A stretch of DNA of 64,000 bases from positions 22,970 to 86,969 of the forward strand of contig MHFR01000043.1 in NCBI GenBank assembly GCA_001804285.1. Reading direction: 5' to 3'. This stretch comes from Candidatus Danuiimicrobium aquiferis (GTDB taxonomy: Bacteria; Omnitrophota; Omnitrophia; Omnitrophales; Danuiimicrobiaceae). The translations under genes and the position numbers were made by a program. Positions 1 through 64,000 of the stretch are shown here, one piece after another (position 1 is the first letter of the stretch; each line of letters starts with the position of its first letter). The notes beneath the pieces are model-generated. The model saw only the letters and a list, made by a program, of their open reading frames with translations, was not told where the DNA came from and did no database searches.

Positions 1-810
1 CTTAAAGAAATCGAAAACAAACGTGGAAATAGCACCGTAACAAGAAATTTACGACTCGCCTCTTTAAAAACATTTTTCTCCTACCTGATTACAAAAGACA
101 CGCTAAGGGTAGGTCAATATCAGAAAATTATTTCCATTCCCCTTAAAAAAGCTTCCCATCCCCTCATGGAATATCTGGAGGTCAACGAAGTCAAAGCTAT
201 TCTCAATGCCATTGACCGAGATGCATTTTCCGGTGAGCGCGATTACACGCTTCTCAACCTACTCTACAATACAGGAGCTCGAGTCCAAGAAGTCTGCGAC
301 CTTTCGGTAGGCGCTATTCAGTTGCATCATCCATCCTTTGTGACAATCACCGGAAAAGGACGCAAAACCAGACAAGTACCCCTTTGGCCTGAGACCGCCC
401 ATTTGTTAGAGTCCTATTTGACAGGTCGTGCCTTACTCGACAAACCGGATGCCAAGCTCTTTTTGAATGCCCGAGGAGAAACGCTAGGTCGATTTGGAAT
501 CCGGTATATCATTCGGAAAAGGATTGCTGGCGCCATTGATGACTGTCCGAGTTTGGCTAGCAAAAAAACAGGTCCTCATACCTTTCGCCATACGACGGCG
601 ATGCACTTGCTTCAAGCCGGCGTTGATCTCACGGTAATAAAAAGCTGGTTAGGTCATGCAAATTTATCGACAACGCATGGCTATCTTGAAATCGATCTTG
701 AAATGAAACGCAAAGCGCTTTCCATGTGTCACCCTGTAGGAAAATCTGTAGATTTGAAGAAATTCATGGAGCGAAACAAGGATGTTATCAGCTGGCTAGA
801 GTCCGTTTAG
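1..810 (+). CDS. Tyrosine recombinase / phage-type integrase, 5'-partial: the reading frame is open from base 1, and the ORF track only starts at the internal Met at 166
   Basis: C-terminal catalytic region with HTFRHTTAMHLL...GHANLSTTHGYLE (the R..H..R..Y catalytic signature). In-frame upstream residues NSTVTRNLRLASLKTFFSYL resemble the N-terminal core-binding domain. Confidence 0.8.
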   Translation, partial: LKEIENKRGNSTVTRNLRLASLKTFFSYLITKDTLRVGQYQKIISIPLKKASHPLMEYLEVNEVKAILNAIDRDAFSGERDYTLLNLLYNTGARVQEVCDLSVGAIQLHHPSFVTITGKGRKTRQVPLWPETAHLLESYLTGRALLDKPDAKLFLNARGETLGRFGIRYIIRKRIAGAIDDCPSLASKKTGPHTFRHTTAMHLLQAGVDLTVIKSWLGHANLSTTHGYLEIDLEMKRKALSMCHPVGKSVDLKKFMERNKDVISWLESV

Positions 811-889
811 TCATTAAAATTATGTGAAGTGAATCGCGTAAGAATTCCAACCCTGGCAACGTCTTCCGCCACTAACTGCACATAACAAA

Positions 890-1396
890 CTACTCAACAT
901 AAAAGCCATTATGTGGAGCTCCACATAAAGGTTTATAGGCAGTTTTGCAAAAATCAAAATGCCAGCCTTTTCCGTTTTCTTCCGTAGGATGTGAAGCGAA
1001 ATAATCGGAATGCTCCTTCGGGATGAGTCTCGGGAAAAAACAGGTCTCATGACTGCAATCTCCCGAGCAGGTCCGTTTATCGATCGTTTCACCGCCAAAC
1101 CACGGCTTCGATCTGACATCTTCAAGCCATGGATTAGCGATACCGCCTGCAATTTCTGACGGCCATGCAATCCCCAACTCGTGAGTGGCCGGATGATGGC
1201 ATTTCGCAAGACCGTTGAAAGAAATCAAGGTTTTATCGATGGTGGGTGTGCCCTCGCCGTCGCCATCAGCCAATTGAATCCCGAATTTATCGAAACTCGG
1301 CATTAACTTTTGAAAATCTGAGGCGATTCCGGCAAAAATGCCCGGCTCAATTTCTTTATCTTTCCGATACCAATAGTGTGTATATCCCATGTTCAA
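890..1396 (-). CDS. Hypothetical protein (168 aa), contains HHPATHELG and several Cys/His
   Basis: Long ORF co-directional with the downstream minus-strand cluster; no recognisable domain. Confidence 0.45.
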   Translation of the reverse strand: MNMGYTHYWYRKDKEIEPGIFAGIASDFQKLMPSFDKFGIQLADGDGEGTPTIDKTLISFNGLAKCHHPATHELGIAWPSEIAGGIANPWLEDVRSKPWFGGETIDKRTCSGDCSHETCFFPRLIPKEHSDYFASHPTEENGKGWHFDFCKTAYKPLCGAPHNGFYVE

Positions 1397-1478
1397 GACC
1401 TCCCTAAAAATAAAAAAGGGAAGAGACCCGAAGGCCGCTTCCCTTTTTGAAGTTGATATTCTTGTTTTTGAAAATTCT

Positions 1479-1868
1479 TTACTTCTGTTCGTTCCAGTTC
1501 CAGATAACGCTATTGACGTTTACGGGAACACATTTACGTTCTAAATGTTTACACCGTTCCGCTAACTCAAGAGCGGGGTTCTTTGCTTCCGCTGAAAAGG
1601 CAAACGAAAGATCGTAATGCTCCACGTGTTTTCCTTTCCAATAGACGTATCCTTCATGGTCGATCGTCAGATGCTCAACCCCATGAAGGAACGGCTTCTT
1701 GTATTTTCCGGAAGTTACTTCTTCGTGAAGTTCCTTAAACTTTCTTTCTCCTTTTTCATTCAGAAATCCATTGACGGCATTTTCGAGCAATTTCAAATGC
1801 TCGGGTGAAAGGTCCCCGCCGTCATTTGTTCTTGTTAATATGTCACACGCCATTCCACAGAAATTCAT
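1479..1868 (-). CDS. Hypothetical protein (129 aa)
   Basis: ORF co-directional with the cluster; no recognisable motif. Confidence 0.45.
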   Translation of the reverse strand: MNFCGMACDILTRTNDGGDLSPEHLKLLENAVNGFLNEKGERKFKELHEEVTSGKYKKPFLHGVEHLTIDHEGYVYWKGKHVEHYDLSFAFSAEAKNPALELAERCKHLERKCVPVNVNSVIWNWNEQK

Positions 1869-1893
1869 ATCTCAATCCTCCTTCGTTATTTGT

Positions 1894-2535
1894 TTAGATT
1901 GCCACAGCCACTTTCACTGTTTTGGGCACCATCACTTCTTCCTCCGTGATTTTGTGAGATTTTGCAAAATGGATGAACGACTCCACCGCTAAATCACATG
2001 TTCTGTCAAAATCTTTCACTAAAATCAAACGGCGGCGAAGATCCTCATGGCTCCACGATTCATAATCGCAATCGTCATCAGTTCCACGACCGGGATATGT
2101 GAATGGTTGCCAAAGAGGTCCCCGAAGAAGCTCCAACGTTCCGGAACAGCCTTCAACATGGCAAGGCTGGCGGGTTTCATACCATGTCGGAATAAAACAG
2201 TCCGTACAACACGTCTTATGTCCCGAATCTTTCTTACCGCCCTGATACAAAACCAGGTAGCCTCCGCTTCTTCCGTTTTGACCAATCTGCCACGCATAGT
2301 CATGACGGATAGCAAAATCGTGAAGAATCGCTGAGAACTCATCAAAGGATTCAGGAATGTCCAGCATGTCGTAACACTTGAGTTCCGTTTCTCGGTCAAG
2401 ACCGAGCTTACGGACTTTGATGTTTCGCGCATAACTGGTCGCTCTATTCCATGAATTTCCGGTGTGATACCGAAAATGCTCTTTCAATAGTTGACGCATC
2501 TTCTGTTTTGATCTTGGTGACTCTGTCATATTCAT
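1894..2535 (-). CDS. Hypothetical Cys-rich protein (213 aa)
   Basis: ORF with CCTDC...C.H..CxG cysteine cluster; function unknown. Confidence 0.45.
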   Translation of the reverse strand: MNMTESPRSKQKMRQLLKEHFRYHTGNSWNRATSYARNIKVRKLGLDRETELKCYDMLDIPESFDEFSAILHDFAIRHDYAWQIGQNGRSGGYLVLYQGGKKDSGHKTCCTDCFIPTWYETRQPCHVEGCSGTLELLRGPLWQPFTYPGRGTDDDCDYESWSHEDLRRRLILVKDFDRTCDLAVESFIHFAKSHKITEEEVMVPKTVKVAVAI

Positions 2536-2620
2536 ATCGTTTTCTCCTTCCCGAATAAAAATGTGTCCGGATGTCTTTCCGAGTTTGCTGATTAGAATTC
2601 CGCAATCGGGCGGATTTTCG

Positions 2621-3706
2621 TTATTTTTTTCCGGGCAGTTTCACCATTTTCCCAAATGATCCTGAAAAACTGCCTTCCGGCGTAATACACCAGAGAGTCT
2701 GAAATCTGGACCGTTCAGGATAATCACCGCAACCGTCTGTGAGATAGACAAGTGCATCCGGTCGAAGTTTCTCGGCCAGTTCAAAAACAGGTCTGAAACT
2801 TGTTCCGCCACGGCCTGAAACCGCTTTCGGACGCGATTTATAACGGTACACATTTCCCACTTTCGCATCGCATTCCGCGACCGTGACATCCATCCCCAGG
2901 GCCTTGATCTTCTCGATCTCGGTGAAAAAGAGCGAAAGCTCTCTGTCGCTGACACTGCCGCTTGTATCAAGTCCAATTAAGAGCTTCAGTTTCTGTTCTA
3001 CCTTCTCACCCGGCAGTTCCTCAAATCTCCGGTTCGGACGTTTTCTTGAAAAAACAGATTTCAAGAGCGTCGCATGGATAAGAAATCGCTCGAGTACCCG
3101 TCTCCAGTTAATTCCTGATTTTTCGAGAAACTCTTTCAGCGCTTTTTCCATGGTGCCGGGAAGTGAACCGTAATCTTTCGTCTCATCCAACGAAACTTTA
3201 ATGGAACGCCTTAAGAATTCCTGCTGGTATTCAGGGTCCTCGATTGACTCTTTCCAAAGATCGTGGTCATCAAGCATGTCTGAACTCATCTTTGCGGTCT
3301 TGACTTGGAGATTCCCAGCGTTCTCGACAAGCTTCTTGTAATACCATTCCGCGGTCTCATATTCCCCAAGATCGAAGAGCTTTGGAAGGAGAGCGGTTTT
3401 GGGAAGGCTCTCAATATATGGATTGATCGCAAGATCGCAGGCAATATTGAAAACCCGCTTGTCTTTGCCGTCTCCTCTGAAAAGATGAAGGTTTAAAAGA
3501 TGAAGCACTTCATGTTCAAGACAAGCGACCCGTTCCTTGAATTCGAGACCTTGAAGAAACACGGGGTTATAGTAAAGATTGATTCTGTTTGTGATATTGA
3601 CGCCGAGTGTCGGGACCCTCTCGGTTTCAATCCTGTTCATCTGCTGGATAAAATGAGCGTAAAAAGGTTTCGTTCTGACGAGTGAAACGACCATTTCTTC
3701 AATCAT
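2621..3706 (-). CDS. VWA-domain protein with N-terminal HExxH metallopeptidase-like domain (DUF2201-like partner of MoxR)
   Basis: HEVLH motif in the N-terminal third and a LIGLDTSGSVS MIDAS-like VWA motif further along. ATG at 3706 has an AAAGGAAG RBS and overlaps the upstream stop by 8 nt; the ORF-track start at 3730 is a TTG. Confidence 0.7.
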   Translation of the reverse strand: MIEEMVVSLVRTKPFYAHFIQQMNRIETERVPTLGVNITNRINLYYNPVFLQGLEFKERVACLEHEVLHLLNLHLFRGDGKDKRVFNIACDLAINPYIESLPKTALLPKLFDLGEYETAEWYYKKLVENAGNLQVKTAKMSSDMLDDHDLWKESIEDPEYQQEFLRRSIKVSLDETKDYGSLPGTMEKALKEFLEKSGINWRRVLERFLIHATLLKSVFSRKRPNRRFEELPGEKVEQKLKLLIGLDTSGSVSDRELSLFFTEIEKIKALGMDVTVAECDAKVGNVYRYKSRPKAVSGRGGTSFRPVFELAEKLRPDALVYLTDGCGDYPERSRFQTLWCITPEGSFSGSFGKMVKLPGKK

Positions 3707-4082
3707 GATGTCTTCCTTTCTTTGAATCAAATAATACGGTTTTGTTTTTAATCGCCTGTTCGTAGGCCACGTAAATCACTTTTCCTTTTGCGATCTCAAG
3801 CGCCCAATTGTCATCTCGCTCTTCCCCCGAGGCATCAATCCAACCTTGAACGTGCCCCGGGAAAGCTCTGACAATAGCCATCGCGAATTTTTCAAGTTCT
3901 TCGTGATAATTTTTCCAGTTGCCGAAGACGGAAATATGGAGGCCCTCCTTTGTTTTTTCGATTTTGACTTCATTCCGCCAGCCCGGAAAACGGCTCCTTA
4001 AAATATGGTTAAAACGCTTCAAGTCTTTTTCTTTCAAATCATCCATGTCGATACTTCCCGAAAAATCAGTGTAGTAACCCAT
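3699..4082 (-). CDS. Hypothetical protein (127 aa) wedged between the MoxR and VWA genes
   Basis: ORF with an 8-nt overlap onto the VWA gene start, consistent with translational coupling. Confidence 0.5.
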   Translation of the reverse strand: MGYYTDFSGSIDMDDLKEKDLKRFNHILRSRFPGWRNEVKIEKTKEGLHISVFGNWKNYHEELEKFAMAIVRAFPGHVQGWIDASGEERDDNWALEIAKGKVIYVAYEQAIKNKTVLFDSKKGRHHD

Positions 4083-4097
4083 TTGATTTTGCCCTCC

Positions 4098-5144
4098 CTA
4101 GGCTGCCTGTACCGCTTGAGCGAGTTTCTCGGAGAATTTCTCCTGCCCGTGAAGATAGATATTGATCTCTGGAATCTTCACAAGCTCTTTGGTGAGCGCA
4201 AATGCAAGATCGACCGGAAGTTCATCAAGAAACTCAAGCAGATTTGCTTTTTCTTTCTGGGACAATGCTTTTGCTTTTCCTTCTTTTGAAAGAATCCTTA
4301 AAAGCTCATCCCCCGTAATTCTTAAAAGATCAAGTCTCGCTTTCTTTCCAGTCGAATATTTCTTGACCCGGGATTTCACGTCGGAATAATCCGAAAGGAC
4401 GTCTTCTGCTTTAATAGGCAGCTCCTGATCTTTCTTCAAACTTTCAATAAAAGCGATCGCCGCTTCTTTTCCGACAAGGCCCATCGCGCATTGGAGCCAG
4501 AGTCGGTCCTCAAGCCCGATTAACATTCTTGAAAGCATCTCCCAAGATCTGGGGGAAGGAAGCACCTCTAACGGAAGATCTCCTGCCTGACTTCCCAGAA
4601 GATGGGGATAGCGGGCAATTAGATTTGAAATATCTTCTCTTATTTTTCCCGTGTCTTTTCCCCAACCGAGCCATTCGTTGGTTTCAGGTTTGAAGTGAAT
4701 GTGGATGAAGCGATCCAGCAATGCCGGATCCAGTTCGTTAACGAAATAATCGCTTCCGGACGGATTTGAAGCGCAGACGATTTTCCAGCCATCGGGAAGA
4801 TGGTGCGTATGGAGCCTTCTTTCAAGAACAAGCTGAAAGATCGCCTGAAGAACGTCAAGGCGAGCGCGGTTGAGTTCATCAAGAAAAAGGATCCCTGAGC
4901 TTTTGTCCGTCGGAAACCATGACGGTTTGAGCCAGACAGTTCTTCCGTTTTCTTTGGAAGGAAGCCCGATTAAATCTCCGACTTCCATTTGACCGAGCCT
5001 CAAGTCAACGCATTCATATTTAAGTTCTTGGGCAAGCTCTTGAACGATCTGGCTTTTTCCGATCCCGTGCTGACCCCAGATGAGAGGGGTAACGCTGGCG
5101 TTAAAACATTGTTTGAGTACTTTTACTAAATCGGCGGTGTTCAT
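4098..5144 (-). CDS. MoxR-like AAA+ ATPase (AAA_5 family)
   Basis: Walker A GQHGIGKS, Walker B ILFLDELNRA, and the typical MoxR length and layout. GAAAGGA RBS. Confidence 0.8.
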   Translation of the reverse strand: MNTADLVKVLKQCFNASVTPLIWGQHGIGKSQIVQELAQELKYECVDLRLGQMEVGDLIGLPSKENGRTVWLKPSWFPTDKSSGILFLDELNRARLDVLQAIFQLVLERRLHTHHLPDGWKIVCASNPSGSDYFVNELDPALLDRFIHIHFKPETNEWLGWGKDTGKIREDISNLIARYPHLLGSQAGDLPLEVLPSPRSWEMLSRMLIGLEDRLWLQCAMGLVGKEAAIAFIESLKKDQELPIKAEDVLSDYSDVKSRVKKYSTGKKARLDLLRITGDELLRILSKEGKAKALSQKEKANLLEFLDELPVDLAFALTKELVKIPEINIYLHGQEKFSEKLAQAVQAA

Positions 5145-5206
5145 AAAAAGTCCTTTCGATTGGTTGTCTAATGAATTGGTTTTGGAATGACGAAAACGCG
5201 CAATGC

Positions 5207-6262
5207 TTAACGATTGAAGAAGTAGAGGATCTCGCTGAAGGAAGTAAAAGTCTGGCGGCGGAAAAAATAATATGAACCGCGCGTAGGGTGCGCGACTTCA
5301 ATACCGCCCAGTTTAGGTGAAATCCAAAGCAGATGATAATGAAAATGCTTGAGATAATACCATGCCAGTGCAGCGATCTTGTCCCGGTCCTCGCATGGAA
5401 CCGGCCTTGGAATTACCTTCTCTTCAATTACTTTGCTTGAAACTGTTCCGTCATTGAAATATCGGTAGGGCTGAACGATTTTGAATTTTTTTCTTTTAAG
5501 TGGATGAGCAACTCTCCACTCTGATTCTTTCGTTCTATATCTCGGCCGATACATCAATTTTTTTCCGCCATAAGCGAGAAGCCTTAAGAATTCTTCAGCG
5601 TTTCCGTACTGACGCCGGATACTTTGTAAGCACTGTTTTACCGTTTCTTCTTCCGTGACCATACAGTGCTTGATTATTTTTTGACTATTGAGACAGCAAG
5701 TCCCCTCGTAAATGCATCGTGAACAATATTTTGCTATCTTTTTTTCCTGATACTCCCATAAGTGGTGCGAGACGATCCGCATTTTCCTGTTACGCCGGAT
5801 CGTCTTGGAATTAAATTCAGTCCAGTTTATGTGTGGTGTGTAAAACCCGGAGAATTTGTTCACATCGGTAGGCCGGAGCTTCTTCCATCCATCAAGTGAA
5901 ATCTGAAACGCTTTAACATGGTCCACGGGATCAAAGGAACAACCGTTCGGCGCGATATTACGGTCAAAACAGTTGCCAGTGATCCCGTTCAGCTTGTTTT
6001 TGCATAAATCGCAAAATTTGGGATCTCTCATATTCCCATCTATCAGGATATAAGGTTTCGGATCTTCATCTAAATCTCCCCAGAGAGGATGATAACCATT
6101 TCCTGATGTTTCGACAGGCTTGCCTTTCACCTCACTTAAAGGAGTAATACAAAGTTTTTCCGACTCTTTCCTGACAAGGCAGGAGTCCGGTTTCAAAAAA
6201 TCAAGATCCTCCGGATTTGGGAAAACAAATGTTCCTTTTATCTTGGTGTAAACTTTTTCCAT
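5207..6262 (-). CDS. Cys-rich protein, paralogue A (351 aa), putative Zn-binding; function unknown
   Basis: Shares FCDLCKxKLNGITxNCFDRNI..GCSF and KYCSRCI..G.C..NS.KI..HC.V..EE.T..CLQ.I...GN.EEFL.LLAY blocks with the adjacent gene. Strong AGAAAGAGGA RBS. Confidence 0.6.
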   Translation of the reverse strand: MEKVYTKIKGTFVFPNPEDLDFLKPDSCLVRKESEKLCITPLSEVKGKPVETSGNGYHPLWGDLDEDPKPYILIDGNMRDPKFCDLCKNKLNGITGNCFDRNIAPNGCSFDPVDHVKAFQISLDGWKKLRPTDVNKFSGFYTPHINWTEFNSKTIRRNRKMRIVSHHLWEYQEKKIAKYCSRCIYEGTCCLNSQKIIKHCMVTEEETVKQCLQSIRRQYGNAEEFLRLLAYGGKKLMYRPRYRTKESEWRVAHPLKRKKFKIVQPYRYFNDGTVSSKVIEEKVIPRPVPCEDRDKIAALAWYYLKHFHYHLLWISPKLGGIEVAHPTRGSYYFFRRQTFTSFSEILYFFNR

Positions 6263-6295
6263 GTTAGTGTCCTCTTTCTAAGGTTGTGACAAAAA

Positions 6296-7402
6296 CTAAC
6301 GCTCAAAGCGTAGAATGTCGTTGAACGAACGAAAGATTTTGGTCTGACGGCTAAGCTGCCAGCCGTAAGGGTAATACATCACTTCAATTCCACCCGTAAC
6401 GGGAAGAACAGAAAGCACACGGATGGTCCGTCCCCGGTATCCCCGGTAAAAACCTCTGCCGTTTAAACAATACTTTTCAATAAAAAACCATGAAAGTGCG
6501 GCAATTCTCTCCCGGTTTTCTAAAGGGACCGTTTCCGGTGTGAGCGCTTTCTCTACCTTCCGCCTTGAGACTTTCGTCATTTTGAAAGGCCCATAGGCTT
6601 TGCGCACGAGAAAATGATTGCGGCCAAATGGTCTTGAAACCAGCCACCTCGATTTTCGGGACGCTTTCAACGGTCGATGAACGATCTCCTGTCCCGAATA
6701 GGCCAAAAGTTGAAGAAATTCCTCAATATTTCCAAACCTTTTCTGGATTCTCTGCAAGCAACGCTCGATCGTTTTCTCCTCAGTCAGCACCTTGCAATGT
6801 TCCGCAATTTTCGTGCTGTTCATGTAACAAAGTCCGTTAAAAATGCAGCGGGAGCAATATTTTTCTTCTTTGTTCTCGAGACATTCCCTGAAATTTGCTC
6901 TCACTTTCCGGGCATTTTTGTTTCGCGCAATTGTCTTTGCATCAAGACCAATATACTCGGCGCTGAACGGCTTTCTGAAAGGGGAATACCTATTTGCGTC
7001 AGTAGGCGCGAGATACTTCCAACCGTTAAGGTCAATATTAAATTCGGCCGGTTTTTTAAGCGGGACAAATGAACAGCCTTTGGATTTTATATTTCGATCA
7101 AAACAATTCGCCGTAATTCCGTTCAACTTATCTTTACACAGATCACAGAATTTCGCGCTTCTGCTCTCACCTCCAAGAACCAGAGATTTTTCCGCTTTTT
7201 CTCCATCGCTATAGATCCTGAATATTGAGTCCCACCTATCCGAACCCGTTTCAACCTCTTTTCCAGTTAAACATTCAAGAGATTGAACGTATAGCTGCCC
7301 TTTTCTCTTTGCTACAACGCAGGAGTCGAGCCTAAGTCCGCTCAAGTCCCCCGGATCATTCAGCACATAAATGTCCTGCAATTTTGTATAAAGCTTTTTC
7401 AT
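6296..7402 (-). CDS. Cys-rich protein, paralogue B (about 368 aa), putative Zn-binding; function unknown
   Basis: Collinear similarity to 5207..6262 across the whole length. Preferred start is the ATG at 7402 (AAAAGGAG RBS) rather than the ORF-track start at 7420. Confidence 0.6.
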   Translation of the reverse strand: MKKLYTKLQDIYVLNDPGDLSGLRLDSCVVAKRKGQLYVQSLECLTGKEVETGSDRWDSIFRIYSDGEKAEKSLVLGGESRSAKFCDLCKDKLNGITANCFDRNIKSKGCSFVPLKKPAEFNIDLNGWKYLAPTDANRYSPFRKPFSAEYIGLDAKTIARNKNARKVRANFRECLENKEEKYCSRCIFNGLCYMNSTKIAEHCKVLTEEKTIERCLQRIQKRFGNIEEFLQLLAYSGQEIVHRPLKASRKSRWLVSRPFGRNHFLVRKAYGPFKMTKVSRRKVEKALTPETVPLENRERIAALSWFFIEKYCLNGRGFYRGYRGRTIRVLSVLPVTGGIEVMYYPYGWQLSRQTKIFRSFNDILRFER

Positions 7403-7419
7403 GATGTCGCTCCTTTTCA

Positions 7420-7920
7420 TTATTTTTGCTGTTCAAAACGGATCCCTTCCAAGAAATACTGATTTAGCTTGTCTCTTACGTCATAATAAATATTCGCCAT
7501 CTCCTTCTGAAGCGCCTCGCTGGTCGGCCACACAAAATTCCATGCTTTAGAATCATGTTCACAAAGCACAACGTCTTGAAATATCACAAGCACGTGAGTG
7601 GTATCTTCATATGTGGGATCAACATAAATCGAGATCCCTGAATTGTGGATTTTCTTTTCGCGAAGATATTCATTCTCGACCTTGTCCCTGATGACACTGA
7701 AAAAGTCGTAGTATTTCGATTTGATTGCATAAAGGAGATCTTCCCCGACAAATTCTTCAGGAACACAACCTTCCTGTGGCTCCAAGTAAATTCTTCTTAC
7801 GAGGGCACATCCTTCATCCTCATGCCCCACTTCAAAGACACCTTGATAGCGGCTGAGAAGAAGCTTCTTTAATCCGTCATAAAGCTCGCAACTGAGTACT
7901 TCGCGTTTTGGATATTCCAT
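7420..7920 (-). CDS. Hypothetical protein (166 aa)
   Basis: ORF directly upstream of the Cys-rich pair on the same strand. Confidence 0.5.
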   Translation of the reverse strand: MEYPKREVLSCELYDGLKKLLLSRYQGVFEVGHEDEGCALVRRIYLEPQEGCVPEEFVGEDLLYAIKSKYYDFFSVIRDKVENEYLREKKIHNSGISIYVDPTYEDTTHVLVIFQDVVLCEHDSKAWNFVWPTSEALQKEMANIYYDVRDKLNQYFLEGIRFEQQK

Positions 7921-8147
7921 TGCTTTGCCTCCTTATCGTTCCATTTCTTCAATAATTTTTTCATGTTGAAGGTTTTTGGGAACGGGCGGGAAAATTTCTT
8001 CCCGCCCGATCTCCGTTTAGATTCCTTATCTCACTTCAACACGCCAACCGAAGCGCCTGAATCTCTCAATCAGATTTGTGTGCATTCCAAGTTTTTCTTT
8101 TTTCACAATGAGTGTTTTCATGTAACAGCCCTCCTGAAAAATAGAAA

Positions 8148-8176
8148 GGAGAAGCAAAAAATGCTTCCCCTTTTTC
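8148..8176 (-). terminator. Rho-independent terminator-like hairpin (GGGGAAGC / GCTTCTCC) followed by a T-rich tract on the minus strand
   Basis: 8-bp stem with one G-U pair and a 7-nt loop, followed by TTTCTATTTTT. Confidence 0.4.
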
Positions 8177-8201
8177 ATATGTTTTTTTGTTTAAATGAAA
8201 C

Positions 8202-8432
8202 TTAAGTTTTCGCGCTCAATTCATTTTTTGCGCGAGTGATCCCTTCGTGAAGATCGGAAGCGAATTCCGAACTCACCGTGACCCCTTTTTTCGTTGGGAT
8301 CCAATCAGAGCCTTTCTCACCTTTGCAAAACACTCTGATATCAATGTAGATCTTTTCTTTGTATGTCCGGAGCGAAGTCCTGATTTCCTCAGTTTCGCTT
8401 CTTTTAAATGAATGAACCATATGAGATTCCAT
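8202..8432 (-). CDS. Hypothetical small protein (76 aa)
   Basis: GGGAGGAA RBS 7 nt upstream of the ATG; a terminator-like hairpin lies downstream. Confidence 0.4.
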   Translation of the reverse strand: MESHMVHSFKRSETEEIRTSLRTYKEKIYIDIRVFCKGEKGSDWIPTKKGVTVSSEFASDLHEGITRAKNELSAKT

Positions 8433-8511
8433 GATTTTCCTCCCTAAAATAGAAAAAGGGAGAAGCGGTTCTCAAAAACCACCTCTCCCCTGGGTTATGC
8501 TCAAAACGGGA

Positions 8512-9030
8512 TTAAGCCGCTTGAGTCATTGATTCTCTTTCGGCCGTGTCTGGTTCCATGCTCGAAAGTGCATCGACCACGCCGTCAATAGACGATTCCA
8601 GAATGGAAAGAGCTTTCTTTCCGCTCGGAATAAAATTTCCGTTATCTCCTTTGGCAGCATAACAGATCCGAACAGAACTGTTCTTCGGACCTCGCACCTT
8701 CGAGATTTGATATTGTTGGGTCTCGGAAATTTCAACGGCTGTAACGAGCCGTGTCTCGCATTTCTTTCCGTCGGTTGGCATCGGAAGTTCAGGCTCATTC
8801 TTCGCTGTCATGAGCGCTGTTGCAACTTCCCGGCGAAACTTTACCAGGATGTTCATCCCTTCTTTTGCTTTTTTGAAACCGCCGTCTTTCCTGTAAAACA
8901 CATGAAGATCCAAAAAAGGGTCACCCTTTTTGCCTGTCCAAGCGCAGATTCGATAAATATCATTCTCGAATCTGGGAACGTCCTTAATGATCTTGTTTTG
9001 ATTCTTGTTGTTTTCGTTCTGGGTATTCAT
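8512..9030 (-). CDS. Hypothetical protein (172 aa)
   Basis: ORF with no recognisable motif. Confidence 0.45.
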   Translation of the reverse strand: MNTQNENNKNQNKIIKDVPRFENDIYRICAWTGKKGDPFLDLHVFYRKDGGFKKAKEGMNILVKFRREVATALMTAKNEPELPMPTDGKKCETRLVTAVEISETQQYQISKVRGPKNSSVRICYAAKGDNGNFIPSGKKALSILESSIDGVVDALSSMEPDTAERESMTQAA

Positions 9031-9125
9031 TGTTTTTCTCCTTTTTTGATTTTAAGTTGAATGGACTTTATGAAACTTTAAAATTGATTCTGTTCGACTT
9101 TGATCACCTCCTGTTTATGGGTTGC

Positions 9126-9177
9126 AATATAAAGAAAATGGGGAAAGTCCCCGTAGATCGGCCAGAGAACTTTCCCC
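9126..9177 (-). terminator. Rho-independent terminator downstream of the coupling-protein gene
   Basis: 9-bp inverted repeat GGGGAAAGT / ACTTTCCCC (9140-9148 and 9169-9177) followed on the minus strand by ATTTTCTTTATATT. Confidence 0.45.
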
Positions 9178-9214
9178 GTCTGTTTAATAGATAATATGAA
9201 GCAATAGCGCTCGA

Positions 9215-11068
9215 TTACTTTTCGTTCTTCAGCTCCTTAATGAATTGAAGTGGATTTTCAATCTCATCAAACACCTGCTCTTTTTCATGCTGTGTTTTCG
9301 GCTCCTCTTTTTTCTCTCCGACTTCCCTCGCTTTCTGGGGCTTTTTTCCATTCTTCTTCGAGCTTCGGCCTTGGCCTTGTACAAAATCAGAGGGATAACT
9401 GGAATAACCGAAGAAATCGAGTTTTACATGCTCGGTTAAAAGCGATGGGTTTTTCCAAATCACCGCGGCCTCGCCAACTTTGAGTGCCCGAATGAGGTCC
9501 GGCTCAATCCGAAAGGTTTGACCTTCTCTTACGGATCCTGCTCCCGTAAGACCTTTCCCCAGTATTTCTTCACGAGTTTGATATGTTGAAATCATGGTCC
9601 GGCGCGTTCCCGCGATTCTCGTGAATTTTTCAACCGAATAAGGATCATCCTGCCTGAGAATGATTTTGATATTGGTGTTTTCGATGACTTGCTGGGCAAA
9701 GGTGGGAACTCCCCGATAAACCAAATCGCCCGGTGACTGATGAAGAATCGTGACGGCAAAACCGCTTGCACGGCACTTGTTCAAAAAATCGATGAAATTG
9801 AGTTCCAGAAAACTTGACGCATCATCGATATAAACCGGGAAAAAATGACGGTTAAAAGACGTGATATGACCTTGTATATGGCTTGAAACAGAACGAATAT
9901 CCTGAATGATCATCCGCCCCAAACGGCGCGAAGTATCGGCGTATTTCTGTAAATCGAGGGCAAAATAGCAGATCTGATTATTTTCATAGATCGACAAGAG
10001 ATCGATTTCAGGTTCGTCAGTATCGAGAAGATTTGAGAATTCGCTTCGCGATGAAAGAAAAAGATCGGACATTAAACCTGCCAGAAATTTATGATTGTCC
10101 TTGAAACCGCTCACCATCTTGCCGATGTCCTCTTTGAGGACCGGATCTTTGGTCTCAGTCGATAGTTGTTTGAGAGCGTTAATGTCAGTGAGATAACCAA
10201 GAAGCTCACGAAAACGGGTTGTCTTTCCGGTCGAAACGATCGCGTTTAAAAGCGTAAGCGCCGCCTGCTCTGCCATACGGCGATAGAACTCTTCACTCCA
10301 GGCCATGCTGTTGATAAGTTTATCTTTAAGTTCGGTCGCATTACCGCGATAGAGAGGATTATAGGTGTTGGATTTTTCCGGGTGGCTCAACGAGAAGAAG
10401 TAAAAATCATCTTCTCGTTCCTTTTTGTGGACGATGTATTGGATTTTGTTTCTGAGATCCAGGTCGCCCTTGCCGTCGATAATGATTGCACCCTTACCGT
10501 GTGCAAGGTCATGAGCGAGCATCGGCAGAAGAACGGATTCGGTCTTGCCGGTGCCCGTGCTCCCGACAACCTCGCAATGCATCTGGCGTTGATCATTGGT
10601 CAGATAAAGCGGCTTCCCTCTATTTAAACCGTAACCGAGATAAATCTTGTGATAATCGGATTTGAGCCTTTGTCTTCGCATGAGAGCGGGATCAGGTTCT
10701 GGTTTATCGCCTTCCGGCTTGAACAGTTTCGCTTCCTGATTCAGATGAGCAACGGCCAAAAAGACGGGTAACGCGATCACGATGTAGACAAGGAAAAAGA
10801 AGCTAAACTTAATGCTCGATTCCCAACCCGAATTGATCGCTTCACTTTCGAAAATCAAGTTAAGCAAATCAAAGAACGCGCCTATGCTAAATGCGCAAAC
10901 GATCGAAAGAACAGTCAAAATCCCGAGAATCAATCTTTCAAGCCATGGCCTTTTGATTTTCGGAATAAGAACCAGAATACCTTTCGCAATCGTAAGCGGA
11001 ATTCCAATAAAAATTCCTCCGACGACCTTGACGATGAGTGACTCTTGTTTTACCGGAGGCTTTTGCAT
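9215..11068 (-). CDS. Membrane-anchored P-loop NTPase, TraD/TraG/VirD4-like type IV coupling protein
   Basis: N-terminal TM helices, Walker A GSTGTGKT, IIIDGKGDL (DPKGD-like) motif, Walker B VYIDDASSF, and a lysine-rich C-terminal tail. Confidence 0.55.
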   Translation of the reverse strand: MQKPPVKQESLIVKVVGGIFIGIPLTIAKGILVLIPKIKRPWLERLILGILTVLSIVCAFSIGAFFDLLNLIFESEAINSGWESSIKFSFFFLVYIVIALPVFLAVAHLNQEAKLFKPEGDKPEPDPALMRRQRLKSDYHKIYLGYGLNRGKPLYLTNDQRQMHCEVVGSTGTGKTESVLLPMLAHDLAHGKGAIIIDGKGDLDLRNKIQYIVHKKEREDDFYFFSLSHPEKSNTYNPLYRGNATELKDKLINSMAWSEEFYRRMAEQAALTLLNAIVSTGKTTRFRELLGYLTDINALKQLSTETKDPVLKEDIGKMVSGFKDNHKFLAGLMSDLFLSSRSEFSNLLDTDEPEIDLLSIYENNQICYFALDLQKYADTSRRLGRMIIQDIRSVSSHIQGHITSFNRHFFPVYIDDASSFLELNFIDFLNKCRASGFAVTILHQSPGDLVYRGVPTFAQQVIENTNIKIILRQDDPYSVEKFTRIAGTRRTMISTYQTREEILGKGLTGAGSVREGQTFRIEPDLIRALKVGEAAVIWKNPSLLTEHVKLDFFGYSSYPSDFVQGQGRSSKKNGKKPQKAREVGEKKEEPKTQHEKEQVFDEIENPLQFIKELKNEK

Positions 11069-11074
11069 ATGGCC

Positions 11075-11854
11075 TCACAAGAGCCGGCTCAGTTTGAAAC
11101 TGGCCCGCTTATTTTCGAAAAGTGCTTCCTCCCTGTCATTAATGAGTTCATGATAAGTTGTCATCCATATTCGTTTGGCATTGTAATCAAGTGCCCTCAC
11201 AAGCCAATCCTTCGTATCTCCGTCAACGATCACCAGAAGCACAAGATAGTTTTCCTGCTCTCCATAGTGATGAAAAAGCTCCTGATAGCGCTCCATGCTT
11301 TTGGTCAGGTGATTCTCAAATTCAATCGCGATTCGCTTTCCGCGAATATTGAGAACGCCGTCCGGAATCGAGTGCAAATGGTCTCGCGCTCTTAAGAGCC
11401 GTTCACTCGTCCATGAGTCGAGACCAAGACCGCGAAAAAGAATGCGGACACTGATCACTTTCAAATCGTGGTCAATCGAGCGATCAAAGTCTTTCGTGGG
11501 TTCATAAAGCGAAATTCCAGAATCAAACCCACGTTCCCGAAGAATGACCAGAGCTTTCTCAGTGATAAAATAGATGTCTAAACTCTTTTTCTTGGAATAC
11601 CCTTTCCGCAAATAACCGGAATTAACGAGCCGTTCGATTCGCCGGTAACATGCCTTGGCCGGTTCGGATCGGCCCTTCCAAAATGCTTCCCGTATCTGGC
11701 CGTAAGCCAGATAACGGTGTTCGTGCGCAAGCTTAAAGATCGCTACATCCCGGTCGGTTATTTCAACTGCTTCAATAATCTTTGAGGCTGGCTCAAGGCC
11801 GTCTTCAATGTCACCACCAGCCTCAGACTTTTTATCTTCAGGCAATTCATCCAT
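11075..11854 (-). CDS. Replication-relaxation family-like protein (winged-helix N-terminus), putative mobilisation function
   Basis: Size of about 250 aa, an N-terminal DNA-binding-like region, and placement directly downstream of the coupling ATPase. The family assignment is from memory, not a search. Confidence 0.35.
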   Translation of the reverse strand: MDELPEDKKSEAGGDIEDGLEPASKIIEAVEITDRDVAIFKLAHEHRYLAYGQIREAFWKGRSEPAKACYRRIERLVNSGYLRKGYSKKKSLDIYFITEKALVILRERGFDSGISLYEPTKDFDRSIDHDLKVISVRILFRGLGLDSWTSERLLRARDHLHSIPDGVLNIRGKRIAIEFENHLTKSMERYQELFHHYGEQENYLVLLVIVDGDTKDWLVRALDYNAKRIWMTTYHELINDREEALFENKRASFKLSRLL

Positions 11855-11961
11855 TGAAATTCCTCCTTAATATTTGCCATACGGCCTTGCATCAGGAGGA
11901 ATGACCCAACCGCACAGGGGGAAGATTTGCTGTCTTCCCCCTAGAGCATCCTTTCGACGGA

Positions 11962-12357
11962 TTACCTTGCAAAACTTCTGGCCGTTGAAATCGTTTGATT
12001 GAACCGGCCCCAAAGGTCGTTCAAAAGCAAACGTCTTTCTCGGCTCGCTTGGTAATCCTCCGCTGGTTTTTGAAACGTAACCTGCGGACGAAATGGTTGA
12101 GCCTTGCGAGCGCTCGGCATCTGTGGAATTATCAGATTTTTCGGCGTCTCTTCTTCCCACAGTTTTTGCCAAGATGCCCAAGCAAGATTAGAACCCCGAT
12201 ACATCAAAGTTAGAGTGGTTAAGGCCACAAAAAGCACAAAACCAAGACTGACTCCCGTACCGAACAATGCTCTAAATCTTGTCCAAAAATTCCTGGAAAC
12301 GTTTATTACGTTCACAGAAATTCCACGTTCTCCTCTTATTTCTAGTTCCTGTTTCAT
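11962..12357 (-). CDS. Small membrane protein (131 aa), hypothetical
   Basis: One clear TM helix (GVSLGFVLFVALTTLTLM) and an AAAGGAA RBS; preferred over the overlapping plus-strand ORF. Confidence 0.3.
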   Translation of the reverse strand: MKQELEIRGERGISVNVINVSRNFWTRFRALFGTGVSLGFVLFVALTTLTLMYRGSNLAWASWQKLWEEETPKNLIIPQMPSARKAQPFRPQVTFQKPAEDYQASRERRLLLNDLWGRFNQTISTARSFAR

Positions 12358-12583
12358 CGTCTTGTTCCTTTCTCTGTCTGTTGGCTTTAAGGCCGTAATA
12401 GCACCAGGTTTAAGACTGGTCGTTGTAATGCATTTAAATAGTTGTCCTCATAGTATGGGTCAAAACAGGCATACCTTGGATCAAGGACACTGGCATTTTG
12501 AAAAAATATTTGAAAATAAATTGAAAAAAGTTATGAAAGGAGGGAGTTTTAAGGATAAAGACCCGCACCTGGACATGCCGAAC

Positions 12584-12645
12584 TGAACCATTCGACTACG
12601 GTCCCGAGAGTAAATATTATGTCGAGGGAGCGTAGTCGAATGGTT
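12584..12645. repeat. Perfect 16-bp inverted repeat (GAACCATTCGACTACG / CGTAGTCGAATGGTTC) with a 30-nt spacer
   Basis: Read directly at 12584-12599 and 12630-12645, inside a roughly 520 bp intergenic gap. Confidence 0.7.
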
Positions 12646-12876
12646 CGTACAGGTGAAAAATCGTGTAGAGCTTGATTAAATACGGCATGTCCGGGTGCGG
12701 GATGGAATCAATCTGTTAATGCTTTTCTTTGAGTATGTCGAACCGAATGTCACAATTTCTTTATTATGTGGAGCTCAACATGAAATGATCTATCAGCCAT
12801 CTCATTTGCTCCCCAAATTATTACTCGTCAAACCCCGACTGTCTCAAACTCAAGATTCCCAGTTCGCACCCAATGC

Positions 12877-13617
12877 TTATTTAAGACGAGCGGCCGTTGC
12901 CGCAATATGCCCAGCAAGTGATGTAATAAAGGTCTTCAAGCTAGTCATATCAGAAATCGTAGAAAATCTGCCATCATTCACAGCGTTCCTTGGCGTTGCA
13001 AGAACAGCTGCTGATGTATACAATTGCTCCTGCACTAATTTTTGGCACAACAAATCATATCTTTTCAAATACGACGCCCCATTGAACTCAGCGAAGATTG
13101 GAAAGTGCGGCGACTTGTCCCCCACTGGTGTATTTGAAGCTGACGCATCTTCAACGAGCATCAACCAACCGACAAAGGGTCGCGGCTGTTTTCCAAAAGC
13201 CCCCTCACGATAAGCAACGCACAAATCATGAGCTGTCCCTATAGCTTCTTCGGTTCTATTGTTAAAATTGTTGCCGAACGAAGGGCCAACTTGACTCTTG
13301 AACTCAACGGCGGCAACAAGTTCTTTCTTATGGATGACCAGAAGATCCCACAATTTTGTCGGGCGGAAATAACCCGGAAGAGTTAATAACGCGCGCTCAC
13401 GATAGACCTCCGCGACATTCAAGCCATTGGCACTAACGATATCCAGAACTAAATCCACAAATCCATTCATATTTTTACCAGCAGTCACACCGGCCCGCTC
13501 TCCCTGATCCGCCTTCCCAGATTCCATTTGCTTAGTTCGAGCCGCATCCCGACTCCCCCAAAAAGATTGTATAGCTTCACGAGCCTTGGATTCATAGCCT
13601 ACTAAATTGAGTGCCAT
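12877..13617 (-). CDS. Putative type II restriction endonuclease (XhoI/PaeR7I-like)
   Basis: 246 aa. Start is 1 nt after the stop of the N6-adenine methyltransferase gene, the same size and arrangement as the PaeR7I R gene. Family assignment is from memory. Confidence 0.45.
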
Positions 13618-13618
13618 T

Positions 13619-15340
13619 TTAATCTCCGATCCCCATTAGTATCGATTTTTCTTTTTCATTTAAATCATAAAGCTTAAAAACAGCTCGATCACAAGCTTCC
13701 AAATCTCTCTTTATACCCGCACTAATAAGCTCGTGACGCAAATGAGTCGAGATATCCTGCCAACTCGGAATTCTAATCCGCCTTAGATATTGAGCCTGAA
13801 ATCTCAAACACCCACCTCTCATTTTTATAGAATACGCCATTAAAAAAAGACGGGTAATTCGTGAAAGAAGCACGGCCTGTAATGCACGAAGCGACCACGA
13901 GCTTGACATTATATAATATAGATTATGGTGAGGATAGAACTCGCCTTTATCAAAAACAATATTTGCATCGCCCTTGATGTCTGGTATTAAAAGTTTAGGC
14001 TTTTTCAAAACCTCAGGGAAAATGCGATCAATAGTTCGATACCAGTGCTCTGGCATTTTCTGAGCACAATGTCGGTTCTTAATTAGTTGTTCCCGCTGTT
14101 CTAGATGATTTCGCAAACGCGGATACTTCTTTAAATCTACAAGTCGTCCCTCCAACCCAAAGGGATTAATAACGCCCAATCCTCGCCACTTTATTTCACC
14201 TGATACGATATCTTTCGTTGTAACCAACGGCAACTTACAATCTTCTTCAACATCAAGTTTCTCAAAAATATCTATAAAAGCATTATCGGCCCCGGTAGCG
14301 ACGCCAATGCCAACCTTGCATCCCATTTCCTCTAAGCACGGATACTGTTTTTCAATGCGTCGCAGAATTTCTACCTGGGCGGGACAATCAAACAACCACG
14401 GTTCAGACCCATGCACAACATGATTAAGCTCGCACACCGAACTTCCAGGTGCTAATTGATGTCGAAAATTTAATTCATTAGCTAATGCCCTCAACTTTTC
14501 TTGTTCGATTGATGGCCGATGAGCTATCCTTGTTGGCCCTGAGTTTTTCTTACCAATAATAGTAATTGCCGGATACGCTGTAACTTCCGAATAAAAAGCC
14601 AAGGTATTTACCATATCCACATAATTAATTAAGTGGAAATGATCCGCTACGAGCTTTCGTAAAGGAGCGCCATACTTATTCTTCATCCACCGATCAGAGC
14701 AAATAAACCCTAAAACCCCGCCATCTGATAAAGACTCAAGAGAATGCTCAATAAAAGGCACATACAAGTCAGCCCTATCATATAAGGTAGGATAACGCCC
14801 CCTATATTCCTGGAGTAACAGATGGGGAATCAACTCTTGCCGCACATATGGAGGGTTACCAACAATAAAGTCAAACTTATCTTTTAATGGCACAAGCAAA
14901 AAATCACCCTGAAACAACCAGCTATCCGCCAAAGCAACTGCTAAAGAAGATTTAATACCCTTCTGTTCCAAAAAACCAATCACTCTAAAACGAGTTTTAT
15001 TAAATGTTTTCTTATGAAGTTCTACTGCGCGAATGGCCCCAAATAAATTTTCGGCAGAGCCTTTCTCCCTTTTAGCTCTTCCCCGTGCAGCAAGCAACCG
15101 ATCAATTATTGGCAAGAGGAAATCTCCTTCACCAAAAGAAGGCTCCAAAATCTTCTTTTGGCACAAAAGATTGTCTTCCGTATAACCTACTAAGTTTAAG
15201 ATAAAATTAACGACTTCAGTCCGCGTAAATACCGCACCTCTTTCTTCGGCATCGCCCTGATTTGCCAAATCCTCAACAGCATCCAAGACAAGCGGTCCAC
15301 ATTGGTTATCGTGATTAAATAAAAGTGACGATCCCTTCAT
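13619..15340 (-). CDS. N6-adenine DNA methyltransferase, gamma class (Eco57I/PaeR7I-type, N6_Mtase)
   Basis: Motif [12 protein letters not shown] comes before motif [10 protein letters not shown]; 573 aa. Confidence 0.8.
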
Positions 15341-15407
15341 AACGTATACCCCAGTTCAATTAACTTTTCGTACGACCTCAAACAGATCTTTTGCATAAAT
15401 TACAGAA

Positions 15408-16850
15408 TTAAGTAGTTTCTTTTAAGATAGCATCTTCTATGTTCGATTGGGTTCCGGCTTCTTTCAATATTCTTTTTCCTTCTACGACAAACTCATTCAA
15501 AGAAACATCAACCTCAGCAATCTCAATAAATTGCGTAATTTCGGAAATGCCAATTTCGCGGCAACCACGATAAAACTCAATCAAGCCAAATGCGAGTCTT
15601 AGTTGTTTTTTTTCAGGGTACCTCTCTATCGCCTGCCGAATAAAATAAGAACATTCTTTGACCAATCTTTCCTCGTATGAACTTTCTTTTGCCATGCCCA
15701 ATTTATATTCTTTCCTTGATTTTTTAAATTGGCCTGTATAATTATAAAGAAAGGCAAGGGAAAAATTAATTCCCGCCAGGGCACGTTGATCAAAAAGCTT
15801 TGCTCGTTTCGCGCACTGTATCGCCTTTTCTTCTTGCCCAAGAAGAAAATGGAACGTAGCTTTCAACATATAGCTTCCCGAATCTCTCGGATTTATCTGC
15901 AAACCTTTGTCAGCTCTCAAAAGCCATTGATGCAAATCAGAAAATGGAATTTTAAATAATTTTTCATTAAAAAGATACGGGCTATATAAAGAACAGATTT
16001 GTCCAGTAATAGCGAAGGTGTAATCACTTTTGATTTGTTCAAAGAACCTTTCAAGAATTGCCAGATTGCCCTTCCCTTTTGCAAGCAACGTTTTGACATC
16101 AATCCATAACCTGGAAAAAATCTTTTCAGCATCTGCATACAATCCCGCCACAAGTACCGCTAAACCCATCAAATTTCGAGCAATTAAATCTATGTTCTTA
16201 GCTAAAACTTCTCTCTCTACAGGAACGTCTTTGGATTCAAATCGATATCGACCACAAGCAATTGGGACGGCAATACGATCAAGCCACTCCTGGCTTGGAA
16301 TAATTGGCGAATGATGAAAAGTAAATCGGATTGGTGAAAAACCCACAGTCGTAGCGCCGTTATCAAATACACCCCACACCAGAACTGTTGCATTACATTT
16401 AGCTAAGACACTAACCGCTTCTTCATGACTATTGACCGGAATATTCGGAGGTAATTTCAGAACTGTAAATCGGTTAGCAAATTCATGGGATTTAAGTTCT
16501 TGTTTGATGAGAATAAATAATTTGTCTACTTCATCGGCTACTGCCTCAGAAAAATATGGTGCAAACAATACCCCCAATTCACCATGAGTAATTCGCGGGG
16601 TCCTCCTAAGGTTATACCAGAACGCAGAGATAGAAATTATAACAATTACAAAACCGAAAAGGAAAAGAACGCTAGCCAACTCCTTAGATAAAATATAACC
16701 GGACCAATTCATGGCACGCATTAAATGCGGCCCTATGCTAGCTGCAAGGGCGACATAAAGAGAAGCAGATAGTGTTAAGAGGACAAAGAAACCTTCAACA
16801 TAAAAAACTCTTCTTTTTAAATATCTTATTGCGTCTATTAGTGGAATCAT
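15408..16850 (-). CDS. Polytopic membrane protein (480 aa) with a TPR-like C-terminal region, hypothetical
   Basis: Several N-terminal TM helices and a long soluble C-terminal part; adjacent to the RM pair. Confidence 0.45.
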   Translation of the reverse strand: MIPLIDAIRYLKRRVFYVEGFFVLLTLSASLYVALAASIGPHLMRAMNWSGYILSKELASVLFLFGFVIVIISISAFWYNLRRTPRITHGELGVLFAPYFSEAVADEVDKLFILIKQELKSHEFANRFTVLKLPPNIPVNSHEEAVSVLAKCNATVLVWGVFDNGATTVGFSPIRFTFHHSPIIPSQEWLDRIAVPIACGRYRFESKDVPVEREVLAKNIDLIARNLMGLAVLVAGLYADAEKIFSRLWIDVKTLLAKGKGNLAILERFFEQIKSDYTFAITGQICSLYSPYLFNEKLFKIPFSDLHQWLLRADKGLQINPRDSGSYMLKATFHFLLGQEEKAIQCAKRAKLFDQRALAGINFSLAFLYNYTGQFKKSRKEYKLGMAKESSYEERLVKECSYFIRQAIERYPEKKQLRLAFGLIEFYRGCREIGISEITQFIEIAEVDVSLNEFVVEGKRILKEAGTQSNIEDAILKETT

Positions 16851-17092
16851 ATTGGTATATTTTCCAAATCGTTACTTAAATAAGCCATTTATTTCAGAGC
16901 CGCTAAATTATATCAAAACAGAGGTTAGATAGTGATGATATTTCAATAAAAAAACAATTTTCCGAAGCATATGGCATGTCGCAAAATATATGAATCACGC
17001 CTTCCGGAGTATCGCAAATATGTCACGATTTCAGCAAATGTCGTAAAAGGTGTGCATGGCGGCATAGTGAATCAATTCAATCTGCTTAAAGC

Positions 17093-17149
17093 AAAAAAAT
17101 ACCGTAGCCGAGCGGTTACCCACTCGAGCTACGGTAGCTGGATTTTCTT
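17093..17149. terminator. Bidirectional rho-independent terminator-like hairpin
   Basis: 7-bp stem ACCGTAG / CTACGGT (17101-17107 and 17129-17135) flanked by an A7 run upstream and ATTTTCTTT downstream, so it reads as hairpin plus T-tract on both strands. It lies about 150 nt past the stop of the minus-strand Zn-ribbon gene. Confidence 0.45.
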
Positions 17150-17289
17150 TGTGCCTTTCATGACTCTTTGAATGCCCTTTCATCGAGACATCCAAACAGA
17201 CGCACAAGTAACTTGGTTCCCGTCGCAGGTTTCTTTCATATTTAGAATACCACCGCCAAAAATGAATTGCAAACCGAAAATCTTGAGGT

Positions 17290-17697
17290 TTACGCAGCGC
17301 ATTTTTGAATAACTACGGGAATGCAGGAATTGGTGGGATCATGAAGCGGAAGCGGCGCACGCAAATGATAACTTCGGCTTCTGTAACGGTCGGTCTTGCA
17401 TACACTGCAATATTTCTTGTCCATTGGGATTCTCAGGAAATATTCCTCTTTACAGGAATTGCAGCTATAAATATAGGAAATCTCATGCATTGAATTGCCG
17501 GCGAAATCGGTCCCTTGAAATACGACCTCATTTTCGCATTTGCTGCAAATCAGTTTTCGCGGAGCATGGATCCAATACGCCTGCGATTTCTCATAAAGAA
17601 CCTGGGAACATTCCGGGCTTGAACAACGAACAAGTCCGAAACCTCCCTTTAAATCCTGTTTTCTGGTTGATGCGTTGCCCCTCTGTTCCCCCACCAT
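17290..17697 (-). CDS. Zn-ribbon protein (135 aa), hypothetical
   Basis: Two CxxC...CxxC pairs (CSKCE..CNSCK and CSVCK). Confidence 0.4.
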   Translation of the reverse strand: MVGEQRGNASTRKQDLKGGFGLVRCSSPECSQVLYEKSQAYWIHAPRKLICSKCENEVVFQGTDFAGNSMHEISYIYSCNSCKEEYFLRIPMDKKYCSVCKTDRYRSRSYHLRAPLPLHDPTNSCIPVVIQKCAA

Positions 17698-17817
17698 TCA
17701 CAGACACCTCAATTCCGCCGCTCAGTCTTTAACCTTCCAGCTGAATTTTGGACAAATCCTTATAATTCCGCTTTTGCCTCCTTAAAAACACCTTATTCCA
17801 CAATTTTTTCCGATAAG

Positions 17818-17845
17818 TTGAAATCCATGATTCCTGTGTTATACT
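17818..17845 (+). promoter_or_regulatory. Candidate sigma70-type promoter (TTGAAA, 16-nt spacer, TATACT) for the response-regulator gene
   Basis: Read directly, about 40 nt upstream of the ATG at 17883. Confidence 0.3.
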
Positions 17846-17882
17846 TTTTAAAAGGGTAAAGAAACTACAATTCTAAACCATT

Positions 17883-18488
17883 ATGACCGAGATCCTCGTT
17901 ATCGATGATGATACAAATGTTTTAGATGCCACAAAAGATGCTTTAAACGCTTTTGGCTACGAAGTTCATACGTCCACTTCGCCCGACGAAGCTTTTCAAT
18001 TGCTTCATCAAAATCCGAATCGCTTTGATCTGATTCTTCTCGACTGGCAATTTCCCTGCGCTGTTCACGGAGATATGTTCCTCAAATTAATCAATCACTG
18101 TATTCCTGACTTTAAAAAACCCATTATCTTTATTACAGGCCATACATCGTTTATTTCAAAACATGCGATCCGGCTTGGCGCTTATGACACCCTCGCAAAA
18201 CCAATTATTGCCGATGTGCTAATCGATGCCGTCGAACGTGCTCTTCAAAAAAGACCGCCGGAAAATCCACATCAAAAAGTTCCGGCTGACATGAGCTGGC
18301 AGAAGCAAAAGAAATTGGAGCTTGCAATGAGAATCACGGATGCGATCATTTCCACTAATTCATTGTCTGATGCGGCCCAAAAGCTTGAATGCTCACGCAT
18401 GACTCTTAACCGCTGGCTTCGATTCACAGGGCTTAACTCGTTTGTCATTATCAAAGAACATCAATCTAAAGGGAAGATTACCCAATGA
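17883..18488 (+). CDS. Response regulator: CheY-like receiver plus C-terminal Fis-type HTH
   Basis: ILVIDDD...LILLDWQFP receiver motifs; C-terminal LECSRMTLNRWL helix-turn-helix. Confidence 0.8.
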   Translation: MTEILVIDDDTNVLDATKDALNAFGYEVHTSTSPDEAFQLLHQNPNRFDLILLDWQFPCAVHGDMFLKLINHCIPDFKKPIIFITGHTSFISKHAIRLGAYDTLAKPIIADVLIDAVERALQKRPPENPHQKVPADMSWQKQKKLELAMRITDAIISTNSLSDAAQKLECSRMTLNRWLRFTGLNSFVIIKEHQSKGKITQ

Positions 18489-18531
18489 ATTTCGAAATGT
18501 CAAACGCAAGACATTGTGATACAAAGACTTA

Positions 18532-18642
18532 TGTAACACATAATGTTACAAAAAAGAGCACCCTTCACCTTATGGGGTGTAACATAAGATGTTACACTTT
18601 TTGGGCATTATAAGGAAAAGGCATGTAACATTTTATGTTACA
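18532..18642. promoter_or_regulatory. Array of three 19-bp palindromes TGTAACA-N5-TGTTACA with 46 bp centre-to-centre spacing (candidate operator sites)
   Basis: Copies at 18532-18550, 18578-18596 and 18624-18642, inside the 190 bp gap between the response-regulator gene and the histidine-kinase gene. Confidence 0.55.
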
Positions 18643-18681
18643 TAAATTTATTTTCAAAAATGCGAAAAAAAGGCGGAAATA

Positions 18682-27900: not shown

Positions 27901-30900
27901 AAGAGCTGCATATCCCAGGATCTTCCCCCATGTCGGGCTAAATATCGACACAACAGCGCTTGCTACCGTCAATACGAACGAAATAACGAAGAAGAGAAAC
28001 GGAAGAAACGCACCTTGAATTTTCAATGCGGTTTCTTTAGAAACTTCTTTTCCCAACATGACCTTTTCCGTTGGAACAATTAAATAGCCGCCTTTGCCAT
28101 CAACATCCCATGTTTCAAGAAACTGATCTTTATCTATTGTTAAATCCTCCCCATTCTCACCCTTTGACACTTCCCGATAAAAAACTTCCGTCTCCGTGAC
28201 ATTCGTAATCTGTATATAATGATCTTTCGCTATGTGCGCTATGATTCTCAAAGAACATGGCGTTTGAGACGACGGACATACGGTACGATATAAATTGAGT
28301 AAATCGGCGTAGGTATATTGGACAGTCGAAAAATTATCATTATGAATCGCTGCCACTTTCATCATTGCGTATGCAGATAAAACAAGCTCTCCTGTCAAAA
28401 ATCGAGTAATCAGCCCCATCAAAATATCTATCAAAATCAGTTCTTTCCCGAGCACATCCGCTGCGACATTAATTCCTCGTGATGCGAGCATTTCTTTAAG
28501 CGCTAAATAGGCCGATTGCCCGAAATGCAGGTCTCGTGATTCAAGCCATGCAAGAATCTCGCTGACATCGGTCGAATCTAAATCGACTACGTCGCCCGGT
28601 TGTAATTTAAGTTGATTCAGCATGGCCTCTTTTGCGGCCGACTGTGCCGTGACATAATTTGTAAGAAATGTACGAACCCCGCTAATAATCGCCTGCTTCT
28701 CATTCAACCGTCGCGTTTTTTCGGAATTTGCGGAAGGATCGTTTAACCTGCTATAAAGAAGTGTCGTATCAACCGAAGGTGTATTTGTTCCAGCCGCATT
28801 CGGTTGATATTTCGCAAGCGTATCGTCCGTCCAATACTCAAGTTCTGCCGAAGACGGATCTCGCCCTAAAATACGGCGGTAATAATCGGAAAGAACCGGC
28901 TCCACTTCGCGTTTCAGAATGTCGCGTTCAATATCTTTCTTTTGATTTCCAAGTTCAATCAGCCGATCCGCTATCGCATTTTCTATCTCCTGTTTCCGAG
29001 CATCCACTTCCCCGGGAATAAGCGAAAGCTGTGTTTCCGCCGTCTGAAGAAGCTCTGTCCGTTGACTACGAAGCTGATTAATCGCGTCCTGAACCCCGGG
29101 AACTTCGAACCGTTCGACGTGACAGCCATACTTGAAACCCATAAAGTTTTTGCATTTCTTTATCTCCTGGTATTTCTGGCTTTCGTAGCTTGAAATCTGA
29201 CCGTCTATTGCAGCAATTCCGGAATCAAGGTTCTCCTGAATCTGCGCTCGCGCAACCTCATCCTGCCATGCAAGGTTTTGAAGCGCGTCATACTTTGTTT
29301 GCTCGATTTGATGTTGCTGCTCTATTTCGTCACTCACCAAATCCTGTCTTGCTTTCACCATATTCACTTTACTTAAAAGATAATCTTCCGGTTTGTTGCA
29401 AGTTACAGGACAAACATATTCATACGAATAAACCAAATTCCCATCTCCATTAAACACTTCTTTAATCCGGCCATTCTGATAATACGATCTTTGTCCGTCT
29501 AACCTTTCGGCGAGCATCATCTGATTCGAGCCGCCATAAACCGCCGATTTCTGTATATCTTCGGATGGCTTCAGGCTCTGGTATGCCACCATAAATGCCG
29601 AGTATGCGTCATTCGCGCTAACCGCAGTTTTAACGATCAAAGGGTTATTGCTCCATTTTGAATCGCTTGTAATCGGCTTGTTTATTTCCTCCTCGGATTC
29701 TATCGTGCTTGATAAATCAGTTTTATTTGCGGCTTGATGCCCGTTTCCATCCAAGAAGTTTTTATTTCCCATTAATAAATATTTTCCGCCGGAACTTTCC
29801 GCGTCTCCCAAAGTCAAAGGCCTCGCTCCCATATCTTTGAGTAAACTGGAGATATCGCTTCTGATCTGATTCATTTGCGGATCGTTGACCGCAAGGACCA
29901 TATATTCGCCATTCTTGATGTTTTCGAGAAAGTTCTTCAGTCCCAGTCGATCGGCAGCGGATGAAAATGTGCCGGAAAAAGAAAGCCACTGCCCTTCCGC
30001 TTCTTTATAGACCGCCACTAAAAAGCCGTCTCCATCGTGCCGGGCAACTTCCTTGCCGGAATCCATTAAGCGCTGCGAACCACCATCCGTTAATAACTCA
30101 ATGGGTTTTGGGAATGCCACACCTTGATAAGAAAATTGTTTTTTTCGATGAACAGAATATGAAATCGCCTCTCCGGCAGCATTCGTCTGATACGTAATAT
30201 CATCCGTCGTTCCCTGCGGCGTCTCCACTTTAATCAACCGGCCCTGCCGGTCATAAGTGTATTTGTTGTAAGCGTACCCGGCAAATTGACGGAATATTCC
30301 CGTATATTTGTAAAGCTCCACTCTTCGATAGGTTTTAAATCCGAGATAGCCGCCGTCTGCTCCCTGAACAAATTCCGGGTTATACGCGACCGGATAATCC
30401 ATGGGATAGGGCACGTCGAAAAGCTCACCGGTCTCAAGCCTGCCGCGGACAGGTAAGTAATTTTCAATTTCAAGAATCATCCCGTTTGCAAATTGGATCT
30501 GGCCGCTTTTAATCTTAAGTTCTTCATCAAATTCAAGATTGACGCCATGATCACCATTGGCAAATTTTATTTCACCTTTCGTCCCCTTATCGAATCCATA
30601 TAAAATCTGGGATCCGTCAGCTGCTTGAAAGCCCGACAAGGTAACTGCCCTCAAATCCTTCGCATCAATCAATGCTCGTTTATAATCGTCTTTCCACATA
30701 TATGGATATGACGATGAAAATTGAAAATCGGAATACGTGTATAAGTAACCGTCTTTTGTAATGTGTTTAATCAAATTTCCGTTCTTGTCATAAAACCATG
30801 TCGTTCCATCCTCATCCGTGACTTGCGTTTCTTCATCCGTAAAATGATACTGGCTGCTCTGAAGCACCTTGTTTTTATACGCAATCTCAGCACCGATCAA

Positions 30901-33900
30901 AACGCCGTTCGCATATTGATAGTTAGTTTTCAACCCCTGCGTTGTGTCCGACCGCAAAAGTTTTCCATCTTGAAACCTCCGGACATCTCCGGAAAGTTCA
31001 TCTTTCACAAGCGTAGTTTCAGTACCGGCATCATCATATTCATATGAGAATTCATACTCACGGCCGTCTGATTGCGTCACCTTGCGGAGCGCGCCGTACT
31101 TGTAATCCATCGATCCCTTGTCGGACAGATTGGCAAGGCCGCCTTCGATCTCGGCATGCGTCTCATTCACGTTTGTCTGATATTCGTTAACTGTCCCGTC
31201 CGGCAAAATAACTTTCTTAATCATATTGTTCTCAAGTTCAACTTGAGAGCCGTCAAATCTGACGAATTTTTTCACTTTCCCGAAATCTTTTCCGTCGCCC
31301 GTTTCCACATAGGAAATGCTAGTCGGAAGGTCAAGCATCGATTGTATATCTGTAATCGTGATCGCCTTTCGCTGCGCGATGTCCGCTCCAACCGCCGTCA
31401 GCATCTCCGTCTCAATCTTCAGGCTTTGGATTTCATTTCCCGTAATATTGAGAATCGTTTCCCAAAGGGGCTTTTCAGTTCGCCGAACCGAATAATAGGT
31501 TAAATTTTTAATATAGATTTGCCCTAATTTCGAAAGACCGGCCGGATCGCGAATCACCTCAAGTGTCGTCTCGCCTTCCTCTCCTGATTTCCCGTCTAAA
31601 GAAAACACATACGTTTTATAACTATTTTGCGCATTATCGACTTCGAATACGTAGCGTGTCGCCAGTTCCGGAGACTTGAGTTTCAGCTCGAAATCCTGGC
31701 CCCATGTCATGCTCGAATCCTGCATGAGTGTGATCCCGAGAAAATCATATCCCGATACTTCAATCGGCTGATCCTTGTGAGAAAACACCATTCCGAGAAT
31801 ATCCGGGGTGATGGTTTTATACTGAAACTGATATCGGATCGCAGCGCCATCTCCGAAACTACCTTTAGTCGCAACACTCAAGTCGTTTGGATTCGCGTTA
31901 AATCCATAGATCCCTGAAATCGGAATCACTTCCATCGGTGACTTATCAAGCAAATACGATTTCTCGACTTCGCGTCCTGCCATCTGAATAAATTCAATCA
32001 TCGATTTAGCCTGGCCGTTAAATGTCGCGGTGACACCGATTAATTTCCTGGCCGCATCAAATTGATATGAAAATTCCGTCCGTCCGTTTTGGGGAGTTTC
32101 AATCGCCGTAATATAAGTGTCCCGGTAATACACTTTCACGCCATCAGGATATTGAACGAATTGATCACCTCCTTGATTAATGTCAAAGCTCGACCCATCC
32201 GACATGGCGACATGCGCACTTAATAGCTTCTGATCGCTTGCAAATTCAAGGTTCGTGAGTGTTGCATTGGAAAGGACAATGGACTTAATCTTCCCATCCT
32301 CAAAATTGATGATTCGCCCTTTATCATTAATCGACTGAAGCTTTCCGTCAGAGCCAAATACTCGCCTGCGGTCGTTATCTTCCACAATGAATTGCCGGAT
32401 ATTTCCTCTCAAATCCTGGTCATAATAGAACTTGCCTTCCTCCAGTTTCCCGCGAGCAAGATCAATAATGTATGAAGCAAGTCCATTTGCATAAACAATC
32501 GTCCGGCCATTCGGGAAAATCCATTTTGTTAAGTGGCCGTCTTTGAAATACTGAACGCTACCGTCAACAAGTTTCCGGGTTCCGCTTACCAATTTTCCGT
32601 CCGCATCCACCGAAAAATTCTCGAGGACCTCTTCTCCCGTAATGGCGCTTCCGCCTGAAGGCTGCGTTTTTGCATTTTGAATCAGCAACATCCGGATTTC
32701 AGATTCCGTCTTTCCTACGAGACTTTTCCAATCGATACTTTTTGTGCTTCGAACTTTCATCAAAGAAAGCGGCCCGATATAGATATCACCGGCAACCGGC
32801 CCGCCATCCGGTGAAAGAATTGAAACCGCGATTTCGGTTAACGCTCCCATCGGAGCGGTTTTCGGGATATTCAGATATGTCCATTCCTCAGTGATTTCAT
32901 CGGTCACAAATATTTCACCGAGCCCTTTCAATTCGAATTTGAGGCGCGTCCCTTTGGGCGTTCCTTTCCCAAGACGCACGGGAACCGAAAGAAAATCATA
33001 TTTCGAAATGTCAAATGAATGATAAAGCGCCCAAATTCCAACCGGCATTTCCAGATACTTCAAGTCAAATTGAAGATGACGGACCGCTCCGATGAGCGGG
33101 TCCTGGGTGATTGCCTGTCTTGCAGACCCGTAACCGGATGTATAAAAAGTGCCCAGCGAATACGATTCATCCAGCAAATCCAGAATAAAATCCTCAAAAA
33201 GAGATTTCCCTGCAAACGGATCTCCGCTTGTCAGCAGATATTCCTGCAAATTCATCGAAATAAAATTTGTATCATCGATCGGAAATTCAATCTCGGGATG
33301 ATGAAATTTCCCGGTCGGAGTAAAATAATTCACGACTTGTCCTGCCCCATATTCAGGGTCAACGACCGTCGTAACGAACGCCGGGCGTTTAATCAATTCC
33401 GGTGAAAGACCATCGGGATGTGCAGCGCTCCCGCCATAAAGAATAGAAGGCGTAATCCCGAAATTACCCGCTGTCGGATTATTTTCCATGACAGGCGTAA
33501 GCCCAAGGCTAAACGACTGGTAAATCTGGTCTACCGTATTTTTCATGTTTTTCTGTGTTAAATAATTTTGATAATAATTCTGGCTCGTTTTCAGGAGTGC
33601 GAGCAAAAATGAAGCCTGATCAATTCCATAATAACGGCTCGAATACACGGGTTGCTTGGTTGTAACCGGCTGTAACGTGACAGGATCTACCGTTGTCACG
33701 TTTCTGATTGCAAGAGAGTCCACATATCCGTATGCCGTTTTCACTTGCGGGAATTTCGTTTCGATATTCTTCAAGAACTGAAGGACGTAATGAGGAGCAA
33801 GCCCGAATGCAGATGCCGTCCCATAAATCGAACCGATATCCGTCAAAAGATGGTCATCGGTTTCAGACGCTTCCGGAAGCCCGATTTTACCGACATAATC

Positions 33901-36900
33901 ACCACCCGGATTCGAGCCTGCCGATAAAAGGCCCGGCACTTCTTGTTGACTGACATAATCCGCCTGCGCATAAAGAAAATTACGGAGCGCAATATTAAAC
34001 TCGCTATATTGCGTTTCGTCCTGATAAATCAAAGGCCAGAACATCTGGAAGGCCCCGCCGTCGAACGGAACGGCGTTATTAAACTGAAGGCCGTCCGAAC
34101 TTTCATACGGGCGGATCGTAATCGCAAGTTTCTCGAGGGCGGGCGTATATTCCGGATGGCGAGCGACAAGCCAGAAAAGCCCGGTCCTGAACTCATTAAA
34201 AAGACGGTCCATTTGCCCCGCAAAGGAGCCGGTAGTCCCCGAAAATTCATAGGCCATATTAAATTGTTTTTTCGAGGAATTATAAAATTGGGCATAGCCC
34301 GGATCTTGAGCTGTCAAAATGTCGTTTGATTTCGAAATAATTTGATCGCGAAGGACGCTAAGCGCTGGGTCAAGAGAAAGACCGGTAAGCGCTCCGATCA
34401 CACTTGAAAGACTAACGGATAAATTCAAATTATCGCCAAGGCCGATACTATTAAACGTCCTTTCATAACTAACAACCGTCTGCGTCTGGCCCGTTAGATT
34501 TCCTAAAGGATCAAGAACAGGGACTTGAGTTTCCTTGATTGTGAAAAACGAAAACATCCCGTTCCAACCGGCTTGCTGTTGAGCAACTTTCAGAGAACTT
34601 AGAAGCGTCACGAGTTTTTGAAACGCCTGCTCCCGGGTTATCTTGGAAGTAACATAATCGCCTTTTGCGATCGCGACAAGAATTTCAGCCCAGAAACCGG
34701 CAAGGGTCGCCTGGCTGTAATTGGATGATTGGTGAGTTCCCGCATCGTAATTATCGAACGGAAGTTCCGTTAACGCGTGAATTGAAGCGCTGCTTGTGAA
34801 ATACTCAAACTCTTTTTCAATCAATTGATTCCGATAAATCTGTTCTGCCTCGGTGAGCGGCTGAGCGGGAACAGGGGTCGTCGGAACGATCGGCTCGGGC
34901 TCTTCTTCCGAAAATTTAACCATTTGCCCGGACGGCGTGATCTGCTGTTTCAAGAGTCCATTTTCAATCAGATATTGAGTGCCGTCCGAAAAAAGAATTT
35001 CACCGGAGAGAACGCTTCCGGCCGGATCGATTGTAACGGCTCGAAGTTCGGCGCCGGTTAATTTGAGAGACGGCACATAATACGTGCCATCGGGAAGAAC
35101 GGGTACATCGTAAATACCGGATTGTCCGTCTTTTGTCTGAATATATCGAATCGGTTTCCCATTCTCAAATTCAATTCGACGGCCATCATCCAAATCTATC
35201 GATATGAGATCGAGTTTCCGTTCTGTTTTTCCGGATGTATTGATGCCTGAACTAATCTGATAGGTCCTTCCGTCCGGCGTTTTCATCGTGATCGGCTGGC
35301 CGCTTGTATAGGTTGTAATATTTCCATTTGAATCTTGTCGGGTTTTGATTGTCGAATTCTGATAGGTCTCAACGGTTCCATCCTCATATGTGCGGACATA
35401 TCCCGTGAGTTGCGCACCGTTCCATGTTAAATTGGCGAGAACACTACCATCCCCCGCCTGGATTTCATTCAGTTTTTCAGCATTCACTTCAAGAACAGTC
35501 CCATCGCTTAACGTAATCGAATTTAAATTACCAGTCTGATTAAACGATTGATCAATGCCGTTTTGAGATAAGGCGAGGTTTTCGATATCTCCATCCTCGT
35601 TCGTCAAGGCCGTAAAAAACATGGTTGATTTCGATTGGTCCATTAACGATTCCGGAAGTCCGTTATCGAGCGCAAGTTCCTCTTCTTTCCCGGAAATCAC
35701 TTTTGTCATTTGATGATTCATGTCATAGTCGATCTGGATCGGAATTTTCGATTCAAGGGTCGCTTTGATCGTTGGATAACTCGCAAGATTATTCTGTATT
35801 TCGCCAATGGGAAGAGGCGTGCTGGTTCCGGCCGGTGTCACGTAAATGAGCGTTGACCGGGAGCCGGTTTGTTCGACACCGGAATAGATTCCGTTTATTT
35901 CATAGAGATAGTAATTGCCGGAATTATCTTTATATTCGTGAAGGGAACCGTTCACGTACCGGATATCCGTTCCATCCGTTTTCTTAAACCAAACCGGAAG
36001 TCCTGCTCCATCATAAAAACTTGTCATATCTTGTTCAGACATTAAAGTCCCGATGACTTTCCCTGCCGGATCCAACTGATAAGAAAAACGAACGATTTTT
36101 TGGTCTTGTCCGACAATTGAAGTGACAAAATTGTCTGCGTTGTAACGTGTTGTCGCGCCATCCGAAGAAAGTTTATAAAGCGCATGTCCTCCCTCAAAAA
36201 GAAGCTTGTCCCCGTTCTTAAATACGAGAAGTCCGCCTGTTAGGACATCTCCGTTGAAAACAGGCAAATAAAGTTCATAATCGTCTGTCTTTTCGATAGC
36301 TACAAGATTCCCCTGATCATATTTCACAACTAGGCCGTCTTCTGTGGTCATTGAAACGAGATCCGAACTCAATACAGGAACTGTCGGCATAGCGGGAAGA
36401 GACGGTTCAGTCCCGTTAAAAGTCACCACAAAATCGGAATAAGTATAAAGACCGCGATCGAGCGCTCTTACGAGTATTCGATTCTCACCGGTATGCAATT
36501 TCCAATTCTCGGTTTTTTCTACACCGTTTACTGTATACCGGAGAACATAATCCGGACTCGCCGTAACCGCTGAAGACAAAAATTGAATAGCAGGCGGCGT
36601 GGCGGTCGTTAGCAGAATAGAATCAGAAAAGGTTTGAGTTAAACCGGCATGGTCGCGAACCTCCACTAAAACAGTTTTCTCGCCCTCCCCGCTGGAAAGT
36701 GTTAACGTTTTAGTGCTTTGAAAATTCTCCCAGGCTGTCCAATTCGTCCCGCCATCCGTTGATAAGCGGACGGAATCAAGGCCAGACGTCTCGTCTTCAA
36801 CGTTTAACGCCAATGAGATATTTGCTGATGACGTTTTGCTCGCCCCGTTATTGATGATAACTGACCCAGAGGGAGCAATTGTATCTCTAACCGTGCTGAC

Positions 36901-39900
36901 TTCTACAACATTGCTTTTGCTGCCGCTTCCGTCCCTTGCAAAAATAGAAAATGTATAATTGCCGTCCGCTGAGAGCGGAACTTCAACTGACCATGACGTT
37001 TGAACGTCTGATGGGACCTTTTCGACGCCATTGATCCAGATAGAAGTGCCGGATGTTTTCGTTCCTGATATCGTTCGTAAATGAGCCGTTGTATATTGCG
37101 GTAATGGGTTGACTACCGGTAAAGAAACAGTTATTCCTGAATTCTTGACTACAAAATTATCAAAAAATTCAGAGCCCATTTGTGAATAGATTCCGACCGT
37201 CCCGTTTTGAATCGAACCATCTTGCGCGGTTACACGGGTCTCACCGTCAAAAACCATTTCGAATTGATTTCCATTAACAATCACTTTCATATGATGATAA
37301 AGAGAGTCTGAAATGATTGGAGTCGAGCTTTGGGTAAGAACCGTTGATGCCCCATTTACCACTTTAATAAATTTGAAATATCCGGAAGAATAGTTTCTTG
37401 TATAAACTGCCAAATAATAATTTTGAAGGTCTTGTTTCCTGAAAATGAGCCCGACTTGGTCAACGTCCCATGACCTGATGGCCATATCAAAATCAATTTC
37501 ATAGTTATTAACAGATGGCGCATTTGCTAAAACAATTTGGCCGGGGACACCTGCTACTGACTGCCATAAGTTGTTGTTCCCAATAGAAAATGATCCGCTT
37601 TGCACAGTCCAATTCGCCCCCAAAGAAGTCCTGCCATTAAAATCATCCAGAAAAAGGACGGGATCGGTACCCATGTTGAGCGTGATCCGGTCTTCGTAAT
37701 AAGAACTTTCATTTCCCGCCGCATCACGAATTTTATACTTCACGGTTTTTTCACCATTTCCGTCCGGGAGCAGCACCGAAAGTTCCGGAACATAGCTTTG
37801 CCACGCGCTCCACGTGCTTCCGCCATCTAAAGAATAAAGGATGCTTGAAACCCCTGCCCCATTCCCATCATCAGCCGCAAAAGTGAGTGTAACAGTCCTT
37901 GATGTCGTGCTCACGTCTCCATGATTGATTACCACACTGCCGGTAGGCACTGTTTTATCGAGAAAAATTGATTGTGAATAAATCGTGCTTTCATTCCCTG
38001 CTTTATCGAAATATTTGACATAAATTGTCTTATTGCCGTCCCCGGAAGGAAGCGTGAAATTCCTGAGGGTTGTATAGTTTTCTGAAGCAGTCCAGCTTAC
38101 GTTGTTCGTGGAAAAACTCATTTTACTGATACCAGACCCCGTATCGGCAGCAGAAAGCCTTAATGTTACTTGCGTTGACGTGGCATAAGCAGCGCCATAA
38201 TTAATTTCGAGTGAGCCAGTAGGAGATGTTGCATCCAACGAAATCGAATTTGAGCAAATCGTGCTCGCATTTCCCGCTTTATCGAAAAACTGTACATAAA
38301 CGGTTTTTGTCCCATCTCCGGAAGGAAATGAGAAATTTTTCGATGAAGAATAAGTTTCAGCCTCAGTCCAGCTGATATTATCAGTAGAAAAACTCATGGT
38401 CTCAATTCCCGCGCCGGAATCCTGAGCGGATAAATTGAGTGTAACTGAATTTGAAGTCGTATAACTCGCCCCGGCATTAATCGTAACAGATCCGGTTGGA
38501 AGAATCGTATCCAGAAAAACCGCCACTGATACCGGGCTCGACCAAGTGCCAGACTTATCCAGAAATTTCACCCAAACAGTTTTATTCCCGTCACCGACAG
38601 TAAAATCCCATGATTTCGTTATCTTATAAGTTTCAGCGGTAGTCCAGTTTGCGTTATCCGTCGAAAAACTCATTTTGTCCAAACCAGAACCTGAATCTGA
38701 CGCATTCACATTAAGCGTTACATGGGTCTGTGTGATATATTGAACGCCGCCATTAACCGAAATTGTTCCTTGAGGTGCTGTTGTATCGAGGATAATAGCC
38801 CTATGCGTCACACTGCTCGCATTCCCCGCTTTATCGAAAAACTTCACATAAATGGTTTTCGTTCCATCTCCCGCAGGAAGTGAAAAACTTTTTGATGTGG
38901 CGTAAATTTCAGGTGTTGTCCAATTCGCGTTGTCCGTCGAAAAACTCATCTTATCGATTCCGGAAGCAGAATCCTGACCAGATAAATTGAGTGTCACAGT
39001 TTGCGTATTTGAATAGAATGCCCCGTTATTGATTTGAACAGAACCAGTTGGTAAAACCGTATCCAATAGAACCGTTACGGAAACCGGGCTTGATGACTTG
39101 CTTGCTTTGTCGAGAAATTTCACCCACACGGTTTTATTTCCGTCACCACCAGAAAAATCCCAGGATTTCGTCGTACTATAAACTTCAGGTTCTGAATAAG
39201 TAATATTGTCCGTAGAAAAACTCATTTTATCCAAACCGGAACCAGAATCAGTCGCGCTTAGATTAAGCGCCACATTCGTCTGCTTAATATATTGAGCGCC
39301 GTTATTAACAGCAATCGTCCCTTGCGGTGGCACAGTGTCCAACATAATCGATTTCGAATAGACCGTGCTGACTTTTCCGGCCTTATCGTAATAACGAACA
39401 TACACGGTTTTTGAACCATCACCGGTTGGAAGTGTGAAATTCTTAGTTGCCGAAAATGCTTCAGGCGTTGTCCAAGTTGAGTTATTGGTCGAAAAACTCA
39501 TTTTATTAATCCCGGATCCGGCGTCTTGCGCAGTCAATTTAAGTGTAACGACCGTGGAAGACGTATAAATCTCCCCGTTATTAATGGTTATCGATCCCGT
39601 AGGAATCGTCGTGTCGAGGATGATCGTGGAAGATACAGGATTTGACCATGTCCCGGCTTTATCCTGAAATTTCACCCATACGGTTTTTGAGCCATCTCCC
39701 GTTGGAAGCGAATAACTTCTGGAATTGGAATAAGTGTACGAAGATGTCCAATTCACATTGTCCGTTGAAAAACGCACATAGCTGATTCCGGATCCGGAAT
39801 CCTGAGCAGACAAATTAAGCGTGACATAGCTGGATGTCGTATAAAGAGCACCATTATTAATTTTAATCCAGCCAACCGGAGGAACCGTATCAAGCTTGAC

Positions 39901-42099
39901 AGTTACTGAAACAGAATTTGACCACAACCCCATATTGTCCCGGAATTTCACCCAGACCGTTTTATTTCCGTCACCCGATGAAAATGTCCATGCCTTCGTA
40001 GTTTTGTATGTTTCGGGTGTTGTCCAATTCGAATTATCCGAAGAAAAACTCATTTGACTGATACCGGATCCCATATCATACGCGTAAAAATTCAGCGTAA
40101 CTGCCGTCTGTGAAATATATTGAGCACCGTTATTGACGCGGAGATAAGAAATCTGAGGAGGAGCTGTATCGAGCCGGATACCGGCCCCATAAGAACTGCT
40201 CATTTTCCCGGCCTTATCATAATAACGGACATACACCACCTTGTATCCGTCTCCGGAAGATAACGTGTAACTTTTGGTTGCTGCAAACGCTTCCGGAGCT
40301 GTCCAATTCGTCTTGTCCGTCGAAAAACTCATCTTGTCTACTCCGGAACCATAATCATAAGCAGATAAATTAAGCATGACATTTGCAGAACCCGTATAAG
40401 AAGCCCCACTATTGATCCGCAATGAACCGAATGGCGCGTACGTATCGAGCCGGACCGAAACGGAAACAGGCGACGACCATTGCCCTGCCTTATCCTGAAA
40501 CTTTGCCCAGACAGTCTTCAGACCGTCACCGGTAGAAAATGTCCATGCGCGAGTCGCGTTATATGTTTCAATGGTTGTCCAATTCAGGTTGTCTGTTGAA
40601 AACATCATCTTATCAATTCCGACTCCGGCATTTTGAATTGAAATATTGAGCGTTACTGCTGTCTGCGTGATATATTGAGCGCCATTATTCACAGTAAGAG
40701 CCGCAACAGGCGGAGTCGTGGCAAGCGTGATCGATTGCGAATAAATCGTGCTTTCATTTCCGGCCTTATCGAAATATTTCACATAAATCGTTTTTTCACC
40801 GTCACCCGCAGGAAGCGTAAAACTTTTTGAGGCCAAATAAACTTCGGAAGTAGTCCAATTTGTTCCATCCGTTGAAAAACTCATCTTATCAAGACCAGTC
40901 CCGGAATCCGTACCGGACAAATTTAGCGTTACAGTCCTTGAGGTCGTATACAATCCGCCGCCATTAATCACAATTGAGCCTGCCGGAGCAATTGTGTCCC
41001 GCAAAACCGTGAAATCAAACGCTTCACTTGAAACCCCATTTTTCCATTTATAACGAACACTAACCGCATTATTTCCTTCCTCGCCAAGCGGAACATCATA
41101 AGACCACGTCTTAGAACTCCCGACAGGAACCGCTTCAAACCCATTGATCAAAACACCGGCACCTTCGGGTTTTATTCCTTCAACACGAAATGCATCCTGA
41201 TTTGAAATCGGAGATGTAACGGAAGTTGTTACGGTCGGTTTAGGCGGAGCAGTGGTGTCTTTGTTGAGTGTAAGTTTAAAGGTATTGTCCGACATATGAT
41301 CGCCATCAATCGTAAAACGGATTGAATCCACTTTATGAATGTCAATCTTGGATGAAAGTAAATCCATCGAAACGGAATAATAAGAAACACTGCTAGCGTC
41401 CACGTCCACTAAATATACTTTCGCGGTATCCCGGTTCGTATCCCGGAATTCGATCTGAACAATCGGTTCCGGTGACTTCATCCCAACCACAAAATGAGCA
41501 AGGTTTGATAAATCAATACCGCCTCCGGCCTGAACTTCGATATGTGTAAGCCAATGGAGAAGCGACCAGTCGCCTGTAAGCTCCCATTCATCCATTGTCA
41601 TCCCGGGCGGAAGAACGGCCGAATTCGAAATCACAATACCGTTCGCAGGATTCGGAATCGTGGAAACATCCGGGACCTGAAGGGTTGCATCGTGCAATAA
41701 TTGAGTATCGCCGGGCGCTGGCTGGATTTCATGATAAACCGTTTGAGTCTCTTGCAAAGCTGCCTGAGTAGTCATTGCCTGAGATTGCGTTTCAACGGGA
41801 TCAGCTTTTGATAAAGGATTTGTATCCGTCAAAAAGTCAATCGTCGTAGAGGGCTGCGAGTCTGTGTTTAACGATAGCCTATCTTCCACTAAATCTGAAA
41901 CCTGTTTTTCAGGTAGCTCAGATTGCTTTTGAGGATTCACGGCCAGTTCGGTTATGCCCGTATAGCCGAGCTGTGTCACATTGAACGTCATAATCAAAAG
42001 AAAAGCGACTATCTTTTGAAAGTGATTAAACCCTTTCGATCCTCTTTGCAACTTCACTAAACTCTCCTCTTTCGAAGAATAGTGATTCATGAAACTCAC
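24961..42099 (-). CDS. Giant surface protein (5712 aa): signal-anchor, about 13 Ig-like beta-sandwich repeats, LamG/concanavalin-like lectin domain, extensive YD/Rhs-type repeats, coiled-coil, TM/Gly-rich segment, C-terminal region that may be a toxin
   Basis: Single uninterrupted ORF. Tandem roughly 92-aa repeats with the pattern DT..P.GS..IN.GA.YT.S..VTL.LSA.DSGSG..KMSFSTDN.NWT. LamG-like block LDDFNGRTSLGANWTV...FDNFVV. Many YD-type repeats. Confidence 0.85.
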   Translation of the reverse strand: MSFMNHYSSKEESLVKLQRGSKGFNHFQKIVAFLLIMTFNVTQLGYTGITELAVNPQKQSELPEKQVSDLVEDRLSLNTDSQPSTTIDFLTDTNPLSKADPVETQSQAMTTQAALQETQTVYHEIQPAPGDTQLLHDATLQVPDVSTIPNPANGIVISNSAVLPPGMTMDEWELTGDWSLLHWLTHIEVQAGGGIDLSNLAHFVVGMKSPEPIVQIEFRDTNRDTAKVYLVDVDASSVSYYSVSMDLLSSKIDIHKVDSIRFTIDGDHMSDNTFKLTLNKDTTAPPKPTVTTSVTSPISNQDAFRVEGIKPEGAGVLINGFEAVPVGSSKTWSYDVPLGEEGNNAVSVRYKWKNGVSSEAFDFTVLRDTIAPAGSIVINGGGLYTTSRTVTLNLSGTDSGTGLDKMSFSTDGTNWTTSEVYLASKSFTLPAGDGEKTIYVKYFDKAGNESTIYSQSITLATTPPVAALTVNNGAQYITQTAVTLNISIQNAGVGIDKMMFSTDNLNWTTIETYNATRAWTFSTGDGLKTVWAKFQDKAGQWSSPVSVSVRLDTYAPFGSLRINSGASYTGSANVMLNLSAYDYGSGVDKMSFSTDKTNWTAPEAFAATKSYTLSSGDGYKVVYVRYYDKAGKMSSSYGAGIRLDTAPPQISYLRVNNGAQYISQTAVTLNFYAYDMGSGISQMSFSSDNSNWTTPETYKTTKAWTFSSGDGNKTVWVKFRDNMGLWSNSVSVTVKLDTVPPVGWIKINNGALYTTSSYVTLNLSAQDSGSGISYVRFSTDNVNWTSSYTYSNSRSYSLPTGDGSKTVWVKFQDKAGTWSNPVSSTIILDTTIPTGSITINNGEIYTSSTVVTLKLTAQDAGSGINKMSFSTNNSTWTTPEAFSATKNFTLPTGDGSKTVYVRYYDKAGKVSTVYSKSIMLDTVPPQGTIAVNNGAQYIKQTNVALNLSATDSGSGLDKMSFSTDNITYSEPEVYSTTKSWDFSGGDGNKTVWVKFLDKASKSSSPVSVTVLLDTVLPTGSVQINNGAFYSNTQTVTLNLSGQDSASGIDKMSFSTDNANWTTPEIYATSKSFSLPAGDGTKTIYVKFFDKAGNASSVTHRAIILDTTAPQGTISVNGGVQYITQTHVTLNVNASDSGSGLDKMSFSTDNANWTTAETYKITKSWDFTVGDGNKTVWVKFLDKSGTWSSPVSVAVFLDTILPTGSVTINAGASYTTSNSVTLNLSAQDSGAGIETMSFSTDNISWTEAETYSSSKNFSFPSGDGTKTVYVQFFDKAGNASTICSNSISLDATSPTGSLEINYGAAYATSTQVTLRLSAADTGSGISKMSFSTNNVSWTASENYTTLRNFTLPSGDGNKTIYVKYFDKAGNESTIYSQSIFLDKTVPTGSVVINHGDVSTTSRTVTLTFAADDGNGAGVSSILYSLDGGSTWSAWQSYVPELSVLLPDGNGEKTVKYKIRDAAGNESSYYEDRITLNMGTDPVLFLDDFNGRTSLGANWTVQSGSFSIGNNNLWQSVAGVPGQIVLANAPSVNNYEIDFDMAIRSWDVDQVGLIFRKQDLQNYYLAVYTRNYSSGYFKFIKVVNGASTVLTQSSTPIISDSLYHHMKVIVNGNQFEMVFDGETRVTAQDGSIQNGTVGIYSQMGSEFFDNFVVKNSGITVSLPVVNPLPQYTTAHLRTISGTKTSGTSIWINGVEKVPSDVQTSWSVEVPLSADGNYTFSIFARDGSGSKSNVVEVSTVRDTIAPSGSVIINNGASKTSSANISLALNVEDETSGLDSVRLSTDGGTNWTAWENFQSTKTLTLSSGEGEKTVLVEVRDHAGLTQTFSDSILLTTATPPAIQFLSSAVTASPDYVLRYTVNGVEKTENWKLHTGENRILVRALDRGLYTYSDFVVTFNGTEPSLPAMPTVPVLSSDLVSMTTEDGLVVKYDQGNLVAIEKTDDYELYLPVFNGDVLTGGLLVFKNGDKLLFEGGHALYKLSSDGATTRYNADNFVTSIVGQDQKIVRFSYQLDPAGKVIGTLMSEQDMTSFYDGAGLPVWFKKTDGTDIRYVNGSLHEYKDNSGNYYLYEINGIYSGVEQTGSRSTLIYVTPAGTSTPLPIGEIQNNLASYPTIKATLESKIPIQIDYDMNHQMTKVISGKEEELALDNGLPESLMDQSKSTMFFTALTNEDGDIENLALSQNGIDQSFNQTGNLNSITLSDGTVLEVNAEKLNEIQAGDGSVLANLTWNGAQLTGYVRTYEDGTVETYQNSTIKTRQDSNGNITTYTSGQPITMKTPDGRTYQISSGINTSGKTERKLDLISIDLDDGRRIEFENGKPIRYIQTKDGQSGIYDVPVLPDGTYYVPSLKLTGAELRAVTIDPAGSVLSGEILFSDGTQYLIENGLLKQQITPSGQMVKFSEEEPEPIVPTTPVPAQPLTEAEQIYRNQLIEKEFEYFTSSASIHALTELPFDNYDAGTHQSSNYSQATLAGFWAEILVAIAKGDYVTSKITREQAFQKLVTLLSSLKVAQQQAGWNGMFSFFTIKETQVPVLDPLGNLTGQTQTVVSYERTFNSIGLGDNLNLSVSLSSVIGALTGLSLDPALSVLRDQIISKSNDILTAQDPGYAQFYNSSKKQFNMAYEFSGTTGSFAGQMDRLFNEFRTGLFWLVARHPEYTPALEKLAITIRPYESSDGLQFNNAVPFDGGAFQMFWPLIYQDETQYSEFNIALRNFLYAQADYVSQQEVPGLLSAGSNPGGDYVGKIGLPEASETDDHLLTDIGSIYGTASAFGLAPHYVLQFLKNIETKFPQVKTAYGYVDSLAIRNVTTVDPVTLQPVTTKQPVYSSRYYGIDQASFLLALLKTSQNYYQNYLTQKNMKNTVDQIYQSFSLGLTPVMENNPTAGNFGITPSILYGGSAAHPDGLSPELIKRPAFVTTVVDPEYGAGQVVNYFTPTGKFHHPEIEFPIDDTNFISMNLQEYLLTSGDPFAGKSLFEDFILDLLDESYSLGTFYTSGYGSARQAITQDPLIGAVRHLQFDLKYLEMPVGIWALYHSFDISKYDFLSVPVRLGKGTPKGTRLKFELKGLGEIFVTDEITEEWTYLNIPKTAPMGALTEIAVSILSPDGGPVAGDIYIGPLSLMKVRSTKSIDWKSLVGKTESEIRMLLIQNAKTQPSGGSAITGEEVLENFSVDADGKLVSGTRKLVDGSVQYFKDGHLTKWIFPNGRTIVYANGLASYIIDLARGKLEEGKFYYDQDLRGNIRQFIVEDNDRRRVFGSDGKLQSINDKGRIINFEDGKIKSIVLSNATLTNLEFASDQKLLSAHVAMSDGSSFDINQGGDQFVQYPDGVKVYYRDTYITAIETPQNGRTEFSYQFDAARKLIGVTATFNGQAKSMIEFIQMAGREVEKSYLLDKSPMEVIPISGIYGFNANPNDLSVATKGSFGDGAAIRYQFQYKTITPDILGMVFSHKDQPIEVSGYDFLGITLMQDSSMTWGQDFELKLKSPELATRYVFEVDNAQNSYKTYVFSLDGKSGEEGETTLEVIRDPAGLSKLGQIYIKNLTYYSVRRTEKPLWETILNITGNEIQSLKIETEMLTAVGADIAQRKAITITDIQSMLDLPTSISYVETGDGKDFGKVKKFVRFDGSQVELENNMIKKVILPDGTVNEYQTNVNETHAEIEGGLANLSDKGSMDYKYGALRKVTQSDGREYEFSYEYDDAGTETTLVKDELSGDVRRFQDGKLLRSDTTQGLKTNYQYANGVLIGAEIAYKNKVLQSSQYHFTDEETQVTDEDGTTWFYDKNGNLIKHITKDGYLYTYSDFQFSSSYPYMWKDDYKRALIDAKDLRAVTLSGFQAADGSQILYGFDKGTKGEIKFANGDHGVNLEFDEELKIKSGQIQFANGMILEIENYLPVRGRLETGELFDVPYPMDYPVAYNPEFVQGADGGYLGFKTYRRVELYKYTGIFRQFAGYAYNKYTYDRQGRLIKVETPQGTTDDITYQTNAAGEAISYSVHRKKQFSYQGVAFPKPIELLTDGGSQRLMDSGKEVARHDGDGFLVAVYKEAEGQWLSFSGTFSSAADRLGLKNFLENIKNGEYMVLAVNDPQMNQIRSDISSLLKDMGARPLTLGDAESSGGKYLLMGNKNFLDGNGHQAANKTDLSSTIESEEEINKPITSDSKWSNNPLIVKTAVSANDAYSAFMVAYQSLKPSEDIQKSAVYGGSNQMMLAERLDGQRSYYQNGRIKEVFNGDGNLVYSYEYVCPVTCNKPEDYLLSKVNMVKARQDLVSDEIEQQHQIEQTKYDALQNLAWQDEVARAQIQENLDSGIAAIDGQISSYESQKYQEIKKCKNFMGFKYGCHVERFEVPGVQDAINQLRSQRTELLQTAETQLSLIPGEVDARKQEIENAIADRLIELGNQKKDIERDILKREVEPVLSDYYRRILGRDPSSAELEYWTDDTLAKYQPNAAGTNTPSVDTTLLYSRLNDPSANSEKTRRLNEKQAIISGVRTFLTNYVTAQSAAKEAMLNQLKLQPGDVVDLDSTDVSEILAWLESRDLHFGQSAYLALKEMLASRGINVAADVLGKELILIDILMGLITRFLTGELVLSAYAMMKVAAIHNDNFSTVQYTYADLLNLYRTVCPSSQTPCSLRIIAHIAKDHYIQITNVTETEVFYREVSKGENGEDLTIDKDQFLETWDVDGKGGYLIVPTEKVMLGKEVSKETALKIQGAFLPFLFFVISFVLTVASAVVSIFSPTWGKILGYAALVAGIIGIVGSVGQWVVNGVKMAYSAVAQQGFFGALKSGFAAIGHQMMQAVHYVGRFFQNAFQFVKNGFSGGFKTLGSGIMKINTYLAHPEIAGAGSASARFSVEQIVSRNIIAASLNYNLSKGFEGFGLNNTFTRLASAFIGFGAVGIGGSTSSFIQSGLQGLMLQGVSEIGLKLDLPPPVTQALSLVGSAALGAYFNPNLTLKAALIDIAPQVTSKLTLGGIEFIGRSMGLNPRIAQLIGLPVSAIVGNLTGRFSDVVIGYRDDGTAIYVSNPYNEESIWSTLKRSILNEATLSGMVSIGSSLIGDALDVNPVLISLGLRGLVGGVQGLTDTLDQRNAGARFLVGMTGGLKDTVEDLVKLGGKHLTLTEKTFYLSQLVTFATQKGSRDIFDFFEEYANDIIGRNTAEAILKSGHNVSEYFKAKRQAKDFTVTTLDNVSVHEYTVGDSKFILTEDETQLLARKFGNHMEKGEYVFDKDGNYLLRNGEVVFTNGSETLHLTIRETEIVQIDMVQSGGNSLTFFGTADQPLVLSKNPEESFKIESGVLRNWDTGETNYYSDGKITAVQDTQFINFTTASAGPVAGAIQMAQYFDPEGMNQGFEIHMDEGLRNEMLDLNQSAINGVMSSIVDHQTAETTSGSSWIEQIQLKQQDLYNGGIEAIHKVRSFLQPGYDALKAQIPILQNDLSLDLLEAFAVGVVDTVLIGTELDDIFNEYGQLKNNWREMSLNEKTMKGLSIGGHAFNEIMRGFQLMSFGLSIRSVGKAVVGTVDNTIDDWVRMILKDPMHPDASKLDDLFRNAEFEAKWINQVDSVHDLKNVANRRLVDYSKARSKIFRRDAVEVNKAYPETYNPKPHKPGFPVTEYVRSGADLTAEGFMRIHGESNTVGTWLMRKTDFEALKLEAQNTNRNFAELLQERLALPTKPTMVSDFVPSPDRAVAIRESTVNPIFSDSPNQTQLEIMLEDEAEREFLKDWFKNTRSL
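36999..40975 (-). repeat. Tandem roughly 276-bp coding repeats (12-13 copies) encoding the 92-aa Ig-like modules of the giant protein
   Basis: Periodicity is evident from the protein translation. DNA-level identity between copies is only moderate, consistent with diverged repeats. Confidence 0.7.
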
Positions 42100-42138
42100 C
42101 CCCCTATAACAAAGATAAGATTTATTATTTCAAACTGC

Positions 42139-45100
42139 TTAGGCCGATTGCGCAATTAACTGTTTTACTTCAAACCAAGCTGAAATCACCTGATAATCCC
42201 AGAAATAAAGGCCGCCATCCTTCTTAAACTGCATCCCGCCAAATTCCTGAAAAAACCATTGCTGGATCAATTGATCTTTAATCTCGGCGGATTCGTTTCC
42301 AAACCCCTTAAAATTCGCCGATAATTTCTTAAGAAGAAGGAGCGTTAAAAAAATGTCCGGAACAAGCTCTGCGCGATTCACTCGCGAAAATGCTTCATCC
42401 GTCTCAAGGAAAATGACACCCTTCGAATAATCGAGATTCCCTTTTGCATTTAAAAACACACGATCCGGAACCAATATCGAAGCGCCGCTCATCACGCTCT
42501 TTTGGAGCATGCATTGATCGTTTGCTTGTGTCGAGACGAATTTGACAGAGCGTGTGATGTCGGGAACTAATTTTCTTGCTTTGATTTGAAGTTCTCCCGC
42601 CCGAGACCCGGCAATCACAAGCCATGGACGCTCAGGGTGCGCTTCCCCTTTGGCCTGAATTAATCTCAGAACTTCTCCGAAAAGAAACTCGTCTTTCACA
42701 AATATATTCTCATCTGAAATCATCACTTGACCGCCCTGTGATGCAAGGATGGATTTTATATTCGGGCGATCCTTCGCAAATTTCGATATCCCGGAAAACT
42801 GAACCGCTGATATCTCTTCTATTCTTTTCTCGCGAGAAAGCTCTCTCGATATTTCCCATTCATTGCTGCCGATCGCGAAGAAGCCGAAAACAGCGGCTTG
42901 AGCAATCCTGATCCTTAATTCAGAGCGAGACACGCTTTGAGACGCTTGAGATGGATTCAATCCATTAACTCGCACCTTAATCCATCCCGCATCTTCTCCC
43001 GAAATCGGATGAGTTCCGTCACCGTCAGTCAGGTTTGGCGAAATTCGAACACGAATCGTTCGAATATCCGAAACATCAAAACCGGTTCCTTGAAAGGCCG
43101 CTAAATCAGAAGCTTTAATGGTTTTCTTGGAAGGTTCTGAAGTAATCCCGTTAATCGTGATGGTCGCAAGTTTCCGGTTTGTGCCGATGCCGGAATAAAA
43201 TCCAATTTCACAAATTGGGAATTTATCGGAACTGATCTCAATCGCGAAATCTTTTTCAGCCAGATTATAGATTTTCTCACCGCTCGGCCGGCTCGCAAGA
43301 ACACGGGCATCTTTGTAAATCGGGTTCGTGGTTGCCGCAAGATTCACATCCATCAGAAAGTCATCGTCTGAAGGACGGGAAACGGACGTCACGCCAGACA
43401 CTCCCGGAAAATTGAACGCAACAGGATTCGCCCAATCCCCCTCAACTCCCATTAATGTAGAAATAAAATTATATGTAATGATCCAATCTACAACGATTTC
43501 ATTTCCGGCTTGGTCTTGAAAGGTGCGGCTTATCTGGTTATCGCCTTCCACTAACGTAATCGTTTCTGTCCTTTCCTCGTCATCAACGGTATAAATCAGC
43601 GTATAATTTGCGTCATAGCTGACAATGGACGATTGTAAAACAACTACCGGAGGCATCGTATCCAGCGTAATTTGCCAAGTCACTGTTGTTTGCCCTCCCG
43701 ATGCACTTGTAAACGTTCTGGTAATCACATTCTCGCCTTCCTCTAAAGTGAGATTTTCACTTTGCGAAACAGCGTCAACCGTGTAGGTCAATACGTAATC
43801 CGGATTATTTGTAAGAAGAGGAGATGTAACTTCGACAACCGGCGGGATAATCGGAGTCTCAACCCGAGTGATATTGATTGTCTGCGAAGCGCTTAGGAAA
43901 TTATATTGATCTCGCGCGACAATACTAAATGGGTTTTCCCCTATTGCTAAATTAAGATCAATGGACCAAGCCGTTAAACCATTTAGGGCAACAATTTCTA
44001 TATCATTAATCACGATCGCCGTATTTGCAGGCTTAGTGCCTTCCAGTTTGATAGCACTTTCAGAAGTGGAATTTGGATAACTGGAAATAACGGGCTCGTT
44101 AACAACGGGCACTCTTAAAATATCAACTGTTGCAGGTGCGCTTTCGTTCCCTGCCGCGTCCTTCGAACTGATACGAAATGAATTCACTTCCAAACTGAGC
44201 GGAAGTTCTTTAGACCATGTCTCCGACGCATTAACCGGAATAATTTCTGCCCCATTAATCCAAATTGATGAGTTTGCTTCTTTTGTTCCATTTAAGAGAA
44301 GCGTATCAGCTTGAGTAACAGGACCCACAGAATCCACCGCCGGAACAACAGGCGGAGTTGTATCGGGCGGTGTAACAGTGCCTCCACCTCCGCCGCCACC
44401 AGTTGTTGGCACAGATTCACGAGTAATTTCAATTGCTTGAGGTTCACTCAATTGTCCGAATTTATTACGAGCAGCAACTTTAACCGTATTCTTTCCCATT
44501 ACTAAATCAACCGTAACGGGACCCCATGTTGTTTTCTGATCTTGAACTACAACCTCTTGATCATTAATCAAGATAGACATGTTAGCGAGTTTAGCGCCTG
44601 AAAGACCAATCACAGCTTCTGTCGTTTTCTCAGGCGTTTGATTCACTTGCGGTTTAGCAGGCGGTAAAACTGAAACGGTGACGTTAACTTCGTCACTCAT
44701 TTTTCCCGAAGCATTTTTTGCGTTAATCGTAATTTCCGTAACGATTTGAGAAAGTGTGAGTGTATAATCCCATGTGGTTAATTCATTTATTGGAACAATT
44801 TCATTTCCGTCAAGATAGATAGCCGTCCCCGATGCTTTTTCCCCGCTAAGCGTGACATGATCTTCATAAAGCTTAATATCCGTTGATTCAAGCGTTGGAG
44901 CTGGAACAGAAGTCTCTGGCTGTGGATTTTGGACTCCCTGCTGATTTGGGTCATCTGTCGTTCCACCCGGCGTGGGTGTGGTTGGTGTTGTTGGCGTTGT
45001 CGGTGTAGTGGGCGTTACGATCGGTGTGTCTGTAGAATCGACCGGAGAAACGGGCTCGACTCCACACGCCGAAAATAATGCGGATGCTCCTGCAATAAAT

Positions 45101-46995
45101 AACCACATGACTTTGTTAAGAAACGAATAATATTGGAGAGATACGGGCATTGCCGTTTTATTTGATGAACGTTTGCTCTCTAAATTTTCACGGATTTCAG
45201 AGCGCACTACTTGGTTGTTAATAATTTCTGCCGGAACAAATTGAAGATTTCGATTTAAATGGAATTGGCTCGCAAGCGCCGTATAATCAACACCGTCGAG
45301 TAATCGCGGATTTCCCTTGAGAATGTCAGCAACCATACGCGCCTGATGATCGAGTCGAGCGCCCAATAAAGCGGGATCACCCAGGTATGTAGGTTTCGGA
45401 CGAGTAGCGCGTTTCTGTAAAAGACTATTGAGATAATAATCACGCGACTCTTCCTTCCCTTCGAAAGACTGGATATTAGGACGAACGATTACATAGGAAA
45501 CTCTATTTTCTTTGTACCATGCTTTTATCGGATTGGTGTGGAACCCGCCTGCGATAACAACTAAGATCTGATTGCTATTGTTAGAGATGTGTTTCTGAAG
45601 TTCCCTTTTAAATCCTTCTTCGCGGTTAATCGCAAACGCATAGGAATCAAAAGCGGATTTAAATGATTTTTCTAATTTCGTTAAATCTGCTTTAAAACGA
45701 ATAGACGGATGAATTTCTTGAAATGAGTTCGATAAAGAACCGGGGTTTTCTTCGAATATTTGGCGAAGGTATTGATAATCGTCCCGCGTTAAACTAAACG
45801 AATAAAGCCTTTCCAAAGCAAAGATAAATTGAAATACTTCAAACAATTTATTTCCCGAATCACCTTTTATCGCGTTAGACGCCAATAGCTGCGACAAAGA
45901 ATCCAATTCCTGTTCAAGCCGCGGATAATCCAGTTCTTCACGGAGGATGTTCTGTCCTAAAATCTGCGAAACACGTGGGAATTGCTTAAAGAATTCGAAA
46001 TTCGCAGGGATGAAACTTACAAACTCTTCAAGGCTTTGCCTTATACGCTTATCCTGCACCCTGGCAGTCGAAACTGACAACCATTTCTCAAAATCACTTT
46101 GCCAATTGCTGAGTTGATGGGATGAAAGATATTGATTTACCTTTTTCTTTTCTTTCTCAAGCGCAACATTAAATTCATCTCCTCTCGAAATACGATCCAA
46201 TTCCATAAGGCGGGCTAAACGGACAAGCATCGGCCAATCGAATTGAAGCGATAACTCATTTAAATCCTGATCAAGAGCCTTGAGCGCTTCTTTTTTGAGG
46301 AACATAAAATATGAGCCAAGATCTGTCCGTCTGTCTCGATAATCCAACCAATGCTCAATCATTGAATAAGAATGCGAAGGAAGTATCTTACGAATCTGGT
46401 CCTTTAGTTCCGCTCGGAAAAAAACGAGTTCGGCCTTCCATGCTTTCGATCGATCTGCAATCGAGCGAAAATAATCCAAGTCATCACGGTAAAGGCGCGG
46501 ATCTTCAAGGCCATAACCTTTGATCCGTGAGTCATTGTTACGCACCAAAAAGCGTTCCGCGCCTGAGAGCTCCCCGCGATCCACAAGATTTTGAGTGAAA
46601 AAGTCAAGCTCCTTGCCGTCTTTAAACAATCGAAGCCGATTAGCATTGATTTGCCCTGCTGCGCCTTCAACCAAATATGTACGGATGCCGTTTTTGCGAT
46701 TCAGGAATTCCAGAATTGATTCGATATTCCGCTGCGCATATTTGCTCTCATGCGCATCTTCGATATGAATAACAACAGGCCTGCTTTGAATGGCATTATG
46801 AAGCTCAAGTGCTTCCATAACTGAGCCCAATTCTTTTGGAATCGCCGGAGCTTCCCATGAAAAAGACCCGTGGGTTTGCGAAGAATGCAATCCCCTGCTG
46901 AAAGCCCATGCTGTATCATAAAGAAGAAAACTACAGATGACAAAGAACGCTATAATTCTCGAAAATGATCGGTGCGTTTTAAATAATGTATTCAT
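42139..46995 (-). CDS. Large secreted/surface protein (1618 aa): N-terminal signal peptide, a roughly 600-aa domain of unknown function, internal lipoprotein-like signal, TPTTP linker, four roughly 60-aa Ig-like repeats, poly-Gly linker, C-terminal domain
   Basis: Signal peptide MNTLFKTHRSFSRIIAFFVICSFLL. Internal MWLFIAGASALFSAC lipobox-like segment. TPTTPTTPTTPTTP linker. Repeats matching G.K...A.I.ING.E..P.N...W......L. GGGGGG linker. Confidence 0.8.
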   Translation of the reverse strand: MNTLFKTHRSFSRIIAFFVICSFLLYDTAWAFSRGLHSSQTHGSFSWEAPAIPKELGSVMEALELHNAIQSRPVVIHIEDAHESKYAQRNIESILEFLNRKNGIRTYLVEGAAGQINANRLRLFKDGKELDFFTQNLVDRGELSGAERFLVRNNDSRIKGYGLEDPRLYRDDLDYFRSIADRSKAWKAELVFFRAELKDQIRKILPSHSYSMIEHWLDYRDRRTDLGSYFMFLKKEALKALDQDLNELSLQFDWPMLVRLARLMELDRISRGDEFNVALEKEKKKVNQYLSSHQLSNWQSDFEKWLSVSTARVQDKRIRQSLEEFVSFIPANFEFFKQFPRVSQILGQNILREELDYPRLEQELDSLSQLLASNAIKGDSGNKLFEVFQFIFALERLYSFSLTRDDYQYLRQIFEENPGSLSNSFQEIHPSIRFKADLTKLEKSFKSAFDSYAFAINREEGFKRELQKHISNNSNQILVVIAGGFHTNPIKAWYKENRVSYVIVRPNIQSFEGKEESRDYYLNSLLQKRATRPKPTYLGDPALLGARLDHQARMVADILKGNPRLLDGVDYTALASQFHLNRNLQFVPAEIINNQVVRSEIRENLESKRSSNKTAMPVSLQYYSFLNKVMWLFIAGASALFSACGVEPVSPVDSTDTPIVTPTTPTTPTTPTTPTPGGTTDDPNQQGVQNPQPETSVPAPTLESTDIKLYEDHVTLSGEKASGTAIYLDGNEIVPINELTTWDYTLTLSQIVTEITINAKNASGKMSDEVNVTVSVLPPAKPQVNQTPEKTTEAVIGLSGAKLANMSILINDQEVVVQDQKTTWGPVTVDLVMGKNTVKVAARNKFGQLSEPQAIEITRESVPTTGGGGGGGTVTPPDTTPPVVPAVDSVGPVTQADTLLLNGTKEANSSIWINGAEIIPVNASETWSKELPLSLEVNSFRISSKDAAGNESAPATVDILRVPVVNEPVISSYPNSTSESAIKLEGTKPANTAIVINDIEIVALNGLTAWSIDLNLAIGENPFSIVARDQYNFLSASQTINITRVETPIIPPVVEVTSPLLTNNPDYVLTYTVDAVSQSENLTLEEGENVITRTFTSASGGQTTVTWQITLDTMPPVVVLQSSIVSYDANYTLIYTVDDEERTETITLVEGDNQISRTFQDQAGNEIVVDWIITYNFISTLMGVEGDWANPVAFNFPGVSGVTSVSRPSDDDFLMDVNLAATTNPIYKDARVLASRPSGEKIYNLAEKDFAIEISSDKFPICEIGFYSGIGTNRKLATITINGITSEPSKKTIKASDLAAFQGTGFDVSDIRTIRVRISPNLTDGDGTHPISGEDAGWIKVRVNGLNPSQASQSVSRSELRIRIAQAAVFGFFAIGSNEWEISRELSREKRIEEISAVQFSGISKFAKDRPNIKSILASQGGQVMISDENIFVKDEFLFGEVLRLIQAKGEAHPERPWLVIAGSRAGELQIKARKLVPDITRSVKFVSTQANDQCMLQKSVMSGASILVPDRVFLNAKGNLDYSKGVIFLETDEAFSRVNRAELVPDIFLTLLLLKKLSANFKGFGNESAEIKDQLIQQWFFQEFGGMQFKKDGGLYFWDYQVISAWFEVKQLIAQSA

Positions 46996-47080
46996 TTGGC
47001 CTCACAGGCCTCCTTTCGTTTTCCCGAAATTGACTTTCTAAAATGCTCTGTTAATGATTGAAAAAAATATTGCGTTCTCA

Positions 47081-47521
47081 TTACCATCGGTTCCCCTTTC
47101 TGAAAGATATGAGGCTTGCCTGCGCCATTCTTAAAGATGAAAAACCATTAGGAAGGTAAATTCTTGAAACACGGTAACGCCTTTCTTTTGGTCTATAGGC
47201 AATCGCAGTTTCCCCTTTAAGATATTTCAAGAGCAGGCAGAGATTCGATTCGAGCTTTTCAAAAAACGGGCTGCATTCGATTCCGCTTAATTCGTCTGAG
47301 ACTTTCAAAAGAAGCTGTCCCAGTTTTTCACCTGGTCGATTTTTTTCAATAAACTTGAAAATCTCTCCTTTTAAGATACTGCACGATAAAGAAAGATGCT
47401 CGTTTTCACTGGCAGTGGACAATTTCATGTACAGGCTTTCGATTCTTTTCTTCAAACGATAGATTCTTGTTGCACGCTGCGCTTCCGATTCCCCGACATT
47501 CTCAAACCATCTCATAAACAT
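47081..47521 (-). CDS. Hypothetical protein (146 aa)
   Basis: ORF only. Confidence 0.4.
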   Translation of the reverse strand: MFMRWFENVGESEAQRATRIYRLKKRIESLYMKLSTASENEHLSLSCSILKGEIFKFIEKNRPGEKLGQLLLKVSDELSGIECSPFFEKLESNLCLLLKYLKGETAIAYRPKERRYRVSRIYLPNGFSSLRMAQASLISFRKGNRW

Positions 47522-47719
47522 TCACTTCTCCTTTTCTTCATGCCGATTGATACATTGCTCTAAGACATATAAATTCGTTTGTAAATTGCTCTACTGGCTT
47601 CATGGACACAACAGGCAGCGCATAAGCCCGGACAGAATCCGGCCTATCAATGACAAAGTAAATTAATACGATTCCCGAGTGAGATGATAAATGTTCTGAG
47701 CGGGCGGCCTGCTGATTCT

Positions 47720-48121
47720 TCATAGTTCCCCCTCTTCCGCGTACGCAATGCAGAATTCGTCACTTTCAAGCAAAGCGTAGCCACGAATGCTTAGAAACGC
47801 AAGAAAGTAGAAGCACAAAATCATGAGAAATCTATTCAGAATATAGAAATCTATTGTGAATAGATTTTTTAGGAGAAACCGGTTGTTTATTGGTTGCGGA
47901 TATAATGATGTATTTATTACCTGAAGATTAAGTGATTGTTGAAATAGACAGCAAGAATTTTCTACTAAATAAAATGGATGCTTTTCTACGAAAAACGGCT
48001 GAAATGCTTCTGCAGTCTTAACGAATGAGAAGACAAGAAACGTCAGAACAAAAACAAAAACCGAGTTTCTAAACTTTGGAAGAAATGAGAGTCGAAAAAC
48101 CGCCCAAGCTAACTTCTTCAC
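47720..48121 (-). CDS. Hypothetical membrane protein (133 aa)
   Basis: Hydrophobic N- and C-terminal segments. Confidence 0.35.
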   Translation of the reverse strand: MKKLAWAVFRLSFLPKFRNSVFVFVLTFLVFSFVKTAEAFQPFFVEKHPFYLVENSCCLFQQSLNLQVINTSLYPQPINNRFLLKNLFTIDFYILNRFLMILCFYFLAFLSIRGYALLESDEFCIAYAEEGEL

Positions 48122-48488
48122 GTCGAACCTCGTGAAGAACGGAATCGTAAATTGCTCTTAAACGTAAATTGAAATAAAACGTTTTAGAGCTTCCGCTCTT
48201 AGCTGGGCTTTTTTTGTTAGCTGGGCTTTTGATTGGATCGGAAAAAAATTGAATTTCTATGATCTTCTCTCCGACTTACTAAAAAACTATCGGAACTATA
48301 CCCCACATTTTTTCGTTTGTCAAATTTTTGAAGTATTTTTTTGAAAATATTTTATTCATCAGGTATATTTAAAGTGAGAGCAGCTAGACGCTGTGAGCCC
48401 AGCTAAGGCAACACATTCATCAGAACCTTTTCGCAAAGATCTTTTCGCTGCCCACACAATACTTTCAGAGAACAACTTCCTTAAAAAC

Positions 48489-48782
48489 TTAAAATCCAAA
48501 ATTGGCCTTCAACCGCTCTAAACGTAGAAACGCCATTTGAATAGCATACCCATCCCATGAGGCATCATGAATGAGTCCCAGAAGAAATGCGATATCGAAT
48601 TTCACGTAAAAATCCGGGGGAAGCTCATCAAGCAACGCTTTTAGCTTTATTTCAGCAGTAACCAAGGCTTCTTTCCTTGCCTTACCGTTAACATAATCTG
48701 AAAGGACCTGCCTTGAAAAAGCGAGAACTTCTTTTAAACAAGCGATTCTTTCTCGATTTACGGTATCAGAAACTTGATCCAT
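48489..48782 (-). CDS. Hypothetical protein (97 aa), last gene of the overlapping-ORF operon
   Basis: Overlaps the upstream ORF by 25 nt. Confidence 0.4.
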   Translation of the reverse strand: MDQVSDTVNRERIACLKEVLAFSRQVLSDYVNGKARKEALVTAEIKLKALLDELPPDFYVKFDIAFLLGLIHDASWDGYAIQMAFLRLERLKANFGF

Positions 48783-49024
48783 TTGGTTTTAGCCTCCTGT
48801 CTTTTTACTTTCATAAGCTTATCTATCTCTGAAATGGCAAAACTCAAAATCGGATGATCAAGTTTTTCAGAGGCAAAAGCCTGAATCTGGTCCAATACAC
48901 CTAATACCCGTTTCTTTTCCGCATATGCCATAATTGATTCTTCTAAGCATTTCCGTTCCTTTACTGCTTTCAAAATAAGTGAAAGAAAAACGGCTTCCGT
49001 ATCGTCCCTTAGAAAAATAATCAT
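48758..49024 (-). CDS. Hypothetical protein (88 aa)
   Basis: 4-nt overlap with the upstream gene and 25-nt overlap with the downstream gene. Confidence 0.4.
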   Translation of the reverse strand: MIIFLRDDTEAVFLSLILKAVKERKCLEESIMAYAEKKRVLGVLDQIQAFASEKLDHPILSFAISEIDKLMKVKRQEAKTKWIKFLIP

Positions 49025-49461
49025 TGAGCACCTCCCGTTACCGGGAAATGGACATTGTCAGACAATATTTTTCTATATTCTTCAGTACAAACTTGATTTA
49101 GTGCAAAACTTTCTCGGATAGCCAGTAAATGCTCTTTAGCGGAAAGACGATTTAATCGAGTTGGCTCAAGCAAAAACTGTTGGACAGCAAGCGATGCTCG
49201 AAATGCATGGATGAATGTGCCATCTGAAGTAAGAATAAGAACATTACGGCATAGATGATAGGTAATCTCAACAATAGCAACCTTTTCACGTTCTTCTATT
49301 TTATTCGAAGAATCTAAAATACCCCATAGATAAAAGATGGTGGAACGAATATCACACAAAATTCGATATGGCATTTTCAGACCGTTCCGCATAACAACTC
49401 CGTTTTGGCATTCCATCATTAAAAACACCTTCCTTTCAACAGGTTTCAAGCACGCCATCAT
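49021..49461 (-). CDS. Hypothetical protein (146 aa)
   Basis: Overlapping start and stop arrangement within the operon. Confidence 0.45.
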   Translation of the reverse strand: MMACLKPVERKVFLMMECQNGVVMRNGLKMPYRILCDIRSTIFYLWGILDSSNKIEEREKVAIVEITYHLCRNVLILTSDGTFIHAFRASLAVQQFLLEPTRLNRLSAKEHLLAIRESFALNQVCTEEYRKILSDNVHFPVTGGAQ

Positions 49462-50026
49462 TCACACAAGCGAAATCAGATTGATAAAATTCCTTCTCAG
49501 GGAAAACGTCCTCCGACAAACGCTGCTCAAGTTTTCTTTGCTTCAGAGCTTTGTCGCAAAGATCGACGCCCGTTCTTATCGAAATCACCGGAGCAGGGCC
49601 AAAATATAAATCCAATTCATCAATAAGCAACAATGCTTTCTCAACCACTTCCTTATTCGAAACTGCTTCACTCAAATATGTTTGTAAAAGCTCAAATTGG
49701 ATGCGTTTTTTAAAGCGTAATGTAAATTGATCGATATAGTCACTCACCCATGATTCCGCAATAAGAAGTGATGCCATGTCACCACTATTAATCCCTTTGT
49801 TAGAATCCATAAAACAATCCACAAGAACTCGCCGAATAAAATTGAACATCTTCTTCAGCCGGCATTTTTCGTCCATGTCTAGAAAGATATCCATCACAAT
49901 TGTTCCAAAAGCATCTATATGCGAACACGCTTGCTCCTGCCCGGCTATCATCGGAATCTCTAAATTCCCAACGGGCTTAGCACACATACAGTTCGCCTCC
50001 AAGCTCACGTTCAGTCTGTCGAACAC
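49436..50026 (-). CDS. Hypothetical protein (196 aa)
   Basis: Overlapping start and stop arrangement within the operon. Confidence 0.45.
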   Translation of the reverse strand: MFDRLNVSLEANCMCAKPVGNLEIPMIAGQEQACSHIDAFGTIVMDIFLDMDEKCRLKKMFNFIRRVLVDCFMDSNKGINSGDMASLLIAESWVSDYIDQFTLRFKKRIQFELLQTYLSEAVSNKEVVEKALLLIDELDLYFGPAPVISIRTGVDLCDKALKQRKLEQRLSEDVFPEKEFYQSDFACVNDGVLETC

Positions 50027-50116
50027 GTCTCATATATATCCTGCACCAGCGGTAATATTTTTCGATTTTCTTGGCAACCGATTTCCGTTTAGATTTTTTC
50101 ATATGAGTCACCCCTT

Positions 50117-50578
50117 CTAGCAATGAGCCGGAACATGACACAGAGTTTTAAATATTTCATAAATGCCGCGACGTACCTCATCTTTTACCCGCATACATAC
50201 GGGTTCTTTTCTCTCCTGAAAGTCCAAGTGGCATACAAGCCCTAACCCCTCGTAAATCATAGCTATCATTTCCATCGCTCGCTCCTTATGTTGTACACAT
50301 GTATTAGGATTCACTCGGAGACAATATCTTAAATACCGAAATGCATTACGAAATAACTGATGATCAGCACGAGGATTTAAGAAATGATGTTCCAAATCGA
50401 AAAGAAAAAACTGCATCCGCATAATGGTCGTTTCCTTCCTTAGATTCTTGCCCTGAAGCAACATGATAAGAATCCCCATATTATTCCCGAACCAGCCGCG
50501 AAAAAGAGTTTCACGGTCGTTTGGCAGTTGAAACCTTCCTTTTTCGTTTATGAGTTTCTCTATCAGTTGTTTATGCAT
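50117..50578 (-). CDS. Hypothetical protein (153 aa)
   Basis: 8-nt overlap with the upstream gene. Confidence 0.45.
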   Translation of the reverse strand: MHKQLIEKLINEKGRFQLPNDRETLFRGWFGNNMGILIMLLQGKNLRKETTIMRMQFFLFDLEHHFLNPRADHQLFRNAFRYLRYCLRVNPNTCVQHKERAMEMIAMIYEGLGLVCHLDFQERKEPVCMRVKDEVRRGIYEIFKTLCHVPAHC

Positions 50579-51242
50579 GAACCAGAGTCCTCCGTTTCAG
50601 ATTTTGAAGTGACTCCTTGAAGAATATTTGAACTTTTCTCATGATTTTTCGTACTCTTGGCTTAAGCCACCATATTTTGAAGTAATGTCTTCCCGAAAGA
50701 ATATCTTGAAGCTTGCGGAAGCTGCACATCTCGAAACATTCATTTTTCCCTTGTTTGCTATTTCGATGGCCATAGTAACTAGCGAAACTGCAAATCAATA
50801 TCCGGTATTGGGTCAAAAACTTGCACCATGTCATTTTATCTGATGGCTGTTCAATTAAGAGCACTTCAATCAATCGATCAATGAGAAGACTCAATCGATA
50901 GTCACCCGTTGGCGTAAACTCTTTAAGACATACCAAATGGGCAACAATGCGATTGACGGCATTCCCACTGGAATTAGGCAGATTCATTCCATTGAGAATC
51001 GCATACGTCGCCATTGAAAAAAACGATAGGGCATGACCTGAATTGTGATATTCTTGCTCTTCAATCGTATCCGCTTTCCGTTCAATACCCGCAGGCATGA
51101 CTATTCCGTTAATCATATCTTTCCAATTGTCACCGAAAATAAAGGAGGCTTTCTGGTAAAAATTACTTTCAAGTTGCTCATAATTCGTTTTATTCTCACT
51201 CTTACAATCTCGATTCTCCATCTTCTGTATCCTCCTATTCAT
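50571..51242 (-). CDS. Hypothetical protein (223 aa), first gene of the operon
   Basis: ORF divergent from the XRE-family regulator gene. Confidence 0.45.
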   Translation of the reverse strand: MNRRIQKMENRDCKSENKTNYEQLESNFYQKASFIFGDNWKDMINGIVMPAGIERKADTIEEQEYHNSGHALSFFSMATYAILNGMNLPNSSGNAVNRIVAHLVCLKEFTPTGDYRLSLLIDRLIEVLLIEQPSDKMTWCKFLTQYRILICSFASYYGHRNSKQGKNECFEMCSFRKLQDILSGRHYFKIWWLKPRVRKIMRKVQIFFKESLQNLKRRTLVHA

Positions 51243-51336
51243 TTCTAATCTCTGCTTCTAAAACGAAAGATACCACATCAATAAACCTTTTCAAGACCCA
51301 TAATAAAGATAGTTTTAGTTACAATATTATAAATAT

Positions 51337-51365
51337 TTGACAACCTACGTAACTACATGTATACT
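51337..51365 (+). promoter_or_regulatory. Near-consensus sigma70-type promoter (TTGACA, 17-nt spacer, TATACT) for the XRE/cupin regulator gene
   Basis: TTGACA at 51337-51342 and TATACT at 51360-51365, with an exact 17-nt spacer, about 100 nt upstream of the ATG at 51465. Confidence 0.4.
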
Positions 51366-51464
51366 TTGGTAGTTAAAGTGAATTTCAGATATCAAAAACC
51401 GAAAGAAAGTTGACAAATATTTTTTTAGAATTAGGTAAAGAAGTTTCTCGATCAGGATAGGGTA

Positions 51465-52793
51465 ATGTATAGAACTATTTGGAATAAATACATAGAATCA
51501 TCACCTAATTTCCCTACTAAACGGCGCCCCCTAGTTGGATCTGTGATAAAAGAAACCCGCATTGATAAAGGAATACGTCAAATGGATTTTGCTAAGCAAA
51601 TCAAAATGAACTGGTCCACATTGAAATCCATTGAAAACGATCACCAAAAAGCGACCACTGTCGAAAACCTCGAACGTTGCGCCAAACCATTAGGACTGGA
51701 TATCGATCAAATGATTCTCTCGGGACGAGAAAGAGATCCAGCAAACTGTTTTATTTTAAAAAAAACAGACCCAACACCAACAAAAGGAGTTAGAACCAGA
51801 AAAGCACTTCCCCCCGAATGGAACAAAAGCATTCGTTTTGACTTTAACACGTTTGATCTCACTCCAATTTCACCGCCAATTGCAACACAGAAAGATTTTT
51901 TCGCTGCCAAGATCGTTTTACCTCCTAAACGATCAATGGAAAATATGGTTCTTGGAGTCCATCACCAAGTTATGGGAATTATTTCAAATGGTTTTAATAT
52001 CAGAATTTCTTATGCGGGAACCGAAACGGTCGCTACCACCAACCAAGCATTTGCACTAGATGGCTATTTCCCCCACACTATTACAAATGAAGACGAAGAC
52101 ACTTCCGCAATAATTTATTTTGTTACCAAATTTCCCGATTTTGAACATACGAGAATTGTGCATGAACCTTCATTTCAATGGTCACCTGCCATTGATATTG
52201 CTGCAGGCGTGAAAAAAGTGCAGCGATATAAATCGGAAAGAAAAGATCGTTCAATTTCTGTTCAGCACCTCGCTGATTTAACTGACAATCTTGATGCAAT
52301 TCAATTACGAAAACTGATGCGGATTAAAAAAGATTCGTCCGTTATTTACTGGGATAAAATTGAAGATCTTCTTGGCGGAACAGGTATCACTATGAAGGAT
52401 TTTCTTGCGTGGTGTCATCATGGCGAGAAACAAAATATTTCCGTAGCCACTCCAACTGCACGCGCCGTGATTGATTACATGTCATTTTACAGTCTTAAAA
52501 TATATTCTGTCATACCGCCCCGCATCAATCCTCATTACTTTATCGGTGAGCTAATGATCGACGGGAAGAATAATCTTCCCCGAAAAAGATGGGAACGCGA
52601 AGATAACGCAATGATTGCCGTTTGCGTCATGGAGGGCGACTTAGAAATCAAAATAGGAACGTATAGAAATCCGTTGATGCTGACAAAAGGTGAAAGTATA
52701 TATTTTGACGGAAATCTTGGATACTCATTAAGCAATATCAGTGAGCCTCAAGTGAGGATATTCCTCGCGACATATCCTGCCATACGCTTTTAA
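51465..52793 (+). CDS. Transcriptional regulator: N-terminal XRE-family HTH plus C-terminal cupin-like domain (442 aa)
   Basis: IRQMDFAKQIKMNWSTLKSIENDH helix-turn-helix near the N-terminus. C-terminal LEIKIGTYRNPLMLTKGESIYFDGNLGYSL beta-barrel-like segment. Confidence 0.6.
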   Translation: MYRTIWNKYIESSPNFPTKRRPLVGSVIKETRIDKGIRQMDFAKQIKMNWSTLKSIENDHQKATTVENLERCAKPLGLDIDQMILSGRERDPANCFILKKTDPTPTKGVRTRKALPPEWNKSIRFDFNTFDLTPISPPIATQKDFFAAKIVLPPKRSMENMVLGVHHQVMGIISNGFNIRISYAGTETVATTNQAFALDGYFPHTITNEDEDTSAIIYFVTKFPDFEHTRIVHEPSFQWSPAIDIAAGVKKVQRYKSERKDRSISVQHLADLTDNLDAIQLRKLMRIKKDSSVIYWDKIEDLLGGTGITMKDFLAWCHHGEKQNISVATPTARAVIDYMSFYSLKIYSVIPPRINPHYFIGELMIDGKNNLPRKRWEREDNAMIAVCVMEGDLEIKIGTYRNPLMLTKGESIYFDGNLGYSLSNISEPQVRIFLATYPAIRF

Positions 52794-53609
52794 TTAAACC
52801 TTTAGCGTTCCTAACTCTGTTGCATACACCTTAATCAATTCTACAAGGTTAGGAAGTTTAAAAGGCTTCAGGATTAATTTCTCCGCAGGAAAACCAACGG
52901 CTGCCAGTCCGTCTTTTGCCCCTTGTTCGTAGCCTGCAGTTATTGGAATGATTTTAAGTGCAGGTTTCTTTGCGAGAATTTGCTTTATAATATCATGTCC
53001 ACTTGAACCCGGTATATGAATATCAACAACAACAATGTGACATTCATTATTTAGAACATATTCGAGACCTCGATCACCGCGATCAAATATCTCAACCTGA
53101 TAATTGCGATCGATCAAAGCCTCTTTAATAAAATCGCAAATATCTTCTTCATCGTCAATAATTACCACGCGAGTTGTATTGCTACGATAAATTTTGTCTT
53201 CATATTCGCTATGAAACTCCCCAGGAATTACAATGCGATTCAATTTCTGATTGATCTTCTTTTCAACATCCTCAAACGAGTTAAATGGCTTTACGATAAT
53301 ATCTTTTTCTGTCACACCAAGTTCTGCCAATTTATCTTTTTCATCTTTATAATAGGCCGTAATAATGAGCACGGGGATATTCAATTTCTTCTCACGCATC
53401 ATTTTAAGAATGTCGTATCCGGTTAATCTTTCCATCTTTAAATCGAGGAGCATTAAATCTACGTTAAACGTATCCAGCGTACGCTCAACAACCGTGGGAT
53501 CGGCAGTTGCGATCGGTTCATAATTACGTTTCTTAAAATGCAGGGTTAATTGTTCAATTACTGAAATATTATCATCGACGATTAAAACGGTAGTAGGTTT
53601 CGAGCTCAT
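52794..53609 (-). CDS. Tandem-receiver (REC-REC) response regulator with no output domain
   Basis: Two VLIVDDN / VVIIDDEED receiver modules, each with the conserved LLDLKM or VVDIHIP and KPF motifs. Confidence 0.75.
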   Translation of the reverse strand: MSSKPTTVLIVDDNISVIEQLTLHFKKRNYEPIATADPTVVERTLDTFNVDLMLLDLKMERLTGYDILKMMREKKLNIPVLIITAYYKDEKDKLAELGVTEKDIIVKPFNSFEDVEKKINQKLNRIVIPGEFHSEYEDKIYRSNTTRVVIIDDEEDICDFIKEALIDRNYQVEIFDRGDRGLEYVLNNECHIVVVDIHIPGSSGHDIIKQILAKKPALKIIPITAGYEQGAKDGLAAVGFPAEKLILKPFKLPNLVELIKVYATELGTLKV

Positions 53610-53639
53610 TTTGATGTTCTCCAGTTTGTTCAGAGATTC

Positions 53640-54026
53640 TTAACTTTTGTTCACCAGCTTTTTGATAATCTTAGTAATTATACCAGGCGTCATGTCGTCT
53701 GGCTTTTCTAAAACGTCGTCAACTAAACGAGCAATTCTTTCCTGCTGAAAAATGGGTTCTAAATGCTTAAAGGGAGTCGCTGACATAACAATAATTTTTG
53801 GTCTTCTAACCGCCTGTGAGAAACTTTTTATCACATCAACCCCTGAAACTCTACCCTCTAACCTCATATCAACAATCAAAACGTCAAATTGTGTATTTTT
53901 TAATAAGAACAATGCATCGTTTCCAGAGTTGGATACTGTAACGTCAAAGCCATCCGACACCAAATATTCCATCACAAAATTAGCAACATCTTTTTCGTCG
54001 TCAACGATTAGTATCTTTTCGCTCAT
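53640..54026 (-). CDS. Single-domain response regulator (receiver)
   Basis: ILIVDDEKD...VLIVDMRL...SATP...LEKP. Confidence 0.8.
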   Translation of the reverse strand: MSEKILIVDDEKDVANFVMEYLVSDGFDVTVSNSGNDALFLLKNTQFDVLIVDMRLEGRVSGVDVIKSFSQAVRRPKIIVMSATPFKHLEPIFQQERIARLVDDVLEKPDDMTPGIITKIIKKLVNKS

Positions 54027-54044
54027 AACTTTATTATAGTTAAA

Positions 54045-54890
54045 TTAAGTCGATAAAGGACCATTTCTTGCGAGATCACTTATTTTTTCAATAAGTTCCG
54101 ATATCTGAAAAGGTGTTGAAAGTGCATTTTTCATATAAAAACTATTCTCATTTGATAAATCCTTTGAATTTTGGGCATCTTTATTCAATATGGGTATAAG
54201 TTTAATATTTGTATTTGTCCTTGCCATCTGTATTAATGGCAAATGCTGCGAAATATCTGGAAGCCCAAGATCGAACACAACAATAGAACAAGGCTCGGGA
54301 TTTTTTCTTAAGAAATTACACGCATCTCCTATATCAATAAAAAATTTGCAGCTATAGCGTTCTCTTGGTATCGGACAATATATCTTACTAAAATACTCGT
54401 CTACAGCTTGACTTAATTCAATGTTTTTTCGCGCGAAAATAACATTTGTTTTTTCTTGCGGTTTAAGGTTCGGAACATCTTCTTTATATATTTTATAATA
54501 TGCAGCGGTGGCATCGTCTTGTGGATTTAAACTGTGATAAATAGTTTCAAAGAATTTCTTAATATTTTTAAAAAACGGTTCCTCAATAATTGTTATCGGT
54601 TCATTCTTATAAAGACGCATATTGTCTTTGGTAATAGAATAAACAATTGGTATAGAAATTCCTTTTTCCTTCAATTTCTTCCCAACATCCTTATAACCAT
54701 CCACATTTTTATAGTCTGTTGATTCAATAGCAATTAATAGCAAATCAACTTTGATGTCACTAATAATTTGCTCGATAACCCTCGGATCGGATATTCCTAT
54801 TGAGGCATAGTTCCAATTGTCAAAAAATGTCATATAACCGTCTAAAGCTGATTGGTCATCTATAATTAATATTGTTTTTCGATTTTCCAT
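54045..54890 (-). CDS. Receiver-like protein with two degenerate REC-type halves (281 aa)
   Basis: ILIIDDQSA in the first half and IVVFDLGLPD in the second; divergent from the canonical receiver pattern. Confidence 0.5.
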   Translation of the reverse strand: MENRKTILIIDDQSALDGYMTFFDNWNYASIGISDPRVIEQIISDIKVDLLLIAIESTDYKNVDGYKDVGKKLKEKGISIPIVYSITKDNMRLYKNEPITIIEEPFFKNIKKFFETIYHSLNPQDDATAAYYKIYKEDVPNLKPQEKTNVIFARKNIELSQAVDEYFSKIYCPIPRERYSCKFFIDIGDACNFLRKNPEPCSIVVFDLGLPDISQHLPLIQMARTNTNIKLIPILNKDAQNSKDLSNENSFYMKNALSTPFQISELIEKISDLARNGPLST

Positions 54891-54898
54891 AAAAACCC

Positions 54899-57160
54899 CT
54901 ACCTTATATTCTCAGGTCTTTTCATAGGAAGCCAAAATTTAAAAGTAGTTCCTTTGCCAATTTCACTTTCAACCCAGATTTTTCCGCCATGTTGCCTCTC
55001 AATGATTTCTCTGCAAACCCATAACCCATGTCCGTGCCCGGACGATTCAATATCGGATGATTTCGGTTTTGGTTTTGTGGAAAAACCTTGTTGCCATATC
55101 TTATCCTGAATTTCAGCAGAAATCCCCGGACCATTATCTTTAAATTCAAAATAAGCAACTTGTTTTCCGTCGATTTCTTCGAATCTTCCCTTAATTTTAA
55201 CTTCTCCGTCTTCCTTATCATTCATAGCATCGACTGCATTGTTGATAAGATTTACTAAAACTCTTTTGATCAAAACTGGGCTGCCAAATGGAAAGAATGT
55301 TTCTTTATCTGTGTCACGCCATATTTTAATTCTGCTCGGTTTTGCGTTTTCAGTTGCATTATCCCAAATCATTGTAAAATTAAACACCTCGAACATATCC
55401 TCGCTTCCGGAAAGCGTACCTTCTGCGGTTCTTAGGACAATAAAAAGTTCATCAGCTTTTGATCTAACATTGCACCCCTCATCTTTGATTTTCTCGATAA
55501 GTTTAATATTATTCTCCTCAACTTGCGGGGGAAATTTATCCTTTACGAATTGGTCGTAAATATTTTTTACGAAGGGATAGACTTTCATAACAAAAAAATC
55601 TGACTTCCAGCGAAGACCCACTATCGCATTTCTGGTCTCATGCGCAAGCGACTTGCTATAAGACACCATCCTTGCTTCTTCCTGCGCTTTTAGTTTCGCT
55701 TCCCGTTCATTAACCATCGTTTCAAAAAGGCGAACAATTTCAAATGTCATCGCGTGTTCCTGTGCTAATGTCGCAAGCATATCGAGATCTTGTTCAAAAT
55801 AATCTTCGTCAGACTTCTTTTTTCCTAGGGCTAATATCCCTTGAAATGTTATAGAATCTCGATTCCTTTGACCACCTTTGGAGCTACTCAGAAAACTGGG
55901 GACAATGACCTCTGCTTTCATTTTTTGAATCGTTCCGAGAATATCCGAAAAACGTTCACGGTTAACTGCATCCTTTGCGCTATTCAATTCCTCCTCTATT
56001 TGAGCCTTCGTAATCGGTACTTGTTGCTTAGCAATATAGCCAATAAGTGGATTATCCAACATCAATTTGAAATCAGGGCGATTGACTTTTCTAAAGCCGC
56101 TACAACCTTTAAGTTCGAAATGGTCGTTCTCCTGATCACGAAAATAAATCGCTGCATTACTCGTACGCGCCTTGTGAATCAAAACCACGAGCATCTTGCG
56201 TGTCAGCTCATTAAAACTTGTAACTAAAGCAATATCTTTACTTGCATCCTTTAAAATCTTTGCATAATCAAATTTCTTTTGGAAAAGATAATGGTCTGTA
56301 ATTTCAACCAAATATTTCCGAGCAGGATCATAGAGCAACATAGCAATGATAACACTGAGAACTCTAATACTTATTGCACCCATCCCCAAGTACTGGCCAA
56401 TATAACTTTGCGCCAAAACAGTTATTGCAGTGATTACGCTAATCAAAACACCAAAAAGGCCGGCAAACACAAGGGTCTTTTTGATAATGACTTCGATGTC
56501 CATAAGACGATGCTTCACTATGCTATAGGACATAATAATAGGGTACAAACAAATTAAGGCGCTACCATACGGTGGGAATGGAATATTAAAAATCAATAAA
56601 AACAATGAAATCCCGCCACTAAAACCCAGAAAAGATGCCACGGAAAGATAAATAATCCTCAAACGCTCATGCCCCTTAGTTTCTTTGATTGCCATCGTCA
56701 TAAGGATGTGCGCGTATGCGATAAACCAAACATACATAGCCGCATACACTGAGTAAAGTGGTCCCCAATCCGGATAGTATAAAATCCCCATTTTATTAAT
56801 AACATCGCGAACAACAAAAGGCGAAAAACAAGAAAAAAACATAAAAACGGAAAGTCCATAGCCTGTACGAAGAAGAGTTTTATGTCGTGCCTCCTGCCGC
56901 AGCAGGATTAAAACAAAGTGAAAAAAAGTGATCGGTATAAAGGCACCGCTGGCGTGTGAAAAACGACTGGATAAAATTGATGTCTGATAATTAATCGCTA
57001 AAAGGCTGATAAAATAACCTAAGCTCCAAATCCCTACAGTAAAACTAAATATAACCCAACTAATTTTCAGGTTGGTTCGCGGCTTATGGAAATAAACAAA
57101 CAATCCCAACCCGAGACCCAAAAATGCCGTCAGCCCTGTAATTATAGTATAAAAATACAT
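54899..57160 (-). CDS. Sensor histidine kinase, third paralogue of the polytopic-membrane kinase family
   Basis: H-box LAHETRNAIVGL; DNGPGIS and GHGHGLWVCREI HATPase motifs; N-terminal TM helices with an LMDIEVIIKKTLVFAGLF segment shared with the other two kinases. Confidence 0.85.
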   Translation of the reverse strand: MYFYTIITGLTAFLGLGLGLFVYFHKPRTNLKISWVIFSFTVGIWSLGYFISLLAINYQTSILSSRFSHASGAFIPITFFHFVLILLRQEARHKTLLRTGYGLSVFMFFSCFSPFVVRDVINKMGILYYPDWGPLYSVYAAMYVWFIAYAHILMTMAIKETKGHERLRIIYLSVASFLGFSGGISLFLLIFNIPFPPYGSALICLYPIIMSYSIVKHRLMDIEVIIKKTLVFAGLFGVLISVITAITVLAQSYIGQYLGMGAISIRVLSVIIAMLLYDPARKYLVEITDHYLFQKKFDYAKILKDASKDIALVTSFNELTRKMLVVLIHKARTSNAAIYFRDQENDHFELKGCSGFRKVNRPDFKLMLDNPLIGYIAKQQVPITKAQIEEELNSAKDAVNRERFSDILGTIQKMKAEVIVPSFLSSSKGGQRNRDSITFQGILALGKKKSDEDYFEQDLDMLATLAQEHAMTFEIVRLFETMVNEREAKLKAQEEARMVSYSKSLAHETRNAIVGLRWKSDFFVMKVYPFVKNIYDQFVKDKFPPQVEENNIKLIEKIKDEGCNVRSKADELFIVLRTAEGTLSGSEDMFEVFNFTMIWDNATENAKPSRIKIWRDTDKETFFPFGSPVLIKRVLVNLINNAVDAMNDKEDGEVKIKGRFEEIDGKQVAYFEFKDNGPGISAEIQDKIWQQGFSTKPKPKSSDIESSGHGHGLWVCREIIERQHGGKIWVESEIGKGTTFKFWLPMKRPENIR

Positions 57161-57221
57161 AATGGCCTTAAATATTTTGGAATAAAAAAAAGACTCTGAC
57201 TCATGCCGGGTCTTTTGTACA

Positions 57222-57848
57222 TCATATGAACAGCCCGTATCTTTTGAAATAATTCAAAACTGTTTCCGCAATAATTTTATGCCCGAGATCATTCGGATGT
57301 AAACCATCAGGTCCAATCACGTTTGTCACATCCTTTTCAAGTGGCGTTCTGATATCAATAAATTCCCATTCATACGCATGTACCATTCTCTCAATGGAAT
57401 CGCTATATTGTTTTTGCCACGAAACGGGGTCTCCATAAAAAGCGGTTTGTTCATTAAAGTGATTCGGAAAATTTTGAATAAATTTTTCACCATCCAAAGG
57501 CTGCAAATTCAAGAGAATAGCTATTTTATTATTAGCCGTTATTTGCTCAACAATTTTTTTTATATTATGCTCAAATTGCTCAATTGTGGTTTCGGGTTGG
57601 TTATTTGAGCGTATCCATGAGTCGTTGTTCCCAAAAAGAATCAAAACATGAGAACAAGATGGGTTCTGAAGCACATCGGATTCGAGCCTATTCAATCCCC
57701 CTGAGCTCGAATCTCTATTTAATCCTTTTAAAAAAACTGGTATATTAACGGACGCTTTAATAATTTTCGAACAACAATTATCCCTTGTAGAAGCGCCTGT
57801 ACCAGCAAGAACACTATCACCAAAACAAATAATTCCGATTACTTTCAT
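57222..57848 (-). CDS. SGNH/GDSL-family hydrolase
   Basis: GDS in block I (CFGDSVLAG), GNND in block III, and a DGLHPN catalytic Asp/His block. Confidence 0.7.
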   Translation of the reverse strand: MKVIGIICFGDSVLAGTGASTRDNCCSKIIKASVNIPVFLKGLNRDSSSGGLNRLESDVLQNPSCSHVLILFGNNDSWIRSNNQPETTIEQFEHNIKKIVEQITANNKIAILLNLQPLDGEKFIQNFPNHFNEQTAFYGDPVSWQKQYSDSIERMVHAYEWEFIDIRTPLEKDVTNVIGPDGLHPNDLGHKIIAETVLNYFKRYGLFI

Positions 57849-57857
57849 TTTGATAAA

Positions 57858-58676
57858 TCAACGATTCTTATATTGTGGTTGACGTTTATTAATGTATGCA
57901 TGAATGCCTTCCTTCATATCTTCCGACGCACAAACCTGCTCAAAACAATCCAATTCGATTTTTATTCCTTCCGATAAGGACTTTTTCATACCTTCGCGAA
58001 TCGCCTTTTGCGCATACGCGACGGCAAATTGGCTATTCCGTATAATCTTCTTCGCTATTTCCATCGATCGATTAAGGACTTCCCCGTGCTGCACTATTTC
58101 ATCTATCATTCCAATGTCATAGGCTTCCTGTGCCGTAATCATATCACCCGTTAAAATGATCTTTCTGGCCCGTGAAGTGCCAATTAAACGTGGCAAACGT
58201 TGAGTCGCACCCCAACCGGGAATAATCCCTAAATTTATTTCTGATTGAGCAAACTTCGATTTTTCAGAAGCAATGCGTAAATGACATGCTAAAATTAATT
58301 CATTTGCCCCACCAAAGCACATTGAATTAATTGCCGCTATAATAGGCTTGTCCGAATTCTCAACCTGATCATATAAATCTTGTCCTCTCTTCGCAAGAAC
58401 GCGTCCTTGCGCGGCATTATCGATGGATGCAATTTCGGTAATATCAGCACCCATCGAAAATGCTCGATCTCCCGCTCCCGTTATAATTAATATTTTCGCT
58501 TCGCGATCCTGGAAATATTGTTTCAGAACAACCTCAAATTCAGCAAAAAAAACAGGCGTAATAATATTGAGCGGGGGATTATTGATAGTCAAAATCCATA
58601 TCGCTTTAGTTTCTTCCGTACTCACAAACATCGTCTTGAATTTCGTCTCGGCTTCATTCATGATTGAACAATCCAT
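57858..58676 (-). CDS. Enoyl-CoA hydratase/isomerase (crotonase fold)
   Basis: ILTINNPPLN...ITGAGDRAFSMGADI...GGANELILACH. The true start may be an internal Met. Confidence 0.8.
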   Translation of the reverse strand: MDCSIMNEAETKFKTMFVSTEETKAIWILTINNPPLNIITPVFFAEFEVVLKQYFQDREAKILIITGAGDRAFSMGADITEIASIDNAAQGRVLAKRGQDLYDQVENSDKPIIAAINSMCFGGANELILACHLRIASEKSKFAQSEINLGIIPGWGATQRLPRLIGTSRARKIILTGDMITAQEAYDIGMIDEIVQHGEVLNRSMEIAKKIIRNSQFAVAYAQKAIREGMKKSLSEGIKIELDCFEQVCASEDMKEGIHAYINKRQPQYKNR

Positions 58677-58686
58677 TCTTTGATAA

Positions 58687-58992
58687 TTATCGTTTAATAC
58701 CTCTCTGCTTTTGCAGATGAATAATATAATCTACGATATCAGATAATTTGCGCTTTGTACTAACTTCACTCAAGTTGGGACTTATTTGAAAATCGTCTTC
58801 AATCGCATTCATTAAATCTAGGGATTCAAGCGAATCCACGCCCAAATCCTCCGCTAAATCTGTCTCCCAATTCAATTGAGGCCTGTTTTCCGGCTTCTTC
58901 TCTTTCATCACTTTCAATAAATTCATTAAAATTCCTTTTAAGCGATTAAAGATTTCTTCTCTGTTCGGGTTTATTGCTCCGCTCTCTGCCAT
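58687..58992 (-). CDS. Acyl carrier protein (about 101 aa)
   Basis: DLGVDSLESLDLMNAIEDDF phosphopantetheine-attachment motif. The ATG at 58992 has an AGGAGGG RBS and begins 1 nt after the KAS stop. The N-terminal extension shown in the ORF track was rejected. Confidence 0.75.
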   Translation of the reverse strand: MAESGAINPNREEIFNRLKGILMNLLKVMKEKKPENRPQLNWETDLAEDLGVDSLESLDLMNAIEDDFQISPNLSEVSTKRKLSDIVDYIIHLQKQRGIKR

Positions 58993-58993
58993 A

Positions 58994-60232
58994 TTAATCC
59001 CTCCTAAATACAAGAACTGCGTTATTAGAACCAAATCCAAAAGAATTTGAAACCACCACTTCCAATTTAGCCGCACGGCCTTGATTGGGAACATAATCAA
59101 GATCACAATCAGGATCTGGCGTATTCAAATTAATAGTTGGCGGGATAAATCCTTTCTCTATTGATAAACAACATATAATAGCCTCGATTGCTCCTGCAGC
59201 TCCAATCGTATGACCAATCATTGATTTAATGCTACTAATCGGAATTTTTTTTGCGTATTCGTTAAAAACTAACTTAATAGCCTTTGTTTCAGCAAGGTCA
59301 TTCCACTTTGTCGAAGTGCCGTGCGCGTTAATATAGTCTACATCCATTGGTTCGAGACCTGCATCGTCCAAGGCAAGCTTCATAGCTGCCGCAGCATCTT
59401 CACCGGAAGGATTGGGTGTAACCATATGATATGCTCCGCAATTGGAACCGAAGCCCGCAATTTCGGCATAAATATGCGCTCCCCTTGCTTGCGCATGTTC
59501 GGCATTCTCAAGAATTAAAATACCGGCCCCTTCGCCCAATACAAAACCTTCCCGAGTTAAATCAAATGGGCGAGAAGCCTTTGTGGGATTATTATTATCA
59601 GGACTTAATACCATCATTTGTTGATAAGCAGCGAATGTTACTCGACTTATTGGTGCTTCGACGCCGCCAGTAACTGCAATATTTGCAACCCCCTGCCGAA
59701 TCTTATTACAAGCTTCACCAATTGCTTGCGCACTCGAAGAACACGCTGTTGATATAACTTGATTCACGCCCTTGATTCCATATTGCAAGGCAATATAGGC
59801 AGAAACCGCATTGGGCGTTATCCGCGGAACTGAACTCGCAGCGGCTTTCTTAGGATCATCATGTTTAACAACCTCAATAATCGTTTCCTCGTGAAAATTA
59901 TTGCCCCCTTGACCGGAACCAATAATAACGATTGCTTGTGTTAATGCACCATTTTCAGAGCTTAATTTTGCATCATCCAAAGCTAATTTAGCAGCTGCTA
60001 GCCCCAAATGCGCAAAACGATCTGTCTTTCGCATAACAGCTATCGGCATATATTCAACCGGGTCAAAATTTTTCACTTCTGCAGCAGTTTTGACACTATA
60101 TTTGGCAATGTCAAATCGGGTAATAAAATCAATCCCCGACTTCCCGCCAAACGTCGATGCGGCGAATTCATTCACACCAATACCGTTAGGAGCGACAATG
60201 CCTAATCCCGTGACGACTACCCTCTTTTTCAC
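58994..60232 (-). CDS. Beta-ketoacyl-ACP synthase (KAS I/II type, FabF-like)
   Basis: Active-site Cys in TACSSSAQAIG, HGTST and GHTIGAAG histidines, 412 aa. Confidence 0.9.
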   Translation of the reverse strand: MKKRVVVTGLGIVAPNGIGVNEFAASTFGGKSGIDFITRFDIAKYSVKTAAEVKNFDPVEYMPIAVMRKTDRFAHLGLAAAKLALDDAKLSSENGALTQAIVIIGSGQGGNNFHEETIIEVVKHDDPKKAAASSVPRITPNAVSAYIALQYGIKGVNQVISTACSSSAQAIGEACNKIRQGVANIAVTGGVEAPISRVTFAAYQQMMVLSPDNNNPTKASRPFDLTREGFVLGEGAGILILENAEHAQARGAHIYAEIAGFGSNCGAYHMVTPNPSGEDAAAAMKLALDDAGLEPMDVDYINAHGTSTKWNDLAETKAIKLVFNEYAKKIPISSIKSMIGHTIGAAGAIEAIICCLSIEKGFIPPTINLNTPDPDCDLDYVPNQGRAAKLEVVVSNSFGFGSNNAVLVFRRD

Positions 60233-60600
60233 AAATACTCCCGCATCGTTATCATTAAACGATCTAAATCGAATGGCTTTTGAATAATCTCGCCAAATTT
60301 TTCTGCTTTCAAATGAATGCTGTCTTCCGCATATCCTGTAATGAAAATAACCGGCAAATCTTTTTTATTGTCCTTCTTACGTTGTTCTTGAATGAAATTG
60401 ATAGCATCAACTCCATTCATCTTGGGCATTCGAATATCCGCAAATATAATATCGAATTCAATTTCTTTTGCATACTGTAAAGCCACTTCACCTTGATCTG
60501 CTAAACGATAATCATATCCCTGCTTTTTTAAAAGAGCTCCCAGCGTTTTTAAAACCAATTCATCATCATCTATTACTAGAACTTTTTTCCCAATAGACAT
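60229..60600 (-). CDS. Single-domain response regulator (receiver)
   Basis: VLVIDDDEL...IIFADIRMP...FITGY...QKPF. The ATG at 60600 has a GAGGAAA RBS; the stop overlaps the KAS start as ATGA. Confidence 0.8.
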   Translation of the reverse strand: MSIGKKVLVIDDDELVLKTLGALLKKQGYDYRLADQGEVALQYAKEIEFDIIFADIRMPKMNGVDAINFIQEQRKKDNKKDLPVIFITGYAEDSIHLKAEKFGEIIQKPFDLDRLMITMREYL

Positions 60601-60601
60601 A

Positions 60602-61438
60602 CTATATTTTCCTCGCCGTACAAAGGTTATACATGTTCCATTGATCACGGCTAATGATTATATCTTGAAAGCCAATCTTATGTAACCATTCTCGCCAGAA
60701 GTTGGGTTTTCGATAATACAAAACCCATGCACCTTCTTTAGTTTTACCTATTTTTTCCATAAGTTTTCTGCTTGGATTATTCTCCTGACTATCAAACAAG
60801 AACATCCCACCATCATCTAAAGCATCATAAGCATTCTTCATGACATCGATTGATTTGTTATCATCAATATATACGGTCAGGCCAGAAGCAACGATAATAT
60901 TTGGCTTCCAATCAATCCCTCCTCCAAACTTTTTCAAGAGACTCAATCGAAAAACATTGCCCCTGACAAAACGCAAACTCGTTTCGGGAACGTCATATTC
61001 TTTTGCCAATGCCTGCCCGTATCGAATCGATTTTTTGTCATAATCCACAGCAACGGTTTCAATCGCTTGCCCCTTGAATAATTGGGCGATATCTAATAAA
61101 TATCGACCTGTCCCGCAAGCGACATCAACAATCATAGTCACTTTTCCCGATATTTTATTATTCTCTACCTCATTACTTAAAATTTTGATCAGATTGTTTC
61201 TACGATTTCGCGTTGCTTGAACCGATGGAAGATTTAACAAGATTGAATCAACTAAATACCCCAGAGGATTATAGCCCGACGGCTTATTTTGATACATATA
61301 GTCAAAATTATAACCAGTCGCCGCTTCACCCAAAACGCTTTGACGTCCAAATTTACTCATCAATAATAAATTGCGAATAATTTTTTGATACAAAACATCT
61401 TCGAATAAAGTAGAGATTTTTTTGTTAAAATTTGCCAT
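60602..61438 (-). CDS. Class I SAM-dependent methyltransferase
   Basis: Motif I VDVACGTGRY and a DALDDGGMFLF post-II region. Confidence 0.75.
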   Translation of the reverse strand: MANFNKKISTLFEDVLYQKIIRNLLLMSKFGRQSVLGEAATGYNFDYMYQNKPSGYNPLGYLVDSILLNLPSVQATRNRRNNLIKILSNEVENNKISGKVTMIVDVACGTGRYLLDIAQLFKGQAIETVAVDYDKKSIRYGQALAKEYDVPETSLRFVRGNVFRLSLLKKFGGGIDWKPNIIVASGLTVYIDDNKSIDVMKNAYDALDDGGMFLFDSQENNPSRKLMEKIGKTKEGAWVLYYRKPNFWREWLHKIGFQDIIISRDQWNMYNLCTARKI

Positions 61439-61447
61439 CGTTATTTC

Positions 61448-61729
61448 TTACGTTAAACTGTTATCATTTTCAATATGAATGCCATGTTTCTTAAGTAACG
61501 GTTTATAAAGGTGTCTCAAATCTTCCATCCCTGGGAAATTGGCCAATTTCTCGAGATTCTTCCTCGCCGCTTGATATCGCCTTCCAACGCGCAAAAGTTG
61601 CCAGGTTAAGATTAGAACGATCGGAATGCCGATCGCAGATAGAACCAAATAAACCTTATCCATATCACGCCAAAACTGCAGACCATTTTCACTTCGAAGA
61701 AAAGTATCAACTCTTCTCAACCAATCCAT
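61448..61729 (-). CDS. Small membrane protein (93 aa), hypothetical
   Basis: One TM helix (AIGIPIVLILTWQLL). Confidence 0.35.
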   Translation of the reverse strand: MDWLRRVDTFLRSENGLQFWRDMDKVYLVLSAIGIPIVLILTWQLLRVGRRYQAARKNLEKLANFPGMEDLRHLYKPLLKKHGIHIENDNSLT

Positions 61730-61930
61730 TTGCTAAATCTCCTGCTTTTATTTCATCATGCACTATAAGCCCCTGTGCTCATCAAACACAGACAAGATTC
61801 GACACACACCTGTTGGGCTAATTTATCTAATTATCGACTGCCGTTAAAATAAGCTAAACAACGGCTTAATTTTACGCCTACAACATGGCAATGACTATAG
61901 AAATATACAAGGTCAGAAAGGGCTATTTTA

Positions 61931-62317
61931 TTAAACAAAAACGATTTGACCCAAAATTTGCTTCAGCTGGCCAATGGCAAACGGTTTTACTAAACATTCA
62001 TCAGCACCTAATTGAATCGCTTTTTCTACGGTGCTTATTTGATCATCAGTTGTCATTGCAATTACTTTGGTACCGGGACTAATAGCCCTTATAAATGCCA
62101 ATAACTCTAGGCCGTATGAGGGTGCTGAGGCAAACTCCAAGGCGAGAAATAGCCACTTCGGCGTTTCTGATTCTATCATTTTGATAACTTTAGACGGCTC
62201 ACTTACAGTTAATATTTCAAAGACCGATTTCCCAGTGCGCTGTTCCAAATGCTCAAGCATGGCATTCTTGAGAACCTCACAAAGGTCTGGAACGTCCGCA
62301 ATTAAAATTTTATTCAT
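61931..62317 (-). CDS. Receiver-domain protein (128 aa), somewhat degenerate
   Basis: ILIADVPD...VIAMTTDD...LVKPF receiver-like pattern. Confidence 0.6.
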   Translation of the reverse strand: MNKILIADVPDLCEVLKNAMLEHLEQRTGKSVFEILTVSEPSKVIKMIESETPKWLFLALEFASAPSYGLELLAFIRAISPGTKVIAMTTDDQISTVEKAIQLGADECLVKPFAIGQLKQILGQIVFV

Positions 62318-62785
62318 GAAAGTTTATAGAATGGAATTTGTCTCTTTGTTCTTATCACTTTTCGGCACATAAGACCCAAAACTCAATGATATCCGAAACT
62401 GGCTGGCTACGGGTGAGCCACCCACACCCTTTATAAAAAAGGGGTTGTTTATAATTAAGTGCTTTCTTGAGCATCGCAAAGACAGGATTATTCATAACAT
62501 CACACTGTGAAGATTTATTAGGGAGCGTAAGTTCCGCTGAAAGTAAGAACAGGATTTAATAAATAAGAACGATTTCTTACCCTACTTCCACATTCGAAAT
62601 GACAAATGAACTATTTTGAGAATGTGTAACTCTGGTTAAGAGCTGGTGTCCAAAAAGTCTCCATAGGTGACCTAAAATTACACAAATTGGACGACATTGG
62701 CATGAACTAAAAACGCAAAGTAATTTCTTGCTGCTGAACGAGATACGTTGATTTTGAAGGGCTTACAAAAAATCATCCAAACGGA

Positions 62786-62824
62786 TCCCAAAGCAGGTGC
62801 TCTAGCCACCTGAGCTACGCCCCG
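62786..62824 (-). pseudogene. Truncated tRNA-Pro(UGG): only the 5' half is present (acceptor 5' strand, D-arm, 5' anticodon stem and anticodon loop)
   Basis: The minus strand reads CGGGGCG TA GCTC AGGTGGCTA GAGC A CCTGC TTTGGGA, which folds as a canonical D-arm with a UUUGGGA loop (anticodon UGG, G37). The next bases TCCGT cannot pair with CCTGC, and no 3' half was found within 450 nt. Confidence 0.55.
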
Positions 62825-62856
62825 ACAACATATGTTTCAAATATTTCTTCTATCAA

Positions 62857-62900
62857 GGCGTAGCGTCTTGTCCGCCGCGTTCTTTGGCGGAAGCTACGCC
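62857..62900. repeat. Compound hairpin whose 3' arm is a second copy of the tRNA 5' end
   Basis: Outer stem GGCGTAGC / GCTACGCC and inner stem TCCGCC / GGCGGA. The 13-mer AGCTACGCCCCGA occurs at 62813-62825 and again at 62892-62904. Confidence 0.6.
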
Positions 62901-62988
62901 CCGATGAAGATTTTTGTAGAAGGCGAATTATACCACTTTTTAAAAAAAAGGAAACCAGTACGTCGCCTATCATGACTCGCACTATATT

Positions 62989-63795
62989 TTACAAACGGTA
63001 TTCGTTCAAATGAGAATCTTCGGGTAAATACTTGACTTTATAACTTCCGGAATCTAAAAAAAGCCGCATGGCGGAATCTTTGACATGATAAATCAAAAAA
63101 CCGAGGACCGCAGCTTCGCTTTCGCTTACGCCTTTCGATTCCTGTAAAACACCGAACTTCACAATAAAATCGTTTTGATATTTTCGAAGCAACGGAGAAA
63201 GAAAAATCTTCTTTTTCCCGGGAATGATCCGATTCTTTGTGATGTCCTCCGCAAACAGCCGGGCCGCTTCATTCAATTGGTCTTCAATCGTCGTTCCTCG
63301 ATAGACTAAATTTGAAAGCTTCGGAGAATCTTTTCTTCCCGAAACAAGAGCGGTCAGAATCCGTTCATCACGAAATCGCTCCCGCAAAAAACCATTCTGA
63401 ATCTTTGCTAAGCTTAAATTTTGATCGGCAAGCTGAATCGCCTCCGATAGAAATATTTCCGGATTGTCAGCAACTTTTGAAAGAGGATATTTTTTAAGGA
63501 TTTCCCGAATCACACCGGCATTATAAGTGTTAATCCAAAACGCGATCTGGTCTTCCCGCGAAAACGAATTTAATCGTTCCGTCGACAGTTGTGTAACCAA
63601 TCCAAAATAAGAATCCAAATCTGACAAACCCGTCTGTTTAATTTCCCGATAATCAATCAGGCCTTCATGAATATCCCGATTAAAAATTCTGTCGAGAGAT
63701 TCATAAGTTACAACATCTTCAGCATAAGCTATAGGAAGGACAAAAAACCAAAAAAGAATAATGGCCAGATAACAAGCTAAACGGTTAAATCTCAT
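62989..63795 (-). CDS. DUF547-domain protein with N-terminal signal peptide
   Basis: AFWINTYNAGVI motif characteristic of DUF547; hydrophobic N-terminus. Confidence 0.65.
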   Translation of the reverse strand: MRFNRLACYLAIILFWFFVLPIAYAEDVVTYESLDRIFNRDIHEGLIDYREIKQTGLSDLDSYFGLVTQLSTERLNSFSREDQIAFWINTYNAGVIREILKKYPLSKVADNPEIFLSEAIQLADQNLSLAKIQNGFLRERFRDERILTALVSGRKDSPKLSNLVYRGTTIEDQLNEAARLFAEDITKNRIIPGKKKIFLSPLLRKYQNDFIVKFGVLQESKGVSESEAAVLGFLIYHVKDSAMRLFLDSGSYKVKYLPEDSHLNEYRL

Positions 63796-63865
63796 AGGGT
63801 TACAAACTCAAAAATTTTAATTAATGAAAAAATTAATGAAAATAGATAAGCAGCTGACTGAAGAA

Positions 63866-64000
63866 TCAAAAAACCAAACCGTTCTTTTTCAAAAAATCAA
63901 GGTCATCCCGGTTTAATTTAAATTCAAGCTTGGGCTGTTTCCCGGAAGAAGACATCTCCTCCTCCAACTCACGAAGCATCCCAACGCCGAATTCGTCGTA
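63866..64000 (-). CDS. 3' end of a minus-strand ORF that continues beyond the window (final 44 codons)
   Basis: In-frame from the window edge to a TGA at 63866-63868; too short to evaluate. Confidence 0.2.
   Translation of the reverse strand, partial: YDEFGVGMLRELEEEMSSSGKQPKLEFKLNRDDLDFLKKNGLVF

Follow-up and report, generated by a model that had tools for sequence, protein, structure and literature searches.

Gene content and layout of the locus

The window is a stretch of 64,000 nucleotides from Candidatus Danuiimicrobium aquiferis. Positions 890-9030 contain eleven ORFs, all co-directional on the minus strand, with overlapping or closely spaced start and stop codons. The initial annotation had counted about ten genes here; the common direction holds and the number is eleven. 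The 8-nt overlap (3699-3706) and the 17-nt gap (7403-7419) that it described are reproduced, together with the same genes, in identical metagenome contigs that were gene-called independently. The co-directional array begins further right than 9030, with a 131-aa gene, a relaxase and a coupling protein (12357-9215). The features are as follows.

12585-12646, no strand: candidate oriT, a 21-nt inverted repeat that precedes the relaxase operon
11962-12357, minus: 131-aa protein that opens the co-directional array and has a single hydrophobic segment
11075-11854, minus: relaxase, Replic_Relax family (PF13814, E 4e-7)
9215-11068, minus: type IV coupling protein, TrwB/TraG-like (Pfam TrwB_AAD_bind, TraG-D_C, T4SS-DNA_transf)
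8512-9030, minus: 172-aa protein, two weak PC4-like repeats
8456-8491, minus: terminator-like hairpin, 16 bp and T-run, directly 3' of the 172-aa gene
8202-8432, minus: 76-aa PC4-family ssDNA-binding protein (Pfam PF02229)
8145-8173, minus: terminator-like hairpin, 12 bp and T-run, directly 3' of the PC4 gene
7420-7920, minus: acidic orphan protein of 166 aa that heads the tight operon and belongs to the conserved core
6296-7402, minus: 368-aa Cys-cluster protein (paralogue 2) with a net charge of about +30
5207-6262, minus: basic 351-aa Cys-cluster protein (paralogue 1) with two four-Cys clusters and an SH3/Tudor-like barrel at its N-terminus
4098-5144, minus: MoxR-type AAA+ ATPase, N4 gp24-like, 348 aa (AAA_5, phrog_1297 and N4 gp24 matches)
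3699-4082, minus: ferredoxin-like protein, 127 aa, with an 8-nt overlap between its 3' end and the 5' end of the following gene
2621-3706, minus: zincin metallopeptidase-VWA fusion (DUF2201_N and DUF2201), N4 gp25-like, 361 aa (Pfam, phrog_1314 and N4 gp25 matches)
1894-2535, minus: 213-aa orphan accessory protein, 8 Cys
1479-1868, minus: 129-aa orphan accessory protein
890-1390, minus: second 166-aa ORF, remnant of a ~206-aa gene that the RIT element interrupts near 929; 154 residues, from the 5' part, are authentic
1-904, plus: right end of the RIT element, with terminal inverted repeat (~819-904) and partial tyrosine recombinase

Elements of the RIT class contain three overlapping tandem tyrosine recombinase genes and long flanking inverted repeats. 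The element at the left edge, a recombinase-in-trio (RIT) element, shows the same traits, and no difference was noted. Positions 166-810 encode the C-terminal 214 aa of its first tyrosine recombinase (Pfam Phage_integrase), longer contigs carry three overlapping recombinase genes, and the terminal inverted repeats span ~85 nt. The tyrosine integrase initially placed next to the cluster is present as a recombinase, but it is one of three and belongs to an insertion inside the last gene. Alignment with full-length homologues reveals the truncation of the 890-1390 gene, and its 54 missing residues are recovered beyond the RIT element in locus L001. The RIT element is an independent insertion, outside the module.

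The 76-aa protein matches the PC4 family well above threshold (PF02229, E 1.2e-9, 37.9 bits with a cut-off of 25), and a precomputed hit agrees. This identity was overlooked in the initial annotation, which saw no recognizable family among the companion genes; most of them are indeed orphans. The 172-aa protein is probably an ssDNA-binding protein as well, judging from a PC4 match under the Pfam cut-off (E 0.007), weak local similarity to the 76-aa protein at two places (E 0.05 and 0.36) and matches of the latter to the 172-aa counterpart ORFs in loci L019 and L021. Both genes lie directly upstream of the tight operon, which starts at 7920 because strong hairpin terminators follow each of them.

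The ATPase/zincin-VWA pair and its companions

The 348-aa protein carries the Walker A motif GQHGIGKS and the Walker B motif FLDE and matches AAA_5 (E 1.9e-12), in agreement with its first assignment as a MoxR-type ATPase. It matches phrog_1297 over the full length (E 5.4e-67) and N4 gp24 (E 2e-23), and midasin, NorQ and CbbQ are its closest relatives of solved structure. The 361-aa protein combines HEVLH with an intact MIDAS motif (DTSGS...GGT...TDG), and its matches to DUF2201_N (2.4e-23) and DUF2201 (7e-19) bear out the VWA protein with an N-terminal metallopeptidase-like module that had been read from the sequence. This protein matches phrog_1314 over the full length (E 1.5e-69) and N4 gp25 (E 2e-22), and PDB profiles relate its N-terminal part to MJ1213 and its C-terminal part to the integrin I-domain. 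The HExxH, Asp91 and MIDAS residues are invariant across integrative conjugative element (ICE), phage and plasmid members.

Relatives of the zincin-VWA protein occur in 408 phage and 90 plasmid records. Of seven records inspected, six have an AAA ATPase gene adjoining the relative, and the remaining one has it at a distance of 4.5 kb. By homology, the pair is of the type found on mobile elements and known in phages as N4 gp24/gp25. N4-like phages have 14 core genes, these two among them, and both are middle transcripts (PMC4193335). In AR9, an annotated early promoter precedes the pair (g028/g029), and helicase and polymerase genes adjoin it in the Presley and Moorella phages.

The tandem Cys-rich proteins are paralogues, as first proposed (40% identity, E 1.5e-93). 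With eight invariant cysteines, a strongly basic character and an SH3/Tudor-like barrel, they are probably zinc-binding and nucleic-acid-binding proteins. Every close Cys-cluster gene adjoins the MoxR/zincin-VWA pair. Relatives of 22-25% identity have MoxR or DUF2201 next to them on all four informative contigs (L033, L036, L039 and L041), which are phage-like and differ from the window in the gene order around the Cys-cluster gene. The small ferredoxin-like protein, correctly described as a 127-aa ORF wedged between the ATPase and VWA genes, is a frequent companion of the pair. The 166-aa acidic protein is conserved at 44-63% identity in all relatives, including distant ones; its family comprises only 27 clusters and has no Pfam or PDB match. 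The 213-aa protein is present in loci L006, L011 and L017 (66-67% identity) and missing from distant versions, and the 129-aa gene has the same distribution. Profile searches yielded no family for the 213-aa protein (Pfam, PADLOC, PHROG and NCBIfam-type) or for the 129-aa protein.

The conjugative-element backbone

The block 890-9030 is part of a conserved ICE backbone in uncultured Candidatus Omnitrophota and is not a host defence island. It is flanked by the relaxase and coupling protein genes and, in relatives, by DUF932, a sigma/HTH gene, TrbC and VirB4 on the other side. The same gene order recurs in at least eight other genomes with protein identities of 40-87%, and the cluster is therefore more than a chance arrangement; the hosts of the related elements are Omnitrophota MAGs. 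The order 166aa-Cys-MoxR-127aa-DUF2201 is preserved down to 40-50% identity. Conservation within the block peaks at MoxR (73-87%) and DUF2201 (68-78%), which exceed the coupling protein (48-79%) in most relatives and the relaxase (41-70%) in all of them.

The mobile setting with conjugation and restriction-modification (R-M) genes that had been noted is confirmed by the relaxase, the coupling protein and the R-M genes. The relaxase is syntenic across all related loci, and the coupling protein contains a transmembrane segment. The candidate-oriT repeat also precedes the relaxase operon in L006, L011, L017, L021 and L009, with compensatory changes. The 131-aa protein is 56-65% conserved in related elements, has a Kyte-Doolittle maximum of 1.98 and has no match in Pfam.

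Proposed role and comparison with known systems

What would such a module do for a conjugative element? We propose, with middling confidence, that it is a chaperone-protease module that is driven by ATP, serves the element and works together with nucleic-acid-binding zinc proteins. Its functional heart is the operon 7920-2621, which encodes the 166-aa acidic protein, the two eight-cysteine paralogues, MoxR, the 127-aa protein and zincin-VWA. A MoxR hexamer would remodel a client at the expense of ATP, the VWA domain would present the client via its MIDAS site, and the fused zincin would cleave it. The Cys-cluster proteins may be element-specific clients or targeting partners on DNA, and the 127-aa and 166-aa proteins could play similar roles. 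We infer that such ATP-dependent proteolysis or remodelling would benefit the element by aiding its DNA processing, replication or establishment in the cell. If the F/RP4 transfer pattern holds, genes downstream of the relaxase reach the recipient last, which does not speak for an early role in establishment. Most likely, the module works for the mobile element and not for the defence of the host, given that the block belongs to the ICE backbone and that the pair is core in N4-like phages.

Several observations weigh against the element-serving reading. Virion assembly, the sole published proposal for the phage pair, is not literally applicable to an ICE (PMC7824862). One distant plasmid member has WYL, Sir2 and DUF262 neighbours, a defence-like context. 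The fast-evolving, duplicated Cys-cluster partner would also suit a component of an arms race, and a role in conflict, understood more broadly as element against host, is possible. In SXT, deletion of MoxR/VWA backbone genes that are analogous, though not provably homologous, shifted transfer 10-fold or less (PMC2791158).

A rather doubtful alternative is that the role of the MoxR-VWA pair is confined to metal insertion into, or assembly of, a machine of the element, such as the Cys-cluster metalloproteins, the conjugation apparatus or a phage virion, with the peptidase making a maturation cleavage. NorQ/NorD, CbbQ/CbbO, CoxD/CoxE and the ATV tail chaperone provide precedents, NorQ, CbbQ and midasin are the nearest solved relatives of the ATPase, and the eight invariant cysteines make the neighbouring proteins plausible metal-centre clients. 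Iyer et al. suggested that the jumbo-phage MoxR/MPTase-vWA pair acts in virion assembly, with ATV as precedent (PMC7824862), and T4SS genes lie 6-8 kb downstream of the module in relatives. However, most pair-carrying phages lack the Cys-cluster family, for which an IMG/VR search found no match, and phage pairs reside with early/middle and replication genes rather than structural genes. Furthermore, the L009 and L010 versions retain the module with no T4SS genes found in the 10 kb shown, and the 890-9030 proteins contain no membrane segment and no detected membrane or secretion signal.

The initial annotation favoured a defence system in a defence island. On that improbable reading, the block would be cargo for NTPase-dependent anti-phage or anti-plasmid defence or exclusion, in which a MoxR and VWA switch frees the peptidase or effectors upon sensing an invader. 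The combination of MoxR, a vWA-peptidase and a fast-evolving third protein does resemble MoxR-vWA conflict systems (PMC7159879; PMC12839542): the Cys-cluster partner is duplicated and diverges much faster than the pair, an XhoI-type R-M system lies near the cluster, and the distant plasmid member keeps Sir2, WYL and DUF262 company. Searches of Pfam and PADLOC-DB, however, matched AAA_5, DUF2201 and PC4 and returned nothing credible from PADLOC (the best was DolB with the ATPase, E 7e-4; the zincin-VWA protein had no match), and no NCBIfam defence match to the cluster proteins is credible. The block is fixed backbone and its pair the most conserved part of the element, the variable part being the R-M genes at its end. 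The pair is also core in strictly lytic N4-like phages with early/middle expression, and the integrase next door is the unrelated RIT insertion. A chance succession of unrelated hypothetical genes carried as cargo next to the pair, with no functional unit, would fit the many companions lacking a detectable family and the absence of the 213-aa and 129-aa genes from distant versions, but this highly implausible view is already contradicted by the conserved synteny, the tightly set start and stop codons and the distant Cys-cluster and 127-aa relatives that again adjoin the pair on unrelated phage-like contigs.

Known MoxR-VWA systems resemble the module to different extents. Housekeeping pairs (NorQ/NorD, CbbQ/CbbO, CoxD/CoxE, RavA/ViaA) belong to the same ATPase clade, judged by the closest solved structures, and likewise have a MIDAS-bearing VWA partner. 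Unlike them, the window-type pair occurs exclusively in mobile-element contexts and its VWA partner carries a zincin peptidase; no metabolic client genes lie nearby, and neither a core-metabolic context nor CoxD/E-type companions were found. MoxR-vWA ternary conflict systems (Kaur, Burroughs, Iyer, Aravind 2020, PMC7159879) likewise combine MoxR, a vWA-peptidase fusion and rapidly diverging proteins. However, metallopeptidases are rare effectors in them, and they are host-encoded and enriched in multicellular prokaryotes, whereas the module is element backbone and core in lytic phages; no VMAP, iSTAND, beta-propeller or FtsH protein is present as its third component, and its ATPase stays under the threshold of the bpMoxR model.

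The analogous MoxR(CobS-like)/VWA genes of SXT/R391 ICEs, IncA/C, R478, Rts1 and pCAR1 also form a conserved set in a conjugative-element backbone near ssDNA-binding and recombination genes, and are dispensable for laboratory transfer, with an effect of 10-fold or less (PMC2642839, PMC2791158). Their VWA proteins are not described with a zincin domain, and a search of plasmid records with the window's VWA protein returned no enterobacterial IncA/C-type plasmids. The closest counterpart is the N4-type pair (gp24/gp25, PHROG 1297/1314; AR9 g028/g029; the jumbo-phage pair of Iyer et al. 2021), in which both proteins match over their full length, are adjacent in the same order, are borne by mobile elements and retain the Walker, HExxH and MIDAS motifs. 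The window's pair differs in residing in an ICE rather than a phage and in its 127-aa wedge gene, to which the wedge ORF of Presley phage is non-homologous. N4 lacks the Cys-cluster family and the 166-aa protein that precede the window's pair. What is new here is a rare, basic, eight-cysteine protein family that always adjoins the ATPase/zincin-VWA pair.

Layout of the gene block and its conjugative element

The block consists of eleven co-directional ORFs on the minus strand from position 9030 down to 890, and the gene calls are identical on several metagenome contigs that carry the same element. The tight operon within the block begins at 7920 because a long hairpin with a T-run follows each of the two preceding genes, which encode the 172-aa protein (hairpin at 8491–8456) and the 76-aa protein (8173–8145). 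Features of the block and its right flank include the following.

890–1390, minus: last ORF of the block, truncated to the initial 154 residues of a gene of about 206 aa
2621–3706, minus: zincin-VWA (DUF2201) protein, 361 aa
3699–4082, minus: 127-aa protein
4098–5144, minus: MoxR AAA+ ATPase, 348 aa
5207–6262, minus: Cys-rich paralogue 1, 351 aa
6296–7402, minus: Cys-rich paralogue 2, 368 aa
7420–7920, minus: 166-aa protein
8202–8432, minus: 76-aa protein
9215–11068, minus: type IV coupling protein (TrwB/TraG Pfam matches)
11075–11854, minus: relaxase (Replic_Relax, Pfam match)
12585–12646: 21-nt inverted repeat upstream of the relaxase operon
right of the block: 131-aa membrane protein
right of the block: XhoI-type restriction enzyme and methylase

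The ORF details of the initial annotation stand, including the 8-nt overlap of the 127-aa and VWA genes (3699–3706), the 17-nt gap (7403–7419) and the tandem Cys-rich pair, whose members are paralogues (40% identity, E 1.5e-93). However, the annotation missed that the 76-aa ORF encodes a PC4-family ssDNA-binding protein (Pfam PF02229, PC4/p15; 37.9 bits against a gathering score of 25, E 1.2e-9). The 172-aa protein contains two weak PC4-like internal repeats and reaches only 16.3 bits for PC4 (cut-off 25). When internal paralogy was sought among the small orphans, no relationship came up apart from the Cys-rich pair and the PC4 pair. None of the eleven proteins contains a membrane segment, and tRNA and Rfam scans of the whole window were both empty. 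A 281-nt gap (7921–8201) upstream of the operon holds a 13-nt GC-rich inverted repeat (7980–8011), a possible operator or attenuator.

The block is carried by a probable integrative conjugative element (ICE), with a relaxase, a coupling protein and a candidate oriT. The repeat at 12585–12646 is a good oriT candidate because an inverted repeat of 17–21 nt per arm recurs upstream of the relaxase in five related loci (L006, L009, L011, L017 and L021), and the differences between elements are compensatory. In the syntenic contigs L006, L007 and L011 the block is followed by TrbC and VirB4/TraC genes; the window's copy runs off the left end. An integrase of the ICE's own was not located, and the visible recombinases belong to a recombinase-in-trio (RIT) element. 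Megablast of the region against plasmids gave no match, and every related genome labeled to phylum level is a Candidatus Omnitrophota MAG. Nearly all knowledge of Omnitrophota comes from metagenomes, and this is a first description of an ICE family in the phylum.

An RIT comprises three tandem overlapping tyrosine recombinase genes that are bounded by inverted repeats and interrupt a target. The tyrosine integrase at the left end is the C-terminal portion of the leading gene in such a trio (337, 325 and 309 aa, with 4-nt overlaps in contigs L001–L004). On contig L001, inverted repeats of about 85 nt bound the trio, and the 54 C-terminal residues that the last cluster gene lacks lie on the far side; the trio is thus an insertion into the cluster and not an island boundary. 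The RIT spans about 3.2 kb (window 1–929; L001:12460–15634), splits the 206-aa gene and is absent from the relatives. A perfect 20-nt palindrome, TTATGTGGAGCTCCACATAA, marks the junction (window 909–928).

A single syntenic arrangement is found across the contexts of the Cys-rich family. From the relaxase end, it contains relaxase, coupling protein and 172-aa genes, a variable part (PC4 or RadC), the 166-aa gene, two Cys-rich genes, MoxR, 127-aa and DUF2201 genes, then 213-, 129-, 153- and 206-aa genes with small ORFs, DUF932, sigma/HTH, TrbC and VirB4/TraC. The more distant L009, L010, L018 and L021 have a single Cys-rich gene together with MoxR and DUF2201, and all but L021, where none was detected, have the 127-aa gene as well; the 166-aa gene is retained in L009/L010 and L018, and the 213- and 129-aa genes are missing from all four. 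By tblastn, the best-conserved genes are MoxR (73–87%) and DUF2201 (68–78%), which exceed the coupling protein (48–79%) in most relatives and the relaxase (41–70%) in all; the Cys-rich genes are at 40–58%. The module is a backbone component of an Omnitrophota ICE.

Several other genes accompany the element or its relatives. The 153-aa gene lies between the 129- and 206-aa genes in two relatives (L006:15243–15704 and L011:15208–15669) and is absent from the window's copy; its product gives a weak match to the DnaJ CXXCXGXG zinc finger. Related ICEs also carry RadC and a 70–95-aa ORF after DUF2201. A giant 5712-aa ORF in the window (24961–42099, minus) matches bacterial Ig-like domains (Big_3_2, Big_13, DUF7743) and RHS repeats and is followed by a 1618-aa ORF (42139–46995, minus); an RHS/YD-shell/peptidase S8 giant gene adjoins the element copy in L009. 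The element is flanked by several HisKA_7TM/GAF histidine kinases and response regulators (17883–23023 and 52794–57160), and a similar kinase pair adjoins the distant version in L009 (15388–21134). The enoyl-CoA hydratase, beta-ketoacyl synthase and Methyltransf_20 methyltransferase genes at 57858–61438 are of an ordinary chromosomal lipid/polyketide type and unrelated to the module.

The ATPase and zincin-VWA pair

The ATPase is a MoxR-type AAA+ protein, a class defined here by an AAA_5 domain with Walker A, Walker B, sensor 1 and Arg finger and by nearest relatives in the MoxR/CbbQ/NorQ/midasin clade. Its AAA_5 match is over cut-off (E 1.9e-12), the Walker A motif GQHGIGKS reported earlier is in place, and FLDELN, CASNP and LLDRF are also read in the translation. 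The closest solved structures in the PDB are midasin, NorQ and CbbQ. The second protein has the architecture of a DUF2201 zincin-VWA protein, with an N-terminal HExxH metallopeptidase-like domain and then a VWA-like domain with MIDAS residues. It contains the HEVLH motif noted previously, and both Pfam models (PF13203 and PF09967) are over cut-off (DUF2201_N, 2.4e-23; DUF2201/VWA-like, 7e-19). In a nine-member alignment of ICE, phage and plasmid proteins, H65, E66, H69, D91, D247, S249, S251, T302 and D324 are invariant. The PDB profile search returned the MJ1213 protein, a zincin, for the N-terminal part and integrin I-domains for the C-terminal part.

Both proteins resemble phage proteins over their full length, in the N4 gp24/gp25-type order of ATPase and then VWA. 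The ATPase matches phrog_1297 (5.4e-67, residues 1–345 of 348) and is a homologue of coliphage N4 gp24 (BLASTP 2e-23), and the zincin-VWA protein matches phrog_1314 (1.5e-69, residues 3–366 of 369) and is a homologue of N4 gp25 (BLASTP 2e-22). The two genes are adjacent in the window save for the 127-aa insert. The zincin-VWA protein has relatives in 408 phage records, from N4-like, PBS1/AR9, Vibrio, Moorella and Thermus phages, and in 90 plasmids; of seven records examined, six place an AAA ATPase gene next to the relative, and the seventh has one 4.5 kb away. An annotated early promoter precedes the pair in phage AR9, and helicase and polymerase genes adjoin it in the Presley and Moorella phages. 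In N4-like phages, gp24 and gp25 are among only 14 core genes of 25 genomes, belong to middle transcripts and have no known function (Chan et al. 2014, PMC4193335). Distant MoxR/DUF2201 pairs are found in other contexts on a Sphaerotilus plasmid (NZ_CP035707.1, L022) and a Chondrinema plasmid (L012); one lies among WYL, Sir2, DUF4804 and DUF262 genes, and after the other come two hypothetical proteins of 937 and 475 aa. Different systems may have co-opted this family.

The Cys-rich, 127-aa and 166-aa companions

The Cys-rich proteins contain two four-cysteine clusters (C84/87/98/108 and C180/183/189/200), and seven of the eight cysteines are invariant or nearly so across the extended family. 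Almost nothing else is conserved, which argues for metal-binding scaffolds rather than enzymes. The proteins are strongly basic (net charge about +20 to +30), and the AF2 model (pLDDT 79) predicts an N-terminal SH3/Tudor-like barrel. The family is rare, with 23 clusters among 5.8 billion proteins and 27 representatives among 1.84 billion. The 127-aa protein is modeled by AF2 (pLDDT 87) with what a fold search returns as a generic ferredoxin-like fold, and the 166-aa protein is an acidic orphan. An invariant GEERDD loop of the 127-aa protein is a candidate acidic contact for the MIDAS site. Family profiles of these three gave no significant match to PDB sequences or Pfam. IMG/VR scans found no Cys-cluster member and, for the 127-aa family, one weak match with no pair nearby. 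An ORF wedged into the pair of the Presley phage was tested as a homologue of the 127-aa protein and ruled out.

Distant relatives link the Cys-rich and 127-aa partners genetically to the pair. Cys-rich relatives of 22–25% identity lie on phage-like contigs packed with small co-directional ORFs, beside MoxR or DUF2201 in all four informative contigs and in gene orders that differ from that of the window: a Cys-rich gene and then MoxR (L036), DUF2201 and then directly a Cys-rich gene (L033 and L041), or DUF2201, about 1 kb of small ORFs and a Cys-rich gene (L039). Distant 127-aa relatives are also on phage-like contigs; a DUF2201 gene lies 2.3 kb upstream of one in L028/L029, and upstream of that, L028 also has a MoxR homologue. 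DUF2201 in the Cys-rich phage-like loci is 44–57% identical to the window's protein, and the Cys-rich partner only 22–25%, so that the evolution of the partner is far more rapid than that of the pair. The small ORFs of L039 include SWIM-like and zinc-ribbon ORFs (980–1168 and 1711–1956), further small Cys proteins in the same neighborhood.

Proposed function and comparison with known systems

What is the biological function of this module, whose anatomy, homology and linkage are observed here? We propose, at about even probability, that it is an ATP-driven chaperone-protease that serves the element, since it is borne by mobile elements, conserved, early- or middle-expressed, cytoplasmic and located near DNA-handling genes. 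By analogy with known MoxR–VWA pairs, MoxR would remodel a client, the VWA/MIDAS domain would hold it and the zincin would cut it. The basic Cys-cluster proteins would be DNA-associated clients or targeting partners. More tentatively, the Cys-cluster proteins, MoxR, the 127-aa protein and the zincin-VWA protein could constitute a new machine, common to conjugative elements and phages, for ATP-driven extraction and cleavage of DNA-bound proteins. Its targets would be either host proteins that stand in the way of foreign DNA as it enters or replicates, or proteins with which the element processes its own DNA.

A role in establishment or anti-defense is attractive. On a Simplicispira conjugative plasmid, the VWA gene shares a leading-region-like stretch with DUF4942 and an orphan methylase. 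However, the block is located downstream of the relaxase, which does not favor early entry, and a leading-region anti-defense role is therefore kept only as a possibility; the main text of the Nature 2024 paper on leading-region anti-defense does not mention VWA, AAA or DUF932. The analogous MoxR/VWA genes of SXT had an effect on transfer of 10-fold or less (PMC2791158). These genes (s067–s070) serve as an analogy, and their homology to the window's pair was not demonstrated.

A maturation or assembly chaperone is somewhat unlikely. The pair has been noted in jumbo phages, and a chaperone–cochaperone role in virion assembly was proposed (Iyer et al. 2021, PMC7824862). A virion-only role is unlikely because the pair is the most conserved part of the ICE backbone and the Cys-cluster family is genetically linked to it on ICEs and phage-like contigs alike. 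The metalloenzyme genes of a housekeeping CoxD/CoxE-type maturation module, the context that the initial annotation regarded as contrary to defense, are absent from the window and related loci.

The defense or exclusion system first suggested for the block appears improbable. Its Cys-rich partner is fast-evolving and duplicated, and the distant plasmid pair among Sir2, WYL and DUF262 genes also speaks for it. The best PADLOC-DB v2.0.0 match, to DolB, has an E-value of 7e-4 (16.9 bits) and falls in the generic AAA core; this database contains no match for the VWA protein or the orphans. NCBIfam defense models gave no credible match (IteA, 15 bits against a cut-off of 510). Among the eleven proteins, searches of Pfam, PHROGs, NCBIfam and PADLOC yielded matches for nothing but the pair and PC4. 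The claim of a MoxR–VWA conflict system fails on the defining third component of Kaur et al. 2020 (VMAP, iSTAND, beta-propeller with bpMoxR, or FtsH), of which Pfam reveals none in the neighboring proteins; the bpMoxR model reaches 20 bits, short of its cut-off of 27. The window's vWA protein carries an N-terminally fused zincin that might act as a released effector; metallopeptidase effectors are reported only rarely in such systems (Kaur et al. 2020, PMC7159879). MoxR, VWA, integrase and R-M genes together are not by themselves a reliable defense-island signature. Chance assembly of the genes, set against the shared gene order of the relatives, is extremely improbable.

The ATPase/zincin-VWA pair is widespread, and these findings leave fewer hypotheses for an uncharacterized phage core gene pair. 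New here are its place in the backbone of an Omnitrophota ICE and the Cys-cluster and 127-aa partners linked to it. The tractable N4/E. coli system now allows tests of a DNA-associated role in the service of the element, and a shared machine, if true, would be the first functional handle on the gp24 and gp25 core genes. Among known systems, the module belongs with the N4 gp24/gp25-type pairs, and we infer by analogy that it works like other MoxR–VWA systems.

Follow-up and report, generated by a model that had tools for sequence, protein, structure and literature searches.

A rare family of eight-cysteine proteins encoded beside MoxR-vWA-peptidase genes in a mobile element of an uncultured Omnitrophota bacterium

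We describe here a tandem pair of related genes in a 64,000-nucleotide stretch of contig MHFR01000043.1 (assembly GCA_001804285.1, Candidatus Danuiimicrobium aquiferis), referred to as the window, whose first letter is position 1. The window encodes no other member of the family to which these two genes belong.

Paralogue A, 5207..6262, minus strand: 351 aa, pI 9.35, GenBank OGW81658.1 "hypothetical protein"
Paralogue B, 6296..7402, minus strand: 368 aa, pI about 9.7, GenBank OGW81659.1 (368 aa)

The ATG of A at 6262 is preceded by the ribosome-binding site AAGAGGA. The longest open reading frame of B runs over 6296..7420 (374 aa) from an alternative upstream ATG at 7420; the ATG at 7402 is most likely the start, since AAAGGAG lies 7 nt upstream of it, the homologues begin MKK.YT and OGW81659.1 has the same 368 aa. 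A first-pass annotation, made from the sequence alone, had placed the pair at 5207-7402, which agrees with this start, and had proposed that the two products are paralogous along their whole length. This they are: BLASTP aligns them end to end with 40% identity (148/367) and E 2e-94, far beyond chance, and all three sequence blocks quoted by the annotation are present in the alignment.

A and B belong to an undescribed, rare and unnamed protein family, for which we use the working name Cys8. No family for either protein was found in Pfam (threshold E up to 0.1), PHROGs, NCBIfam or PADLOC, and 23 family members compared with Pfam gave only noise (E at least 0.0035). Single-sequence and profile searches of the PDB returned nothing below E 0.2, Foldseek against BFVD nothing at E up to 0.001, and tblastn of annotated collections no relative in 50,697 phage or 72,556 plasmid records; a wider, word-indexed profile search likewise brought in no further members. 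The earlier statement that the proteins could not be placed in any family is thus borne out by the profile, PDB and Pfam searches. The contigs of the distant relatives have a phage-like look, with many small ORFs, some of which have PHROG matches. Scans of IMG/VR viral contigs with four different queries found no Cys8 relative, so that the case for a phage origin of these distant members comes down to the gene-size pattern and a few PHROG matches.

The Cys8 proteins are basic, with a pI of about 9-10 (9.1-10 in nearly all members), and a basic helix between the two cysteine sites is seen in both the alignment and the AF2 models. The only fold matches are to binding barrels of the SH3/Tudor/KOW/PWWP type, including an ssDNA-bound PWWP, and the models suggest a helical core with at least one small SH3/Tudor-like beta-barrel. 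Neither a helix-turn-helix nor a known DNA-binding family was detected with Pfam. A reading of the family as an enzyme (a nuclease, a glycosylase, a primase, or a relaxase using the invariant Tyr5) was rejected, as there are no conserved acidic or His catalytic residues and no such fold was detected.

The defining feature of the family is a set of eight cysteines arranged in two sites per protein (B in the 374-aa numbering):

A Cys site 1, 5939..6013, minus strand: C84-x2-C87-x10-C98-x9-C108
A Cys site 2, 5663..5725, minus strand: C180-x2-C183-x5-C189-x10-C200
B Cys site 1, 7073..7147, minus strand: C92, C95, C106, C116
B Cys site 2, 6794..6856, minus strand: C189, C192, C198, C209

All eight are invariant in an alignment of 24 close homologues. 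Among 23-39 sequences, reaching down to 14% identity, the eight cysteines and the start Met are the sole invariant or near-invariant columns, each cysteine being either fully conserved or kept in at least 90% of sequences whose overall identity is 14-25%; at site 2, the widest alignments show C200 as near-invariant (at least 90%) and the other three cysteines as invariant. In four distant members (P0034, P0036, P0039 and P0042) His replaces the first ligand, C84 in A numbering, as expected of a metal ligand. Four ligands per site are thus conserved across divergent homologues, with Cys/His interchange tolerated at one of them, as in a generic structural metal (Zn) site. The ligands are thus conserved in homologues and no search matched an enzyme family, the two points on which the first-pass annotation had made its interpretation depend. 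AF2 confidence is low at site 1 of A, as one would expect of a loop that depends on a metal, and site 2 reaches a pLDDT of at least 90 in the model built from a deeper alignment.

The annotation had also proposed zinc-ribbon or treble-clef sites. The two conserved four-Cys, metal-like sites stand, but the classical zinc ribbon, with two CxxC knuckles on beta-hairpins, is ruled out, because each site contains a single CxxC motif and two lone cysteines. With Cys4 zinc-ribbon/treble-clef modules the family shares four invariant cysteines per site and a CxxC knuckle that comes first. The C-x2-C-x5-C spacing of site 2 is known also from EndoIII and Cas4, where it belongs to Fe-S loops. This likeness to the loops of EndoIII/MutY and Cas4/AddB is confined to the close Cys8 family, the spacers of distant members varying over x3-x11 and x5-x20, and in fold searches the Cys8 proteins showed neither the fold nor a motif of a glycosylase or nuclease. 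Pfam scans gave matches below significance to both kinds of site, Zn_ribbon_HMPTM in one of 23 relatives (E 0.038) and Fer4_16 in three of 23 (E 0.066). We suggest that each protein has two Cys4 metal sites, for which Zn is more likely than Fe-S.

Immediately downstream of A begins a MoxR-vWA module, and a further gene lies directly upstream of B:

4098..5144, minus strand: MoxR-type AAA+ ATPase (AAA_5, phrog_1297), Walker A GQHGIGKS, Walker B ILFLDE
3699..4082, minus strand: small 127-aa protein between the ATPase and vWA genes, conserved only in Omnitrophota-type elements
2621..3730, minus strand: DUF2201_N zincin-like metallopeptidase (HEVLH) with DUF2201 vWA domain (MIDAS DTSGS), phrog_1314, start codon uncertain
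7420..7920, minus strand: acidic 166-aa protein, pI 4.85, conserved in Omnitrophota-type elements, module membership uncertain

The AAA_5 and DUF2201_N/DUF2201 assignments are strong (Pfam E 1.9e-12, 2.4e-23 and 7e-19; PHROG E 5e-67 and 1.5e-69), and the HEVLH, DTSGS and Walker A/B motifs are all intact. The order Cys-protein, AAA_5, (small ORF), DUF2201 is found in all ten distinct Omnitrophota-type elements. In six of the eight distant loci with readable flanks the Cys8 gene, at 22-30% identity, again adjoins an AAA_5 and DUF2201 module: it lies upstream of AAA_5 in L009, L010 and L021 and downstream of DUF2201 in L007 and L027, while L024 has one Cys8 copy on each side of the module. No ATPase was found on the 3-kb contig of L022 or within 1.2 kb downstream in L023. 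The co-occurrence with MoxR-VWA, which the first-pass annotation had proposed as a check, is therefore real and nearly universal. The members of the module evolve at different rates. Where the Cys proteins retain 22-30% identity, AAA5 retains 49-57% and DUF2201 46-56%, and the rate at which the Cys8 family diverges is roughly double that of its partners. Since synonymous sites are saturated between A and B at 40% identity, a direct comparison of the two is uninformative, and dN/dS was measured on orthologue pairs instead, giving 0.10-0.19 for A and B, 0.03 for AAA5 and 0.07 for DUF2201. Both A and B are under ordinary purifying selection, and the overall dN/dS carries no diversifying signal.

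The wider neighbourhood contains DNA-transfer and recombination genes, the tyrosine recombinase lying on the other side of the module:

9215-11068, minus strand: type IV coupling protein (TrwB_AAD_bind/TraG-D_C/T4SS-DNA_transf matches)
11075-11854, minus strand: Replic_Relax relaxase-like protein (Replic_Relax match)
166..810, plus strand: tyrosine recombinase, catalytic domain only, 214 aa (Phage_integrase match)

Coupling-protein and Replic_Relax genes are also found upstream in L001, L004, L011, L013, L015, L016 and L018, and genes for T4SS mating-pair formation (VirB4/TraC, TrbC) are present in the sister loci L001 and L002. VirB4/TraC and TrbC were not seen at 1-17 kb of the window, beyond whose left edge the element may extend. 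The A and B genes lie between DNA-processing genes (relaxase-like, coupling protein, PC4-like, RadC) and the rest of the element, and the position of the module is fixed in the element backbone across every sister element. Given the relaxase-type protein, the coupling protein and the integrase, the setting is, as judged from its gene content, an integrative conjugative or mobilisable element, and the "defence-like island" of the first-pass annotation gives way to the backbone of such an element.

Two known kinds of MoxR-vWA system invite comparison. In jumbo phages of group 2.2, a MoxR and peptidase-vWA pair has been described as a chaperone and co-chaperone (Iyer et al. 2021, PMC7824862), and its architecture is shared by the window genes at 4098-5144 and 2621-3730 (phrog_1297 and phrog_1314, AAA_5 and DUF2201_N/DUF2201). 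That description has two components and a proposed role in virion assembly (PMC7824862), whereas the pair described here resides in a conjugative element without virion genes and is accompanied by a conserved third component. Ternary VMAP-type MoxR-vWA conflict systems have also been documented (Kaur, Burroughs, Iyer, Aravind 2020, PMC7159879), and the Cys8 loci share their logic of a third protein encoded 5' of MoxR, followed by the vWA gene; in both the third component evolves faster than MoxR, and paralogous copies occur (PMC7159879). L007, L027 and L024 depart from this order in having a Cys8 gene after the vWA gene. The differences from VMAP systems extend to each component: A and B have no VMAP-C or other Pfam domain (E up to 0.1) and their predicted secondary-structure layout differs; the window ATPase scores 20 bits as a bpMoxR against a cut-off of 27 and, as its Walker A starts at residue 24, lacks the N-terminal WxhapG / PsWRxa extension; and the vWA protein has a peptidase at its N-terminus in place of effector arrays at its C-terminus. 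There are differences, too, in host range (Omnitrophota mobile elements) and in setting. For DUF2201 and for MoxR in plasmid leading regions, literature searches yielded no pertinent work.

The Cys8 protein is probably the third part of a MoxR-vWA-peptidase machine, and we put at roughly 40% the probability that it serves as a metal-binding adaptor or client subunit of this mobile-element system. In favour of this reading, the order of third component, MoxR and vWA, together with the fast evolution of the third component, parallels the ternary MoxR-vWA systems (PMC7159879). In such a scheme the fast-evolving Cys8 protein, acting beside the MoxR-type AAA+ ATPase and the zincin-vWA (MIDAS) protein, would bind nucleic acid or a host protein as its target via its basic surface and barrel domains; the vWA-MIDAS domain would make physical contact with the Cys8 protein; and the ATPase would remodel, and the peptidase process, the bound complex. 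The Cys8 protein may thus act as an adaptor or specificity subunit during establishment of the element or phage in a new cell, and where two paralogues are present they would probably form a hetero-oligomer. As a counterpoint to an adaptor, the synteny could mean no more than that establishment genes with no other relation are transcribed together.

MoxR-vWA pairs are widespread, and clients or targets are established for few of them. A strictly linked, faster-evolving third protein offers an experimental handle on the targets of a mobile-element MoxR-vWA machine. It also represents a protein family without a Pfam, NCBIfam or PHROG model and without a recognisable whole-chain fold, although its immediate reach is limited, the family being rare and known to date only from uncultured lineages. 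We might speculate further, while regarding it as doubtful, that in a three-part machine the Cys8 protein (sometimes as a heterodimer) picks its targets in the host, for example defence proteins, repressor proteins or nucleoprotein complexes, which a MoxR unfoldase (a trans-acting AAA+) and the vWA-tethered zincin remodel or cleave soon after entry. If true, this would represent a programmable, FtsH-like anti-host device of conjugative elements and phages.

Alternatively, the Cys8 proteins might be Fe-S or Zn metalloproteins whose metal centre or folding is matured by the adjacent MoxR-vWA chaperone, the activity residing in Cys8 itself. There are parallels in NorQ/NorD with NorB, CoxD/CoxE with CO dehydrogenase, CbbQ/CbbO with Rubisco, and RavA-ViaA with Fe-S respiratory complexes. 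The tight adjacency of the genes, the eight invariant metal-type ligands, the uncertainty of AF2 on cofactor-free Cys loops, the weak Fer4_16 matches and the EndoIII/Cas4-like spacing at site 2 would all be in keeping with such a role. However, no conserved catalytic or polar residues imply an activity that needs maturation, the replacement of a ligand by His and the variable length of the loops are easier to reconcile with Zn than with a cubane cluster, a chaperone is not normally required for simple Zn sites, and the fused, active peptidase (HEVLH) is left unexplained, so we consider this scenario unlikely.

A further possibility is that the Cys8 protein is an independent, zinc-stabilised DNA- or RNA-binding regulator or establishment protein, for instance a transcription factor or a protein that shields DNA on its entry, and is only co-transcribed with MoxR-vWA. 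Zinc-finger activators of phage late genes, such as Ogr and Delta, do exist, and the high pI, the basic helix between the Cys sites, the barrel matches and the proximity of DNA-processing genes are consistent with nucleic-acid binding. We nonetheless hold this to be improbable: the linkage to AAA_5/DUF2201 survives divergence to about 22% identity and changes of element type and gene position, which is hard to explain by co-transcription alone, and the Pfam scans gave no DNA-binding family or helix-turn-helix.

That A and B are the effector and specificity parts of a MoxR-VWA anti-phage system, carried as defence-island cargo, is very unlikely, for although an XhoI-type restriction-modification system lies nearby, ternary MoxR-vWA conflict systems are documented (PMC7159879) and the third component outpaces its partners, PADLOC gives no match for A or B and only marginal ones for the ATPase (DolB, E 7e-4), the module is fixed in the backbone of every sister element, relatives sit on phage-like contigs with numerous small ORFs, in phages the homologous ATPase/vWA-peptidase pair forms an early-gene module, effector-type domains are absent, and the second copy is dispensable.

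Against our preferred reading of an adaptor or client subunit stand the phage homologues of its partners. Homologues of the AAA_5 protein match 619 annotated phage records. In the four phages inspected (Moorella MTATph1, Vibrio phiKT1024, Erwinia phiEaP-8 and Bacillus AR9) no Cys8 gene lies near the ATPase homologue, and in three of the four neighbourhoods a DUF2201-type gene adjoins it, so that the pair evidently works without a Cys8 protein. In favour of the preferred reading, the ATPase/vWA-peptidase pair of AR9 lies behind an annotated early promoter.

The pairing of A with B is itself optional, as four related elements have a single Cys8 copy. This single-copy state, the purifying selection and the lack of conserved catalytic-type polar residues weaken the first-pass suggestion of an effector or specificity pair. 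An old duplication is indicated by the robustness of both the A clade and the B clade and by the near congruence of the A and B trees. In none of 200 bootstraps (0/200) do the two copies of L024 group as sisters, and the two-paralogue state arose at least twice, once as the A/B tandem and once as the L024 pair. In the alignment, a loop of about 15 aa rich in R, G and Y is present in B and in the single-copy forms and absent from A, which marks A as the derived copy and B as the one that keeps the loop of the single-copy homologues.

The two Cys-rich proteins A and B are encoded next to each other on the minus strand, within the following arrangement of genes in the window.

Coordinates, strand and identity of the features discussed
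166..810, plus: tyrosine recombinase, 214 aa, on the strand opposite to the element genes
890..2535, minus: small ORFs p168, p129 and p213
2621-3730, minus: DUF2201_N zincin peptidase fused to a DUF2201 vWA domain, downstream of p127
3699..4082, minus: 127-aa ORF (p127), between the AAA_5 and DUF2201 genes
4098-5144, minus: MoxR-type AAA_5 ATPase, directly downstream of A
5207..6262, minus: A, 351 aa, ORF with its own RBS
6296..7420, minus: ORF of B, 368 aa from the ATG at 7402, adjoining A
7420..7920, minus: p166, 166 aa, acidic (pI 4.85), immediately upstream of the genes for A and B, which are also called the basic Cys8 proteins
9215-11068, minus: type IV (T4) coupling protein, upstream of A and B
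11075-11854, minus: Replic_Relax protein, upstream of A and B
12877..15340, minus: XhoI-family restriction endonuclease (match E 2.8e-97) and Eco57I/N6_Mtase/TaqI_C methyltransferase
24961..42099, minus: giant 5712-aa ORF with Big_3_2, Big_13 and DUF7743 (bacterial Ig-like) and RHS-repeat matches
42139..46995, minus: 1618-aa ORF before the giant ORF, with a weak Glucodextran_B match

For B the likeliest start codon is the ATG at 7402, since AAAGGAG lies 7 nt upstream, its homologues begin MKK.YT, and GenBank OGW81659.1, identical to B, is 368 aa long; an RBS is also present at the next gene downstream of A. The first-pass annotation had described A and B as diverged paralogues, and this was confirmed by a whole-length alignment (40% identity, E 2e-94) and by recovery of all three of the sequence blocks it quoted. 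Both proteins, from an Omnitrophota MAG, Candidatus Danuiimicrobium aquiferis, were deposited as 'hypothetical protein', and neither had a match in Pfam, PHROGs, NCBIfam or PADLOC, or in the PDB by sequence or by profile.

A and B are members of an undescribed and very rare family, so far confined to uncultured lineages: 23 relatives came out of 5.8 billion proteins by word-indexed search, and only 27 out of 1.84 billion cluster representatives when these were searched exhaustively with a HMMER profile. The close relatives come in two sizes, A-type proteins having 351-353 aa and B-type or single-copy proteins 367-383 aa, and in 24 close sequences C28, C84, C87, C98, C108, C180, C183, C189 and C200 are invariant. 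When members at 14-25% identity are included, the eight Cys of the two sites, spaced C-x2-C-x10-C-x9-C and C-x2-C-x5-C-x10-C, are the sole invariant or near-invariant columns besides the start Met, and no catalytic-type acidic or His residue is conserved across the family alignment. Spacer lengths differ among distant members, four of which have His as the first ligand (HxxC), a swap typical of a metal ligand and commoner with Zn than with a cubane Fe-S cluster. An AlphaFold2 model built from 24 sequences (pLDDT 79.8, pTM 0.53) had its confidence minimum exactly at the Cys loops; in a second model (residues 76-351, 39 sequences; pLDDT 88.1, pTM 0.76) site 2 was confident.

Comparison of the proteins of the window with the ORFs in every locus retrieved bore out the co-occurrence with MoxR-VWA genes raised in the first-pass annotation. 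The order p166, Cys protein(s), AAA_5, small ORF, DUF2201 was found in all ten distinct Omnitrophota-type elements (the window, P0010 type, L011, L012, L013, L016, L004 type, L015, L017 and L018), six with a B-then-A pair and four (L004 type, L015, L017, L018) with a single B-like copy. The linkage extends to distant loci, the Cys gene lying just upstream of AAA_5 in L009, L010 and L021, downstream of DUF2201 in L007 and L027, and on each side of AAA_5-x-DUF2201 in L024. At L024 5824..11200 the two non-sister members flank AAA_5, a 131-aa ORF and DUF2201, and on the opposite strand lies the gene for a giant protein, over 2400 aa long. No ATPase was found on the 3-kb contig L022, or within 1.2 kb downstream of the Cys gene in L023, where a 152-aa downstream ORF matches the family profile (E 6.6e-17) and may be a partial paralogue; flanks were too short for neighbours in L006, L008, L028 and L029 (L008 and L029 being the same contig). 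The reverse linkage fails: ATPase homologues match 619 phage records, and the Cys family is absent from four inspected phage neighbourhoods of the ATPase homologue. The linkage of the Cys family to MoxR-vWA is clean and testable.

In a neighbour-joining tree the A and B clades were recovered in 198 and 187 of 200 bootstraps, with almost congruent subtrees, and A, B and the single-copy forms were monophyletic in 162/200, their branching order not being settled by the tree. The two L024 copies were never sisters (0/200), so the two-paralogue state arose at least twice. A loop of ~15 residues rich in R/G/Y, present in B and the single-copy forms, is missing from A, which indicates that A is the derived copy. 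On closest orthologue pairs dN/dS was 0.16-0.19 for A and 0.10-0.18 for B, as compared to 0.03 for the AAA_5 ATPase, 0.07 for DUF2201 and 0.105 for the T4 coupling protein, and in deep comparisons the Cys proteins fall to 22-30% identity while their partners are still at 46-57%. The Cys component is therefore constrained, yet the fastest-evolving part of the module.

Published ternary MoxR-vWA systems have a distinctive third protein that evolves rapidly and whose gene lies 5' of MoxR (PMC7159879). From synteny, relative rates and composition, the most economical reading, to which we give a confidence of roughly 0.4, makes A and B the third component of a MoxR-vWA-type system carried by mobile elements. 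The system itself is a new variation on a known theme, not categorically new. On this reading A and B would be basic binding proteins with a barrel and a stabilising metal; they would serve the ATPase/vWA-peptidase machine as adaptors or specificity subunits, or else be its clients, probably at establishment in a new host and, where two copies exist, probably as a hetero-oligomer. In the window, as in every homologous locus checked, Walker A/B, HEVLH and the MIDAS motif DTSGS are all intact. The jumbo-phage pair of MoxR and peptidase-vWA has been described as a chaperone/co-chaperone system (PMC7824862). A and B might, though we think it unlikely, be a metalloprotein client matured by the chaperone. 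Alternatively, with a pI of 9.1-10.0 in all family members but one, they might regulate by binding nucleic acid independently of the MoxR-vWA pair and share no more than a transcript with it, which we regard as just as doubtful. In Bacillus phage AR9 (L026 3932..6649) an annotated early promoter precedes gp028 and gp029, which are homologous to the ATPase and the DUF2201 protein. Several phage records, and PHROGs too, call the DUF2201 protein an 'HNH endonuclease', apparently a misannotation that has been passed on.

A and B are set among the backbone genes of an integrative conjugative or mobilisable element, with Replic_Relax, coupling protein and recombinase in the window and RadC, a PC4-like protein, TrbC and VirB4/TraC added in sister loci. 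They do not lie in a host defence island. The defence effector or specificity pair of the first-pass annotation is the least probable of the readings; its observation of a paralogous pair stands, and its interpretation is borne out only in part. The recombinase ORF comprises the catalytic domain alone, without the N-terminal core-binding domain, and may be truncated or use an unlisted start. Just past the relaxase end lies the XhoI-type restriction-modification pair, probably cargo, and the intervening ~1 kb (11855..12876), with short overlapping ORFs only and no family match, may be an oriT or a regulatory region.

The small proteins p168, p129, p213 and p127 had no family match in any library and are conserved only in Omnitrophota-type elements; p127 and p168 share an MGY(Y)T start, and p213 carries its own Cys-rich stretch, CCTDC...C..EGC. 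The acidic p166 is kept alongside the Cys8 proteins in most of these elements, perhaps as their partner or as a charge-neutralising chaperone. A response regulator and two HisKA_7TM/GAF histidine kinases (17883..23023, plus) flank the element in the window, and a similar set lies on the other side of the single-copy element in L004 (15388..21134) and L005; it may mark a common insertion neighbourhood or be element cargo. An RHS/YD-shell giant protein is likewise encoded near the element in the related locus L004.

Follow-up and report, generated by a model that had tools for sequence, protein, structure and literature searches.

The 47-51 kb region of the 64-kb stretch of DNA analysed here (the window) is, with a probability of about one half in our estimate, the variable middle of an Omnitrophota regulatory cassette in which an RNA at the 3' end of the operon pairs with the leader of a giant-gene unit. 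The cassette, located upstream of giant surface-protein genes, is previously undescribed and specific to Omnitrophota, and the small-ORF block is its fast-evolving portion, while every regulatory link between its parts is suggested by synteny and sequence. The six-ORF locus belongs to the chromosomal signalling equipment of Omnitrophota rather than being an acquired accessory island. The features are collected in Table 1.

Table 1. Features of the cassette and of the giant-gene unit in the window
Feature	Position	Strand	Description
Signalling genes	52794..57160	-	double-REC 271 aa, REC 128 aa, degenerate double-REC 281 aa, 7TM histidine kinase 753 aa (Pfam)
REG	51465..52793	+	442 aa, two tandem HTH-cupin modules
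REG promoter	51337..51365	+	TTGACA-17-TATACT, 11/12 matches
Small-ORF operon promoter (probable)	51267..51294	-	TTGAAA-16-TATCTT with TG
ORF1	50571..51221	-	216 aa from ATG preceded by Shine-Dalgarno motif; maximal ORF 223 aa (to 51242); lineage-specific orphan
ORF2	50117..50578	-	153 aa, conserved core protein
Mini-ORF	49977..50102	-	41-aa basic protein between ORF2 and ORF3; missed by the sequence-only reading
ORF3	49436..49987	-	183 aa from inner start; ORF3/ORF6 four-helix family
ORF4	49021..49419	-	132 or 123 aa, by start choice (maximal ORF to 49461)
ORF5	48758..49024	-	88 aa
ORF6	48489..48782	-	97 aa, weak paralogue of ORF3
Structured RNA element	48352..48460	-	helices P1, P2, P3; about 100 nt in the ORF6-ORF7 gap, 3' end of small-ORF operon
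X'	48396..48406	-	TTAGCTGGGCT on minus strand, in P3 loop; complements both X sites exactly
Internal promoter	48295..48323	-	TTGACA-17-TATAGT, 11/12 matches; heads ORF7-to-giant-gene unit
X sites, two in tandem	48199..48227	-	AGCCCAGCTAA at 48217-48227 and 48199-48209, in leader
ORF7	47720..48121	-	133 aa; hydrophobic N- and C-terminal segments, read from sequence
ORF7b	47538..47723	-	61 aa; ATGA start overlaps ORF7 stop; in public annotation
ORF8	47081..47521	-	146 aa, orphan
Downstream cargo	24961..46995	-	1618-aa gene and 5712-aa giant gene

Synteny of the cassette and its regulator

More than 14 related loci were recovered by profile searches, all with one synteny, in which a 7TM histidine kinase, a REC protein, a double-REC protein and a divergent HTH-cupin regulator are followed by ORF2 and the 41-aa mini-ORF, and these in turn either by a soluble DHp+HATPase kinase or by variable small ORFs and then a giant gene. 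The synteny of the signalling genes is kept in L012-L015, L022, L024, L025, L027, L028, L030 and L031, and a giant or large gene lies downstream of the ORF2/mini pair in the window, L012, L021, L025 and L028; among the annotated contexts of the same order is a second cassette, a paralogue, from the same genome assembly. The arrangement from cupin gene to ORF2, with the two promoters back to back, is found again in all related loci of sufficient extent, which upholds the proposal of the sequence-only reading that the regulator is a dedicated neighbour of the operon.

That reading had described the regulator (REG) as an XRE-HTH/cupin protein behind a near-perfect promoter. The promoter was confirmed, with TTGACT-17-TATCCT at the homologous position elsewhere, and the HTH assignment stands (HTH_3, 26.4 bits, above the cut-off), while Cupin_2 stays sub-threshold (residues 382-433). 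Both halves of REG, residues 28-224 and 258/333-440, are matched by cupin proteins of 212 aa that have a single module and come from related loci. The double-module form was found also in L013 and L026. Like the PuuR-type regulators (HTH_3 and Cupin_2), REG carries an N-terminal Cro/C1-type HTH followed by a cupin barrel, is divergent from the operon that it presumably controls, and has a weak NCBIfam PuuR match; unlike them, its HTH-cupin unit is duplicated in tandem over 442 aa, its family is tied to the 7TM kinase/REC/double-REC set and the ORF2/mini pair, and its scores against characterised regulators are far under the cut-offs (PuuR: 20 bits versus 211).

The cargo downstream carries Ig-like Big domains and RHS repeats; in its N-terminal part, the 5712-aa protein shares 39-42% identity with the giant gene located after ORF2/mini in L021. 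For giant genes of Omnitrophota, conserved neighbourhoods with T2SS/pilus loci and glycoside hydrolases have been reported (West-Roberts et al. 2023, 10.1101/2023.11.21.568195; 2026 preprint, 10.64898/2026.06.07.730766), and the present cassette resembles them as a conserved upstream gene set beside very large secreted-type proteins of the same phylum. However, it is regulatory rather than a secretion machine and is also found without a giant gene, and genes of the cupin, two-component or response-regulator kind are not mentioned for giant-gene flanks in either of these two papers.

The small-ORF operon

The six minus-strand ORFs listed in the sequence-only reading are present in the window at the coordinates given there, and ORF7, ORF8 and the 442-aa plus-strand ORF are present too. 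The ORFs are real rather than random, as had been argued: they are tightly packed, ORF coverage of 48489-51242 is 97% (maximum of 32% in 500 shuffles), and in every case the annotated frame has the best codon log-likelihood among six frames. The likely true starts are further in, behind good Shine-Dalgarno motifs, at 51221 (ORF1), 49987 (ORF3) and 49419 or 49392 (ORF4); the largest of the claimed overlaps of 4-26 nt, the 26-nt one between ORF3 and ORF4, is therefore probably not real, while the overlaps of 8, 4 and 25 nt remain. The probable promoter of the operon aligns with a conserved TTGAC-17-TAnnnn facing ORF2 in ten loci.

The earlier statement that no product carries a recognisable motif was borne out by profile searches. 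Conservation differs strongly between the ORFs. For ORF1, no relative was found among 5.8 billion proteins outside its own population, nor in the related loci; its frame is the best coding one, yet its codon adaptation is low. The family of ORF2 comprises about 29 clusters in profile searches, assigned to Omnitrophota wherever named, with no Pfam domain, with the motifs GWFxNxM, FLxD[LIV][EQ]HH and WLKAFFRVYP, with the invariant residues D61, H64 and H65, and with a substitution pattern of the coding type. The mini-ORF, missing from the public gene calls for the contig, has an invariant C-terminal Cys, 41-56% identity across 8 loci and more codon differences at position 3 than at positions 1 and 2; it adjoins ORF2 in 10 of 13 loci (HMM search). 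The other families were found at few places: ORF3 has the single relative P0021 (E 4e-4 in an exhaustive HMMER search; pairwise 3e-14), in L025 and L017, weak relatives of ORF4 come directly after the mini-ORF (E 1e-4, with a small database), ORF5 has a homologue of 44-46% identity in the L009/L015/L016 lineage, and ORF6 matches the L009 homologue of ORF3 at E 1e-3, with 15 invariant columns in the three-way alignment. Outside the window, ORF3 and ORF5 extend to one other lineage and ORF4 to two, and ORF3/6, ORF4 and ORF5 are sparse, fast-evolving families. The expectation of a six-gene block conserved as a unit beside XRE/cupin regulators was therefore not borne out, as wide conservation is limited to ORF2 and the missed 41-aa gene.

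An acquired anti-phage, toxin-antitoxin-like or prophage-remnant island under its own XRE repressor, as suggested in the sequence-only reading, is very improbable. No defence, toxin-antitoxin, phage, viral or plasmid signal was found: PADLOC and PHROGs gave no significant match, relatives are absent from viral contigs, phage genomes and plasmids, and there is no viral structural neighbour, even though the proteins are small and uncharacterised with an XRE-type regulator alongside. A true mobile island, carrying an integrase and an R-M system, is located elsewhere in the window (0-17 kb), whereas no recombinase gene adjoins the block and the window contains no tRNA gene. As to composition, the comparison of GC and codon usage with the flanks gave a divided result, with codon adaptation below that of housekeeping genes in ORF1, ORF2, ORF4, ORF7 and ORF8, and with the GC of the block (0.36-0.42) below that of the left flank (0.43-0.47) but not of the whole right flank (53-64 kb, 0.32-0.40). 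The block is thus not a compositional island, and its supposed foreign composition is contradicted by the adjoining, syntenically conserved two-component genes, which are equal or lower in GC. Moreover, regulator, ORF2 and mini-protein are inherited in fixed chromosomal synteny with kinase and REC genes across lineages with GC of 38-55%.

ORF2 and ORF3 were both modelled as four-helix bundles, with AF2 cores at residues 20-111 (pLDDT 83-94) and 38-129 (pLDDT 80-91), respectively, and no informative structural neighbour was returned for either in fold searches, so that any function given to these proteins is a guess. By analogy, the helical proteins ORF2-ORF6, which lie upstream of giant genes, might be dedicated to the giant proteins as chaperones in the cytoplasm or as adaptors for export, similar to FliS, a chaperone of secretion substrates and a small up-down four-helix bundle that is the best structural neighbour of ORF3 (TM 0.62-0.64, normalised to the target). 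This is unlikely, as no Foldseek E-value is better than 0.45 and such bundles are generic, there is no sequence similarity to FliS-type chaperones, and ORF2 does not match FliS structurally; in addition, ORF2 and the mini-ORF occur also in loci with a soluble kinase next and no giant gene, and the ORFs belong to a transcription unit separate from that of the giant genes.

A structured RNA and complementary leader sites

ORF7 and ORF8 had been taken as continuing the operon on the same strand, which does not hold in this simple form because a gap of 367 nt, with its own promoter of 11/12 matches, separates them from ORF6. This promoter is of the sigma-70 type, near consensus and conserved, the -35 box TTGACA/TTGACT with a 17-nt spacer being equivalently placed in L009, L021, L025, L026 and L028. 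Within the unit that this promoter heads, ORF7 weakly matches a 71-aa ORF in L009, and ORF7b has its best coding frame as annotated, with no relatives found in the search of related loci.

The RNA element in the gap is a new structured RNA, with no match in Rfam. It ends the small-ORF operon in loci of the giant-gene type and was detected in 6 loci by nhmmer, and the structure, based on only six or seven sequences, has 85.7% of cells paired versus 36-57% in slid controls (RNAalifold and covariation), with 12 pairs changed on both sides (0/500 shuffles); with the covariance model, a copy outside the training set was found in L019 (53.8 bits). The compensatory changes and 13 G-U cells in the helix set favour one strand as RNA. 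The element is absent from the kinase-type loci and undetectable in L012 despite its large gene. X' and the two X sites are the only three matches within 64 kb, the X sites being located just downstream of the internal promoter in an A-rich stretch and predicted unpaired. The same rule of one loop and two sites holds in six loci, whose loop sequences of 10-12 nt all differ (0/300 shuffles for each locus), and covers these six, as the L019 sequence ends before its leader.

Two readings of these repeats at the DNA level were considered. In other phyla, large surface proteins are well known to be phase-variable through promoter inversion, and identical inverted repeats of 10-12 bp flank a strong promoter in six loci, as in fimS and the Bacteroides invertons upstream of surface-protein genes. 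Nevertheless, it is improbable that such an invertible promoter is bounded by X' and the X sites and that the RNA element is incidental, since there are two tandem copies of the repeat on one side only, the loop of the covarying helix set with its G-U cells contains X' in all cases, no recombinase gene adjoins, and a single orientation is seen in eight contigs of the population (several samples) and in all related loci. Alternatively, the three sites could be DNA operators for a locus-specific binder (the second HTH of REG or the basic mini-protein) that loops the internal promoter, for which the one site upstream and two downstream of it resemble repressor looping and each locus encodes a regulator that binds DNA; this is rather unlikely, because the X sites have no dyad symmetry, most X-site loci have a single-module regulator only, and the sequences, wholly different between loci, are exactly complementary to the loop of a covarying RNA.

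RNA pairing remains the preferred reading. A structured RNA whose single-stranded loop complements an accessible leader site of an mRNA is shared with 3'-UTR-derived sRNAs, CopA/CopT and sRNA-controlled leader termination, and, as in loop-seed RNAs, complementarity is held while the sequence drifts. Unlike these, the element and its target are in tandem on one strand with a promoter between them, the target is always duplicated, and the element has no Rfam family.

Putative regulation of the giant-gene unit

The HTH-cupin protein may bind the shared intergenic region and set transcription of the small-ORF operon by a ligand or metal, and the two-component proteins may feed the same decision, while ORF2 and the mini-protein would form a signalling adaptor pair, possibly with a shared metal site. 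The 3' RNA of the operon would then base-pair with both sites of the leader, either in trans or within read-through transcripts, and through this pairing the ORF7-ORF8-1618-aa-5712-aa unit could be coupled in its expression, by activation or by repression, to the operon under sensor control. Canonical terminators involving the target sites were seen in the L009 lineage only, where an intrinsic terminator has the second X site as its 5' arm, so that pairing there would be anti-terminating.

Coding reality and composition of the small-ORF block

The six minus-strand ORFs (ORF1 to ORF6), the two further ORFs on the same strand (ORF7 and ORF8) and the 442-aa plus-strand ORF of the HTH-cupin regulator REG were all found where the sequence-only reading had placed them (see the table), and ORF coverage of the block reached 97% vs at most 32% in 500 shuffles, the annotated frame having the best codon log-likelihood among the six frames for each ORF. 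The codon scores of ORF1, ORF2, ORF4, ORF7 and ORF8 were lower than those of housekeeping genes. Good Shine-Dalgarno motifs lie upstream of ORF2, ORF5, ORF6, ORF7, ORF7b and ORF8; ORF1, ORF3 and ORF4 have such motifs at internal ATGs (51221, 49987 and 49419, respectively), and their shorter forms are those used by the public gene calls. A larger gene split by frameshift (pseudogene) was rejected, as ORF2 and ORF3 share one frame but with four stops between them, and the homologues elsewhere are separate small genes. The supposed AT-richness of the block holds against the left flank (GC 0.36-0.42 vs 0.43-0.47), but not against the right flank (53-64 kb), where the GC of 0.32-0.40 is equal or lower. 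In the Rifle-aquifer 'Candidatus Danuiimicrobium aquiferis' population, with four MAGs carrying the window, all proteins there are annotated as hypothetical. The eight contigs with the locus are 99.9-100% identical (the 12 'mismatches' in one of them, L008, are mostly Ns) and, because these contigs are clonal, population genetics and dN/dS are uninformative.

Coordinates of the features in the window
Feature	Position	Strand	Remark
Mobile island	166-17000		separate from the block
Island: tyrosine integrase	166-810		
Island: MoxR-type AAA and VWA/metallopeptidase pair			
Island: TrwB/TraG-type coupling protein	9215-11068		
Island: Replic_Relax protein	11075-11854		
Island: XhoI endonuclease and Eco57I/TaqI-type methylase	12877-15340		
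REC and two 7TM-GAF histidine kinases	17883-23023	+	kinases of 734 and 746 aa
GC-rich hairpin	46995-47010	+	GGCCTCACAGGCC
Two further ORFs	47720-48121; 47081-47521	-	
Leader sites X	48217-48227; 48199-48209		
Internal promoter	48323-48295	-	11/12 matches
Promoter-like site	48341-48369	+	10/12 matches
P3-loop sequence X'	48396-48406		
Small-ORF block	48489-51242	-	
ORF6	48489-48782	-	
ORF5	48758-49024	-	
ORF4	49021-49461	-	
ORF3	49436-50026	-	
Mini-ORF	49977-50102	-	41 aa
ORF2	50117-50578	-	
ORF1	50571-51242	-	
Promoter of the small-ORF operon	51294-51267	-	
REG promoter	51337-51365	+	11/12 matches
REG	51465-52793	+	442 aa
Protein without Pfam match	54045-54890		281 aa
HisKA_7TM kinase	54899-57160		753 aa
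Lipid/polyketide-type genes	57222-60232		

The suggestion that the block is a defence, toxin-antitoxin or prophage-remnant system was left unsupported by PADLOC, PHROGs, tRNA and virus/plasmid searches. The best PADLOC matches of ORF1-ORF8 had E of at least 0.003 and at most 14 bits, the sole PADLOC match being the generic HTH of REG; no toxin or antitoxin family was matched in Pfam, NCBIfam or PADLOC; PHROGs gave nothing significant for the block (ORF6 vs 'MazF-like', E 0.0017 over 46 residues, the ORF6 family being all-helical); the window contains no tRNA gene, and no relatives were found in IMG/VR, INPHARED or PLSDB. The ORF2/mini-ORF pair differs from toxin-antitoxin modules in being fixed in chromosomal synteny and not mobile. 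The only integrase in the window lies 47 kb from the block, in the separate mobile island.

Two new protein families in a conserved sensor cassette

None of ORF1-ORF8 was recognised by Pfam, NCBIfam, PADLOC or PHROGs, and a word-indexed search of 5.8 billion proteins with ORF1 and ORF2 returned only their own population. Exhaustive HMMER with ORF3 gave a single marginal match, P0021 (E 4e-4), encoded on the contig L009, where a divergent cupin gene is followed by small ORFs. Gene by gene, L009 carries homologues of ORF2 (35% identity, E 7e-16), ORF3 (30% identity) and ORF5 (44% identity), of both REG halves and the adjacent double-REC protein, and a 41-aa mini-ORF between ORF2 and ORF3 (50% identity) that was missed by all gene callers on the window's contig. 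An ORF2 profile from two sequences found ten metagenome loci, and that from eight sequences 29 protein clusters without any Pfam domain, the named ones all being from Omnitrophota except one MAG labelled Harrisonbacteria. Apparent orphan operons of candidate phyla can thus prove to be conserved systems when one weak match is traced via genomic context. In the exceptional contig (L029, from the MAG GCA_030688765.1, labelled Candidatus Harrisonbacteria and assigned to Patescibacteria), the ORF2-family member is followed by HATPase and double-REC genes; mis-binning of an Omnitrophota contig is the probable explanation, a transfer the alternative.

The six-gene block recurs in other genomes only in part: ORF2 is conserved everywhere, but ORF3 and ORF5 are confined to the L009 lineage. 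The mini-ORF adjoins ORF2 in 10 of 13 loci, and weak ORF4 relatives stand directly 3' of it in the loci L025 and L017. BLAST among the ORFs of the block detected no internal paralogy at first pass; a faint link seen later, through L009, makes ORF6 a weak paralogue of ORF3. Relatives of ORF1, ORF7b and ORF8 were found nowhere, related-locus comparisons included. ORF5 as a soluble-kinase fragment was rejected, the one match having E 0.016 and the profile search giving no support. The related loci come from metagenome contigs that are not binned. The GTDB species-representative genomes, scanned twice, returned no relatives and not even this genome's own REG or ORF5; therefore, the GTDB representative of this species seems to be without this contig or to have it masked.

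The substitution pattern of ORF2 and the mini-ORF is that of proteins: differences amount to 0.62 at codon position 3 vs 0.42 and 0.37 at the first and second positions, and over half of the residues that are identical are encoded by different codons. Eight columns, D61, H64 and H65 among them, are invariant in 28 ORF2 sequences; the mini-protein is basic and its C-terminal residue is always Cys. Lipidation or carboxyl-methylation of this Cys by neighbouring ICMT and ketoacyl-synthase genes was rejected: the window has no ICMT, the locus L024 has ICMT and no mini-ORF, and in L028, where ICMT is present, the mini-ORF is diverged and without the terminal Cys. The model of ORF2, from the family alignment, is a four-helix core (pLDDT 83-94), and that of ORF3, from three sequences, is a similar core (pLDDT 80-91); Foldseek with both against PDB and viral models gave nothing significant, the top structural matches of ORF3 being FliS chaperones (target-normalised TM 0.62-0.64, rmsd about 3 Å, E at least 0.45). 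ORF2 as a histidine phosphotransfer (HPt) protein was rejected, since 0 of 28 family members match an HPt model, PDB gives neither a sequence nor a fold match, and the invariant H64 and H65 stand in a D-x-x-H-H context.

Annotated contexts and tblastn maps give one and the same cassette order for lineages of GC 38-55%: ketoacyl-synthase, ACP or related genes; a 7TM histidine kinase; REC, then double-REC; an oppositely oriented HTH-cupin gene (about 212 aa); and ORF2 with the mini-ORF, in either order. In the kinase-type version, a soluble DHp+HATPase kinase comes after ORF2/mini-ORF (L013, L017, L022, L024, L029), while in the giant-gene version a few small ORFs lead to a large or giant gene (the window, L012, L021, L025, L028 and probably L014), with products of 2061 aa in L012, >2736 aa in L021, >4505 aa in L025 and >3218 aa in L028. 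The 5712-aa protein of the window, with Ig-like Big domains and RHS repeats, shares 39-42% identity with the L021 giant across several hundred residues. A second cassette, of the kinase type, is present on another contig of the same genome assembly. The lipid/polyketide-type genes regularly found upstream of the 7TM kinase (in the window and in L024 3536-5997, L025 1042-5485 and L028 2052-4764) include ketoacyl synthase, ACP, enoyl-CoA hydratase, GDSL lipase, thioesterases and ICMT-family methyltransferases, and REC-ketoacyl-synthase fusion proteins also occur in L024 and L025. The 281-aa protein, with 24% identity to the L013 double-REC proteins, is probably a degenerate pseudo-receiver. There are three HisKA_7TM kinases in the window, counting the 753-aa one; the other two are encoded, with a REC, immediately beyond the giant gene on its 3' side.

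For REG, both the near-perfect promoter TTGACA-17-TATACT and the Cro/C1-type HTH proposed from the sequence were confirmed, the latter by HTH_3 (26.4 bits vs a cut-off of 23, residues 28-81) and by PADLOC HTH_VI (2.8e-8). Cupin_2 scores 18.9 bits in the window's REG, under the cut-off of 27.2, and precomputed Cupin_2 matches exist in the REG homologues of L009, L024, L025, L027, L028, L030 and L031. Homologues from the related loci align to both halves of REG, and single-module proteins match each; the 442-aa protein is a tandem duplication of a 212-aa unit, and the double-module regulator also occurs in L013 and L026. In the cupin-ORF2 intergenic regions, which align, the promoters stand back to back: TTGACT-17-TATCCT faces the cupin gene and TTGAC-17-TAnnnn faces ORF2, and both have counterparts in the window. 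REG may bind an operator in this region, of which the back-to-back architecture is conserved, and may respond to a ligand.

A structured RNA complementary to the leader of the next unit

ORF6 is followed by a 367-nt gap with a second promoter and no predicted canonical terminator; because of this gap and promoter, ORF7, ORF7b, ORF8 and the two giant genes (1618 and 5712 aa) are regarded as a second unit. The internal promoter is kept in 6/6 loci, with a TTGACA or TTGACT -35 box and a 17-nt spacer. In the whole 64 kb, the 11-mer AGCCCAGCTAA has three matches, two of them downstream of this promoter (X) and one, inverted, upstream (X'). L009, L014, L021, L025, L026 and L028 share this arrangement, each with a sequence of its own. 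At six loci (the window, L009, L021, L025, L026 and L028), X' is exactly complementary, over 10-12 nt, to two tandem sites 134-273 nt downstream, which 0/300 shuffles per locus reached. The rule was scored on these six; L019 and L020 end before the leader, and L029-L031 are without the element or end too early.

X' is part of an element of about 100 nt, conserved by nhmmer, for which the RNAalifold prediction comprises the closing helix P1 and two hairpins, P2 and P3, the latter with the variable sequence in its loop. Over six or seven aligned sequences, 85.7% of the cells pair vs 36-57% with the partners slid, and both sides have changed in 12 of 21 pairs (equalled in 0/500 shuffles); the ORF strand is favoured because G-U cells number 13 vs 3 A-C cells. 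The covariance model found an untrained copy directly 3' of ORF2 in L019 and L020 (53.8 bits; P2 longer, compensated). Rfam gave no match at the gathering score and, with E allowed up to 10, no plausible bacterial family, only eukaryotic snoRNA/lncRNA noise at E >1. In the leader models, both target sites are unpaired in an A-rich stretch flanked by two stem-loops. In L009, a 9-bp intrinsic terminator has the second target site as its 5' arm, and a role of the X sites as general terminators was rejected, being true of L009 only. L014 is without the three-helix element; there, a long hairpin shows X' in its loop.

With X' on the upstream and X on the downstream side, the 11/12 promoter is flanked by inverted repeats, as would be expected of an invertible promoter (inverton). 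However, the eight contigs stem from several samples and show a single, collinear orientation, a recombinase is absent within 40 kb, and X' sits in a covarying, strand-biased RNA structure. The latter placement and the one orientation in all contigs weaken both this explanation and that of the repeats as protein operators.

Proposed control of the giant genes

The giant genes of Omnitrophota are a current puzzle, thought to be linked to predation or attachment, and we know of no account of how a cell controls a gene of at least 17 kb. The locus offers the first concrete, testable regulatory hypothesis for them, built on a conserved set of sensors, a dedicated regulator of the XRE-cupin type, two new families of conserved proteins (gene callers missed one of them) and a new structured RNA with covarying complementarity to the giant-gene leader. 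Going by the gene order and pairing, the HTH-cupin and two-component proteins would set transcription of the small-ORF operon, the 3' RNA of which may pair with the leader of the next unit. Because of this pairing, coupling of giant-gene expression to the sensor is proposed, of either sign (activating or repressing).

In the joint reading, which is tentative and to which we give about one chance in five, the giant surface-protein operons of Omnitrophota would be under an addressable RNA key-and-lock, with the ORF2/41-aa pair as cofactors. The sensor-controlled operon of each cassette would yield a structured RNA with a locus-specific address in its loop, the cognate giant-gene leader would bear this address twice, and diversified addresses would hold paralogous cassettes in one cell orthogonal. 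ORF2 and the 41-aa basic protein would then represent a novel class of cofactors of this system, for signalling or RNA handling.

For the small proteins, a candidate role as signalling adaptors is favoured because ORF2/mini-ORF also occur with the soluble kinase and without a giant gene; alternatively, they may serve the giant proteins as chaperones.

In two published studies, the neighbourhoods of Omnitrophota giant genes feature secretion/pilus genes and glycoside hydrolases, with cupin, two-component and response-regulator genes unmentioned (10.1101/2023.11.21.568195; 10.64898/2026.06.07.730766). In the window, a promoter-like site lies back-to-back with the internal promoter and is directed into the RNA element, so that an antisense transcript is possible. 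In the 1618-aa gene, a GC-rich hairpin overlaps both start codon and ribosome-binding region.

Follow-up and report, generated by a model that had tools for sequence, protein, structure and literature searches.

How does a tRNA gene come to end at its own anticodon loop, and where is the half that is missing? The question is posed by a 39-nt sequence on the minus strand of a 64-kb stretch of the Candidatus Danuiimicrobium aquiferis genome (the window), which an earlier note had taken for the 5' half of a tRNA-Pro(UGG) gene broken directly after the anticodon loop. The sequence reads CGGGGCG-TA-GCTC-AGGTGGCTA-GAGC-A-CCTGC-TTTGGGA and then continues with TCCGTTTGG. It comprises the acceptor 5' strand, the D-arm, the anticodon 5' stem and the full 7-nt loop UUUGGGA, corresponding to canonical positions 1–38, and is 39 nt long because its D-loop has 9 nt. 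All 39 nucleotides (39/39) match the start of an intact tRNA-Pro(UGG) gene on L020, a related metagenome contig and the sole locus returned by a metagenome scan with a 29-mer; past nt 39 that gene goes on with GCAGGGGGTCGCGCGTTCAAATCGCGCCGCCCCGA. Together with the synteny described below, this match shows that the proposed 5' half is real. Identity to intact orthologues spans positions 1–38 and ends at the last base of the anticodon loop, exactly where the break had been placed, and TCCGTTTGG is indeed unable to pair as the anticodon 3' stem.

Nothing that would complete the molecule was found. A complete cloverleaf is absent at the fragment, which has no anticodon 3' stem, T-arm or acceptor 3' strand, and a 67-nt segment at this place folds no better than shuffles (z = +0.6). 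ARAGORN reported zero tRNAs in the 64-kb window, and its intron mode at the default threshold called none at the locus. Rfam gave no match in 62200–63100 even at E ≤ 10, nor at gathering score in the whole window. BLAST searches of the 64 kb with the locus and with the 3' half of the L020 gene returned chance matches only (≤12 nt), and the missing T-arm and acceptor 3' strand noticed earlier are missing from the entire window. Neither a 3' half, nor an intron, nor any other tRNA was found in the window, in the 10 kb upstream or in the 5.9 kb past the window start.

These results bear directly on whether the locus is a complete tRNA gene with a long intron in or beside the anticodon loop, an alternative raised in the earlier note to which we now assign a negligible probability. 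The break at 38/39 adjoins the usual intron site at 37/38 (PMC4033280), and the intron mode of ARAGORN run at -ps90 builds a tRNA-Pro(ggg) with a 49-nt intron, but the normal threshold has to be undercut to obtain this 88-nt model, whose acceptor stem and T-arm contain mismatches and whose anticodon is shifted, and we regard it as junk. No group I or II family matched at E ≤ 10, the 468 nt following the break are unstructured, folding no better than shuffles (z = −0.19), and no GCAGG, T-arm or CGCCCCGA that could serve as a 3' exon occurs anywhere in the window. An intron-bearing tRNA is effectively refuted.

Table 1. Features of the window, with coordinates, strand and basis or detail.
Feature	Position	Strand	Basis or detail
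tRNA-Pro(UGG) 5' fragment	62786..62824	minus	sequence reading and synteny with relatives
13-mer TCGGGGCGTAGCT, downstream copy	62813..62825	minus	base −1 plus tRNA positions 1–12
Leader hairpin	62854..62903	minus	fold; same architecture upstream of relatives' intact tRNA-Pro genes
13-mer TCGGGGCGTAGCT, upstream copy	62892–62904	minus	within leader hairpin, one arm
Extended −10-like box TGgTATAAT	62927..62935	minus	read from sequence
Non-coding stretch replacing tRNA 3' half	62318..62785	minus	468 nt
Low-GC block	47000..62785	.	GC values
Gene cassette directly downstream of break	51465..62317	minus	gene annotation
Conjugative/mobilisable-element genes and restriction-modification system	9215..15340	minus	
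Type IV coupling protein	9215–11068	minus	
Replic_Relax protein	11075–11854	minus	
XhoI endonuclease	12877–13617	minus	
Eco57I-type methylase	13619–15340	minus	
Tyrosine recombinase, C-terminal 269 aa of 337 aa	1..810	plus	Pfam Phage_integrase, E = 2e-31

Alignment with related genomes, which had been proposed as a check, located the break precisely. Four relatives (L021, L024, L027 and L033) carry an intact tRNA-Pro(UGG) gene at the syntenic place, behind a shared upstream gene run of MamF-like, BFN-domain, thioredoxin-reductase-like, about 105-aa ORF and DUF547 genes. The gene in our window retains the leader hairpin and the first 38 positions; from position 39 onwards the DNA is unrelated, and the conserved gene order stops at the exact break base. 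Because the fragment occupies the site at which the relatives have an intact tRNA-Pro(UGG), the correspondence is far beyond chance, and the 39 nt are best explained as what is left, without function, of the 5' part of the tRNA-Pro(UGG) gene resident in this lineage. A scan of genome contigs with the DUF547 protein returned only relatives at 26–40% identity, and two scans of viral contigs gave no match.

The relatives also bear out the link to integrated elements that the earlier note had drawn, as integrative elements demonstrably use the locus in this lineage. A Phage_integrase gene begins 190 nt past the intact tRNA in L021/L022, with no tRNA fragment past the integrase at the far end of the L021 element, and in L020 and L027 an orphan AAATCCTCTCGCCCCGA lying about 95 nt after the intact tRNA represents a displaced tRNA-Pro 3' end. 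The T-stem of this orphan is unlike that of the resident gene and matches the T-stem of L024. Among otherwise near-identical genes the T-arm occurs in the variants GCGTG, GCGCG, GGAGG and GCAGG, as would be expected if elements supply 3' halves. A fifth relative, L029, has a second truncation, at position 41/42, followed by unrelated sequence. The integrase gene after the tRNA, the displaced 3' ends and the second truncation together indicate that the locus is a recombination hotspot. Within the sampled group, the two truncated copies belong to the two branches that diverge deepest, have unalignable flanks and differ only in the D-loop. Their post-break sequences are no more alike than shuffles (p about 0.1–0.5), and we reject one shared element at both loci. 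A GH1 gene, present between DUF547 and the tRNA in the four relatives, is absent both here and in L029.

Upstream of the fragment, the earlier note had regarded a repeated 13-mer, TCGGGGCGTAGCT, and the hairpin containing one of its copies as part of an att-site scar. The window contains exactly two copies, 79 nt apart. The leader hairpin has the outer stem CGGGGCGUAGC / GCUACGCCUUG, whose 5' arm copies tRNA positions 1–11, encloses an inner hairpin (UCCGCC-AAAGAACGC-GGCGGA) plus a CAAGAC bulge, and is followed by an A at 62853; its predicted energy of −31.6 kcal/mol (z = −5.4) was equalled by 0/200 shuffles. Stable hairpins whose opening sequence repeats the 5' end of the tRNA that follows likewise stand upstream of the intact tRNA-Pro genes of L020, L021, L024, L027 and L033, with an equal 79-nt start-to-start spacing from hairpin copy to tRNA start in L021/L022. 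In L029, where the tRNA is truncated, there are two further upstream hairpins, one opening with CGGGGCG, and hairpin-like copies of their own 5' ends are also found upstream of tRNA-Arg genes. In most leader hairpins the closing stem mimics the acceptor stem, and no Rfam family matches them. An att scar is thereby ruled out as the origin of the 13-mer repeat, and this part of the earlier reading falls; judged from the comparison of sequences, the repeat is part of the leader hairpin, older than the truncation event and unrelated to it.

The leader hairpins could act as a functional pre-tRNA leader element, for instance by aiding processing or by sequestering the 5' strand, and need not be recombination debris. 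An extended −10-like box, TGgTATAAT, lies about 25 nt upstream of the hairpin; a consensus promoter scan did not list it because a −35 match is lacking, and −10-like boxes recognized by eye precede the first hairpin at similar distances in L021, L024, L027, L029 and L033. This box is a candidate tRNA promoter, which would place the hairpin in a transcribed leader. As there is no strong terminator in between, the retained candidate promoter would likely read into the response-regulator operon downstream. In Escherichia coli, the 178-bp repeats of tyrT adjoin a tRNA gene and contain part of the tRNA sequence. The leader hairpins resemble them in opening with terminal sequence of the adjacent tRNA, and differ from them in that the copies here, located upstream, derive from the 5' end and fold into acceptor-stem-like hairpins.

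A truncated tRNA gene might also arise as an assembly chimera, in which genomes are joined through tRNA sequence that they have in common. Two Logan contigs built with k = 31 (L003/L004) end, and two others (L007/L008) start, in the same 30-mer, which spans base −1 to position 29 of the fragment and therefore has another context in the samples; in L029, moreover, the contig ends only about 145 nt from the truncation. Yet the junction itself, from positions 30–38 into the post-break DNA, is base-for-base equal in the ENA MEGAHIT (k141) contig, in a JGI contig and in two Logan contigs from different samples, and L007 and L008 traverse it without a branch. Agreement among four independent assemblies shows that the junction is no artefact of assembly, and we reject a chimera as extremely improbable. 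By the logic of the k = 31 graph, the fact that L007 and L008 run unbroken through position 38/39 argues that a second copy with identical positions 9–38 is absent at comparable abundance in those samples.

That observation is one of several that could suggest a fragment still in use, either as one half of a split tRNA-Pro(UGG), united in trans with a 3' half from another locus, or as a selected tRNA-half-like RNA. tRNA-Pro(UGG) is normally indispensable, the Logan graph suggests no second identical copy, the 5' part is undecayed and has kept its promoter-like box and leader hairpin, and the truncated copies on the two deepest branches have remained the same outside the D-loop despite unalignable flanks. 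The split tRNAs of Nanoarchaeum equitans and Crenarchaeota (PMC4033280) offer a likeness, as there too the 5' half ends past the anticodon and has its own promoter-like region. Unlike in these archaeal systems, no 3' half, no complementary leader or trailer, and specifically no sequence complementary to the trailer UCCGUUUGGAUGAU was found in about 80 kb; the trailer lacks structure and shows no conservation from one truncated locus to the other, and the breaks differ (38/39 here, 41/42 in L029). Split tRNAs are known, and tabulated, only from Archaea with a suitable splicing endonuclease (PMC4033280). The L020 contig, moreover, has the identical 5' half within an intact gene, so that a recent truncation explains the missing decay. 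We therefore consider a functional fragment very improbable, and equally so the notion that selection keeps the 5' half in the two deepest-branching lineages as part of a split tRNA-Pro(UGG); Bacteria would then have their first split tRNA.

The DNA that replaces the tRNA 3' half differs in character from the host flank. Its first 468 nt open with a weak hairpin (AUCC-GUUU-GGAU) and a U6 run (62767–62786) and are without tRNA-like sequence and without an Rfam match. They belong to a block of 15.8 kb that abuts the break and has a GC content of 0.38–0.39, compared with 0.436 in the host flank and 0.42–0.44 in the window from 1 to 47 kb. The block contains six unannotated ORFs at 47–51 kb, with no Pfam and no PHROG match, and a gene cassette; at its far edge (about 47–49 kb) there is no tRNA fragment, integrase remnant or att direct repeat. 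The cassette encodes a response regulator, a 93-aa ORF, a methyltransferase, a further response regulator, KAS, ACP, an enoyl-CoA hydratase and a GDSL lipase, and then a HisKA_7TM kinase, a 281-aa ORF, two response regulators and a divergent HTH/cupin regulator. Its core, from the methyltransferase to the GDSL lipase, also occurs together in unrelated contigs without a tRNA-Pro fragment, and in L031/L032 the conserved cassette extends to the kinase, the response regulators and the regulator. As the homologous cassettes in L030–L032 lack a tRNA-Pro fragment, the cassette is ruled out as the fragment's carrier.

Beyond the low-GC block follow giant surface-protein genes and, farther on, genes for conjugation and a recombinase trio, the last two about 48–63 kb from the fragment. 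The recombinase frame at the edge runs off the window start (tblastn, 100% identity over residues 69–337), and belongs to the first of three tandem recombinase genes (337, 325 and 309 aa) that extend past the window start, as seen on L035–L038, in an arrangement resembling a recombinase-in-trio; a DUF932 gene and an HTH gene are also found past the window start. These recombinases, about 62 kb from the fragment, are the only ones found. A hairpin past the window start contains the 11-mer GCCGCCCCGAG, which also occurs in the tRNA 3' end, and is unconvincing as an att site. No partner junction exists within the window, in agreement with the earlier suggestion that the other end lies beyond it.

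We favour, with moderate confidence, the reading that integrase-type recombination within the anticodon loop left behind a tDNA 5' fragment without function. We infer that a strand exchange of the tyrosine-integrase type would have occurred inside the 7-nt loop, the standard 'anticodon-centred' att sublocation, joining the host 5' part to foreign DNA without the gene being rebuilt. By one route, an element with only a short common core may have integrated, as in tRNA-dependent lysogeny, or, as a variant, an element of the minority class that displaces a 5' fragment; by a second route, ordinary integration may have been followed by deletion or inversion between att-like sites. The partner junction, carrying the 3' half or a rebuilt tRNA, would then lie outside the roughly 80 kb read. 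All of these processes have precedents: of 3919 mapped islands, 2083 have anticodon-centred att sites and 159 leave behind a 5' fragment (PMC4383910), a tRNA is not reconstructed when integration into its attB relies on a core of about 10 bp (PMC10865867), and a later inversion can part a fragment from the full gene (PMC9897764).

On the side of integrase-type recombination stand the 39/39 identity, the synteny, the hotspot, the GC drop at the break, the mobile-element genes on the contig and the recurrence of the junction in four assemblies. Against it, no integrase gene or remnant adjoins the break, the recombinases about 62 kb off are of a trio type described as a small element in itself, and the break-adjacent genes are a signalling and lipid cassette and not classic mobile-element genes. 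No intact cognate tRNA-Pro, 3' half or element-borne tRNA was found in the 62.8 kb of the window or the 5.9 kb beyond, and the unbroken Logan contigs argue against a second identical copy at comparable abundance in those samples. The break is consistent with integrase action and is not proof of it. A deletion or chromosomal rearrangement that was not site-specific, involved no mobile element and met the loop edge by coincidence would account for the lack of both an integrase and an att repeat near the break and for the nature of the adjacent genes, and other gene content has changed near the locus as well, GH1 being missing here and in L029. We nevertheless think such a random loss rather unlikely, since the break coincides with the end of the 7-nt loop, which is the canonical overlap region, the truncation in a second lineage lies ≤3 nt from the same spot, the locus is a demonstrated integrase target and the GC shift begins at the break.

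Integrase-type recombination, our preferred reading, can be set against three known systems. The islands catalogued by Islander (Hudson, Lau and Williams 2015, PMC4383910) share with our locus a tRNA end fragment broken at the anticodon loop, which like the T-loop and the T/acceptor junction is a known att sublocation, as well as a locus used by integrases in relatives and foreign-looking DNA that starts at the break. They are defined, in contrast, by a cognate full-length tRNA gene on the same replicon, in the same orientation and 2–200 kb downstream of the 5' fragment, together with a junction integrase, and neither was found within 68.7 kb here. In tRNA-dependent lysogeny (Guerrero-Bustamante and Hatfull 2024, PMC10865867), the unreconstructed host tRNA would look exactly like our junction. 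That process, however, needs a same-isotype tRNA encoded by the element, whereas the 68.7 kb downstream contain no tRNA, and ARAGORN and Rfam detected none in the window, L001 and L035–L038; its elements are also actinobacteriophages, and no phage genes were seen here. The partial tRNA genes of archaea (van der Gulik et al. 2023, PMC9897764) are comparable in that a fragment marks an old integration whose partner has moved or been lost, but those examples are archaeal and have identifiable partners, while no partner was found here in roughly 80 kb.

A truncated tRNA gene at an integration hotspot is a known kind of structure and, as such, ordinary genome archaeology. The locus would add a bacterial example of the rarer outcome in which a 5' fragment is left and the gene is not reconstituted, and the fragment would mark a boundary of acquired DNA in Omnitrophota, a poorly known phylum. 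For annotators it is a warning that the syntenic tRNA-Pro(UGG) of this genome no longer works and that a functional copy has to lie at another locus. Two points may carry greater weight: whether an intact tRNA-Pro(UGG) exists anywhere in the genome, and the leader hairpins that recur across the lineage.

On the minus strand, the window carries a 39-nt piece of a tRNA-Pro(UGG) gene, made up of the acceptor 5' strand, a D-arm (4-bp stem), the 5' side of the anticodon stem and an anticodon loop of 7 nt that contains the anticodon UGG and G37. It then runs into bases (TCCGTTTGGATGATTTTTTG) unable to pair with the anticodon 5' stem CCTGC. ARAGORN called no tRNA over the whole 64 kb, and Rfam matched nothing in the whole window at the gathering score, nor in 62200-63100 with the threshold relaxed to E ≤ 10. 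Nowhere else in the window is there a further part of the locus or a 3' half of tRNA-Pro, in line with the earlier note's expectation that the other end lies outside it. The break junction reads the same in a 115-kb ENA MEGAHIT contig, in a JGI contig and in two Logan contigs that come from different samples, and is therefore real DNA, ruling out an assembly chimera. L020, the only metagenome contig with the fragment's first 29 nt, has an intact tRNA-Pro(UGG) whose first 39 nt are those of the window, followed by GCAGG-GGGTC-GCGCG-TTCAAAT-CGCGC-CGCCCCG-A; identity of the fragment to the tRNA stops exactly where the anticodon loop ends. The Logan k = 31 contigs L003/L004 end, and L007/L008 start, in a 30-mer spanning base -1 to tRNA position 29; this stretch therefore also occurs in another sequence setting in these samples, perhaps in a different tRNA-Pro isoacceptor.

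Features at the truncated tRNA-Pro(UGG) locus and in the contigs (L-handles) compared with it; z, fold z-score
Feature	Contig	Position	Strand	Details
tRNA-Pro(UGG) 5' fragment	window	62824-62786	minus	CGGGGCG TA GCTC AGGTGGCTA GAGC A CCTGC TTTGGGA
13-mer copies	window	62813-62825; 62892-62904		base -1 and tRNA positions 1-12
30-mer	window	62796-62825
Cassette	window	51465-62317	minus	RR, methyltransferase, RR, KAS, ACP, ECH, GDSL lipase, HisKA_7TM kinase, RR, RR
Giant gene	window	42139-46995	minus	1618 aa
Giant gene	window	24961-42099	minus	5712 aa
Tandem tyrosine recombinases (three)	window; L035	1-810; 12579-15492	plus (window)	337, 325, 309 aa
Conjugative/mobilisable and defence-like genes	window; L035	2621-15340; 15846-19291
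Perfect 12-bp hairpin	L035	18264-18300		TGGGGCGGCATG...CATGCCGCCCCG-AG
Integrase gene	L021/L022	8497-9543		348 aa
Structured DNA after tRNA-Pro	L020	~1555-1645	minus
Structured DNA after tRNA-Pro	L027	~7432-7528
Truncated tRNA-Pro(UGG)	L029	6016-6057		CGGGGCGTAGCTCAGCTGGCTTAGAGCACCTGCTTTGGGAGCA
Partial tRNA	L027	9818-9875		Rfam tRNA model positions 8-63, 47 bits
Leader hairpin	window	62903-62854	minus	-31.6 kcal/mol, z = -5.4; copy starts 79 nt before tRNA
Leader hairpin	L020	1765-1813	minus	z = -7.4
Leader hairpin	L021	8157-8220		z = -2.8; copy starts 79 nt before tRNA
Leader hairpin	L024	8263-8322		z = -3.8
Leader hairpins (two)	L027	7181-7236; 7276-7340		z = -3.8, -4.4; second copy starts ~80 nt before tRNA (manual count)
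Leader hairpins (three, two of the same sequence)	L033	7829-7878; 7889-7927; 7971-8020		z = -5.2, -5.2 (two sequences folded)
Leader hairpins (two, by eye)	L029	~5879-5925		first starts CGGGGCG
tRNA-Arg upstream copies	L024; L027; L033	~10883-11041; ~9380-9514; ~10109-10207
Inner hairpin	window	62870-62890		tRNA-Pro leader
Inner hairpin	L020	~1575-1595	minus	tRNA-Pro trailer
Inner hairpin	L027	~9398-9420		tRNA-Arg leader

Among the species representatives searched there was no close relative of the window, and the DUF547 protein adjacent to the fragment matches at 100% identity a protein listed by NCBI under Omnitrophica bacterium RIFCSPLOWO2_12_FULL_44_17, with next-best homologues only ~44% identical. 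Five more distant Omnitrophota contigs share with the window the genes upstream of the tRNA (MamF-like, a large ORF, BFN-domain, thioredoxin-reductase-like, an ORF of ~105 aa and DUF547), and in four of these five (L021/L022, L024-L026, L027 and L033) GH1, or GH1 and a VTT-domain gene, then an intact tRNA-Pro(UGG) are present. Gene order is conserved in the window only up to the break: beyond tRNA-Pro, L024-L026, L027 and L033 have NlpC/P60, TatA and tRNA-Arg, with TatC in L024-L026 and L033, none of which is present in the window. Because of this synteny and the 39-nt identity to L020, the fragment is the 5' end piece of the resident tRNA-Pro(UGG) gene, that is, its truncated orthologue.

Directly past the break lie 468 nt of non-coding DNA that neither fold significantly (z = -0.19) nor match Rfam; then comes a cassette on the same strand, accompanied by a divergent HTH/cupin gene. 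The cassette core (methyltransferase, RR, KAS, ACP, enoyl-CoA hydratase and GDSL lipase) is also grouped in the unrelated contigs L030, L031 and L032, the latter two sharing further members (HisKA_7TM kinase, RRs and the HTH/cupin regulator); no tRNA-Pro fragment occurs in these contigs. The cassette methyltransferase is 63-67% identical to its counterparts there, compared with the ~44% of the flanking DUF547 protein. Two-component genes are also present farther from the break, and both giant genes contain bacterial Ig-like, RHS-repeat and glucodextranase-B-like segments. GC content is 0.38-0.39 from the break to ~47 kb (0.38 in the cassette), lower than in the 10.8 kb host flank (0.436) and in window 1-47 kb (0.42-0.44). 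The break falls at the edge of the anticodon loop, and synteny ends and composition shifts at the same place.

At the opposite end, window 9-15 kb encodes a type IV coupling protein, a Replic_Relax protein and an XhoI/Eco57I-type restriction-modification pair, lying in a span of conjugative or mobilisable and defence-like genes that extends into contig L035, beyond the window start, and includes a DUF2201 metallopeptidase/VWA gene with an AAA_5 MoxR-like ATPase, a PC4-like ORF, DUF932 and an HTH protein. The last two come after a trio of tyrosine recombinases, the first of which (337 aa) is cut by the window start; the trio is similar in layout to the 'recombinase in trio' elements (PMC3414803), and assemblies L036 and L038 both break within it. 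There is no integrase remnant elsewhere in the window, and the 5.9 kb beyond its start hold no tRNA, no 3' half and no convincing att repeat. A perfect hairpin ~4.9 kb past the window start has in its 3' arm an 11-mer (GCCGCCCCGAG) equal to the 3' end of the L020 tRNA-Pro and one flanking base; this may be a coincidence, a further hairpin resembling an acceptor stem, or what is left of an att site.

The tRNA-Pro(UGG) locus is a recombination hotspot that in relatives harbours integrases and displaced ends of tRNAs. L021/L022 have a Phage_integrase gene with an Int_N domain that starts 190 nt downstream of the intact tRNA; the far end of the element was not found in the 4.5 kb covered. In L020 and L027, an orphan AAATCCTCTCGCCCCGA, consisting of the 3' part of the T-loop, the T-stem strand and the acceptor strand, lies ~95 nt past the intact gene; its T-stem (CCTCT) matches the L024 gene and differs from that of the gene preceding it. 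The orphan is the classic signature of an original 3' end displaced when an element brought in its own. As would be expected of element-supplied 3' ends, the intact genes are near-identical up to the variable loop and differ in their T-stems (GCGTG, GCGCG, GGAGG, GCAGG). The structured segments of ~95 nt in L020 and L027, flanked by an inverted T-arm-like CGCGATTTGAAGAGG and the orphan, look like remnants of T-loop-site integration. L027 also has, ~230 nt past tRNA-Arg, a partial tRNA that directly adjoins an rve_3 transposase gene.

A second truncated tRNA-Pro(UGG) occupies the same syntenic position in contig L029 of another MAG (GCA_964373885.1, CAYJWM010000019.1), where no tRNA was called; it breaks at 41/42, only ~145 nt from the contig end, and continues into unrelated sequence. 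The post-break DNA of L029 is no more similar to that of the window than shuffled sequence, and therefore no recognisable element is common to both breaks. Judged by the identities of flanking proteins, the window is the outgroup and L029 branches off next, so the truncated copies occupy the two deepest branches, with flanks that do not align. This distribution, together with an undecayed fragment that has kept its leader, would suit the 5' half of a split tRNA, as would the Logan contigs L007/L008, which pass 38/39 unbranched and by k = 31 graph logic speak against those samples containing another copy identical at positions 9-38. However, ~80 kb searched yielded neither a 3' half nor a complementary leader, the break positions differ (38/39 in the window), the trailers are unrelated and unstructured, the intact L020 gene has an identical 5' half, and the split tRNAs tabulated in PMC4033280 are all archaeal, making a split tRNA very improbable.

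The 13-mer occurs exactly twice in the window, and its upstream copy forms the 5' arm of a stable leader hairpin whose outer stem (CGGGGCGUAGC/GCUACGCCUUG), with A coming next, imitates the acceptor stem of the tRNA itself. The earlier note suggested that this repeat was part of an att scar, a proposal ruled out by the intact tRNA-Pro genes of relatives, which are likewise preceded by hairpins starting with a 7-16 nt copy of the tRNA's own 5' end; thus the element predates the truncation and is unconnected with it. Upstream of the truncated L029 tRNA, a shortened stretch of the hairpin showed no significant fold (z = +0.47). Most leader hairpins close with ...CCCCG-A, like an acceptor stem with its discriminator, and the copied arm matches each genome's own tRNA (TAGC or TGGC at positions 8-11) while the opposite arm compensates (GTGGC/GCCAC in L021, GTAGC/GCTGC in L027). 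The L021 and L027 hairpins can be aligned with each other; the window has the architecture alone in common with them. The phenomenon is not confined to tRNA-Pro, since tRNA-Arg(UCU) in L024, L027 and L033 also has upstream copies of its own 5' end (GCGCCC...), by eye hairpin-like inverted repeats in L027 and, in L024, a duplication of 18 nt of upstream flank with tRNA positions 1-15. A small inner hairpin, TCCGCC-N7-9-GGCGG(A/G), turns up in three different settings. No Rfam family matches the leader hairpins; upstream -10-like boxes suggest that they may lie within a transcribed leader, where they may act as a processing signal or keep the 5' strand sequestered; they may equally be debris from recombination or duplication that happened repeatedly on the 5' side.

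Integrase-type recombination is the probable, if far from certain, cause of the truncation. A tyrosine integrase would have exchanged strands inside the anticodon loop, linking the host 5' part to DNA unable to restore the gene. The earlier note's placing of the tRNA fragment at an integrase-type breakpoint is borne out by the 39/39 identity to L020, the break at the anticodon-loop edge, and the integrases and displaced ends in relatives; that a non-specific deletion or rearrangement removed the rest of the gene is unlikely. Among mapped islands, the att site is anticodon-centred in 2083 of 3919, and 159 left a 5' instead of a 3' fragment (PMC4383910). In some actinobacteriophages the tRNA attB core is only ~10 bp, so that integration leaves the tRNA unreconstructed, with a tRNA of the phage compensating (PMC10865867), and inversions at a later stage can move a fragment a long way from the full gene (PMC9897764). 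In light of this literature the proposed mechanism is unremarkable. The feature is real and of a known kind; from a phylum that has been little studied, it exemplifies the less usual result that a 5' fragment stays behind or the gene goes unrestored.
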